Assembly: GCA_964035545.1 (NCBI GenBank) | Contig: OZ037770.1 | Coordinates: 5,962,729 to 6,026,728, forward strand | Direction of reading: 5' to 3' | DNA from: Bugula neritina | Taxonomy: Eukaryota > Animalia > Bryozoa | Length of the DNA stretch: 64,000 bases | Shown here: piece by piece, positions 1 to 64,000 of the stretch | Position numbering within the stretch: the stretch's first letter is position 1 | Layout: each line of letters starts with the position of its first letter | Notes under the pieces: generated by a model | What the model saw: only the letters and a program-made list of their open reading frames with translations | The model's database searches: none | Told to the model about the DNA's origin: nothing | Made by a program: the position numbers and the translations under genes

Positions 1-554
1 CAACAATGCCATCAAAATAAAAAATGTCACATAATATGGAGGAAAAGTTATTGAAGGAAGTATGTAAATTTGCTCAACCTAAATGATCTCAACAGTAGAA
101 TATAAACTAATCACTACAAGCTTAACTTTCAGTCTCACATCTATAGTTAATATTAGGACAGAAATAACGCCTGCTCTTAGGTCTGAAAAAGCAGAAGCAG
201 TACGTGAAGCTTCTGGCACATGCAATAGAAAAAAGGTAGAGTTTGAGAAAGGCTAAGAAGTGTACTAGTATTTCAATCTAATATCTGGGAGTGAACCAAA
301 CTCGTTGCTACTTTAGAATGTGTAGAAGAATGTCTAGCAACAATTTCTCAACACTTACTCGAGTAGCAAAGAAAGGAATGATTGATATTTGCATCTTCAT
401 TGAAGGAAAATTTTAAGCCTTTTGCAATGCAGCTATACCTGTATATAAATAATAAACTGTTTGGTCAAGAAATCTCAATCTCCCAGAAGTGTATATGTAA
501 ATGGTGTTGACTCGTAGGCTGGGAGAATAGTAACTAGACTAACTGAGCAGGGGA

Positions 555-3500
555 TTACAATCTCTCGTACTCATCTACTCTCTTCTTAGTGTTGCCCTTT
601 CTAATGTCCCTCAAAGTCTTGTATTTATCTCGCCCTGCAAGTACAATTCATCTATAGTTGATATGACTGAGCAAAGTCAACTGTGAGACTGTACCTGAAA
701 TAAACTTAACATATCTTCCATAAGAGCCAGTACCTAACATAATATACTCAATATGTATCGTATGAGACCCTTTACTTTCACTCTACTAAGCAAAGTCGCA
801 GCTATTAGTTGCAGCTACTAGTCTAGAGGTTAAAAGGTCAGATTGGCCCACCTTGTGCCACATTTTCGATGTGGATCTTATCCTCGGCCGTCTGTTTAGA
901 AGAGTCCTGAGAAATCTTCAGCTCACTCTTCAAATCCTGTAACAGTGTTCTACAGAGTTAGGTTGTGTTTACACTTCCACAATGTTCAGCCAGAAATTCA
1001 ATTTGGCCGAGTTGAAATTTCTCCAAGTTGCATTGCACAGTAAAAGCCACCAGTCAATATTTTTGTACTGTGATTACTCAATTGGCCGAGTTCAGAATAA
1101 TACTCAAAGGGAATAATAACTCCTTGTAAATATCAGTATTTAATTATGACTTTGGCGACTAGATAACGTACTTATATGTTCGTAATTATACCGGCTACGC
1201 TTTTATGCTGTTAACTTTACTAATCCACGACGTTTTTTAAAGGGCATCAGATAGCGATTAAGCGAGTCATATTCCACGATTAAAATAAGTTTTCGCACTA
1301 ATATGATTTTAAGAAGTTTCAGTAAAGCTATAATGGGGTACTGGAATGAGTGAAATTAACCGAAATTCGAAACTTTTCTTCAGCAGAAACTTTAGTGGTA
1401 TTACATATACATTATATAAATTAATCCTGTAAACGTAATGACTTTTCTCATTAGGAGTAGTGAGTTAGAATTCAAGTGCTACGCAAGCGAGACACCATAC
1501 ACCAAGACGGAAAGCATGAACAGGTTGCGAAGTTCATCTTCTTAAACACGTGTTAGACATTAAAACCCACTGGCAGTGATTTATATTCCAACAAGGGTAA
1601 ACAACTACTTCATATTTCAATACAAAAAAAGGGCAGACGATTACTGTACCTCCAACTGCTTTTGAAGCCTGGCATTCTTAGCCTGCAGAGTCTCTCTTTC
1701 CTCCTCGGGGCGGGGTACATCCTCCTCCCCAACCTGAAGCTCTGCAGTGTAGTCGTCATTCTCATCATGGTCATCTCCTGCATTACATGTGCATCAATTA
1801 GAAGTCATGGGGGAGGGGAAGGGGAGTAGATAAAACAACTGATGACAGCTCAGCAATGACGTACCTTCATTTAGTAATGACTTACAACTATTCAGTTTTG
1901 ACATTTCTCCCTTGAGCATTGATTTACAATTAAGCAATGACTCACCCTCGTTCATATAAAGATTGGCAGGACTGGCCAACTTCTCTTCCAGCTCTCTCTT
2001 CTCCATCTCCATTCTCAACCTTCACAAAGAGTAAACATAGTATTACAGCAAGTAGCGTACAAGTCACTGTTCCTGGCCTAACCCAATCTGAATGACACCG
2101 TATAGAGTCTAGTAGCCAGCACCAACCCACCTCTGTTCCTCCAGCTCTTGTCTCGCTCTCTGAGCTTCTGCCTCCTTCTCCAGAGCTTCCTGCTCTCTGC
2201 GATCTGCCTCCAACCTGGCAGCGGCAGCCTCAGCTTCCAGCCTCTCCTTCTCCTCCCTCTCAGCGCTGGCAGCAGCCAATGCAGCAGCTTGTGCAGCTTC
2301 AGCCGCTCGCTTGGCTTCTTCCACGGCAGCACGTTCTTCCTCGGCAGCCTGCAACACAGACAGAGATTTGAGAGGCGAAAGGGATTATAATCTGTAAAGG
2401 AAGTGGGGAGAGAGAGGGAGAGGGGACGCCTATATGAGAGGTGGTGGTGTACCTTGGCTTTCTCTTCCAACTCTTGAGTCTGCTTGCGAGTTTCCTCCAG
2501 CTGCTCGGCCTGTCTCTCTCGTTCCAACTCGAAAGCCTTCAGTCTGTCCTGCAGCTCTTGCTTTTCTTGTTCAGCTGCTTCCCTCTTCTTCTTCTCTTCG
2601 GTCAACAACTTCCTGGCAAAAGGCAAAGGAGAGTTCAGAAGTTGAAACAGAGCAGTCGACTGGTCATAGTGTAGGAGCTACGAGGTGACAAACTAGTAAC
2701 CATGTCTCAAGGGAAAGCAAATCTCAAATATCAAGTATAAGCCGCAGATAAACATGTATAGATGTAAGCCTTGCATATGTAATCATATTTTATGGGAGTA
2801 GTTTTCTCTCTTTAAACAGATTGAGAGATGCTAGCAGAGCGGCAACAGTCACTGTGGTAGTGTGAGGACATGACGGGAGACAGAAGATGAGCCAGTTTAA
2901 TTTGAAATCAAATACAAAAACAGATTGCATAAGATTATGAGTCAGTGAGGTCGCCATGGTTACCTTTTCTCCACTTCCTTTACAGTCCTGCAGATACACA
3001 ACTAGAATAGACTCATGCAGCACTTGTATTTCATTACCCTTAGCTTACCACCCTGCTACTAGTATTACTGCTGCTACTACTATTACTACTACTACTACTA
3101 CTACTACTAACACTACTACCACCACTATTACTATTACTACCGCAACTACTAGTACTACTACTACTACCGCAACTACTAGTACTACTACTACTACTACTAC
3201 CACTATTACTACCGCAACTACTACTAGTACTATTCTCACTAGAACTCATTAGGTGACATACTCTCTTTGTTCACGGGCTGCCCTCTCCTCCTTTGCCTGG
3301 GCCTTCATCTGCTGAACCTCGATGCTGTCAGCTTTCCTTCTCCTCATGTAGAGCTCATGGTTACCCATGCACAGAGCTAGGATTCTCTTACTGATCCGTA
3401 GCCGACCAGTGTAGAACACAAAGTCCTGCAACACACAACACGTTTCAGCAAAAAGTTTCTACCGCAAGTGCGTAGCATATTCATTCACATCACTATACAG

Positions 3501-6500
3501 TCTGGTGCTGAACTCACTGGGGCTTTCTTGTCTATGGGTTTTATTATAAATTTTTTATCGTTGAAACTAATATTTCTAATTTCACTCCAGGGAAAGCCAA
3601 TGCGGGGAGTGAGCTTGTCGTCCCTCTCGTAGATGTTCAGACCGAGAGCGTCAACTCCTAGGAAGAGGTCCGTCCCCTTCTTGTTCTTGATGTCAAAATA
3701 GTTGACTCCGTACATCTCCAAGTCTTGTGCTATCTGTAGGAAGAGAGAGCAGTGCGTCTATACACTCATACATGACTCATACATGACTCATACATGACTC
3801 ATACATGACTGATGACTGTACGGCTGAACTGATACTATTGACACGCCTTCCACCATTTCAACACATGGTAAGCTCACCAACAGGTATCACAGCTACACTA
3901 ACATCACTCTGTATAACAAGATGAAAGCTATTCTGTACTAAGTATGCTAATTCACTCCTGTACTCATTAGAAGAATCCCTAGGGAGAAGTAGAGAGAGAG
4001 AGAAACCCACCTTGAGATACTCCATCATGGCGTCCTCTCTCATCAGACCCTTGTGCTCCGAGTACCAGTTGACGATGCGCTCCTCCCACTCGGCCTTGGA
4101 CAGCTGGTGCTGGTCCAATACACTGCCAACAGACAAACCCATCACTGCACAAACTCATAGCAGTAACAAAGTAACAATCAAAGCGTAGGTGTGTATACAT
4201 TAGCATCGTTGTTATCAAGACTAACACCCCTTTTGTAAACACACATTTGTCACATTAGAGTGATTTCAGAAAACAAGTTTAACCCTCAGTTATTTGTAAC
4301 TTTCTTGAAAAATTATATTTGTATAATTTTCATTGTTTTCCCACCTCATTCAATGAGACAAGGAAATAGGTCAAAGTTCAATCTGGGTCACTGAGTCAAC
4401 CCAATCAGCTCAATTTGACCGAAGACCAACAAATCTATTAATAGAATGGATAAGTAGGAAGTTTCCAAAAGCATTGGTCTGGACACAACTACTAATAGAC
4501 TAACTTGGAATAATTGGGAAACCATTTAGTACAATATAGCTTGTTTTACTATATTCCCCAGTCTTGCAGCTGGCAGAAAGGCACTGAGTTTTAGGATATA
4601 AAACTGCATATGATTAGACTTAGGAAGACGGAACTTACCGCTGGGGTAGTAGGCGGTCCCCAGCAAGGAAGCCCGTTTTATGAGTGTCGGCATTGTAGTC
4701 GCCATATTTAGCCTGCACAGCATAGGACGCCAGAAGTACACTAGTCTCAGGGGGGCAGTACGCATCTTCACTCAGTATAGCCTCCTTCACTTGCAGGAAA
4801 AACATTCTCTACAAAACCAAACGCCGGTATAGAGGACTCAGTCACTACTCAACCCGCTGACTGCGTGAGAATGGAGCAGTAATGAGAAACTGGGAGAGAG
4901 AAATAAACCAACCTGGGTGACCTCCTGTATCAGTTCCTCACTGACGTCTTCAGGGTAGAATTTAGCTCTGAACTTGAACTGTAGTGGAGTTTCTTTCTTT
5001 ACATCTTGTCCCATGACTTTCTTGTTGAGCTTGAGCCAAGTGGTGAAACCCTTGCTGTCAACATACTGGAGGCCGAAGAACCACAGCTCTCTCAGACCAA
5101 TAGTTTTCACCACCTGTCATATCATTACAGTAGAATATACACCAGATACTAGTCATACTACAGTACATGTACACTACATACTACAGTGCATCTACAGTAC
5201 ATACTACACTACATACTACACTACATACTACAGTGACAGTAGAATATACACTACATACTAAGTATAACATACTGGACGACCAGCCTATCAAGGTGATAAC
5301 GTAAAGAATAATAACCACACAGCAGTAATCACTGATGCTTTCTATTGCGCAGTGAGGGTTGAATAGATAGGAAACTAGTCTAGTGTGATAAGATGACTAG
5401 GTACTGCGTGCAGTATGTAATAAACAGACCAGGTCACAGCAGGGTTCTGCGTGATATAATCGTACTGTAAGGCTACCAACTGAACACTGCGGATATTATG
5501 GACTGGGTGGTGGAGAGAGATGTGGTGTGTATTACAAGTCAACCTGTTTTACAGTGACTAGATTTTCAGCTCAGAAATGCCTTTGAAGACCACAAGTGGC
5601 TAGTTACAAGTGACTAGTTACAAGTGACAAGTTAGAAGTGACTAGTCACTCAATGGCTAGGAAAGAGTAGACACATCTCACACTATACTAGGGTAGTGTC
5701 AGTGAGGTGTGATAGTATGGTAGAGTAAGGTTGGTATTCTCATGAGGACAATTAGCCTCAGAATCAGATGTTTATGAAGTTTCTTGTAGCTACAGGGTAC
5801 AGGGGGATAGTCCCTGCGTGACCTGATTCATTGACTAGACAGGATCTGAGGTGATGGGCAGGAAATGCTTAGAGAAGGGGAGATAGGAGGGTCTGATAGG
5901 ACAGGTAACGAACATCAGAGACTTCCATGACTTCTGGCTTCAGTGGAGACCAAGGAGCAAGAGAATGGGTGTACAGAGTGAGCACGGAGGGTAGGTATAT
6001 GAGAGAACACATGGTACAGAATACAGATAGAGTAAGTATATGAGAGAACACATGGTACAGAATACAGATAGAGTAAGTATATGAGAGAACACATGGTACA
6101 GAATACAGATAGAGTAAGTATATGAGAGAACACATGGTACAGAATACAGATAGAGTAAGTATATGAGAGAACACATGGTACAGAATACAGATAGAGTAAG
6201 TATATGAGAGAACACATGGTACAGAATACAGATAGAGTAAGTATATGAGAGAACACATGGTACAGAATACAGATAGAGTAAGTATATGAGAGAACACATG
6301 GTACAGAATACAGATAGAGTAAGTATATGAGAGAAGCGATAAAGCAGAATTAGAGTAAGTTCTCACCTGGTCAAACAGCTGTTTCCCTGTTGTGCTGGGT
6401 TGAATAGCAAACTCCAGCTCTGCATCCATTGTAGTGACTCTTACGTTAACCTGTAAATACAGAGTAGACTTCATTAGATGCGGTGCTGCCTACAGGTGCT

Positions 6501-7779
6501 ACTGGCAGCATGCTAATCCCAGCCTGGGAAACACCTGGTTTCCTTCTGTTCCTGGCTTTTAGTGCTGTGACTTGCTCAGTGAATATCACTACAAGCTTCA
6601 TTGATTATAATACAGAGAGCAGGAGTGTGAATCATTGCAATTGATTACTCTGACCTACTAGCAGAGACGCAGTAGCTGAAATTAGAAATAAGTGCCACCA
6701 TTTTTCATTCATTCAAAGCATTGTCATGTTTTTTTTAATTCTCAATTACTTCGGATATCTTACTCTCTATTAGAAGGCAACTAAAATTAACTGGTAGAGA
6801 GCATAACTACTCTGAGTGACACACATAGAGTAGCAGAACTAATGGCTGCATTTACAACTACAGGTGATACATGAAATTTAGAATGAAGATTAGAGAAAAA
6901 GCTGAACTACACATTACTGGCTACCTACAACAGGGTGGAGTCAAGGAGATGAGATTGTGACTACATTGACTCTATAGTGTCAGCCACTGACCTGCTATCT
7001 AGTCGATATACACAAGGAAAGAGACTCCAAATAGTTATTATACTTACCATCTTGACTGAGCTATCCCACGAAATAATAGAGAGAACTAACTAGCTGTTAG
7101 GAGAGACTATACAGGAATGCTAGCGGGCTGAATAACACCACGGCAAGGCAATAGGGCGTGTACTAACCAGTCAATTCACGCAGTTAAGTGGGTAACATCT
7201 TATCAAAATGTACACAACGTTGTGTAAAGAAGGGTTATTGATAGAGAGATATGAAGCCGGAGCCCATTGAAAAGGCACGACACTTTAAATAGCAGTTGCT
7301 TCAACAGAGCAGCATTGAGTTAATTGGTACACCCAAACAAAGCTAACCTGTTCTCAACTGCCAATAAACAGTGTGATATCATTTGACTAACAACAGTATT
7401 ACATAATTACATAGCTTTTACAGCAACCGTAGTGCACTAGATTCTTTGACAAATAGCTGCTCTATTGAAATGTTAGCTAGCAGAAATAGATCATACCCAG
7501 TAATTTATTCATTCAAGCAGAGGGAATAGAAGCTTACACGAGTACCAGCTAGCTGTGGTGTTGGATTCAGCCATCAGTGGTTAGAAATAACCACTGATGA
7601 GTAACTGCGCCAGTGGCTGGCATAGTTTGGTGTAGTACTCACCTCTACCCTATAGCCAACTGCACTAGTCTTCACCCATTAATAGGCTACCAACTACCAG
7701 CAATATACACTATACAGAGCAGTGAATGTTGTTACCCAAGTCTGATGAGCTGTACATATTGACTTACTGGTCGAGGCAT
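555..7779 (-). CDS. Moe: ERM family protein (moesin/ezrin/radixin homolog), 13 coding exons, ~567 aa
   Basis: Exons (-): 7779-7768 (MPRP), 6450-6367 ([28 protein letters not shown]), 5113-4913, 4808-4639, 4122-4011, 3733-3518, 3425-3262, 2612-2453, 2348-2131, 2019-1946, 1777-1650, 936-852, 634-555. All introns GT-AG with consistent phases; total 1704 nt. FERM domain, Glu/Ala/Arg-rich helical region, and C-ERMAD tail [26 protein letters not shown] with the conserved regulatory Thr. The actin-binding tail indicates ERM rather than merlin. Confidence 0.96.
950..1400 (-). mobile_element. Interspersed repeat (unclassified, likely non-autonomous TE); related copies at ~22300-22760 (+) and a fragment at ~15650-15730 (+)
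   Basis: Reverse complement matches 22430-22740 in colinear blocks (gatgcccttt, attagtaaagttaacagcataaaagcg, gccaaagtc, acaaggagttatta, aatttcaact(t/c)ggccaaattgaatttctg). Boundaries approximate. Confidence 0.65.
3055..3235. repeat. (ACT)n-type trinucleotide microsatellite in ERM intron
   Basis: Imperfect actactact run; explains the spurious poly-T/S/V ORFs. Confidence 0.95.
5996..6335. repeat. 41-bp minisatellite, 8 identical copies plus a partial copy
   Basis: Unit tatatgagagaacacatggtacagaatacagatagagtaag at 41-nt period, lying ~30 nt from an ERM splice donor. Confidence 0.95.
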
Positions 7780-10700
7780 GGTGTAGGTATTCCTAGTTTA
7801 GTTCTTTATACTGACTGCAATGTATCCTCTTCAGCTAACAGATCTAAAATAACAATATGAATCAGTACTGGATGATGTAACATGGTGATACTGTTGCTGG
7901 GCCTGCAGTGAGGGAACACTAAGCCTGTTCATTAGCTGAACTAGTATTATGCTATTCATTATATCTGAATATTAGAGTTTAACAGACATTTTAGACAACT
8001 GCTGTCAGTACACATCACAACAACTCCTGGCAGTGTTTCACTCCTGCTCAGCATTTCCTATCTTGCCTTGGTCATAAATAGCTCAGCAAAATCAATGTAT
8101 GTAGACAGAGCCTGGTCTCTTGTTTGTTTAAATCATTTGTAAAATGGGATAATAGGATTTGCAGTAATACTGCAAGACATAACTTTTACTCACTCTGACC
8201 ACTGTAAAATCTGCCAGTAGTTGGTTATAGGGGAACAACATGAAGTGTATCTGCTAATGCTGTATAATGAACCAATATATACATAAAATAATAGATATTT
8301 TGAAGATACTAATGGGTTGGGGGTAGCCATGAGGTCAGCAGAGAAGGAGTTAAACTCTGAGTGCAGATGACAAGTGGTAGAAATAACAAATCTATCCTAG
8401 CATGACTCAGCAGTCTTCATAGAGTATAATAACTGTCACACTCAGTGATCAACAACGTTGATAATCAAACTGGGATTTATCATCATCAACTTCAGGTAAA
8501 GCTTGCCACTAACAACATGAATTAACGCTTTTCTGCCAATTGCATTGTGTTGTATCATTAGAAACGTTGAAACAGATTTCAATACCAGCAAACATCGTTT
8601 CTTATCAACTCATAAAAGGCATTAAAAAACTCAATCAAGAGGATCTGTGAGCAATTATATAGCCTTGTATACTTCATAGACAGTAAACTTGTGACTGTTA
8701 GTAACATAGAATATATTATTAGTGAGCAGTGCCTTTTTATCTTGGATAAATTTAAAAAAAAACGAACAAAAATTCAAAGGTGTGAAAGTGTTAGATAACC
8801 AACACATAAACCATGCCAAATGTGTTCCCAGTGTCAATGCTGAATTAAATTCACAATCTAATAGCTGAAACAGCAATTTTTACCTGTTTGTTGAGAGCTG
8901 ATTGATTTAACATCACTCATGTTACAAGACCTGCGACTGACAAACAAGTATAACTGAAGCCAACCAAAAGTTACCATCTGCCCAATTTCACAAGTTTGGT
9001 ACTGGTGCAGCAGAAATATGTTAACAACTGAACTATTATATTGAAAGATACTAGTAATTTGGAACTAAAACACCTTAGTCTTGCATGAATAAATACATCA
9101 TTTGACAAGTGTACAAATGTGATGAACATTGCTATACAGAGCAGAGAACTAAATCTTTGACTTAAGTATGAAACAAGGTGATTGTATATCAACAAGTATA
9201 GTTATTATAACAATGTCACCAGAGTATTAGTATGACTACCAGCATCTGTTTCCCTACTTTGAAGTTGAACGCTTAACAAACTGGAGGAATGCTAAGAGCA
9301 TCATTATAGACTCAACGTTCAAGTATTATTATAAAACAATTAATAATTATTATTAAATTGTGGTGAATAAAGTTTCTGTTTACCCACTTGGTTTAACAGC
9401 AATAGTATTTCTTCAACTGTTAGGTTTCACTCACATCACTTCATTAGAACACTTGTGCTGTACTATTATTTACCATCACTATCATTGTTTAGCTATTGTA
9501 TTAATCAAACCATAATCGTAGTGATCATCTTTAGACTAATCATATCTCACTCAATATCATAGTGGGCTATTAGTGAATGGGCTTGGCCGAGTTAGGTCAA
9601 AAATACTAATATAAGGATTAGTCAACAATAGGCAATAAGATCTCTAGAAAAGCTTTACACTTACTGCCTACTGACAATATAAAGACTCAACTCTAATGAT
9701 GCATTATTGACCATTCAAATGATTACTATTATAAATATCACTAATATCTCAGATGGTTCGGAGAGTTGTTATTTATAGCTAAAAGAATAAATATTATCAG
9801 TATTCATTGTGATAATCATACGTGATTTATTTTTATTGTACATTATGCTACAGCTATCACTACTACTGAATATAGTCACTGTTGACAGATCATTACTACT
9901 AGTATTACATTATTATACTTATTTATACTAAGAAAAACAGTAACAGTAGCTGACCAAGTTTCTGTACCAGTTACTGCTGATAAAACGAAGTGTAGGCTGT
10001 AGATAATCAAAGTAAACAATCTATTTTCTAGGAATAGGACTTGAAAGCTATGGGCATCAGCATGAGTATCACAATCAGTGTAAACATCAACCACTCATTT
10101 TCACTGATTACTATTGGTATTACTATACCTCAGTGATTAGACTTATAGTTAGTATTATTGAATTGGATTAAATTTAGTATAACTATAAGTAGCATCTTCT
10201 AGTACTACTATATGAGCACATCAGAAATAGATACTCTTACAGTTAGTGATAATCATAATCCCAATCATAATTAAGAATTGAGGAGCAAAAGAAAGTCACA
10301 AGTTGATACAGTTATACTCATACTTATAGCAACTTTCGATTTGATTCACTCTTGCTCTTAGTTTTATACCTTAGCCTTTCAGCTTATCGGGTAGATATCC
10401 ATAAGACTAACTTTAAGTCAAGGATAATCATAACCACAATGACATGGTTGTCAATGGTATTTTTTATCACTATTTGCAGTATGCGTATTACTATAACTGC
10501 TATTATTAGTATTTGATTATTATCTTTTAGTGACTAACTCTACCAGAAATCTTACTACCATAGCCACAATCATACAGACACTGGACAGTTATAGTTATAA
10601 TTGTACTAACATTCATAATAACTCTAAGACAAACTCATGGCCATACTCATACTGATAATATGAGTATCCCTATGAGTATGACTATCATATTCACTGGTAT

Positions 10701-11699
10701 GTAGTCTGAGTCTTATACTCATAGTCAAACTCAATGTGAATGTAGGCCTACTAATATTAATAGTCAATACTCAATGTCATACTATTACTATCTGGAGGAT
10801 ACCACCACATAACACAAACCAAGCTTAGCTATGTGCTAAAACCCTATAGATTACAATTAAAATATTCGGACTTAGATACATGCAAGAATAGATTTAGTTC
10901 AAAATATGATAGTCATAAACCTAAATAAAAATAACATAAGACTAAGAGGCACTTATAATTTTGTGCTTGTAAGTGTTAGCAGAGTGTTCTAAATCAATTT
11001 TTTTCGAGGTGAGTTACGAGGTGAGTATCACTATGTCTATGTCAATGTGAGTGATACTAATACTATCAAGTATTAGTATTACTATTACTATTCTCTATCC
11101 TATGTCTATGCCTATGGGCTATGCGTATGCCATAGAGGTGATACTCTTGCGAATAGAGACAACTTGAACTTGAAAATGACTGCTCATCGGCCATCACTAT
11201 GAGTATGAGTATGACTGTGAGTGTGTCATATCGATATTGTAATACTAATTGGTAGACCTGGGGGCCAGCCTGAAGGCGAGGCTGATGGCACTGGCAGTGA
11301 TGAGTGATGGCTGAAAGTGAAAGTCATAGTTAGTGTTACTATGATTACGGTAGAGAAACTGATAGTCAAGCCCAAGGACAATCACTATCAGTGAATCACT
11401 CAATCAGTATCACGGCAGCAGTAGGTCGGTAATGGGTAAAGCCATGCTCATGCTTTAAGTTTTAGTTTCAATGAAAATTTAGTGATACTAATACTAATAG
11501 TATTACTAATACTGTAATAGTAATAATTATAATCATAATGATTATCATTATGATAAGAATTATCAATTAATAATAATATAAATAAATATTAATATCAATA
11601 ATTAATATTAATATAAAATTTATTCATAATGATAATATTAATTGAGCAGCTTAGAGATTACAAATAGCACATATACGATATACTACATAAGCTTAGCAG

Positions 11700-12050
11700 A
11701 AAGATAATGGCTAGTTTTATTACCACTTGAAGTAAGATAAACTCCGTAAACTTGAAGGTGCGGGAGATAAAAATTAAAATCAGGACGGGTGAGGCCGTGA
11801 TGGGATTTGCCTACATTAAAGGTATTAACTGCGTACACACGCACCGCTTCCTGTTTAGTTCGAAGTTCAATCGGCGGCTTTCTGGGCGGGGTAATATTTA
11901 AGAGAAGCAATTGTAAAATAATGCACATCCCCCTCCCGGTGAACATTGCATGTAACCTTTGACCTAAAGAAATCGACGTTGCAGATAACCAACGAAAAAG
12001 TGTAAACTGCGGAATGTTTTCTGAACTCGAGCGTAACTCCAGCATTTAAT
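11700..12050. promoter_or_regulatory. Putative bidirectional promoter between ERM (-) and WAPL (+)
   Basis: Local CpG/GC-enriched patch between two divergently oriented genes, with a GC box (gggcgggg ~11884) and an ETS-like cttcctg (~11847), flanked on both sides by very AT-rich low-complexity DNA. TSS positions are inferred only. Confidence 0.5.
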
Positions 12051-14765
12051 TATAATTTCAATAATCCGTAATCGTTTTTACACTATTAGTATTACTACTA
12101 GTCTATTACATTTAGATTTAATGGTTTGCTCTACTAATATTCTCAAGTCTACTCAACGAATACTGGCATATATTACTGTTGCCAGGGCTCTGCTATAAAA
12201 TATAGTTTTATCTATCACTATGAGTATGTAAACTCAACCTTTTACTAAAAGTTTTAGTTTTACTTTTACTTTTAGTTTTAGTAATACTAATACTAATACT
12301 AATACTAATACTAATACAGTAATACTAATACTAATATTTATAAGTTATGTTATTCTATTCACTTTCAGTTATACTTATTGTTTTAATAATAATTATTAAT
12401 ATTTATTTATTATAATTTTTAATAATAATGAATAAATATTAAATATAATCATAATGAATAATTATAAATAATATTATTAATATTAGATTATTACTATTAG
12501 TGAGTATTACTTATTAGTATTAGTATTAGTGTATTACTATTACTATTAGTATTAGTATTACTAAGTCTAATAGTAATAGTATTACTATTAGTATTACTAT
12601 TAGTATCAGTATTAATATTACTATTACTAATTTAGTATTGCTATTACTATTACTTAATAGTAACAGTAATACTAATGTTATTAATACTGATACTTACAGT
12701 GATAATGATACTGATAGCTCCTAAGTCTAAAAAGTTGGTGTATGTGGCACTGATAGCACTAACACTAACAGTAACTCTAAGAGTAAGTCTATGTTTTACT
12801 TTTTATTTTACCCATAGTCATAATCATACTGAATCTCATACTCATAGTCATCAAATTAAGTCATTTCGGTTTCCATTTTGATTACACTTACAGACAAACT
12901 CAATATCAGCAAATTATTAAGATTGCAACTACTAGTTACTACAACTAACTTAAACTAGCAGTTACTCTTACTCTTTGTAACTGTAAGTTTTAAAAGTTAG
13001 TTAATAGGAGTTAGTTAATGTTTGTAACGCCTGAACCAATACAGTAGCCATTGTGGTTGTAGTTGTGCCATTACTGGTATTCAATTTAATATTATTATTA
13101 CTATCACTATCAGACTCAGTGTAATATATCTTGTCATAAAGGTCAGCTTCAACTAATAGATTAAGAATAAGAGTATTTCTATCGGAATTTAAGAAAAAAT
13201 TCAGCAATTGAAATCATAATGATGGTCAAAATTTAATTCTCTCTGTTAGAGTAAGTCTTATAATTGTATTAGTTATAGTAGTACTTGTAATAATAAAGTG
13301 TTACATTCAGTGCTGTGATTTGTAACCATATACTAATATAGTTATAGTTGTGGTTTTACATGTATTTAAACCTATTACAAACTAGTTCAAACCTGTACTC
13401 AGAGTGCTACCGGTCTTATGAGTTGATAACATTGACCTATCCAACTTTGAGTTTATCTATTTTTACTATAAACTTAGTAATAGTGATGTCAATGGTCATT
13501 GGGTTAGACTCAGTATGTGTATACTCAGAGTTTTTTTATTAAAACCTATAAACTCTTTATATTGTTTGTTTTTATAATATTTTTTTATATGTATTAATTA
13601 GTAGTTATTACTAGTCATAGTCATAGCTGCTTGTTCAGTCTTATTATTAATCAGCCTATTACAGTAAAGTTATTTATGTTTTTAATTATAATTTGTTTTT
13701 TGCTAGCTAACTTTATACTTTCCATTGGTCTTATATAGTTACGTAGTAAAATTTTAAGTCAATCATCAATTTCAATGTATCGGTTGTACTACTACTTATA
13801 TGGTTAAACTCTATCACAAACATTAAAATCAAGTGTGTGTTCATTTATAACACTACTGCTAGTAGTCGTACTGTGTGATGGTAGTACTAACATGATAGAC
13901 TATGTAAACTGTAGCCAATCAAGAATCGGATTAGCCATCAGAATGAGTTGGTTAGAAAATTATTTTTTCAATCAGTTTTTTCAAGTTAAATTTTAATGAT
14001 GTATTGAATAATTTCTTGTGAGTGCTTTAAAAATAGTACCCTTGAAAATATTTGACAATTGTGTCACATATGTTGGAATAATATCGTAGTCATTGTAACG
14101 ATGATCATTGTGATTATCAATGTGGACATTACTGCCAGAGGCCTATAAAATCATAGCAATAAAGATTACCATGTAATGAATATCATTATATATTAGTGTG
14201 CATGAGTTTGTGTGTATATATTTATATGCCCTCAGCTTTCTAATTGCATTAAAAAATTATTTAACTCTCACTACTGGTACCTCCATTAACACTGTACTGC
14301 TTTTACTGAAATTGTTTTGTAAGGATAATTATAAAATGCATGATGTGCCATAGTTTTCTGTTGCACGTTCTCATACCGAAGTTGCTGAAACCTAGTACAG
14401 TAATACTAGTTTTTGATATCAGAAAACATAAGCCGGAATTTACAGTAATTATTTTGTCCAATTATTCACTAATTATCACCAAAATATTCAGATTTTGTTG
14501 TATAGTGTTTTTCAACTTTTAAGTTTATGCTGATCATTCTTTTGCTCTCCATTTATACTAAAAAGTGACAAAATATAGAATATGATGGTGCTTGCACTGC
14601 AGCATTAGAACATTTTTAAGTTTTTTTTTCTAGAACTGAAACTCAGATTTGTAAATCAAATCAAGAAAGTAGATTATTGAAGTGTTTTTGTCAATTCATC
14701 ACCCAGTCGGTTTTATAATGAGGATTATATTTGCAGATGAAATACAAGTGAAAAAATGTTTTGAA

Positions 14766-17700
14766 ATGGCAGCGTCTAGCAAACAATATGGCCGCAGCAA
14801 CTCTTCAATCATGGATTCTATATTCACCAAGCAGGTGTCTAGTGATCCCTTTCTCTTTGATTCCGGGGATTCAGATGGTGACAGTCATCCTAGTCTAAAT
14901 ACACCAAAAAAGAAGTGCAAAGTAAGCTTAGGTCAAAATGAGTTTCACAATCTGCTATAGGTTCTCTTTTATATTTTGCATCCTGTGTATTGAGATTCCA
15001 CCTTTTTAAACATGCTGCCTAATCACCATCATTGTGATCCCTGTGACATGCAGCATGTAATGGAAAATCAATGTTTGCTGTTGCTCTCTTAGCATAGCTT
15101 TATTACAGAAGTGCAGTCTGTAGTGGATTGTAATGCTTGTGTAATGTTATGTTGGAGAATATCAACTTTTGGTAATGTTTGGTGCTGTCTAGTTTTTTAT
15201 ATATTGCAGCAAATAAAGAAACTACATAGAAGCACAAAGTCAAGAAAAGTATCTAGGAAGCAAGCCAACAATTTCAACAGCTGGCCAAAGCAAAGCGGTA
15301 ACTGCATTCTTCATGTTAATTCCTGGATGAAATTAGTACTTTTTTCCCACCAGCATTTCACTGCTGTTTTTATTCCTGAATCTGTTTGTGATTGAAGGTG
15401 AGGTGAGAGTGAATGGAGCCGATAGTGATACGGTTAGAGGGGCAGAGGAGGGCAAAGAGGTGCTCTCCAGGAAACATAACACCAGGGTATGTACCCTGGT
15501 TTACCTAAATAGAAATACTAATATATTTATGCCCGACATGCCATCTGCTGATGTTGACTCATCACCATAGAACTTCCCATATCTGGTAGTAAGCATACTG
15601 AGTTAGGTAAAGGTAATTGCTTGAGTTATCGCAAGTGAACAATTTTGACAAGTGGCTTATATAATACAATGCAACTTGGTAAAATTTTCAACTTGGCCAA
15701 ATTGAATTTTTGACTAAAATTGTGAGGGTCTCTTAATTCCGCTCTTCGAGTGGATTGAATATAAACTTGTTAGAACTTTATATTCAGTATATTTTATTTG
15801 GCTAAAAAGTATGCTGTGTATATATGAACGGAGATCGACACCTATGGCAGGTGAGTGGAGAGACTCCACTTTCTTGAGCTGATTGAATGCACTAGTTACT
15901 GTTTCTCTCAATGCATTCTATTTTTAAATCATGTGTAGTTGATAGGTTGTAATGTAAGATCTAAACCTATGACTGTGATATACATGTCATGTGCATCAGA
16001 ATTAATATTTGCAGAGTCGTTGTGATTCCTCTACTGACGGCAAGACGATGCAGATTACCTCGACAACTATTCACCATACTGGTGAGTTTTGGTAGTATTA
16101 TAGCTTCTTTCCTAATTTATATACTCGTAAATTGTCTAGAATGCAAACATATAGCTAAAACAAAGTCATAATAAAAATGTCCCAGTTTCTTATGTTTCCG
16201 TCTCATTTCAACTGTAGTGTAGCCAGTTGTATAATTCACATTATGTATTTTGAATATTAAATGCAACTCATAAGTATAAATTATGTGAGTCATAAATGTG
16301 AATAAGCCTTCACCACCCGCTGCTGATCTCGCATGTTGGAGATTCCACGCATGACATAGCAGTCAAACATGACTGTTCATTGTATATCATACTCCGTATT
16401 TGCTCTCACTTTTTCTTATTTAAAAATTATTGTGTATGACTTGATGTGTCACCCTTTCCAGCTTGAAATATCATTCTATTCTATTTTGTTCTATTTCATT
16501 GTTTTACTGCAGTAGTTACTTTGTAAGTAGTTACATCCTAGGCTAATGGTTTGTAAACATGTTTGTTGCTCTCTTTAGTCATAGAAGAGGGCAGTGACTA
16601 CGAGAATGCTGCTCCTGTTATGTCCATCACCTCAGAGACTGTACACACCAGCTGCCTAACAGATGATACTGGGTATAACTCATATATAAACAATACTAGT
16701 AAACCACAGAACTCTTCTAATTTTTCTCAAAAGCCATCATTTCTTAACGGATCTCAGTCTGCAGTAAGGTATAGAAAGTCGAGCAATGCCTCTGTATCGT
16801 CTGCAGATAGCCAGGAATCTGCATTACAGTTGCATAGACAGGAGAGTGATCGCCTCAAGCAGTTTCTGAGTGGCGGAGATGGTGGGGGAACTACAGCCAG
16901 CTCCACTCACTCCTCTGACAGTAACCTGTCTACTCGTAGTCTTGCTCGTAAAAGAGTTCCAACTGAAAAATATCAGCAGTATTTAAACTCTAACAAAGTG
17001 AAAACTAACCCAAAAAATACTGAGACTAGTAAACGTAAAAAGCAAATTCTTCCACAAAACACAAACAATTCTGCAAACCCTAATAAACGAGTCAAACTGG
17101 GCCAAGACGGTCCACGTGAAAGCGAGAGGTTGAAACAGTTTCTTAGTTCGGACACTAATGTGACGCCAGAAGTTGACAAATCTTCGCAGCACGTAAATCT
17201 TGATCTCATCCGAACTGAAAGTGATAGGTTGAAAAAGTTTCTGGAAAGTGGTAACACAGATAAATACAGAATATCGGACTCTGAGTCAGTCAAGAGTGAA
17301 CACAGCCTGTCTTCTGTGACTAGCTTTGATCTGACAGTTGTGAGCAGAAGCACTCTGGATTATCCTCATAATGTGAAGGAAGCAGAAGGCTGCTCAGCTG
17401 TGTCAGATAATTTAGACAGCTGCTCTACTACCTCATTGGAATTGACTATAGAGCGCCAAGAGAGTGATAGGTTACAACAGTTTCTCTCCAGCGGGACAGG
17501 TGAAACAACCAACTCCACTTCTGGCAGCGGGAATAGAACACACGAGGCAACACGGTTGAATGGTGCAAACATTGACAAATCACGTAAGCCCGGTGCTTCC
17601 TCTAAAGTACGTTCTGTGGTGGATGAGTTTTCATTCACAGCTGATAGCATTGAAGATTGTAGGAAAGATATAGCTTTAGATAAAGTCGTGACTGGTGAAG

Positions 17701-20700
17701 GAACTTCCAAAGACACTCACAAGGTCCATTCATCATTTGACTCAAAACCAATTATAAATTTTGAAAAGATGGAAGGTAAAAAAGAAAAAATGGCACTAAA
17801 AACTTCCAAGAAACTTCTATCAAGTCCTGCAAAGGTAGAGTCTCTAGTGTGTTTATTATGTACACCTCTGCAGCTGTAACTGCTATTCCTTGTGGTATAA
17901 TATAGTGCAGTTTCACACAAATTACTGTTACATTCACTGTTCTATGACAGGTGACCAGCAAATACCGGTACAATCCGAGGGCTTGGTTAGCCGATCCCGT
18001 GGATGATGAAGAGCCTGGTGACAGTAGAGACGGTATTGCCAAGTCACGTTCCCAGCAACATGCTGACTCTAAAGCCCTACGACACCCTTTAGAACTGAAG
18101 AAAGTGGTAAAATATCCAGACCATCTCGGTGACCGCATTTCAACTCAGCTCAAGGTTCCCCAGGCGCATAAAAAGGTGAGAGTGTTGTGGGAATATTCAC
18201 AGTAGTACAATGAGGGGGCAGTCATGGTCTAGTGGGTAGAGCACTGACTTAGTATAGTAATCACAAGGTTGGTAGTTTGGTCCCAGGAACTCTCTATGAT
18301 GATGTTAGAAAGTATAGAGCAGGTATAGAGAAAGTATATGCACTAGTACCTGCTGTCTTTAGCGTGGTTGCTCCTTGGTTAATAATATCCCTGCCATACG
18401 TGTTGTCCTGTTTAATGAAGTCTGCTCCTATTCGTATTTGCATTGTGCTCTTTAACTTACTGCTTATATTGGAAAATAATTGGGACTAGAAATATGTTTA
18501 TAGCTGTATGCTCTCTGTCTAGTAATGTTGGTATTGCAGCTGTCCACTGTATAGTAGCGGCATTGCAGCTGCACACTGTATAGTAGTAGTGATATTGTAA
18601 CTGTACACTGTATAGTCATGTTGCTATTGTAGCTGTACACTGTATAGTAGTGTTAGTATTGTAGTTGTACACTGTATGATAGTGTTAATATTGTAGCTGT
18701 ACACTGTGGTGAAGAATGTACGACAAGCTCATGAGTGCCAGGACCATGGGGAGACGCAGCAGATAGATGACGACCTGGAGTTCCTGGTGGACGGTTTAAA
18801 GCCTGTCGGTGCGACCAGCAGCAGATATCTCAGTGCAATCAGTTTAGCCAAGAAGTGCACGAATCCAACATTTAGGTACTGTACAGATGTGTGTTAGGGT
18901 TTGGATAGTATATCACTGTATATGTTATTTATGTCACGCTATGTTGTGCATTGTGTGTATTGCTGTGTCTTGTAGAATGTGCCTTAGATCTAACAGTGGC
19001 CTGTCACACATATTTACAAGTCTCTCTGATGCCCCGACTGAGCCGAGGCTGGCCCTGAGCACCACGGCTATCATGTTCATGCTGTGTCAGGATCGACTCA
19101 ACATGGATCTGGACAGAGATAGTCTGCAGCTCATGGTAGACTTACTCGAGTACGATGACGGCGCGCGCCTTCACAATCCTCAGGTCTGTTAATGTTCTGG
19201 GAGGGGGGGGGTTCCTCAGCCTTGGACCCATTTCTGTATAGGAGGCCATAGGCTAATCGTATATGTGGCTTGAGTGAAGCTGTTAGATGCTGTGTTACAT
19301 CAGTGTAGTCGTTCTATATGTTCATGTATACTACAGGCTGAGTAGTATTTACTGTAGTTATAATAGTGTATACTGTAGGCTGATGTAGTATTTACTGTAG
19401 TTAGGTTAGCGTATACTGCAAACAGTGTAGTTATGTCAGTATTATACGCGTATTTCACAGGAGTTGTCTGACTACGAGAGATCTATTGACACTGTATATG
19501 AGCTCTACAAATCTTCCATTCCTGATGGCGAAGAGCTCGTTGACAGGTACCTTCGATTAGCTACTCTGCATGTAACGCTGAATCAACTTGTTCCAGCTAA
19601 TTAAATATACTAATGAAGGCTCAAGATATCAACACATCAAAGTCTATTGTCATGATAAATTAATATGACTAATAATCTGGCCTCTGTAAAAATTCGTAAC
19701 AGTTTCGGTACTCATTTCATTTATTTGTTGCCACTTTTTCTTCCATTTAATCCCAAACTTACATGCTGTCGTATTCTAGTAATTACTAATTAGTAATAGA
19801 TAATGTTCTATGAATAGATAATGTTCTATGAATAGATGGTGTTCTAGGAATAGATGATGTTCTAGGAATAGATGGTGTTCTATGAATAGATAATGTTCTG
19901 TGAATAGATGATGTTCTATGAATAGATGATGATCTATGAATGGGAATATTCTAGAAGTGATGTTAAATAGAAGATAGAGAATAAAGTAATATTACTTTCA
20001 GGAACGAGTTGTCACCTGGTTACCTGGCCATGGAGTGTCTGTTGGTTCTGACTTCCAGACGTTCTGGTGACTGGTTCAAGGAGGAGCTGAGGGAGGTTGG
20101 TGCCCTCCACCACATAGCCAGTAGTATAGTAGGTGAGTGTATGATACAGAGGGTTGGTGCCCTCCACCACATAGCCAGCAGTATTGTAGGTGAGTGTATG
20201 ATACAGAGGGTTGGTGCCCTCCACCACATAGCCAGCAGTATAATAGGTGAGTGTATGATACAGAGGGTTGGTGCCCTCCACCACATAGCCAGCAGTATAG
20301 TAGGTGAGTGTATGATACAGAGGGTTGGTGCCCTCCACCACATAGCCAGCAGTATAGTAGGTGAGTGTATGATACAGAGGGTTGGTGCCCTCCACCACAT
20401 AGCCAGCAGTATTGTAGGTGAGTGTATGATACAGAGGGTTGGTGCCCTCCACCACATAGCCAGCAGTATAATAGGTGAGTGTATGATACAGAGGGTTGGT
20501 GCCCTCCACCACATAGCCAGCAGTATAGTAGGTGAGTGTATGATACAGAGGGTTGGTGCCCTCCACCACATAGCCAGCAGTATAGTAGGTGAGTGTATGA
20601 TACAGAGGGTTGGTGCCCTCCACCACATAGCCAGCAGTATTGTAGGTGAGTGTATGATACAGAGGGTCGGTGCCCTCCACCACATAGCCAGCAGTATAGT

Positions 20701-21211
20701 AAGTGAGTGTATGATACAGAGGGTTGGTGCCCTCCACCACATAGCCAGTAGTATAGTAGGTGAGTGTATGATACAGAGGGTTGGTGCCCTCCACCACATA
20801 GCCAGTAGTATAGTAGGTGAGTGTATGATACAGAGGGTTGGTGCCCTCCACCACATAGCCAGCAGTATAGTAGGTGAGTGTATGATACAGAGGGTTGGTG
20901 CCCTCTAGCACATAGCCAGTAGTATAGTAGGTGAGTGTATGATACAGAAGTGTTATATACATGCAGTGCTGCTAGCCAACACTGTTACATACATTACTAT
21001 ATAATATAGATAAGACAACCCAAGTGATGCTGGCAGACTATACCCTGAAGTTGTCTGCTCACCTTCTCACCATAATCAAAAAGATCTGTAGAGGACTGAG
21101 GGTGTTAGAGCATGTGACAGCTTGTAATACCGGCAATCAGCGGCAGGTGATTGAGCATCAAGGTAAGTCAAATATACAGTGGTGGCGGTAGTAGTAGTAC
21201 TAGTAGTAGTA

Positions 21212-21244
<33 letters not shown>

Positions 21245-24200
21245 GTCGTACTAGTAGTAGTAGTGATAGTAGTAGTAGTGATAGTGGTGGTAGTAGCAGT
21301 GGTAGTGGTAGTGGTGGTAGTGGTAGTGGCAGTGGCAGTTGTTGTCTTTACTTCTCAGAGTGTAATGTTCTACATTGCAGGAGGTGAATTTGCCATCTCA
21401 CTCTGCAGATTGCTCATGTTTGGAGTTGAAGCCATTTCTATTCACTCGATAGATACGAGATCTTCTGCCACTTCCTCAGGGAATCTTATCTTCCAGCTGA
21501 TGTTAGGTAACTCCTACATACTAGTCAACTTTCTGTTCAGGTGCTGACCTGTATGTAGTACAGTATATAGTACTGTATATAGTACTGTGTATGGTAGTAC
21601 TGTGTGTGTTAGTACTGTATATGTTAGTACTGATGATGTGTGACACTCTGACACTCTGTTTAAGGTGTCCTCAGGGTACTCGTCAATATCACGCATGACT
21701 CCAAGGACGGCTGCACTCTCATCAGCTCCTTCTCCGGGATTGTCAACCTTCTTCTCAGATGTGTCCTGCAGACCCCACAGTACGTCCTCGAAGAGCAAAG
21801 GTATGCACCATCTCAACTCTTACCAATCTGGTCTGATTTCAATAGCTTATGTTCTATGCATCAACGTGCTTTGGGTTAGGGTGCGGTTGGGAACTTCCTT
21901 AGAACATTTAATTGTGTATTTCTTATCCAGAACTTATGCTTCTCTCCATTGCTGCACCTGCCCCAGTTACTATGCGCCAGGTTGTGGTGTAATCAACCTG
22001 ATGAGTGCCAGTAACAACTAGTCACACTACACAATACACTCAGCACTGCTTCTCGTACTCTTTACATGCTGCTGTTATACATTTATATCTCTGACATCCT
22101 ACATACCTGCTGATATATGTTTATTTCTCTGACATACTGTCTATCTATCTGATATCTATTTACATGTCTGACATACTGTCTACCTACTGTTATATCTCTA
22201 TTTCTCTGTCACAGGCTGGTTCTAGCATGTTCTGGTGATACAAATCTGTTTTGTTGATAACTATTTTTTCTAGAATAATCTTTGTATAAAGTTGTGTTTA
22301 TACTTTTGCTGAAAACAGTACCGAGTTTCAGTTAATAGCGCTTGCCTGGATACCCCTTTATAGTCAAACTGCAAATCATTGAAATCATATTGATGCGGAA
22401 GCTTACTTTTTAAAAATAAAATCTGACTAACTAATCGTTATTTGATGCCCTTTGAAAACGTTGTGAATTAGTAAAGTTAACAGCATAAAAGCGATAATTG
22501 AGAAGGTGTAGGTGATATAATTATTAATATATAAGTAAGTCATCTAATTGCCAAAGTCGTAATTAATAAATTAAATAACACTGTTAACAAGGAGTTATTA
22601 CTCCTATTCTAAAATTGGCCGATGGAGTTATCACGGCACAAAATTTTTTGCGAGTGGCTTTACAATGCAATGCATCTAGGGGAAATTTCAACTTGGCCAA
22701 ATTGAATTTCTGACTGAAAATCGTGAAGGTATAAATGCAACTTGAGTTCAACACCTTTCATAACATTTGGAGTCGCGAGTTGTTTGGGGGAAAACTTTGA
22801 TTAAGATGTTTTCACCATATAGGTTGACAAGTGAGTTTTCTATGGCGAAATTTTATGAGCCTATCATATCAGGCACGACACTCATCTCCAATGACTTGTG
22901 TACTTTAAAACACTCTCTGCTCTCACTCATAGTCAACTACAGTGCCAGTTACTCCCAGTGGTTTAATGTGCTTTGCTACTCTTGTCCATACACTGACTCT
23001 ACACTCTCCTTCATACCGGCTATCACTGTGATGCTGAAGTGATTCATCCAATAATGAATCAACAAAGCAGCCATATTCAGTCGCGGCGTCAGGCGATTGG
23101 CATTATAATCAGTATCATACTGGCTAGCTGCCGGCAGCATTAGTCTACTCAGAGCTGACTCACAGTAACTGTCCAGAGACCAACTCTGTATGCTGTAGAC
23201 TGTACGGATTTCCTTTTGTGTTGATAGGTTTGACCTGCTGGTGCTCAGTATCGGTCTCTCCATCAACATGTGTGAGAACTCGTGTGAATGTCGCCAGATT
23301 CTCTTAGACAGCGAGACGACGACTTCCTATGACTCTGTGTCCAAAAAGGAGACAATGACCTCTGTGGAGGCTCTGCTGGGTCTGTTTGATCAGAGGTGAG
23401 TAGCGGCTGATGGTGTATCTCTGTGTAACAGCTGTTTATAGTACTTTCTCCTGTTATTTGATTTACAATTTTCTATAATAACTCACGCAAGTTTATAGTC
23501 ACTATCCCTGTGAGAAACCCCTGATAGAAAGGGTTTTTGTTAAAGCCGGCTAAGAACTTAATTAAATGAGGCACAGGAGCAATTATGACTGGATGCTCTT
23601 CCTAACATCACCTTTGCCGGGGTTCGAACCCATGACTCCGTGCTTACTAGGCAAATGCTTTAATCCCTAGACCACGGCTGCTCAATACAATGTTCTGTAA
23701 TATATTCCTATATTACAGTGGAGTCTATTATAATATATTCTATTATATATTATCTTACTCTGCTATGTTATACTATGCTGATATGTTGTGTTTATATATG
23801 CTGATATATTACTATACGCTGACGCAGGTTGCTGACAGCAGAGAAGATAGAAGCAGAAACTGGTGACCTGAGAGAGTCTGACGTAGTGAGAGCTGTGAAT
23901 GATGATCTGAGTGAGAGTATAACTGAGGTGCTGCATAAGGCAGGCAGACATATGGAGGATTCCATTGGTACGCTATATATAGTACTGTGTTATCATGTAT
24001 ATTATATACTATATAGTGCTCTATAGTACTGTATAGCATTGCATATAATATACTATTTAGTACTGTATAGTACTGTGTATTATATGCTATATACTGTATA
24101 TTATACCGTATATTATAATATACTCTATACTGTATGGTACTTTAAATTATATAATATACGCTGTATATTACATACTGTATATTATATACTACACGCTGTC

Positions 24201-24478
24201 TATTATATACCGTATATTACATACTGCGTATTACACATGTATTACTATATTCTGTTGCAGTTGCATCCTACATTGCCTTGCTCATAGGGGTCATCCTACA
24301 GCACAGCCCTGACTATATTGACCATGTCAAACAGTTTCTTAGAGGTAAAAGTTTCTCGCAGATCATTTCTGTTCTCCAGAAGTTTCTCAGTTTTATGAAG
24401 ATGGCTGACGCTGCTTCGGGTAATACTGGCTCTAAGTCTATCGGGACTGTCCTGAGTTTCCTGCGCGAGTACACCTGA
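14766..24478 (+). CDS. WAPL: Wings apart-like protein (cohesin release factor), 16 coding exons, ~1141 aa
   Basis: Exons: 14766-14921, 15210-15297, 15398-15486, 16015-16081, 16579-17834, 17951-18175, 18697-18875, 18976-19183, 19461-19546, 20002-20132, 21010-21162, 21381-21506, 21665-21800, 23228-23395, 23828-23967, 24261-24478. Phases consistent; total 3426 nt. N-terminal KQYGR (YSR-like) and DPFLFDS (FGF-like) motifs. WAPL domain signatures [67 protein letters not shown]. The small N-terminal exons are less certain. Confidence 0.93.
18213..18330 (+). mobile_element. Diverged tRNA-derived SINE fragment
   Basis: A-box-like tggtctagtgg, a degenerate B box, then tgatgttag as in the copies at 23484-23684 and 42954-43152. 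Confidence 0.45.
18520..18707 (+). repeat. ~32-bp tandem repeat (6 copies) spanning a WAPL splice acceptor and exon start
   Basis: Unit approx. tagtagtgttagtattgtag|ctgtacactgta; the last copy is the real acceptor at 18696/18697. Confidence 0.9.
19793..19942. repeat. 18-bp intronic minisatellite (aatagatgatgttctatg-like), ~8 copies
   Basis: Direct tandem repetition visible in the sequence. Confidence 0.9.
20095..20948 (+). repeat. 57-bp minisatellite, 15 copies, each holding a WAPL exon end plus its splice donor
   Basis: Unit gggttggtgccctccaccacatagccagcagtatagtag|gtgagtgtatgatacaga; reads [19 protein letters not shown] in the WAPL frame. Confidence 0.97.
21178..21340. repeat. (AGT/GGT)n microsatellite
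   Basis: Trinucleotide run in a WAPL intron. Confidence 0.93.
22300..22760 (+). mobile_element. Interspersed repeat, same family as 950-1400
   Basis: Colinear similarity to the reverse complement of 950-1400; boundaries approximate. Confidence 0.62.
23484..23684 (-). mobile_element. tRNA-derived SINE
   Basis: On the - strand: gagcagccgtggtctaggg (A box) ... gggttcgaacccc (B box) ... tgatgttaggaagag ... taagttcttagc ... gactataaacttg; colinear with the copy at 42954-43152. Confidence 0.75.
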
Positions 24479-25692
24479 CCTGGGGCTACATTTGAACCTA
24501 CTATGTATTAGACTGACCAATTAGAGCAGCCACAGTGGTACCTGCCTGTTGATAGTCATGTGACTAGATTCAGCAGGCAACTCGTGTGCTCCTAGTTATG
24601 TTTAATGTGTATATAGGATCCATTATTTTACCGTTTGTGTATGAATACTACTGTAGGGCAGATAACTCCTCTTTTGTAGTCCGTGTTTCATAAGTTTTTT
24701 ACTTCGTATTTTATGATTTCAAGATAGAAACAATTTTCATATTTTTATTGATGAAAAAGCTTCTTTCATTGTACAGTGTATATATTAATATAATTGATAA
24801 CTCTTATGTACAGAATACTGTAGTTTTAATTGTATAGCTTCGGTAGCTTACTTGGTGTCACATTTGTAAACTTGCTTTTGCTCAGTTCTGTTGAAATTTA
24901 TTTTTCATAGTTGATTAAATACAATATTGGTATTCCTTTTCCTTTATTCGTGTACGTCACATTACTGTGAGTCTCTCTCACTGCGTTAATAGGTTTTATA
25001 ATATTGCAGTCACATGACAACTGTTATTCTTATGCATTGCATTATGGGTAGGAGTATAACTTAAAAGTATGAACTGGTCATTCTCAGAAGGTAGTTATTA
25101 GCAATAGGTTGTGGCGATTAACCTATACAACTTGTCACATAACTCTAAAATGCAGCAGACAATTTATCTGGGTATTTCTATCTTCTTACAGGATCTGATA
25201 ATTCACCAACCATTGCGATTTATAAGTTGGCAATTTCCTTTGCAGATCTGATAGTTCAGTTTTTTTTAAGAATGCAAGTAACTATTGTCGATACTATAGC
25301 GTGCAATCAGATTGTCTTACCAAGCAATGTAATTAATTTCCAAATCTTTTGCCTACTACTAATATGTTGGAGTTAAATTACAGCTGCAGGTGGTGCTCTA
25401 AGATATCATACGTTGATAGATGACTGAGCTGCATGTGGTATTTACACCATGGCCATGAAAATAAATGAACTACTATATAGTTTAAAATTCCAATACTTGC
25501 TGCAGCCTTTATCAAGTCAAGGACTTTAGGCTTTATCCTGGCATTTGCTTGTAGCAGAGTGGGAGATCATAACTGGATATTCGGAGATCAGCTGTTAGAG
25601 TTTTAAGCCATGTGACCTATCACTTACATTAAAACACCACAATTGAAAAAAAAAATTGGTCTATAATATTATTTCAAAAGTATAGTTACCTG

Positions 25693-25749
<57 letters not shown>

Positions 25750-25773
25750 ATATATATATTCGATATATATATA
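25693..25773. repeat. (TA)n microsatellite
   Basis: Direct observation. Confidence 0.95.
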
Positions 25774-26059
25774 TTGCGATATTCGAGTTAAAAGTACAGT
25801 AAAGATGTTAGTTGTTACTTTAGACTTGAATATAATTGAAAAGAGTTTTTATGAATATTTGGAGTTGTCTATCTTTTTTTATATTGAAAAAACTTTCGAA
25901 AACTCAAAAGAAGAAAATAGTTAGGTTTTCAAAGCACAGGTTTAACGTTGCTCTGGAATACGACTCGATAATTCACAAGTAGTATGATATTTAACAACGG
26001 CACCATCTTTGTTACTAGTGCGTGCCCATTGATTGATTGTAATTGAATTTTCCTACTCA

Positions 26060-26079
26060 TTTCTAGAAAATTCCTGAAA
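26060..26079 (+). promoter_or_regulatory. Heat-shock element (four alternating nGAAn pentamers) ~60 nt upstream of the CCT2 ATG
   Basis: tTTCt aGAAa aTTCc tGAAa is a perfect HSF consensus, next to a chaperonin gene. Confidence 0.75.
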
Positions 26080-26137
26080 AAATATTTTCAGTTTTCGAAC
26101 TCCTTTTGATTACAAAGATTAAAGACTCTGCATAAGC

Positions 26138-29100
26138 ATGGTGAGTGGCAATACATTGTTGTCATTTGTAAACTTTATCAATTAAACTTTCCTTCCATTT
26201 TTAAGTGACTTATGTCTTAATCTTATACTTATACTTATACTTATAGTTATTCTTAAACTTAAACTGTAAAATTAAAACTATAACTATAAGTAAAAGCCAG
26301 AATTTAACTTGGTAATCTTATAAATTATAATTATTGAAAACAAAATGAAAAGGAAGATGAAGAAAAACTTATTATAATGATGGTTCATAAGTATGACAAT
26401 TAATATAATAATCATAATGATAATGTGAATACGAATGCAAATTTAATTATGTATAAATAATACAAATTTAATAAGAATGATAATTATTATTTAAAATTAA
26501 TGGTGATTCATCTAATTTGAATTTTATTGGAATAAAAGGTTTGATAAAATTGAAATAGTGATATACCCAAAGCAAAAGACTAAAATAAAAATGGAAGTTT
26601 AATATTTCAATTTTAATACATCTTATAAATAGAATTCTTGCATTCTTTAAAATTAATTTTATCTCTTTTTATCAATATTATGTAGCTATATTTATAAGTG
26701 AAAGATAAAAACTGAATATGTTTACAATTTGAATTAGTATAATCATAATAATACTCATTCTTATTGAGTTAGTGGTACTCATAGTGATAATCATTACACT
26801 ATCATTATCATTATGAAAGTGTCAATTCATTACTATAATAATAAGCATGTTCCATATTCATATTGTCTATTCAGGGCTCACTTTACAATTATTAACAATA
26901 ACATAAACAAATCAATTTTCTTAAAAATTCAAGGTTTTGCTTTGTCTTTGAATTTAAGGCAATTAGGCCTACTTTGATTTTGAGAAAATACAATTTCTGT
27001 AATAAATTGAAATTATAGGTTTCATCACTTAAGACTAAGTACAAATGTGTTTAGCTGTGATTTATTCACTGTTGCACAATTATGAATACCAAACTCTGAC
27101 AGTGTTATAAGTCACAATTTTTCACTGGCATATGTTAGCAAAGTGTGCCAATAACTATAAAACAGTTTTGATTTGAAATCCTGTAATATCTATTATCTCT
27201 CCTTTCTTATGTATGTTTTTGTACACGATGTACACTACTGCAGTATAGTATAAGTTATGTATGTTCTTTTGTTCACTGTACAGTACAGTGTTCATTGAAC
27301 TCTCCACATAATTGATCTGTTATAAGTATTATCTAATTTAAACTCACAAGTTGGGTTTGAACATTGACTTATCAATATAGAGTATTATAACTGTGAATTG
27401 ATTGCAGGCGTCATTACAACCAGTTTCTATAATGAAGGCAGGAGCGGAAGAGGAACGCTCTGAGATGGCCCGTATGGTAAAGTCACTATCTTGTGTTTTC
27501 TCTTTAACCAAATTATATAATTGCCTGATAATGTCTTGTGTTCATACCAGATTATGTTATAGTGCTTTGCTTTCCTTTCTTTTCCTTTCCTTTACTAGTC
27601 ATTATCACATGAAGTTATCCTCTGCTACTTGGGAAGTCCTGATCCTGAGTCTATATGTTTAGTGTGTGTCATGAGTGTCAGTTGGGTGTCATGAGTGTTA
27701 GTTGTGTGTCATGAGTGTCAGTTGTATGTCATAAGTGCCAGATGTGTATCATGAGTGTCAGGTGTTTGTCATGTGGCAGCAGATTTTTTTGGAAACAGCA
27801 ACAGCTCATTAATTGCTCTCTGTGATGCTCTGTGATTTCTAACTAATTTATTTTTTCTTTCAGTCCTCTTTTGTTGGTGCCATAGCAGTTGGAGACTTGG
27901 TGAAGAGTACTCTTGGACCCAAAGGAATGGTAGGTTCACTGTTTGCCCTGATCATTATGAGACTATCAGCTCTATGCTGTGTGCTGTATCACAAAACAGT
28001 TTGACCTTGCAGTAGATGTACCTGCCAATGTCTAGCTTGTTTACTGTTGTTCTCATTTACCATTGTTGGATTTTGTAGGACAAGATCTTGCAAAGTGTTG
28101 GGCCACACACAGATACGGTGACTGTGACAAACGATGGTGCGACTATAATGAAGTCTATAGGAGTGGACAACCCGGCAGCGAAGGTACTTGTTGACATCAG
28201 CAAGGTTCAAGATGACGAAGTTGGAGATGGTACAACTAGTGTCGTAGTCCTAGCTTGTGAACTGTTGAAGGTAAGGGAGGGTAACATGGATACATAGTAA
28301 GGCTGGTGAGGCTCTCAGTCAGCTTTCAATTATTCTAGCATTACAAATTTGAAGTATTTCCTATTGCTACTAGTATTACCTATTGATGCTCCTATTAACA
28401 AAAAGCTATTACATAACTATCATATATATGTTGTCATTTCTAAAGTTACTCATAAGATGATATTAACACTACCTTTGTCCACTATGTGCCAGTTTTACTG
28501 CAATAGATATCAATTAGCACTGAAAATACTCACTAGATAATAATATTAGTTATTGATTCATCTGCTACATATCCCACAGGAAGCTGAACAGCTCGTCTCA
28601 CAGAAGATGCACCCCCAGACTATCATCTCAGGATGGAGGAAGTCCGTGGATGTGGCTAGAGCTGCGCTGGAGAAGTTTGCTAGGAATCATGGGTAATGAC
28701 TCATCCGATACCAACTTCCTGTGTCTCTGTAGTCCAGGGTGTGATGTGAAACTCAGGTGCTTTTTTCCTGTAGAGACGACCCGGTGAAGTTCCGTGAGGA
28801 TTTGATGAACATAGCTCGCACCACACTCTCCTCCAAGATTCTCACGGGACACAAGGACTACTTCTCCAACCTGGCTGTAGACGCTGTCCTCAGACTCAAA
28901 GGCAGCGGTAACCTAGACGCCATACAGATGATCAAAAAGCCTGGCGGTTTCCTTCACAACAGCTACCTGGATGAAGGTAATCCCTCCCCCTCTCTTGATC
29001 TCCATCAACCTACATGCTATGGCTGTGACACAGACTTTACTGCCAGCAAACCCTACATGTTTCACATACAAAGCTAAGAATATTTTCTTGTGCCTGTGTT

Positions 29101-32100
29101 TCATATTTCAAAAGATGCTGCACTCATCATAAGTATATATTTTACGATTTTATTCTCCACCATTTAGCATCTATAAATTCTATTTACTGGCGCCTCAGCC
29201 ACAATGATAACAGAAGTTGTCTTGCCTCTGGTAAGCGTGCATGTCTTTAGTAGCAGCTGATTTGTTCGTCATTACAACCTTTATCACTAAATTCTTGCAG
29301 GGTTCCTCCTAGATAAGAAAGTTGGAGTCAACCAACCGAAACGAGTTGAGAATGCCAGAATACTCATAGCCAATACACCAATGGACACAGACAAAATCAA
29401 GGTAGGCTTTCAGCTAGCTTTGTGCAGTCGATACACTTGCCGTGCAACTTTACTACTTCCTCTCTCCACCCCCTGTCTTTCCCATTTTCTCCCCTTTTCA
29501 CCCTCTCTTTCTCCCCCTCTCCCTTCTCCCTCTCTTTTTCTGCACTTTATCTCCCCCTCTCCCCACCTATCTCCTTTCCCTTCCTCCCCCTTTCTCTCCC
29601 TCCTCCCTCTCCCTCCTTCCCCCCTTTCTCTCCCTCCCCTCTCTCTCCCTCCCTCTCCCTCCCTTCCCCCTTTCTCTCCCTCCTTCCCCCTTTCTCTCCC
29701 TCCTTCCCCCTTTCTCTCCCCCTCTCTCTCTCACCTAGAATATGTTTCTATGACTCCAGGTGTTTGGATCTCGTGTACGAGTGGACGGAGTTGCTAAAGT
29801 AGCCGAACTAGAGTTGGCAGAAAAGGAGAAAATGAAAGAGAAGGTGGAACTAATTCTTTCCCACAATCCCACAGTGTTTATAAACAGGTTGGTGTTTCCT
29901 ACAATACAGGTTGGTGCCCACCACTAACTTGTGATATACATTATATGATGGCGTAGTAGTGTATCCAGTACAGGGTCATTATTCGAATGGATAGATTTTC
30001 CATGAACTTATGATTGTAGTTTCATTCCATGTAGCTGTTTCCAAACACCGAATGAAAAATCCATTCACATTATGCGAATAATGAAAACGCAATGACGCAC
30101 ATGAGCATACAGATATGTAATAGTAATGGTAATAATATGTGATTTGTTGTGATTGCAGACAGTTGATATACAACTACCCTGAACAGCTGTTTGCTGACAA
30201 AGGTGTGATGGCCATTGAACATGCCGACTTCGAAGGGGTAGAACGTCTGGCTCTAGTAACAGGTCAGTCATCTCACTACCAGTATCACTCTGACTACCAG
30301 TATCACTCTTACTACCAGTATCACTGTCACTACCAGTATCACTCTCACTAACTACCAGTATCACTCTCACTATCAGTATCACTCTCACTAACTACCAGTA
30401 TCACTCACTATCAGTATCACTCTTACTAACTACCAGTATCACTCTGAGTACCAGTATCACTCTCACTACCAGTATCACTCTCACTACCAGTATCACTCTC
30501 ACTACCAAGACCACTCTTACTACCAGTATCACTCTCACTACCAGTATTACTCTCACTACCAGTATCACTGGCTATCACTGTTCTATATATTTTACACCAG
30601 CTCCTCCATATAGTTTAGGCGATGCATAAAACCCTGTTAACGCAGATGAGCAGATTCTCTTGTAAGGAAATCAGTTGATATAAGAATGTGTTGCAAATTA
30701 TTCTCAGAAAGCACATTTAAAAGTTCTGCAACTGTTTTGAGCAATGAATCTGCTGTTTTGTGGAAACTATTGAACGAACATTCTATTGAAAAAGAAACCT
30801 TTTAAAATATCATAAAAACATTTATATATGTTTCATTGAAATTCGTTCTATAGCTGTAGGCTGTGTAGCTAGAATAGGTTTGTATGTTAGCTATTATTGG
30901 TATTTCACAGCTGGCAGAATATAGGAAATTCAGTCGGAAGAGTTTAAAATGTTTTGAGTGTTCCTGTACAGCTTTGTGGAGTATATGGGGATTCTGATTT
31001 GTTGTTTTGCTGTTTAGGCGGAGAAATTTGTTCGACGTTTGACACTCCCGGATCAGTTAAACTCGGCAAGTGTGATCTCATTGAAGAAGTTATCATAGGA
31101 GAAGATAAACTACTGAAGTTCTCTGGTAAGTCCTTGCTTTAACTCATCACAGGGGCTTATTATTTGAGTTTAGTGATTCACTATTTATTACATCTCATTA
31201 GAGGTGATACAAGTTGCTGGGGTAGCTGGGTGTGTATAGAAGGTGATACATGTTACAGGGGTAGCTCTAGGAGAAGCCTGTACAATCATTCTACGTGGTG
31301 CGACTCAACAGATTCTAGATGAAGCGGAGAGATCTCTACACGATGCCTTGTGTGTCCTCTCCGAGACTGTGAAAGAGACGAGGGTTGTGTACGGTAAGTG
31401 TCCTTGACATTCTACTGCTGTATCTCTCTGTGTACTTTATCCGCTAGTTAAATAATGACCAGTTCACCTCCTTCAGGTGGCGGATGTTCTGAGATGGTGA
31501 TGAGCAACGCTGTTACCAAGTTAGCTGAGACCACAGCCGGCAAGGAAGCTGTAGCTATGGAAGCTTTTGCTAGGGCTCTTCGACAGGTGAGTAGTAGTAC
31601 TAGTAGTAGTAGTAGTACTAATAGTAGTACTAGTAGTGCTAATAGTAGTAATGGTACTAATAGTAGTAGTGGTAGTACTAGTACTTGTAGTAGTAGTAGT
31701 AGGGTTGGTGGCGGCGGTGATGGTGATACCAATTAGTGATATTCTTATAACAAAGTCCTCTCAGCTCCTCCACCTTTTCTATCCTATATTTAAGATTCCT
31801 ACGACAATAGCAGACAATGCAGGATATGACAGTGCTGACCTAGTCTCACAACTCCGAGCTGCCCACAATGACGGATTTGACACCAGTGGTCTAGGTATGT
31901 CAGCATATCTTCATATGGCAGCTGTAAACGAGAGTCACGCCTCCTTGACACTTATCAGTTGACTTTGTTTAGTTTCCGAAAGAATCACTCATTACCCTCT
32001 CCTCAATCTTGTGTTCATCTTGTTTAAGTTATAAAGTTGTGCCAATGAACTGAATGTGCGTATGTGTGTGTATGAATGTATGTAGTGTGCGGGACAAGTA

Positions 32101-32304
32101 TTGGCTCTCATATCATAGTCTTCTCTGTTGACAGACATGAACAATGGCGAGATAGCAGACATGGTGGAGCTGGGGATCACCGAGTCCTTCCAAGTCAAGC
32201 GACAAGTTCTCATGTCTGCCGCAGAAGCTGCGGAGATGATTCTCCGTGTAGATAACATAGTAAAGTCAGCACCTCGTCAGCGTATGCCTGATCAGTGCAT
32301 GTAG
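26138..32304 (+). CDS. CCT2: T-complex protein 1 subunit beta (CCT-beta), 14 coding exons, ~533 aa
   Basis: Exons: 26138-26140 (ATG), 27408-27476, 27864-27929, 28079-28270, 28580-28692, 28774-28976, 29301-29401, 29760-29887, 30159-30262, 31018-31125, 31259-31393, 31477-31586, 31795-31894, 32135-32304; total 1602 nt. Motifs [60 protein letters not shown] and [13 protein letters not shown] are typical of the beta subunit. Confidence 0.97.
29460..29735. repeat. Polypyrimidine (CT-rich) low-complexity tract in CCT2 intron
   Basis: About 270 nt, almost all C/T. Confidence 0.9.
30270..30570. repeat. 18-bp minisatellite (tatcactctcactaccag) just after a CCT2 donor
   Basis: Tandem copies starting a few nt after the GT at 30263. 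Confidence 0.92.
31590..31700. repeat. (AGT)n microsatellite continuous with a gtgagt splice donor
   Basis: Direct observation. Confidence 0.9.
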
Positions 32305-33797
32305 AAAGTCCGCGTGCTGCCAATCAGAACTGTGCGCTAGATATCTCTGACAGAAACTTGGATATCTGCACTGCTTACCTGTACAAATCTAAGTGCAAAC
32401 TGTTTCTTTCTAGAGTCAGTCCATGCCAGTTTCTTTACTCTGTGCACTCTGTAGCATGGAATATCTTGTACTTGTGCTGTATCTCATTGTATATCATGTA
32501 AGATTAAATGTTTTTACACATATACAACTTTTGGTTTGAATATATTTAAATGTTGGTATACTTCTTTTAGCTTGTAATGTTTCTAATAAATATGCCGTGT
32601 GAGTTGAGCCAATAAAACTTATGTTGAACTGTCTTGTTGGCTGCTAGTATTTCAGTAAATGTCTCTGTTAGGTTTTATAGAGCACAGTTTCTGTCTTATG
32701 CGGGCCTTTGGTTTCGTCATACAAGTGAATTCAATTGTAGTAATTTGTGTCTGCAGTTTACATAAAATTTGCAAAACATGTTGAGATGAAGCTATAATAG
32801 TATAATATGTATTTCTGAGGCATGGGGAGTCTTGCGATTAGCAACTTTTTGTTTCCAGACAATGCAGCTTTAGTTCTATACTCAGTAAGATATCTGCCTG
32901 CATGATGTCTAGTGTGCCAGGATCTCAAATGCTGTTTATTTAGGCTAGGTTGATTTGAAATGTAGTTTCAGTCGGGCAGTTCATTGGCGAAGTTCATTGA
33001 ACCATTGGCTATTTGTCATTTAAGCTATATTTGCATTTGTGAGTTATTTGTCAACTCACCTAGTAATTGTATATCTCCCCAGAACAACTTGGCGGTTGGT
33101 GTATCGAATGATTGATTCAAGGTTAGGTCTTGTCCTAAACTTTAAGGAGAGTTGGAGTCTAGGATCCTAAGCTGAGCATGTATTAACACCCTAACAATAT
33201 TGTTTGCATCCTGAGAAAAAATTTAGCTTATATTTATAAACAAACGCATAGTGTGTGCCACAAAATTTATGTCAACTCACACAGTAGCTTTTATTTTATT
33301 AAAAATGAGGCACAGCCTCATGCTATGCAGAGAGAGCATAACTACAATTTCAGTAAATATAAAGACAGCACTGTGTAGGTGTGGCCTGTGTGACGTTATA
33401 AATTACAATGTTTATAGATAAGAGACAGTGCACAATATAAGAGAAGTGTGCATATATAAAAGTAGAAAGGTAGGGTATGGTAGGCAGAAAAACATATATC
33501 AATAATTTGTATTATATTTGTACATTTTGCTGCCTATTTAAATATTGCATAACATGTGTTAGATTTGCTTTGCGGAAATGTCTACCAATACACTAACCTC
33601 TAGCAGGAAACTCTCAGATACAATACATACTGTTAGGCGTTGGCCTACCTAAATATAGGCCATACGAGGAGATAAGATAAACTATCAGTGCAAAGCAGTG
33701 CCTACCTTACGTTACGTATCAACAGGGTACTTGCCTGTCATTGTGAAGATATGAGTTGAATAAGAATAGTCCCCTTTCAATAGCTGATGTACTCACT

Positions 33798-36615
33798 ATG
33801 TTTAACTGCCGTGTGGTAACTCTGGTAAGTATATAAGCTGTTTATTACAAAATAATCACGATTATGCTGCATAATTCATGTTGGATAATGTACAAGTAAA
33901 ACTTACCATAATGATGATGTGTATATACGGTACATATAAGTGCTGTTTGCATACTGTGTGTATACTGTGCGTATACTTTGTATGTGTGTATAATGTGTAT
34001 AGTGTATACTGTGCATACTCTGTATGTGTGCATGTATACTGTGTATAGTTTGAATACTGTGTGTATATTGTTTATAGTTTGAATACTTTGTATGTGATGT
34101 GTATTATGTGTGTATACTATATTGTACTGTGTATATTGTGTACACTTTGCATACTGTGCATACTGTGTATAGTCTGTGTATACTGCTATATGTAATATGT
34201 ACTGTGTGTATAATGTATATAGGTTCTGCGCATACTGTATACTGTGTATACTGTGTGTACTGTGTATACTGCGTGTACTGCGTGTACTGTGTATAATGTG
34301 TATACACAGTATACACAGTATACTGTGTATACTGTGTATACTGTGTGTATTGTATATACTGTGTACTGGTTTGCATGTATTTCGTTTCAACAAAATATAT
34401 CCAATATTTTCATAACTCTTCAGACATTTATGTTTTGTTTATCTTAGCCTCTGTAATATTTCAGCTTAGCCTACTGGTCCACTGTGTTTCCTACAGTAAG
34501 AACCTGAGTGTAGACGCTATCACCACGTCCCCTACAGGTGAGAAACATCCCCTATAGCATTCTGTCAAAACCGCACTGATTACTACCCTATAAGCAGTAA
34601 GTTCGCTGCATAAGTTATATTTCTACATTTTGAAAAGTTTCCTTTCCAAGCCATCTTTCTCTAATGCCCAAATGTCTAAAGCATGAATTCTAGAATTAAT
34701 AAATTGCTGAACACGTATAAGCTAATACTATTTTTACTAAATATTGGAGAAATTAGACTTAAACCCTAGGTTATGAGGTCATACTGAGTGTACGTCACGA
34801 GGTGTAGGGTTGTGCCTTGGCCACTCTCCTTGCTAACCTTTTCTCTATTGAAGCTACTGATGACACCTGATTTTGATAGTTCAAAAATTACCTCCGCTTC
34901 TCTCAACACTCTCTTGTTGATTTTGGATGCATGCATTTGCTGTGCTATTAGATCTAAAATTGGGATTCGTATTTTGCTATTTTTTTAAAGGACGTTATAG
35001 GGGTTCAGTTTATTTGAAGACAACCTTTATACTTTCAAATAAAAAGTCATACATTTTTGTTCTGCATCCAGAGCTTTTATATAGCAATATTTTTAGCCCA
35101 ATATAATATGGAAACTACGCAAAATTAATTAGACTCCTATATCATATTTATTTACGTCAATCTACAAATGTGTAATTGTTTATAATTAGTTGATTTCTCG
35201 GAACATTAGATTTGAGAATGTTATACGATCTCGTTGAGATAAAAAATCAATGGTAAAAATAATTACAAATTCTCAAGCAATATAGTTCTTAAACAGCCAA
35301 ACAAAAAAAATCTTAATATTACAGATTTTAAAAGTGTTAATTTGTCATAATTCAAGTCATATTAACCAAAATGAAAAATAATTACACGGCCCACCGGGAT
35401 TCAAACCACAGACCTCCGGTCTTGCAAGTAGGCACGCTAACCAATTACACCACAATATAGCTACTGGGTACACTAATCACTAGATCTCACCCAGTTTTCT
35501 GAACTCCACTGGCCTATCTACTACTCTTTCAGCCTTCAGCTAAGCGCCCCTAGCCTCTCAACTCCCCGGAGTACTATTACTGCACCTCACTAAAGGCCAA
35601 CGTGTAAACTCATCACTACACACAACAAGATAGCAATGCTTTTATAATGCCTTTTTATTTACTAGTAACTTGAAATTAGTTTATGCAAATCTTTACCTTT
35701 ATGCTATCGTATATCTTTAGGTTTAAAATAATTTATGAGTCACATTTGAAAATCTGCCTCATCAGTTTTTTCCTTGTATGATAAATAAAGTAGTGTTGAG
35801 TGACTTGCTCAATATCTACCAGACAGCTTTAATAGTTGGCTAAAAAGGAAGTGCTAATTTATCTAATTGCATATAGGGACAGTGTAGTAATGAGGTAGAT
35901 GCAGTATTGGAAAAATGGAGAAAAGCCTGCATGTTCTAGATTAGAAATGTAGCATAAGCAGTTATGTTCTAGTCAAAATTTGAACCTGCCCCACAAGCCA
36001 AAATTTAACAACAAAATTAAAGAATTTAAGCTTTTTCAATTTCTCCACTACTGCTTCTCAATGAGCATGCACCTGTTAGGGTTTCCTTGTTAATTACAGC
36101 CAGACTCCTTGCAGCTACATCAGAGTTTTTACCATTTCAACATAAGCTTATATCTAATATAGTTTGAGCAGTTGTTTCATTGCTTTTCTCTTAGCAAAAC
36201 AAAGGAAGGTGCATTAAGGAATCTAGTGAAAAAATCATACTTACCTTCTTCTTAGAGTTTATTCAGACAATTGAGATGGTAGGACCATTGAACTATAACT
36301 CCGGGTTATAGTTTCAGTTCAGTGGGTAGAACCTAGTGTGTTAGGTACTGAAACATTTTTAAAATGTGTTTTGATTCATATCAGAGAAATTGAGGAAAGT
36401 TTGCATAATAAATAACATATAATAGAATAAAACCATAGTTTTAGGCTTTATTAGAACCTCTAAAGCCCACAACCTTTAAACTAAGTTTTGAATATATTAT
36501 ATTGTTTATTATCTAATACTTGAGCTCTCTGATATGAGTCTGCATGCACTCTGAATATACTTTGATGACAATGAAGTTACAGCATAAAATGATTCACTTA
36601 GTTTAATTTCACACT

Positions 36616-36656
<41 letters not shown>

Positions 36657-36730
36657 ACACACACACACACACACACACACGCACGCACACACACACGCAC
36701 ACACACACACACACGCACGCACACACACGT

Positions 36731-36761
<31 letters not shown>

Positions 36762-36828
36762 CACACACACGCACGCACGCACGCACACACACACACACAC
36801 GCACGCACACACACACACACACACCCGT

Positions 36829-36914
<86 letters not shown>

Positions 36915-39414
36915 ATTATAAAGAAAGTGTTGTGGTTATTTTGTAGTGCTTCCTCCAGTAACTGAGGTGAGGGCTAGTTTATCTCCTATAGATTATCCAA
37001 GTGTTCTCGTCAGATGGAAAAGCTCTTTCTTGAACCCCCTATGGGACACTGTGAGAGTAACATGCACCCCAGAATGCCCCCCTGTTGTTGTCACTTATAG
37101 TAAACAGACGGCAGCTAAAGTTACCGACCTCCTCCCTGGGGAAAAATATGTCTTTAGAGTTACTGCACTTAGCAACAGCAAGATGATAGCTTCGGTAGAA
37201 AGTCAACCATTGATTGTTGGTAAGAAGAGTCTTCATAGAACACTAACATCTACAATACCTTAAAAATCTGCAATACACTGACATGTACAAGACAATGATA
37301 TATTTACAAGACACCAATACTTCCGTACAGTACACTAACAATACATATAATAAATTTCATGGTTGAAGTAATTTTTTGATTATAATAAAAGTTTTGTTGA
37401 TTTTGTTGTGATTACACCGTTGTATTTAGTAACAATATTGTCATGGTCTAGACTTTAGTGATTAGACTTTTGTCTTCAGAGAATAAATAGCCACTTAGTT
37501 TTTTTCCAAACCACAAAAAATTTAAATCATAAAAACTGACAAAATGAAGTTGACTGCAAAAGATAAGTTTGATTGTAGATACCACTCCAGTGACCAATAT
37601 CACAGCTGCCTTGCTGCCAGAACAGAACAGCACATCTGTGAGAGTTACCTGGGACTACATCTCTATACCAACACTAGGAAGCGACATAGAGATCCTGTGT
37701 GAGCCAGAGTGCCTAGGAAAATGGGTGATGGACAGAGCCAGGTCAGAAATAGTCTCTCGTCTTATCCAAGGAGAATCGTATGCGTTCAAAGTCGGTGTGA
37801 GATACAAACGGATTCATACAGTCAGCAACCTATCCAATCCTGTCACACTGGGTATACTATATTTATACCTGTTATGTAGAACTTGATTGGCTGTACTTTT
37901 CAATCTAGTGAAGATAATTGGTTAGGAGACTATTGCAAGCTTGTCATAACAGTTGAAGCAATTGTGGTTGACTTTAAATAGGGACAACATAAGATTTTAT
38001 GCAGCTATATGCATTCTAACAACTTTTTCAACTTTAATTTGAGAATAATGTTTGTTTTTATTAAAAAGTTTCAACAACTCCATTTGTGATATTTTAATTA
38101 ACATCCTCTCTTTGTACATTTTGTACTAGTAATATCTTGTACAAAAATATCATTGTTTCCATCTTCACTAGCTGAACGCATTTTAAAACAAGACATAAAC
38201 TATTTTGTTGCTTTGGTATCAACCAGCCAACTGTTCCTATATAAACATAGACTAATTATAATAAGCATTTTGCATACAGACAAAATATTATGTTCTGATA
38301 AATAACTTTTAACAGGTTAATATTGCTTTATACAAAACATTATAATCTCATCACAGTTCTTGTTATGTACTGTTGATATTTTGAAGCTAAAGCGCTTGCG
38401 TAGACATGACTTTGTTACAATATGTAAAAGATACTTCATTGTAGCCATGTGTTCCACAGTACTGTCTGCTCATATGACATGCTATCTCTCAATAGGTGCA
38501 CCGGTATGACATGGGAGTTGTTGGGTGTCACTGATGTATTTCTAGAATAATTATAATTAATATCTCGCTTATTATCAACAAAAGTTTATAACAGCCATAT
38601 TTGTTACAAGTTAGTTTAAATTTGAAGTGTGAATCATATTATGCTGCTTTATGAAATATCTTCTAGCTGTACTCTACAATCATGTGACTTGCTACAGTTC
38701 CAGCTTCAGCGAGCAATGTCACCTCCATCCTGTCATCAAACTACTACACAAGTGGAGCTATGGTCTCCTGGACTAACCCTCCTTTCTACACTAAATGGGA
38801 CTATGTAAGAGTTTCCTGTCTCCCAGAATGCTCTTCTATCAATGTCAGCTCAAAGCTGAGCTCAGCTGAAGTCTCCGGTTTAAGTCCAGGGACTGCGTAC
38901 TCCTTCGGTGTGACAGTGGTTAAAGATGAGCTAGAGTCACCAACTATATGGAGTGAGAGTCAGACTCAAGGTGAACTGAGATCAGTTTATGTCTGTAGTC
39001 TACACTCACCCTACTATATGCCCTATATTCTTCAGTAGGCTAAGGCATTCTTTAGGAGAGTGAAACTGCTGGAATTAAGCTTGCCTCAACAATGATTAGT
39101 TGCTATTTATAGCTAATAATAGTTTAAACTTATATATTGCTTTCAGAGAATCCTTTTGAAATGAGAGATGAACCAATTTATTACCTCTTTGTTTAATTAT
39201 TTGTTTGCTTAGCTGATGAATTTACTCAGTGGTCTCAATTGTAATGGCTAGCACATTTGCTTGTAAGCCAGAGGTCTCGGGTTTGAATCTCAGTGGGAGC
39301 AAAGCTTTTTCATAGAGATATACCTATATATTTGAGGTGTTTGCATAGTAGCCAAAAGCATCTTGCTTTATGTGTATCAAACGGACGAGAACACACACAC
39401 AATACACACACACA

Positions 39415-39507
<93 letters not shown>

Positions 39508-39580
39508 CGCACACACGCACACACACACACACACAATACACACACACAATACACACACACACACACACACACGCACACAC

Positions 39581-39617
<37 letters not shown>

Positions 39618-42387
39618 GAAACACACGCAAACACACGCACACCACAGACACACACACACACACGCACGCAAGCACGCACACGCACACACACACGCACACA
39701 CACAAACACATACGCGCACACACACACAGACAAACACCCAGACACACACACACGCACACGTACGCACACACTTGGACACACACACACGCACACACACGTA
39801 CGCACACGCGCATACACACGCGCACACACCACAGACACACACACGCACGCACACACACACAAGGCCTGTATTTTAGTGTTTATTTTGTAAAATATTGAGC
39901 CAGTATTAATGCTGATTTTTTTCACACATTTTACTCAAGACATACCGTATAGCCAGGTGGTTTTTATTGTTAACTCTTTTGTAGCTCTGCCAAGTATTAC
40001 AATAATTATAACAGATTACTCCAACTCATCAGTCACCTTATCCTGGAGACCCATTCAGAAAATAAAAGTTCTTTTCTACCTCATGGGCTGGAGGGCCAGA
40101 GTAAGTAAAACACAAGATTGAATATGTTGTTACAGAATTTAAAACTCTTAACAGTTTATAATATCTATAGCAACAATGAAAACATATTATTTCTCAAAAA
40201 ATAATATATAACATAATATGATAAAATATAATATATTTTTAAATAATATAATATTATATATTAAAATATAATATAACATAACATAATATAATATGATATA
40301 TTACAATATATTTTTATATAATCTGATTTATTATATATTAAAATAAAATATAACATAATATATATAATAACATAATGCTGCATGTAATATAATATTATAA
40401 TAAAACATAACATAATATAGTAATGTAACATAATGGAGTATAAGACATGTTTACAACATATATGTAATGAATAAGCTGAAATATTACACGAACTAAACAA
40501 AGTAATAATTCACAGCTATAACGGAAATAAGCAAGTTTTGCAGTCTAGCTCATTCTTATAGCATCTACTATATTTTATTTCAGCCAAATGGAATCGGCAC
40601 CACAAAACTAACTGCGGATGCTTCTAACTTTACTCTCAATTCACTCCAGCCAGGCTTTACATATATCTTCACTCTGCAGGCAGTGGTTGGAGGTGGACAG
40701 ATGAGGGTGGCGAGTAATTCAGCTACCTTCACCGCTAGTAAGTCTTTTAACTGCTTATAATATAATATGAAGTATTTTAAACTATTTTTAAAACGTTTTT
40801 ATAAAGAATTAAAGTGTATCTATAAAAGAGATCAAAATTGCAAATGCTTAAAACTTACTTTAAATTATTTTGATAAGTTGTATTTTATATTATATAATAT
40901 TACATTACATTATATTATATTATATTATTTTTTTATGCCTATGAAGGGAGTAAAAAATGAACTTGTAATCATATACTTTATATATAAAGATAAATGTAGA
41001 GGTAAATGTGGCAAACAAATCAAAATGAGACACAAAGTTACAGAAAATGCTGCTTGCTGCTTCAGTCTAAGTGATTGATTTGATTGAATTGCTAAACAAA
41101 GCTATACATGTGTGATATTTGTTGATCAGAGTTTACACTACATTCTAGAACCTTTGCCACCTAACAATCTGCAGGCAGACTTGCAAAAAAGAAGAGTTGT
41201 GTTCTCATGGTCACAAGCTCCTGGCTGGAGAGACAACTACCTTGTAGAGCTGGTAGAAGTTTTCACTGACCGAAATAGAAGTGGTGAGCTGTTGTTAATT
41301 ATTCAAAACTCCAAAATTATGTGAAACAAATAAATTTAATTTAGTAGTAAAAATTATAACAAAATTAATTTATCAGAAATTATAGCATATATTCAGACTG
41401 TTTCAGTTCGGTGGGAAGATATTTAATAGTTGACAATTCTTGATTATTAAAGTCATTAGATCACACAAAAGTTAAACAATAATTTAAAAAGATTTAACAA
41501 TTTTTCCAATATATGAGTAGGCTATGACTCTTTAAAATCGATCATAACTTGTTTATACAATAAATAGAGTCAGTGTGGAACCTAATTATAAAGATATCTT
41601 GTGTATAAAAAAAGTCACTCACTTTGATCAACTTAACTTAGCTAAATATTTTTAAGCCTATATTGTAAAAAGAGCAAACAAGTTTCAATTCACATATCTA
41701 TGATTTACGCAATAAATTTGCAAAATCATCAGTATCAGTTTTCATGCATATGTAAAGTTATAACAAAAATTAGACAAAATAGAAATCGTGGACTATATGG
41801 ACTCTATTACTTCAGGGTTTCCATATCTTTGCTGCAAAAATATTGTGTACATAACTAAACAGCCAATCAAAAAGCACTTATTTACTCATTGGCTATTTGG
41901 AAAACCAACTGATTTGAGAATTTAAGAAACATGTAAAATTAGCTACTTATCTAACCATTGTAGAAATAGTAAAGCAAATAAGGTCTAAACTTTGTTGTTG
42001 ATAAATTATGTTTTATGACGTTTGAGATGACTTGAGAAGACTTCACTTGCATACGTAATAATTGCAGAAACCTTTGTACTTGACGGAAACACGACAAGCC
42101 AGGAATACATGGTGAGGAGTGACAATGTAAAGCTGGTAGTATGCGTGCTTCAAGCCCTAGTTAACAGCACGAAAGAAAAAGTTATGCACAGCTCTGGAAC
42201 GATTGTTCAAGTGCCACTTCCACAACTAGGTATGCTACTGCAGGTAGCAACAAATATAATTTGAGCAACTTATGGCGAATATTTTAGTGACATCTAAATT
42301 GCATTCAAAGTTTATACAAAGATATGGATTTTCTGTGAAAAATATTTTATGCGCAGTATATTCACCTAGGTTTAACCAATTATATGA

Positions 42388-42467
<80 letters not shown>

Positions 42468-44471
42468 TATATATTAAAAACTTATTGAAAGTATGGCTAG
42501 GAGATTTTATGTTTGCTGCAACTATGGGGAACTTGGATTTATGAAATTTGTTATAGTCTTAGTGAAGATTAACAAGTTTGTTGTATCATCACTTTCTGTT
42601 CAAACTTATTGTTGAATCAACTTGGATAAAGTTTTAAAAAAGACTGTAAGTGTTTCATAGCTTGAAAATTTTCTGCTTTTAAATGAATGAATATTGCAAC
42701 ATATTTATCATTTACTGGTCTCTAAGTTTTCTTTGTTTTTTAATCGTCAGATTATAGTGCTCAAAAACTGAAATATTTTTACAGTTGAACGTGCCTGCTG
42801 TCATGTTCCTGGAGCCGTAATTTATTTCATATAAATTATGATTTCTTCAAATCAAAAGTCAGGAGTTTAGCATAAAGTTTATGTCCCAGAAACATTGCTT
42901 CACCTGAAATTCACGATAAAAATAATGTGTATACTACATTTATTGGCTTTAGAGAGCAGCCGTTGTCTAGGGGTTTGAATATCTGCCTAATAAGCACAAA
43001 ATCATGGGTTAGAGCCCCGACAAAGACCATTGGTGATGTTAGGAAGAGTATATTATACAGTCATCATTACTTCGGTGCCCCATTTGAATAAGTTCTTAGC
43101 TCGATTTAAAAAAGCTCTCCAATCATTGATGGCGACTATAAACTTGTGCAAGAAATACCATATTGGCTTTTGAGAGAACTTTGACGTATTATTGTGTTGT
43201 AGAAAACCCTGATGACTTCAGCACAAATATATTAGATACTACAACACAAGGGCCACATAAAACACGTCTCAATGCAACAACTGCACCATTTCTTCCAGGA
43301 GCACTCGCCGTGTGTATTTGTCTTATAGCTGTAATGAGCATTGGAGTGGCCGTAACTTTGAAACTCTTTTTCAAGCTGACAGTCCAAGGAAGCAAAAGTA
43401 TGCCCTGTAATATTACTAGTACTAAGAGCTAGCGCTATACATATTATAACCATAATATTACCACTAAATAACCCAATTTTCAAATGTCATGTGTTATTTA
43501 TTGTGCAACTAATATTTCCATGCTTCTCATAACTTTCATCCGATATATTTGTATTCAGATTATATATCTATTTGACAGACCTGGGTGCAGAGTCTAGAGA
43601 GAGAAGTGGAAGTGGGTACACAGATTTGCACATCTATGAAACAATAGATATTTCTAATGAGGGCTTTGTTGAGACCACCACCACCGATGAAGAAGGACCA
43701 CCTGTTCCTACCTTTATTGGAACCTTGGAAATGATGGAAGTAGTTAGAACTGACCTGGATTTAAACAGCTCATGCTCTTATCCTAAAAAAAATACAAAAG
43801 TCTCGCAACCTGATCATACTGATAAGTCATCAATTAACAAACAAATCACAACAGAACATTCTAAAGCTCCTGACAGACTTAGCAAGTGTGATTTAATTGA
43901 AAGTGACGCAATTAGCAGAGCCAAATCCATCACTCATCAGGTGCTTGATGGTGACGGTACTGGTTTCAAATCACAACCCAGTGACAAAAGTCACTCACAA
44001 AACAAATTATTGACCTGTATAGGCACAGATCAGATTACCGTACACAGGGACTGTCAGCTGCCACCTCCATTGACCTTTGACTCAAATGCTGCTATAGTGG
44101 ACAAACAAATGACAATGAAACTTGACGTAGACAACAAGTTAGGATATGTCACTTTGAGTGATCTTACTGGCTATGAGCCCCTGTTAACGAGGGGTGTAGA
44201 TAACACTCCGTACGCAGTGATAGATGTAGAAACCGGGCAAGTGGGTAGGGCCAATAGTGAAGACTCTATCAACGCAGACAACCAGGTGCAGCCAAAGCCT
44301 GGTTATGTAACCCTAAGCGATCTCACAGGGTATGAGGTGATGACTGAAAGTGAAGGAAGTAGTTGCAGTGTGTATACAGGGCTAGATAAACAACCAGGCA
44401 AGGTTATCGCTGATCTACAACCAATACAGATGTGTCTTATTCAATGCAGTCAAACTCAAAGAAAGTTTTGA
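33798..44471 (+). CDS. Uncharacterised type-I membrane receptor: signal peptide, 5 fibronectin type III domains, TM helix, Tyr-motif cytoplasmic tail (~857 aa; ~906 aa if spliced to the SAM exon)
   Basis: Exons: 33798-33824 + 34465-34537 ([19 protein letters not shown], signal peptide); 36947-37219, 37579-37851, 38698-38970 (three 273-nt phase-1 FN3 exons with V-x-W, LxPG/QG-xx-Y-x-F-x-V); 39985-40100 + 40584-40737 (FN3-4); 41149-41283 + 42068-42229 (divergent FN3-5); 43203-43397 ([26 protein letters not shown]); 43579-44471. All phases compatible. Confidence 0.82.
33930..34370. repeat. Degenerate 9-bp (tatactgtg) tandem repeat
   Basis: Direct observation; intronic. Confidence 0.85.
35388..35455 (-). 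mobile_element. tRNA-derived SINE head or tRNA pseudogene
   Basis: - strand tgtggtgtaattggttagcg...ttgcaa...ggtttgaatccc has A/B boxes but no proper acceptor stem; a related decayed copy lies near 39230-39300 (+). Confidence 0.5.
36617..36914. repeat. (CA)n microsatellite
   Basis: Direct observation. Confidence 0.97.
39391..39860. repeat. (CA)n compound microsatellite
   Basis: Direct observation. Confidence 0.97.
42388..42473. repeat. (TA)n microsatellite
   Basis: Direct observation. Confidence 0.95.
42954..43152 (+). mobile_element. tRNA-derived SINE (same family as 23484-23684)
   Basis: gagcagccgttgtctagggg ... gggttagagcccc ... tgatgttaggaagag ... taagttcttagc ... gactataaacttg. Confidence 0.72.
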
Positions 44472-45456
44472 ATACGCCTGTGCTTTAGTCAAGTTTCTAA
44501 TCATAACATTCATTGCAGAATAAAATCATTCTACAGCCTCAGAAGTTTCTGTTGAGTTTCAACAGGCTGGCCTAATTGAAAATTTGCAAAAGTAGTCGAA
44601 AGACTAGGACTATTTCTGAGGTGGCTGACAATTGTACATAAAGTTAGAAAACCACATGCCAGACTTTAGTTGTCATACCATTGTACCCCTGTACCGGGGC
44701 ACAATGGACCAATATTTTCGTCATGAAAATTTCATTATTCTGAAAGTTGTGAGAGAGATAGAAACAACAAACTGATACCTGTAATAGACAACAGATGCGG
44801 CATTAAGACTAAAAATTATTGAACTAGTAACTTAAAAAACAGACGAATGAGAGCAACAAATGCAAAATTCGGCCGGTTGTGCCCCCCTCCCCGTTACCCC
44901 TACTTAATTAAGGAGACATTATGTACCATATTATGTATTTTTTGTCATACGATAGCATGTTCTAATAAAATCTCTATATCAGGTGAGCACCTGCTATTTT
45001 CTGTCAGGATGTCAGGTGAGCACCTGTTATTTCCTGCCAGGGTGTCAGGAAACTGGATTGGTAAAAGCGTCTCCTGTTCAAGTTTTGATGCAGTTTTCAA
45101 TGCACCATTTTTTCCACATGATACTTTATGACTGTGTCACTTTTGAACATCTGTTATATTGTTATAGCTGCTGTGAAATGAAACATGGGAGATTTTCTCA
45201 ATACTTTGTGCAAGATTTTGATGCTCAGCAATTTTTATTTTAAGAATTTATAGCTGCTAAATTAATTTCTTTGGTATTATGAGAGTATTTTCAATCTTTG
45301 AAACTCTGTTGAAAACAAGCATAGCGTTTAAACAAGGCTGTAAAAAGGAAGGTGTATTAGTGTATTACATCCTATAGTATGTTATACATACATACTTGAA
45401 GTCAGTGTACCAGATATACATTTTCTGTCCTATAGTACTGGTTGTGTGTGCTGCAG

Positions 45457-45677
45457 GTAAGAATGTTGAGTTATGGAGTACAGAAGAAGTGAGAGTGTGG
45501 CTGGATGCTATTGGACTCGGAGAATACAAAGCAGTGTTTGCTGAAAACTGCATAGAAGGGGAAACATTGATTAGCCTTAATAAAGCAGATGTGAAAGAAC
45601 TGGGGGTGGAGAAAGTAGGGCATCGGGTTAAACTCGATAAAGAAATTAGAAAACTGATTGCCGAAAGCAATGCCTAA
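45457..45677 (+). CDS. SAM (sterile alpha motif) domain terminal exon, probably the last exon of the FN3 receptor
   Basis: After ctgcag: KNVELWSTEEVRVWLDAIGLGEYKAVFAENCIEGETLISLNKADVKELGVEKVGHRVKLDKEIRKL, a canonical SAM signature (W-s-x-e-V-x-x-WL-x-x-IGL, I-x-G-x-x-L, LGV-x-K-x-GHR). Needs a phase-1 donor; candidate is the GC donor CAG|GCAAGG at 44397/44398. Confidence 0.78.
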
Positions 45678-45814
45678 AGAGATTAAAACCCATAATAATT
45701 TTAAAGATATAATATATTGAACTATCCTTACTTATTAGCAATATTATTTTTAGCATAAAACTTAACTGCTTATATTTTTATACTGTGGAGTTAGGATTAT
45801 TCCATTTTATATAT

Positions 45815-46122
45815 TGTGGTGGCTCGTGGAGCTACCAGCAGCACAGTACGCAGGGTCGCGTTATTGACCCAGAACAATGACAGCCAATTAGCGGCTTTAA
45901 TAGTTAGCAGCAGTAGTAGTTTTCCCGCTGTTAGTTAGTCGAAGTTAGAGTGTTAAATAGTCTAGATGTGTGGAATTGTCAAATGTATTTGTATCGTTTT
46001 TAGTAATGTATTACTGTGTTTAAAGTATATGCTCGTTCACTCGACTTATCCTGGTGCAGTTCTATAGCAAGTAATTAGACTCTCTGGATTGCATATCAAC
46101 CCTAATTCTGAAAATCATAACA
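45815..46122 (+). repeat. 5' LTR
   Basis: tgtggtggctcg...cataaca, preceded by ATAT. Confidence 0.95.
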
Positions 46123-46123
46123 G

Positions 46124-46141
46124 TGGTGGAAGCGGTGGGAT
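46124..46141 (+). other. Primer binding site, tRNA-Leu type
   Basis: TGGTGGAAGCGGTGGGAT is 17/18 complementary to the 3' end of metazoan tRNA-Leu(AAG/UAG) (...AUCCCACCGCUGCCACCA), recalled from memory. Confidence 0.75.
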
Positions 46142-46155
46142 AGTGCACATCCAAG

Positions 46156-47109
46156 ATGGAGACTGAAAATGCTGGAATGCAACCACCGGCAGTAGAAGGT
46201 GAGCGTAGAGACAATGCTATAGAGACAATGCCTGTCAACCATGTAGTAGAAGAGTGAAGGGTTCCGCGGGAACTAATTGAAGACCGCTACCGGTTAAAGG
46301 CGCCCACCTTCACGGGCGAAGAGGAGGTGGAGCAATTTATCCAAGAGTTTAGCGACGTAATGGACGTCGCCCAGTGGCCCCCGAGGGTGGCCCTGCTGAA
46401 GCTTAGAATGGCATTGATGGACAAAGCCAAACCTTATGGGCTGGGCGTAGACATCGATAATATCTTTGCTTCTCTGCGGGCCCGCTTCGGCCTCTCTGCT
46501 ACAGATGCCCGGGCCCAATTGCAGAGGTTGCGGCGTGATCCCTGCACCCCGCTACCGGAACATGCCGCCGCGGTCATGAAGCTGGCACAAATCGCATCCA
46601 GCGACTTGCCCCCAGTCAACCGCGAGAGGTATACCCTTGACGCCTTTATAGCATCTGTCGACGATCTGGGTCTCCACCACCAGTTTCTAGCTAGGGGAGT
46701 CACCATCGTTGAAGATGCTCTGACAGAGGGGGAAGCTTACCTCCTAGCCAATCAGATGCATAAAAGTCGCGGGAGCTCCCGTTAAGTAGAGGTAGACCAC
46801 GCGAACACGGCAGCGGGACGAGAGGAAGAAACCTCCGCCACGGCTGCCGTGGCTCAGTTAGCGACAGCATCGAAAGTCACGCAACTGACAGACATGCTGG
46901 CTAAGCTGATAGCAACACTGACACCCCAAACCCCAGTAGGTAACGCCGCTTAGCCCGTACGACCACCGGCGCCGCCACCGGGGGAAACGGTCAGTTTTTG
47001 CTGGGAATGCGGAAATCAAGGACATTTTCGCAGGTACTGTCCCTTCCTAACTCCGGAGTTAAACTACAGCGGCCCGCAGATGTTCCCACCTCTTGCGGGC
47101 CGACGATGA
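46156..47109 (+). pseudogene. gag: gag with CCHC zinc knuckle; in-frame premature stops
   Basis: KAPTFTGEEEVEQF capsid-like motif; CWECGNQGHFRRYC knuckle; stops at ~46255, ~46783 and ~46951. Confidence 0.85.
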
Positions 47110-50100
47110 AACCCCCAGGGAAGAAGAAACGCAGGTCACCTAGACGGGTGCCGCGTGCTGGCAACCAACAGTGGCAACAGCCGCGACGGACCAGCAAGGG
47201 GCCCCGCCCCGCCGCTGCCTTTTCCGTGCCCCTCCACAATCGATTCGACGGGCTACCAGCCTAAGAATCTGGATGGGAGCCAGCAAAGGTAGCCGGAAAT
47301 CTAGCCTCGGCACCTCCGAGGCCCATTTACCACCATCCCAAGAGACCTCCTTCGCGACCCAAAGCAAGGGAGGTACTCCCTGCGAGAGTAAGGCCTGAAG
47401 AGAGAGTTCAGGTGCAGCCCCATGGGAACAGCTATTTCTTGCCCGGTAAATTGGAAGGCAAAGCTGTTACTTTTCTCATTGATTCAGGCTGTACCACGAA
47501 TCTCCTAAGTCGCCAACTCTTCGACACCCTCAGTGCTAGGGTCAGGGACGAGATGGAACCATACGAGGGGGAGTATGGCACCCTAGCTGACGGGTCGTGC
47601 CTTCCCTTCTATGGTATAATTGAGCTGACGGGACGAGTCCGAGATCAAACGATCCAAGAGATGTTTATCGTCAGTCAGCTCAAGGAGGACGCCATCCTCG
47701 GGATGCCATTCCTAAAACGGCACGGATGTCACATCGATTTTCGTAAAAATGCGATGGTGATGTCCGGGCGAGAACTCGCCTGCGTCGACAAGTTCGGCCG
47801 CCCTTTAGTGGGAGGTGTGCAGGTGGTATGCAACCGTACCATACCAGGCCGCTCCCGGGCTACCATTCACTGCAGGATGAACAATAGCCGGATCTCTGGA
47901 CTCGGGGTGGTTGAAGGCGCGCACGAGAGGATCCAACTTGCCAGCAGTCTGAATCAGCTGACTGAGCAAGGGGAGATCTTAGTGCAGTGCGTCAACCCCA
48001 TTATCGAGTCTGTCAAGCTTCCGGCTGGGTCTATGCTGGGTCGTTTTCACTCTGTTCAGGAGGAGGACGTGGGCCCGTCGCTGGGTGATGCGACGGAGGC
48101 ATTCCCTCGGTGCCCTACTCAAGGGCGAGGGACAGTCCCAGCACATCTCCGGGAGTTATATGACACAGCCTGTGGCGGCTGCGCGAGTAACAAAGAACGC
48201 CAAGCTATGGCGAAGTTGCTACGCGACTACGGTGATGTGTTCAGCAGCGGAGATCATGACGTGGGGCTGACTGGAGTTGTCAGACACAAAATACCGCTGA
48301 CTGCAGGGACAGTCCCTGTCCGGCAACCCACACGCAGGCTGGGGCCGGAAAAAGAGAAGGAGGTTAGCCGACAAGTACAGGATCTTTTGGACCGCGGCCT
48401 CATAGAGCCCGCCCATAGTGCGTGGAGCTCGCCGGTCGTACTGGTCTGGAAGAAAGACGGCAGTTGGCGGTTCTGTGTGGATTAACGCAAACTCAATAGC
48501 GTAACCATACAGGACGCCTACCCTCTACCTCGTATTGATGAGTCATTGGACGCCCTGGCCGGCAGCAAGTACTTCAGTACGTTAGACTTGCTGAGTGGCT
48601 ACTGGCAAGTCCCTCTAAGTCCCGACGTCCAGGAGAAAGCGGCGTTTATCACACGGGACGGTTTGTGGAAGTGGAAGGTGCTGCCTTTCGGGTTAACCTC
48701 CGCCCCGGCCACCTTCCAGAGGCTGATGGAGCAAGTCCTCAGCGGGCTGCATTGGAAGACACTGCTGATCTACTTCGATGATGTCATCGTGATCTCCCCA
48801 GACTTCGAGACGCATGTCAGTCGTCTGCAGGAGGTCTTCGAGAGACTCCGAGGTGCCGGTCTTAAGCTCAAACCTTCCAAGTGCGCTCTATTGCAGCCGG
48901 AGGTCAAGTACCTGGAGCACGTTGTCGGTCGAAACGGCGTGGCAACGGATCCCGAAAAGGTACGGGCGATAGAAGACTGGGTCACCCCCAAGACTTGACC
49001 GGACTCCGGGCTTTTTTGGGGCTGGTAGGGTATTACAGGCAATGCATACCAGACTTTGCGGGCATAGCACAGCCGTTAAATCGGCTCACCGCAAAGGGGG
49101 TGACGTGGCAGTGGACCCCAGTCGAACAAAGAGCGTTCGACCGCCTCAAGGGCTGCCTACTAACGGCGCCCATCTTGGCCTACCCAGACCCCACTCTGGA
49201 GTACATCCTCGACACTGACACCAGTGACCAAAATGTTGGCGCTGTGCTGTCTCAAGTGCAGGAAGGCCGAGAGGTAGTAGTAGCCTACTACAGCAAGTCT
49301 CTCTCACCCACTGAACGAAGTTACTGCACTACCCGCAAGGAGCTGCTGGCAGTAATCAAGTCAGTGAAGCACTTCAGACCATACTTATATGGCAGGAAGT
49401 TCCGGCTGCGTACGGATCATGCCTCGCTGATCTGGTTGTGCAAGAGAGCAGAGCCCTCTAATCAGGTCGCCCGGTGGCTCGAAATCCTAGCTGAATTCTC
49501 GTACCGGATTGAACATCGACCGGGCAAGAGACACAGCAATGCGGATGGTTTGAGCCGCCGACCTGATGGAGGTTGCAAACAGTGTCTCAACATCGAGAGT
49601 AGGGACGGAGGTCCCCCGCGATGCGAGTTGGAAACATTGGCTCACTACGGAGCACCGTTTGACTGGGACCAAGGTCAACTCAGGCAGGAGGTTGACGAGT
49701 CCCCGGAGGTTGTACAGAACTTCCGCGCCAATCCTGTACTGGCCGATAATGTCCAGGAGCTGCAGAAGCTCCAAGAGGAGTTGCCTGGGGTAGTGGCAGA
49801 CATATATCGGGCCAAAAAGGACGAGCGACGACCCAGCGAGGAACGCATGCGGCAGGGATGCGCCGAGTTCCGGCTACTCTGCCAGCGTTGGGACTCGCTG
49901 AGGATCGGGCAGGATGGTCTATTGACCATCTCTCTAGCTGCCAACGGCAGACACCCGGAAAGGAAAAGGGTGGTCTGCCCCAGTGCCATACGCCGTGAGT
50001 TAATCTGTGACACTCACAAACAGGCCCACGCAGGGGTTAAGAGAGTGATCTCCAAATTGCAACTCCGGTGATATTGGCCCAAAATGGGGCGGGATGTCCG

Positions 50101-51410
50101 GCTCAGAGTAAAGCAGTGCGAAATCTGCCAAGCCAGCAAGCATGGCCGTCTCCCTGGTAAAGCGGGATGGCGGAGGCTATATGCTTGCAGGTCGTGGCAA
50201 GTGGTAGCTGTTGACCTGGTTGGACCCATGCCCCTGACCCCCAGAGGCAATAGTTGGATCTTAGTACTGACCGACTACTTTACTAGGTGGGCAGATGCTC
50301 TGGCTATCCCAGATGCGTCAGCCCCAACAGTGGCCAGGACGCTAGACCAACACGTATTCTGTTATTTCAGGCTCCCCGAACAGATACACTCTTATCAAGG
50401 CGCTCAATTCCAGTCTCAACTGATGGGCGACCTTTGCCACCTCTGGGGAGTAAATCAGAGTAGGACCATCCCCTACCACCCTCAAGGTAATTGGGTGGTG
50501 GAGCGCAACAACCGGATGCTAGGTGATGCGCTCCGGAGTCTCCTCCTCGGACGCAGCCAAGAGGAATGGGACACGGTGTTGCCGCAGGTCATGCGTGTAT
50601 ACCGTAGCACCCCACACATCAGTACTGGTGAGACCCCAAACCTCTTGATGCTCGGGAGAGAGACCCGGGTCCCTGACCATTTCACCTACCACGTTCCAGA
50701 GCTAGACAACTCGATTCACGAGTATGCCAGTGAACTAGTGGAACGGATGAAGGCCGCACACGATATACTGCGCGAACAGCAGTGGAAGGTGCCACACGAA
50801 GATTCTGAGGAACCACCCCTCTACCAAACGGGAGATAAGGTGTGGATGGTCAATTACCGTAGGCGTCGCGGACAGGCGGCTAAGTTACAGCCTAAGTTCG
50901 TGGGACCCTACGTGATCATCGAGGCTATGCCCAACCATACGTACAAGATTGAGCGCTCAGGACAGGTGTCTATCCAAAATGAGTCTCGCTTGATGTCGTA
51001 TTAGGCTAGCCCCGACGCGGTGGGAGAAGCCCCCCTGTTGTTGGAGCCCAGGAGGTAGACAACAACGCGTGGGCGACGGCGGCAGGCACCTGAATATGAA
51101 GTGGTCATACCGCGGGAGGAAGAATTGGTGAGAGATGAGCGATCGCTTTTACCAACAGAAGCGCGTCCGCCACCGCCAAATCTGATTCCACCACTTCCAG
51201 AAACCGAGCCGGTTCCGGAAGTGCAAACCCCCACGGAGGGAGGGGCTCCATCTGGAGAACAAGAAGAAATGACTACTAACGGTGAAGTAGAGACGCCACC
51301 AGAGGCCCCTACTAATATACCGGCGAGTGCGTCACCTCCCCTAGAGCGGGGACAACGTACGAGGCAACCCCCCGCCTATTTGAAGGACTTCGTATGCGAC
51401 TGCGTTAAAA
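47058..51410 (+). pseudogene. pol: pol (protease, RT, RNase H, integrase), disrupted
   Basis: FLIDSG protease; RT motifs LPFGLTSAPATFQ and YFDD; RNase H LDTD..., KELLAV, TDH; integrase HHCC zinc finger and core with second catalytic Asp replaced (IHSYQG); GPY module. Stops at ~47262, 48483, 50069, 51002 and a frameshift near 48990. The 3' end is approximate. Confidence 0.93.
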
Positions 51411-51651
51411 GCGGCGCGTATGAAAGTCTAGGGGAAAATCGTATGAGAAAAGTATCGAGCAAATGTGGGAGTCGTCAACACCACGGAAATATCAACTTTT
51501 GTATCGGCGGAAATAGAAACAAAATTCATCCGCCGGTGCACAAAGTCCTAATCACGCACCCCAACCACGTTACTCGATCTTTTCATACGCTGATGCAGTC
51601 AAGAGTAGACGTGTTCCTAATCAGTAGTCCAAACCATTTCACAAATTCAGT

Positions 51652-52725
51652 ATGTCTTACGACAACAGATTATGGGGTGAGTTAACTATATTTTGATATG
51701 GAAACTAGATTGCATCGCTCAGCTCCGACTCACTGAGTCAAATGAGCTGGAGATAGGCTAGTGAACTATCGTATTAAGAACTCAGTTTGACTTAGAGATT
51801 TTATAATCTCATTGCAATACGTGTTCTATCTGACTATTCACTACCATAAATCTCTACGAGGTAACTGAACAAGAAGTTGCCAGCCTGTTCAAGCCGACAA
51901 CACTGCAGTGTATTATACTAACACTGTTGAAACTTTTTCAGATTACACTCGACCCGTTACAACCAGGGTATGGGATAGAGCGCTTCCCGCACCGCATCCT
52001 GAGGAGTATACCAATAGTGACCGGCCCGAGCCGCTGCGCCGCCGTTGGCGGTGGATGTCGCCGGAAAACAGAGGAGCAGATAGAAACAGCCTGGGGGTCC
52101 AAAGGAAGAACGCGGTGCCAGATTTGTGATGAAGAGTGCGCCTCTCACCGCTCTTTGAAGCTACATGTCAATGCCCACCTCTTACTCACATTCTGCCCCT
52201 GTGGATATAATGATGTCTACCCCTACCTCGTCACTAGACATCGGGCGACGGGCTGTTTCTCCGGAGAGAATTACGTGGTGGATGCCAAACTCTATCCAGA
52301 ATTCTTAACTCTGATACGACCCCCTAGTGAAGAAGGCGATGTTGTTAGCCGTCCTGACCTCAGGTTTCCAGCGCGTACTAGACTATGCCAGGCAACAATC
52401 TCCGTTGGTATCCGACCGCCCTCAGATTGCGTACACCCCCGAAGAGTTTTCCTATCCCGAAGAAGGAGAGGTCTCCCCTACCCCGACGAAGAGACGAACC
52501 CGGTCTCTAAGTCCCCCTTTTCGTCGCAAACGGACACCATCCCCAGACCCTGCTCGCCTGGCCACAGTGGAGGAATGCCTCTTCTGACTGCAGGAGGAAT
52601 TTACCCAGTTAGCACCGGATCTGCTTAATACCACGACGGGACTTTTCCAACTAAAAGGATCGGTGGGCCGGATTAAACGGAAGTTACGTACATGCCAAGC
52701 CAAACATCGGCGTGCCCAACACTGA
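51652..52725 (+). pseudogene. Spliced accessory ORF3 of the Gypsy element: double zinc finger + coiled-coil protein, disrupted
   Basis: Exon 1 51652-51676 (MSYDNRLW G|gtgagt); intron with TACTAAC (51916-51922) and ctttttcag; exon 2 from 51942. Frameshifts near 52055 and 52322 and a stop at 52585 are inferred from alignment to the intact homolog at 61551-62747. Confidence 0.72.
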
Positions 52726-53020
52726 CTCTGGTTCTGTTGCCCGGAATGATCCACAAACTTCGCCCTCTTGGGAGACCCAAGACTATCATGTAAATGCTTG
52801 ACTGCTCGACAGTTCGACTCCTTGTCCAATACCACAGCTAGCCGGTATTCCTCCTCTATAGCTGGCCAATTGTATGTAACTCGCTGTTATAATGACTCTC
52901 TCTGTTATTATGTATCTTTATCTATATATATTGTCTTTTTCAATTTTGTCTACTGATGTATGTGGGTAATGACGAAATATTTTTTATATCAGAAAGAGGG
53001 CTTTCTGCTGGTGGAGGTGG

Positions 53021-53327
53021 TGTGGTGGCTCGTGGAGCTACCAGCAGCACAGTACGCAGGGTCGCGTTATTGACCCGGAACAATGACAGCCAATTAGCGG
53101 CTTTAATAGTTAGCAGCAGTAGTAGTTTTCCCGCTGTTTGTTAGTCGAAGTTAGAGTGTTAAATAGTCTAGATGTGTGGAACTGTCAAATGTATTTGTAT
53201 CGTTTTTGTAATGTATTATTGTGTTCAAAATATATAGTCGTTCACTCGACTTATCCTGGTGCAGCTCTATAGCGAGTAATTAGACTCTCTGGATTGCATA
53301 TCAACCCTAATTCTGGAAAACATAACA
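53021..53327 (+). repeat. 3' LTR
   Basis: About 96% identical to the 5' LTR, followed by ATAT, preceded by the G-rich imperfect PPT ggtggaggtgg. Confidence 0.95.
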
Positions 53328-55034
53328 ATATGATATTCTCTATGTATTGTAATTAGTCTATTAGGCGTTCCCAATATGGTCTTATTCTAGTAATTGGGTG
53401 CAGATAGATGAGACTGCTTACTATAATATTATTATGCACTAGACCACAGCTTATGGTACTTTGTTAAAGCTTCTCTAGAACTGCAGCATAATTTCTGTTA
53501 CCTAACAGAACCGAGCTAGACTAAGCTGAGAATGGAATATATTTTAGTTTGCATCAAGTTATGTTCAAATAGTGATGAGATATTTTCTACTGATTATAAA
53601 CACTATTTTCATGTTGAAACTTTCTACAAGAATGAAAGATAGTTTCATCTCTTCCATTTAATATATAAATAGAACTTGTTTATCCATGATATAATCTATT
53701 TGTTTACAAAATAGTGCAACTTGATCAGCCTCCTGCTTAAGTTTAGCTGTTTCCTGCATTTCTTCCTATTGCAAGGCCACTTATTTATTAAATTTTAAAG
53801 CTATAGAAGACTACATAACAATACAATGATATATCATCACTCAGCTATGTAAGAGGGGTTGTTGTATCTCTTTTGAGTTGTTTCTATTATTATTGTCTGC
53901 AGAACTTGTTATTGAGGGTGGAGTAGAAATTTTAATCCATATATTGTGGTTAATTTGAAACACAATGCTCATATTTGGTCAAATGTAATTTGAAGCAGAA
54001 TAAATATAGTCATCAATGACAATCAATTTGATTGTTTTTATGACAATAATAGGACCATTCTGTTCAACAATTGAATATATAAAGCAAAAGTTTAATATTT
54101 GTGTGACTTTCAACATGCAGAATCTGAAAATGTCCAACAATTAAATATTAACCAAACTTTATAGTTGTGACTTTTAAAATGCAGATCTTAGACAAGTTGG
54201 CTGCCTTTAGTGTCTTGCTTTGTGCTCAGCTAGTTTCCAGGTGAGTGAAATCTTTCAACTGACACACTATACTATTAAACAAAAAGAGAGAAATTTCGTT
54301 GATGTCAAAATTAGTATTAAATTGTTGGTTTGTGTTCACTTGATATAGTAGAACATAACGGGCAATCTCAAATCAATGAAATGTGTCTTTTCTCTTTTAC
54401 TGTTGAATTTCCATACTTTGAGTTCCTAGACTTGAAAATATACAATAGCTAGCAGAGATGCGGGTCGTTGCAAACGTCTCTCAAACCAACATAATGAGTT
54501 CAGTGCGCAACCAATTTTACGGTTTCTTAGCTTACGTAAACTTTACCTGCAGAGATGCAGCGACAGGAAAATTTTGCCACGGAATCTTTCAACCAATTCC
54601 ATCAGCTAACTTGATTTCCTTGACTGTAGAGGCTAGTTACACCATCTAATATAATTGTATTTGTACAAGATTTAAACTTATAGGTTTGAAAAGTGCTACG
54701 TATTACGTATATTTGAATGATAGATTTACTGGGTAAGTTATTTGTCTCATATGCAATGAGGAGAATCTGTTGGCTACAGCAGAAGAAACTTATACAGCAA
54801 AATAGTTTATTAGTGTCGCTGTTATTTAGTTCATGCATATGCAATTTATTGCCATTCTGTATGAAGGTGAACACTGTACTTGATTCAAAGATTGCTACAA
54901 ACCCAACTAATCTGTTAGCAGATTACTTTAGTCTAAGAAGTAGCTAACAATAGCCTACATATATGTATAAATATCGACTAATTTTCATATATTGTGTACC
55001 ATTTCAATTCGTATCATTTGTGATAAACATGCTA

Positions 55035-55040
55035 CACACA

Positions 55041-55112
<72 letters not shown>

Positions 55113-55135
55113 CACACGCACGCACGCACACACAC
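55035..55135. repeat. (CACG)n microsatellite
   Basis: Direct observation. Confidence 0.95.
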
Positions 55136-55204
55136 ATTTATTGTAGTATATATTGTAGTATATATTGTAATGCATATTGTAGTATAATTATATTGTAGTA
55201 TACT

Positions 55205-56995
55205 CAGGGATGTAGTGGTACCCATACGGTCCCATACGCCGTATGGCCTAGAAGAAAATAGGCTGTTCTTGGCCATACGCCCGTATGGGCATATATTTTT
55301 TGAAAGTGTTACTGATTAGTGCACAGGATAGTTAGGGCATCCTCACTGAGAACATCATAAATTTCGCTCACAATCTAGTTTAAGTTCTTGTGTTAATGCT
55401 ATGTGGGTGGCATGCGTGTTGCCTACTTGTGATTGTTTAGCCTGAGATTACACTATGAATAATAAGCAGCTATCAACATTCCATCTTCTCATCTCTACGT
55501 ATTCACTGAAGCGCGAAGTGCTGCGCATTAGTGATTACTAAGGAAAAAATATTTCATTTTCAGTGTATAAATCACTAATTTGTAGAAAATCTATTAAGGC
55601 TATTGAAAAGATAAAAAAGTTTGCTATGCATAAATTTCTCAGGTTTTCGACAATGTTTGTTTTATTCGAATACTATGCTTTCCTGCTGAGATATTTGGCA
55701 GGGATTGAAAAATAAACTTTTCAGGTAAAATTGGCCAAAATAGTAGATTTTTGTCTATAACCTTGCAAAAAATATTGAAAATTCAAAAAATCAGGTGCTC
55801 TGAGGAACAGGAAGATCTAAAACATAGTTTTTAAATTTTAATTCTAGCACAATTAAGTATGGTTTTATTTGGCGGGACTGAATTCTTATAATATACCAAT
55901 AATGTGGCCTCAGCAAGGCAGTGTCAGCTAGAAAGTCGCCATTATTTATCTTGTGTGGACTTGCATTTTGTCAATAAGCAATGAAATTTGGAAAAAAACC
56001 AACATGAAATCCAGAAATAAAATCAAAATGTCTTCAGGAAACAGTACCAGGTGTGTAGGAGAGGTTAATGAAAATTTATCACTGAGGTCTACAGGTACTA
56101 TATCCACATTTTGGTTGCGTTATTCCATGTTAATTATCAATGCAATGAGGTTTTGCAAACTGTACACCACCATAAGTAACCTTTTATGTTTGATTGTACT
56201 AACGTCTGGCTTTACATTTAATCATCTTCTAGAATCTAGGTTAACACATATTGAACCTGTCAAATTTGTTCTTTTGGGTATATTTCCTTGATGTGTCTAG
56301 TGGAAGCTCAGGGGTTTTACTTTAAAACCAAGTTAACATACTCTTCTTTGGTGTGCTTTATTGTGTGCAAGGAGGTGCGGTGGTATCTCCTTATGGATTA
56401 GACTAGTATACTCTAATAAACTCCAACTAGGTTTTCAACCAATTTCTGCTTCCCAATGAGTTATCAATTCAAATTGCTCTTTATAAATAACCAAGACACA
56501 TTTTCTGATTTGCAATTTTCCTCTGTTCTGTTCTATAATTCTTTTTCTGTGCACGTCAGTGTATTAGATATTTGAAGTAATCAGGTTACATTTGGAGAGC
56601 ACTTGTTACCTGTCTCTATCCTTCCATCTTTTTGAGATCTTCAGCAATTTTTCTGTACAGGTTGGACTTAGTGTCAGTTGAGTAAGACTACATTTAAAAT
56701 TACAGTCAACAGGTATGGGACAATACTAAATACTATATAGTTTGCAGCAATGCCCAGTCGTCATGTAGCTGGTATGGTATGAAAATAATAGTGAGGTGCA
56801 CATTTCAACACAGATTTTTTTCAGAAGAATTAGAATTCACAATAACTTTAAATTGCATAAATTTGCATCAGAAGCGCTCTGAGGGCTTCGGCGGCCGGGG
56901 CGCTGCCCTGGACCCCGCCGGGGGCCTGGGCGGCCCCCTGGACCCCCCCCCCCCCTGAGAGTATGGCCTAGAATATTTTTGCCACTACATCCCTG
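55205..56995. mobile_element. Non-autonomous hAT-superfamily DNA transposon (1791 bp)
   Basis: 14-bp TIR CAGGGATGTAGTGG / CCACTACATCCCTG; 8-bp TSD AGTATACT at 55197-55204 and 56996-57003; subterminal ccatacg/cgtatgg repeats; no transposase ORF. Confidence 0.88.
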
Positions 56996-58979
56996 AGTAT
57001 ACTGAATGTAGGATAGTGAGATAGTTGTCTCCCTTAATGAATTTTCCTGCAATCACCAACTAGAAAATTTGGAACAAGATATACAACTCAATGAATATTA
57101 CAATATGAATATATTATCATTATTACTATCATTAATTGACTCAGAAATGAAATCCAAAAACTAATTTTAGCCGTGAGAAGAAAACTCTGCAGCTCAAGCA
57201 ATAGACAGCGCATTACTTCTTGCCAACGCGAGTATTCCCTTTTCTTTTGCGTTTCCGACTTACTTCCTAGTTTGAGCAGATCGTTACAAAATTGCTAACT
57301 TGTTACACCCACCATTCCTCATTATCGTAATTTCATTAAAGTTTTGCTAAGTTACCAGCTATAGTAACATGTAATAAAACAATTAGGCTACGTATTTCTA
57401 AATTGTGATCATATCTAGCGCCACGTACTCGTTTTGATTGTCAGTCAAAGTTTTCTTTAAGTTAAAATTCAACTTCAAGTTTTATGACTATCACTATGCG
57501 TTTATCATTATCCATTATGATTATGGGTTTTGACTATAACTATAAGTATATCACTATGATTATGATTATCACTATAGTTCAGCTTGCCATCATAATGATA
57601 ATCATTGTCGTAATGATAATCATAAGGATAATCACTTTGACTTTGTCCATATATCTATGAATATTAATATGGCATTATCATTGAGATGCACATAATTTTA
57701 AATGTAATGATAACCATTAACTTTAAGTTAAGGTGATATACTTATAGTTATAGTGATATCTATCAAATAATAGTGGTAATATGTTTTTTTATTATCATAA
57801 CGTGTCAATGATTTCCATTAAAGTATTTATCCGTTTAATAATTAGTGCTGCTATAACTATAAATTAGTAGTACTAATAGTAAATCTAATGATAATTTAAT
57901 GTAAATGTCAATACGAATATGGGTGTACAGTAATTTTATGCTAATCTTAATCCTTATCATAAATCCATGATTGTAATTATAATGTAATACACAATTTAAA
58001 TATAATTGTGAATTGTCAAAATCAGTATGAATATGATATTTTGTGATATATTCATGTGATGTTTGTAGTAGTATGCATTGCAATAGTATTTTTGATGCTG
58101 ATAATGATTAATGACTATTGCTATGCTAATGATTAGCTTCACTATTTATATATTTGATATAGAATCACTATGCTAATTACTTTATAGTTGATCTGCACAA
58201 CTGCAGATTTTAACAGTGACAGCCATTAGCGAATACGATTAATAGTTATGACGAAGTTACACCATGGCATTAAAAATTAATTTGTTATTATTGTTAAATA
58301 GATTTTTGGCTAACTTAAAAGTTTGGATTAAAGTCCTCTAGTGCAATCTTTTTACATTCCCCTTAGTAGTCAAGCCTTACAAGTAGTTGAATGTTTTTAG
58401 GGCAAAGCAAACCACATCTGGTTAACTAGTCGCTAGCCTATAAAATGCTACAAATCCCTTCATTACAGAAATAGCAAATTATAAATAATCTGATAATTTT
58501 CTAGCATGATGTAATGCTGCTGAAAGTAAACTTTTTGGTTTTCAAACAGTGTTTACAATATTACTTTGTTTACTTCTAATGTGGAGAATATTACTTCATT
58601 AATAGCTAATACGTAAAATATTGTCTTTTTTTATATAATATACTGAAGGGAATGCTCAATCCACTTGCTTAATTAATCCGTATGTATCTGTCACAGAAAA
58701 CATTTGATTTAAAGATGTTTTATTTGCATAAATCAATTACTAGTCAGCTATATTTGCTAGGCACACCCATTACATACTTGGACTGTTTTTGTGTTCATGT
58801 TTTGCTTTTTTCAGAGATAATCCTGTTATTTTTATAGATGACTGTATCTGTCTGGACGTGAAATAAGATGTCAAATCTGCTGCTTTTATAGCCTCCAACT
58901 GGTAGATCTCTGGGTACGTGTATTTAAACTATTTATTCAACTCCTGACTTGACTGATTGTCACTGTGAATAGTTAGCAA

Positions 58980-59303
58980 TAATATTCTACCTTACACTAA
59001 TACTCTACCTTGCACTAATATTCTACCTTACACTAATATTCTACCTTACACTAATATTCTACCTTACACTAATACTCTACCTTACACTAATATTCTACCT
59101 TGAACTAATAGTCTACCTTACACTAATAGTCTACCTCACACTAATATTCTACCTCACACTAATATTCTACCTTGCACTAATATTCCACCTTGCACTAATA
59201 TTCTACCTTACACTAATAGTCTACCTTACACTAATATTCTACCAATTACACTAATATTCTACCTTACACTAATATTCTACCTTGAACTAATAGTCTACCT
59301 TGC
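58980..59303. repeat. 18-bp minisatellite (ctaatattctaccttaca), ~18 copies
   Basis: Direct tandem repeats ending just before a putative acceptor (ggtttag ~59313). Confidence 0.93.
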
Positions 59304-60735
59304 ATTGGTTTAGGTGACTGGAAAACACAGGTATTCCAGTAGTTGTGTAGGTATCTTCACCTCACTGTCATCACTCTAAATCCTCTTCTATATAGTAATC
59401 GTCTCTTCCCAGCAGTAAATATAATTATATATATTAAGAGTAGAAATAGTAAAACTAGGTAAGTCTCTAATCAGTACTACAGAGTAGGAGATACAGACTA
59501 CAAGTCTCTGTGTATGTAACCTTGTTATCTAATGATTCAAATTATGTATAGCAGTGCATAGGTATGCTGAAGGGTATCATCTTTTATAGTTGGTTCAGCA
59601 TGGAACAATGACAGACCAAGTGTGATAGTTTCTGTAGCTTTTCTATTTTCATAATCGGTATGGGTGATGATCTCAAACTCCACGCTATTGGCTCTCTACA
59701 ATTATTTTCTACAACAGAAGTTATATAAATAGCTAATTCATACTTGGTCTCATTACACACAATTTGCTATGCAAACTTGACAAAACAGAAAGTGCTACTT
59801 ATATATGAAACGATTAGGAGTGTAGCTATAAGCTGTATGTTTTATTGAGTTTGAATAAATACAAAATACTTAATTTGAATGAGGTGAACATAAGCTACTA
59901 GACCACATGTTTCAAAAGCACTGCAGCTAGTAGAGGTCAGTCAGCTTGTAGAGTTAGTCATGAGATTCCCATGTTTTACTAATTCCCTACATCTTTTTAG
60001 AAAACATAGCTCTGTGTTTATAGTCATGTTGTAGTACTTGGTCTATTTATAGAAGAGTATGTAAACTGCTGGGTGATGATTATTTAATACAGCTTTGTTC
60101 AGGAGTAAAACATTTTGTAATACTTCTGCCTTTGAGGAGTTTTTGAATGCAGTTTCGAATTTTGCAGTTACATTATTATAACTATCTGGCTTGCGTGAAT
60201 ATAAATATTTTAAGAAGTCCTTTGAGATGAGTTCTCCTCATACCCCAAACTGTGTCAAGTCAAATGAAAACTGTCATTAGTCAGCTTAAGTCACAACTTA
60301 TTTTTCTTTCAAGCATTTGAAGCAAAGGAATAGTTTTATTAGTAATGATTATATGCTTACATGTTATAAAATGTATAAGTATTTGAAAAAATTGACAAAT
60401 TATTTCAATTTGTCCACCTGGTGTATTGTTTAGCTGAATTTTGAGAATATCCGTATACTTTACAAAGGGTGAAAATAGCAAGTAATTATATTCTACTACT
60501 TTATATTTAATAGCTGCCTACACATATTTCAGGAAGTTGTGAAACATCTGATGATCTAGTGTATTGTTTAGCCAGATATTCAATATATTTAGAAGTATTC
60601 ATGTACTCTAAGAATATAATGAAGTTGATGAGTAATCATATTATTTTACTTTATATTTAATATCTGTTTTAGGTGGAACTGCTACACTTTAGCTAAAACT
60701 TGTTACCAAGAAAGACAATCCACCATTTGGTAACC

Positions 60736-60748
60736 ATGGCAACTGGTG
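60736..60748 (+). CDS. Probable first coding segment (MATG|) of a gene continuing beyond the window
   Basis: Exon 60673-60748 (ttttag acceptor, ACCATGG Kozak, G|gtgagt donor). Candidate non-coding upstream exons at ~58816-58914 and ~59314-59458. Product not identifiable. Confidence 0.45.
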
Positions 60749-60898
60749 GTGAGTGAATTTAATAACTATTTTATTCAATTGTTTCTGGACTATAAAAATA
60801 TTTCAATACTGATAATAGGATGTAAATTATTATAATTGTATAATTTTGGTTATTATATTTAGTCAACACTGCACAGGCTTCTTATATATGAATAATAC

Positions 60899-61306
60899 TG
60901 TAGTGAATTTTGCCAGTTCACTATTATTATTTGTGGGTCTACTTAATCAAAGCCACTGCGACAGGTTGTTTACGATAAGATACTTTATTATTTACACAAA
61001 TACAAGAAGGTTATTTACTGCTAGCATGAATAGAAAACGATTACATAATTAGTGAGCTTTAATACACAACTGTTCTAAATGAAGTCCCAAGCTGCTCTGC
61101 CGGCTAGCTACTCAGCGCACTGCAACTACGAGTAGCTAGCTCCACCTGCTATCAATTAGTGTCACTGTCCTGATTGGTGGCTACTAATGGTGCCACTACT
61201 GTCCATAGTTACACTCCGACAGTGTCGAACTCGCAAGATACATAAACAATATAGAGTAACCTTTTCGATTAACATAATAGGAATTGCACTACTAAAATCT
61301 ATCACA
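60899..61306 (-). repeat. Putative 3' LTR of the second Gypsy element (~408 bp)
   Basis: Starts with TG right after the polypurine tract, ends ACA, contains a poly(A) signal; the partner LTR is outside the window, so the boundary is unconfirmed. Confidence 0.65.
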
Positions 61307-61550
61307 CTCTCCTCGCCTATCGAAAAGTACTCTCTAGACTTAATATTTACATGACAGTAACACACGAATAATAATGAAGGTAACATAGTGCTTACAAAAC
61401 TGGGGATACAATTGAACAAGAGAAAATATATATACAGAGTAGATAACATAAGTATAATAAATGAGTCTTCACGCCGTAGTCCATGACACCTATTTACACT
61501 GCTTGACTAGCCAGGAGGGGGGGGGGGTACATGTGTAGGTGGCCGCACCT

Positions 61551-62747
61551 CTAGCACTTCTTTGCCAGCCGTTTCTCTAGTCGGGTCTGCAACTTAGCCA
61601 GCTCGGTGGTTGCTCGCTTCTGTTCCTTACTGAGGCGAGCCATACGCCGTTGCACTTTCCTAATGTCGGCTAGTAGGGATTGGTCAGGGTCGCTGTCATC
61701 TCGGGGTGTGTTGCTAGCACCCCTCTTCTTCTTATGGGTGTGTCGGGGTACGTAGGAGATTGTCGTCGTTGGGGGTTGTGAGTCCTTCGTCACAGCGCGT
61801 CCAGCACGGGTTACTACGACGCGTAGAGGTTGGGTGGTTACGTCTGGAGGGTAGGTAGTCGTTGTTTCGGAGGGTTGGGGGTCTGCATCAGAGTCACTCT
61901 CTACTGTAGGTCGGGTAGCGGGGAAGTGGTCCAGGAGAGTCTGTCGTCGGTCCGGGTCAGTCACGTGGGGTAGTATTAGGTCCCGGAACTCCGTGTAAGA
62001 GTCTGCGTCGACTTCATACAAGTGTCCTACGTAACAGTCTCTAGTCCGTTGGTGTCTCAGTATCGTGTCCCGGCAGAAGTGGTGGACTCCGCAGGGACAG
62101 AAAGTCACAGTAAAGTGTTGTGGAACGTGTATTCTCAGTCCCCTAGTAGTCGATAGTATTCTTCTACATTCAGTGCATTGTCTATTGTCGTCCGTTCCTA
62201 CTATTGCTTCTATCAATGTTCGAGTCCGTCGAGTCGTCCAGTTAGTCCGTCCCAGTAAGGCCCTTGGTAGTGCTAGAGTAGTGTCCTTGGCTACAGTCAA
62301 GTCATCAGTCAAGTCGTTGGTATCAATTTGCATCGCAGTGTGTGTCGGGGAGTCCGTAAATGTTGCTAAATGTATGTCGGACAGCATGTCTACCCCTGCT
62401 TCTGACATGCTGTCCCAGTTAGTCGTAGGCGTGTCAAGTAATGCCTGTATCTCGTCGGATACAGGCTCAGTCTCACCTGCAATAGAGTATTTAAATTTAA
62501 TTACACTCTATGCGTGGGACTCCCGTTCCAAACAATATTAAATAATCGAGTCTCACTGTCACTCACTGATCGTGTAATCAGCTGAGTCGACTGTCCCACT
62601 CTAATTATCAATATCATTCGCTGTCAGGAGTTTCAACTTTATCATTATGACAAAGTGAGACTGCTGTCGCTACCAGAATAAATTCTAATTAATTATTATA
62701 GAATTTCTAGTAGACTTACCCCCCAAAACAGTTGCTGCATTAGACAT
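61551..62747 (-). CDS. Intact two-exon accessory gene of Gypsy element 2: C2H2 + CxC-H-C zinc fingers, basic patch, C-terminal coiled coil (~317 aa)
   Basis: Exon 1 62747-62720 (MSNAATVLG G|gtaagt); 243-nt intron; acceptor ctctattgcag; exon 2 62476-61551 in frame with the 285-aa ORF. Contains CTEC-x12-HVPQH, CPC-x12-H-x5-C, HKKKR and heptad-like LLADIRKVQRRMARLSKEQKRATTELAKLQTRLEKRL. Confidence 0.8.
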
Positions 62748-62987
62748 AATGATGCTGCTGCTTTCTTAGGGCTCGTAGATAGCCAAATTATTTATTGCAA
62801 AAGACGTGCTGCCTGTTTGCTAGCTGTAATTGAAAAGAGCGCTCACAGCTAGAGTGCTTATGTAACACCCTATACGCTGTGATTTGGCTACGCTCTGCTG
62901 ACCCCCGGCTGACCTATTCAATCCGCCACTGGGTCGCCTGCTATCAATTACCTCGCTCCCCCAGACTCCTTTGTGAATGTCGCCATA

Positions 62988-64000
62988 CTACAGAATACTG
63001 TGCATGTCGACCAAGTCACACAAGAAGTCTTTTAAATAAGATGGTGGCGCCCTGGTACGTTGGCTACGGTCCAACGGTACCGGGGAGTTTGCTGCGACTG
63101 GCGACTCTTCCACCACGGGTGGTGTCGCCAGTACGGGGGGGTCCACCAGTACGGGTGGCCCTCCCCCAGCTGCCTCTCCCTCAGTATCCTGAGGAATTTC
63201 CATCTCATCCGGAACGATGGGCCTGTCGACCGGCTCCACAGGTGGTGGGGCCGGCTCCGACAGGTCTTCAGGTGTGTCGACCTCCTCTTCCTGGGGTGGA
63301 GGAGGTTGGGGCTGGTCGGCTGGCGCATCAGCCGCCCCGTCCTGGTCTGGCAGTATCTCCTCAATCTCTCGATATGCCATGGGTCGCCCCCTCATAGGAG
63401 GGCGCCTAGCTGGCTCTAAGAGAGGAGGTGCTTGACCTGCCGCATCAGGACTTGCCCAGTGAGGTTTTAGCCGTGCCTCGTTCTGGACCGACACTTGTCC
63501 AGACCGTTCCACTTTGTATGTATGATTTGGCATTACCTCAATTACGCAGTAGGGACCTACGAACTTCGGCTGCAACTTGGCTGCCTGTCCGCGCCTGCGG
63601 CGATGACTGGTCATCCAGACCAAGTCCCCCACCTTGTATAAAGGTGGGTCGTCAGAGTCACCACTCCTGACCTGCCACTGCTGCTCACGTAGCACCTCGT
63701 GAGCCGTCCCCATGCGTTTTACGAGCTTGTCCACGTAGTCGTGGACATTGCTCTCTGGATTCGGAACATGATAGGTTACGTGCTCAGGAACCCTTGTTTC
63801 TCTCCCCAGCATGAGAATTAGGGGTCTCCAGTGTACTGGAGTGAGGGGTACTACGGTACGCTCGCATGATCTGCGGCAACACCAAGTCCCACTCTTCTTG
63901 GCTCCTACCGATAAGCAGGCTTCTCAGAGAGTCCCCTAGCATTCGGTTGTTCCGCTCCACGACCCCGTTCTCTTGCGGGTGATACGGGGTCGTCCGACTC
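62988..64000 (-). pseudogene. pol: pol integrase C-terminal part (element 2)
   Basis: TTPYHPQENGVVERNNR core end, GPY module, acidic/Pro-rich tail; frameshift near 63820. Confidence 0.88.

Follow-up and report, generated by a model that had tools for sequence, protein, structure and literature searches.

A likely spliced double-zinc-finger accessory gene located after pol and ahead of the 3′ LTR of Gypsy retrotransposons in Bugula neritina

What does a Gypsy retrotransposon do with an intron-containing gene in the place where env would be expected? The question is raised by two elements within the 64,000-nt stretch of Bugula neritina DNA that we analyzed (hereafter, the window). Element 1 (45815-53327, + strand) is a full-length, decayed Gypsy copy in which LTRs of ~308 nt (95.8% identical to each other) enclose a PBS, gag, and a pol whose Pfam domains are arranged as Asp_protease_2, RVT_1, RT_RNaseH, and rve, i.e., in the PR-RT-RH-IN order that defines Ty3/Gypsy elements. 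TG...CA LTRs, a PBS, a polypurine tract (PPT), and a target-site duplication are all four present, the last as a 4-nt ATAT flank on both sides, and stop codons interrupt both gag and pol. Element 2 runs in the opposite direction, and the window holds the integrase end of its pol, its PPT, and its 3′ LTR, with the 5′ end lying outside. Its pol portion (62988-64000, − strand; cut by the window end) comprises the end of the integrase core, an SH3-like C-terminal domain, and an acidic tail, where the last pol ORF (63923-62988, −) spans the integrase end and the SH3-like domain. This integrase is 67% identical to that of element 1 over 122 aa. The 3′ LTR of element 2 (60899-61306, −; 408 nt, TG...CA) is preceded by the PPT, and in runs X2 and X3, other copies of the element continue from the LTR end into a PBS that resembles the one of element 1. 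As the preliminary description of this locus had stated, the LTRs of the two elements have no evident similarity (best blastn E = 0.097), and a 9-mer that both carry near the promoter-like region is within chance. We also noted a T-rich noncoding stretch of 38 nt upstream of the PPT in both elements (52908-52945, +, and 61410-61446, −; 79% alike, E = 0.008), which may be an RNA element or a low-complexity match. Elsewhere in the window, the ORFs at 5869-6489, 16557-24478, 28745-31962, and 36922-44471 resemble, as judged by eye from their translations, fragments of host genes, namely, moesin/ezrin-like, Wapl-like, CCT-beta-like chaperonin, and fibronectin type III repeat genes; the introns of these host fragments contain many tandem repeats.

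In element 2, the end of pol at 62988 is followed by a 240-nt spacer, a micro-exon, an intron, a long second exon, the PPT, and the LTR. Exon 1 (62720-62747, −) is a 28-nt ATG-containing micro-exon ending in phase 1; the intron (62477-62719, −) is a 243-nt phase-1 GT-AG intron with a GTAAGT donor and a TTGCAG acceptor, and it is AT-rich (GC content of 0.35 versus 0.53 in exon 2); exon 2 (61551-62476, −) spans 926 nt and encodes an acidic N-terminal part, a double zinc-finger core, a basic patch, and a coiled coil. Joining the two exons yields an open frame of 317 aa with a single terminal stop, exactly the gene that had been proposed. The corresponding gene of element 1 consists of a 25-nt exon 1 (51652-51676, +; ATG at 51652, phase 1), a 265-nt phase-1 intron (51677-51941, +) with a GTGAGT donor, a TACTAAC branch-point match, and a CAG acceptor, and an exon 2 (51942-52725, +) that is broken by two frameshifts: Aligned with its relative P0033, this exon matches in three pieces, the frame shifting near 52066 and again near 52322. 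The earlier claim that element 1 carries the same gene thus holds for the layout and the intron phase but not for an intact copy. The zinc-finger exons of the two elements share 40 of 111 core residues (36%, E = 2e-15), a similarity previously judged by eye, and blastn found no match between these exons at the DNA level.

Such an arrangement arises infrequently in random sequence. Upon dinucleotide shuffling of the stretch from the pol stop to the acceptor (2000 trials per element), an in-frame ATG followed by a phase-1 GTRAGT appeared in 71 trials for element 2 and in 74 for element 1 (~3.5% each), so the layout common to both elements is unlikely to be due to chance. TACTAAC occurred at the branch position of element 1 in 1 of 2000 shuffles; the intron of element 2 contains no such branch-point match. 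The gag start of element 1 (46156-46204, +) moreover includes a phase-1 donor match, AG/GTGAG at 46199, located 43 nt into gag and representing the only AG/GTRAG on the 7.5-kb sense strand of the element. Being phase-compatible with the accessory acceptor, it is a candidate upstream donor that could be used for a subgenomic RNA. Candidate acceptors, each a pyrimidine-rich CTTTTCA stretch plus CAG, lie ahead of the micro-exon at ~62826 (−) and ~51598 (+), i.e., 76 nt (element 2) and 53 nt (element 1) before its ATG. In combination with the gag-start donor of element 1, these acceptors would turn the micro-exon into the middle exon of a doubly spliced RNA, akin to the one described for HTLV-1 Tax/Rex (PMC3434621).

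The best sign that this splicing is real comes from the relative P0014, whose ORF opens with the exon 1 peptide and passes straight into exon 2 where the junction is predicted, without any insertion or loss of residues. P0014 is the one such protein among 32 close relatives and stems from a prokaryote-style gene call on a JGI contig; this contig would represent either spliced RNA or an intron-less DNA copy and would thus point to splicing at the predicted sites, barring a chance deletion that hit both ends exactly. Ten further relatives read through from the intron and keep junction residue pairs that, as judged by eye from protein rather than DNA, fit a phase-1 YAG acceptor: A-G-E or V-G-E in P0008, P0010, P0023, P0049, P0082, and P0173, and S-D or S-G in P0033, P0034, P0046, and P0061. 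In runs X1-X3 (contigs, RNA or DNA unspecified), none of the 15 listed joints of 52 spans the intron, which carries no weight either way. We conclude that the accessory gene is likely spliced in two exons. Protein-level constraint is supported as well: In a set of 30 close relatives, identity is 77% in the core versus 52 to 55% in the linkers and the coil, and six of eight exon 2 variants fall on the third codon position among the variants listed for runs X1-X3 (40 of 516 rows), a weak signal.

The encoded protein was modeled with AlphaFold, which placed its core in a compact domain (pLDDT 93, pTM 0.84) and rendered the whole of exon 2 as a disordered N-terminus followed by the core, which a disordered linker connects to a terminal helix of 44 residues. 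The folded core of ~120 aa (61910-62270, −) comprises a helix, a C2H2 finger, a C-x-C...H finger, and a strand with two helices, while the terminal helix (H263-306, pLDDT 86-98; 61554-61690, −) is a predicted coiled coil. Finger 1 displays the C-x2-C-x12-H-x3-H spacing and beta-beta-alpha fold of a classical C2H2 finger and matches C2H2 profiles (SALL3/4 and others), with single proteins falling below the Pfam cutoff. In an alignment of 92 rows, the finger ligands were kept in 98 to 100%, partly through the choice of rows, but the fourth ligand of finger 2 was a cysteine in only 58% of the filled rows and is thus variable; the double zinc finger originally described therefore stands for finger 1, and for finger 2 except its last cysteine. 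Conservation extended to positions that had not been selected on, with a tryptophan upstream kept in 85% and a Val-Asp pair downstream in 95% and 90% of the same 92 rows. The best VIA structure matches, weak ones, were DNA-bound tandem C2H2 pairs that aligned ~50 to 57 residues with residues 24-84 (Z of 3.3 to 3.8), among them Kaiso (Z = 3.8, rmsd 2.8, 57 aligned) and SALL4 (Z = 3.5). The tandem pairs of Kaiso/ZBTB33, SALL4, ZBTB20, and CTCF overlay over this length at 2.3 to 2.8 Å. Unlike these pairs, the core has no canonical C2H2 linker between its two fingers, finger 2 is of the C-x-C type with its variable fourth ligand, the pair is surrounded by additional helices and a strand, and Z remains under 4. 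A Foldseek search of the predicted core against the PDB and viral models gave no match at E ≤ 0.001, so the structural check suggested at the outset returned a confident fold without a close known counterpart at that threshold. C2H2 fingers also bind RNA and proteins.

We considered an Env protein of the errantivirus-like glycoprotein type and rejected it, given that the accessory protein has no hydrophobic segment and no Pfam family and that its model consists of zinc fingers and a coiled coil. No transmembrane stretch was found in the protein of element 2 (best 19-residue hydropathy, 0.74), in agreement with the earlier view that it is not Env, and hydropathy exceeded 1.6 in 4 of 101 family members.

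The accessory protein belongs to a large family. Database searches yielded 32 close matches for the element 2 query, 2 for element 1, and 44 with a profile, and the family as a whole amounts to 306 clusters at 50% identity (E ≤ 0.001; 125 clusters at 1e-10), of which 150 were listed, with generic C2H2 proteins such as P0192 among the weakest. No Pfam family covers the whole domain, and the ESM Atlas returned unnamed clusters and generic C2H2 proteins only. Pattern matches numbered 50 in metagenome contigs and 41 in viral contigs, and none was confirmed as a relative; the integrase query found no match in the viral contigs. A degenerate motif scan likewise picked up 7 viral, 21 metagenome, and 22 prokaryote-genome loci, with L022 as the only true member (1 of 50).

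Across this family, the N-terminus was net acidic in 47 of 53 members and the core net basic in 88 of 101. A basic patch was found in 30 of 61 C-termini (shuffles: 14.5, maximum 22) and a terminal heptad helix in 32 of 61 (shuffles: ~1). An acidic-hydrophobic window was present in 28 of 53 N-termini versus 6 of 61 C-termini, mostly a composition effect, as shuffled N-termini gave a mean of 22.8 and a maximum of 28. N-termini differ greatly within the family, and some subfamilies lack them. These counts support a family-wide layout of acidic N-terminus, basic finger core, basic patch, and coiled coil that resembles a transcription factor. As a side observation, the domain is duplicated in tandem in P0048/P0193 and in P0068, seemingly in two independent events, and one of the duplications resides in a W. 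subatra gene that is annotated with isoforms.

To which genome does such a gene belong, that of the element or that of the host? Genomic context was read for three loci, viz., elements 1 and 2 and L022 (CAJIBL010000229.1, 1-4530, −). The latter carries, in this order, a zinc-finger ORF of at least 726 aa, a PPT, an LTR of ~715 nt, a PBS nearly the same as that of element 1, gag, and protease, where the identity to element 1 is 37% for gag, which has a CCHC knuckle, and 55% for protease. Judged from this order, L022 is a tandem or circularized copy of a distant Gypsy family, and its ORF ahead of the PPT and LTR joins the two window elements in upholding the claim of an element-borne, conserved, non-Env gene in the env position. 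In P0155, a protease 38% identical to that of element 1 is joined to the zinc-finger domain, and P0175 has an integrase-tail-like motif upstream of the domain. P0155 and P0198 (ENA) are ORFs of 1145 to 1208 aa that contain the protease of this clade and the zinc-finger domain without RT, RNase H, or integrase in between; they possibly represent a non-autonomous derivative that retained the accessory gene.

Organism names were looked up for 28 proteins and were obtained for three clusters, all of them annotated genes of Watersipora subatra or Bugula neritina, from which we infer that the lineage is bryozoan. These named proteins (XP_067940963.1/XP_067940964.1 and XP_067944745.1 in W. subatra; KAF6040922.1 in B. 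neritina) are uncharacterized. They share the core domain of element 2 at 28 to 34% identity (E of 5e-26 to 2e-11), and in two of them the C-terminus is likewise a heptad helix; unlike the element genes, they are annotated as genes, and one has two copies of the domain. Through these annotated genes, the domain is linked to the host, which the preliminary description had not noticed. P0131 (W. subatra) and P0204 (B. neritina) have in common an extra, unnamed N-terminal region and are candidate host orthologs. The element-linked members are only 27 to 36% identical to each other, which does not look like a recent capture from the host, a possibility that the preliminary description had raised against its own reading. 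In trees of the 105-column core, which are poorly resolved, element-linked rows occur on both sides of the deepest split and intermix with host-annotated rows, with no well-supported branch that forces the mixing. Of 200 bootstrap trees, built from 33 hand-picked rows, none placed either group by itself on one side; rows that lacked part of the ligand pattern were excluded, as were near-duplicates and most of the close relatives. Overall, the domain appears to have a long history in the elements rather than to have been captured recently, and the trees give no direction of host-element exchange.

How does this gene compare to known systems? The preliminary description recognized no described equivalent, which was too strong. 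In C. elegans, the Gypsy/Ty3 element Cer1 makes a spliced, nuclear accessory protein with a regulatory role, CERV, from the same pol-to-LTR slot, a different protein that, according to the available text of that report, exports RNA and is not needed for transcription (PMC10309623). The gene described here resembles CERV in being an accessory ORF located after pol and ahead of the 3′ LTR with splicing supported via P0014. CERV has exons in common with gag, and its domains are H, M, and a GTPase-like G, plus a possible C4 finger (PMC10309623), whereas our gene encodes a C2H2 and C-x-C...H finger pair, has an ATG micro-exon of its own, and shows no G domain in the exon 2 model. HTLV-1 Tax and Rex are 3′-end regulators whose RNA is multiply spliced and includes a small middle exon, where Tax transactivates the LTR and Rex exports unspliced RNA (PMC3434621). 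Unlike the elements studied here, HTLV-1 is a retrovirus with env; no homology is shown, and the activity and the upstream exon are, in our case, inferred. The same slot also hosts extra ORFs in plant LTR retrotransposons, e.g., Grande GENE23, some of which are nuclear with a proposed regulatory role (PMC7264820). The nuclear plant ORFs are antisense, unlike the sense accessory gene, and the available text mentions neither zinc fingers nor introns (PMC7264820). In invertebrates, Gypsy-like elements of bdelloid rotifers had non-Env genes swapped into the ORF3 slot; the products in the accessible part of that report are a fusion glycoprotein, a GDSL esterase, or a DEDDy exonuclease, not zinc-finger proteins (PMC5408684). 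Plant accessory ORFs (PMC7264820, PMC12786077) and rotifer ORF3s (PMC5408684) show, within the text available, that the slot has often been refilled.

A metazoan env survey covers bryozoan elements with env and, in its available text, mentions neither zinc nor splicing (PMC13524379); the corresponding parts of an annelid survey (PMC8556966) and a review (PMC13269885) held nothing relevant to the accessory gene family. In the literature searched as full text without supplements, no description of this double-zinc-finger gene family was found, and a curated Repbase, Dfam, or GyDB entry may exist. Hence, what is new is a double-zinc-finger domain family missing from Pfam; a spliced accessory regulator in the Gypsy pol-to-LTR slot was already known from CERV.

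As to function, we tentatively favor, at slightly less than an even chance, a nuclear and probably DNA-binding activator of the element's own expression. The unspliced, full-length genomic RNA would be the form that is copied, in which case the intron would persist. A spliced RNA, derived either from the LTR via an upstream donor or from an internal promoter, would make the protein, which would be brought into the nucleus by its basic patch and oligomerized by its coiled coil. There, the finger pair would read LTR DNA, and the acidic N-terminus would recruit co-activators or counter silencing, as a Tax-like positive feedback. Several observations count against such an activator. We found no 8-mer common to the three LTRs of element 1, element 2, and L022, i.e., no common target site; annotated bryozoan genes carry the domain as well; and the element 1 subfamily (P0033, P0034) is devoid of the acidic-hydrophobic N-terminus. 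Where present, this N-terminal motif also fits the spacing of an export signal, as expected if the protein were a Rev/Rex/CERV-like export factor, a function that we consider rather unlikely. The fingers and the basic patch would then bind unspliced genomic RNA, the coiled coil would oligomerize the protein, and a leucine-rich N-terminal signal would export it. Export of the unspliced RNA would explain the survival of a sense intron, given that unspliced RNA has to be exported if an element contains strong splice sites, as CERV does for Cer1 from the same slot (PMC10309623). The hydrophobic spacing of export signals was seen in 20 of the 20 close relatives where the motif region was found, and in sister subfamilies too. 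However, export patterns were not enriched family-wide (18 of 53 N-termini versus a shuffled mean of 21.9), and those in acidic context numbered 15 versus 10.6 in shuffles, a count reached by 35 of 500 shuffles. The overlay of the finger pair on DNA-bound C2H2 pairs, weak as it is, and an exon 2 model that, unlike CERV, has no GTPase-like domain likewise argue against export.

It is distinctly unlikely that the protein serves instead as another kind of nuclear helper, such as a tether of the integration complex to chosen DNA, a copy-number repressor, or a decoy for host silencing proteins. A finger pair with a coiled coil suits an adaptor, N-termini are variable and missing in some subfamilies, and the plant accessory ORFs in the same slot are nuclear with roles given as unknown in the text available (PMC7264820); yet the prevalence of acidic N-termini (47 of 53) fits activation better than repression. 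Very improbable, in our estimate, is a captured bryozoan host zinc-finger gene that travels as a passenger without a role for the element. The intron would be easiest explained by such a DNA-level capture, the named clusters are all annotated W. subatra or B. neritina genes, and two of these genes share an extra N-terminal region, as host orthologs would. Against this stand the low mutual identity of element-linked members, their position on both sides of the deepest, weakly resolved split, and the long retention of a conserved core, frame, and intron phase, which is not expected for a passenger. A separate alternative concerns the start of the protein only and can be combined with any of the functions above: The micro-exon may not be the start, with exon 2 either coding for the protein by itself or being joined to a donor in the gag leader. 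The phase-1 donor 43 nt into gag of element 1 would suit the same acceptor, exons are shared by CERV and gag (PMC10309623), and the long unbroken ORFs of L022, P0155, and P0175 need no micro-exon. We nevertheless regard this start as unlikely, since P0014 has the micro-exon joined to exon 2 and both window elements place an ATG and a phase-1 donor at matching positions that shuffling rarely produced.

Extended to the family, the activator reading leads to a wider scenario that we deem possible though doubtful: an old and diverse bryozoan Gypsy lineage with its own sequence-specific transcription factor, which would be made from multiply spliced RNA as in complex retroviruses, coevolve with the LTR of each family, be kept by non-autonomous, RT-less derivatives, and have entered host genes by repeated domestication. 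The general view is that LTR retrotransposons depend on the host for the factors that transcribe them, and an accessory activator would let elements switch themselves on. Cer1 is one animal element known, from the text available, to make a spliced regulator (PMC10309623). If true, a conserved, lineage-wide transcription-factor-like gene would extend the style of regulation of complex retroviruses to Gypsy elements. It would also offer a testable case of gene exchange between elements and hosts in a little-studied phylum, where hundreds of diverged pairs of protein and LTR would permit direct tests of coevolution.
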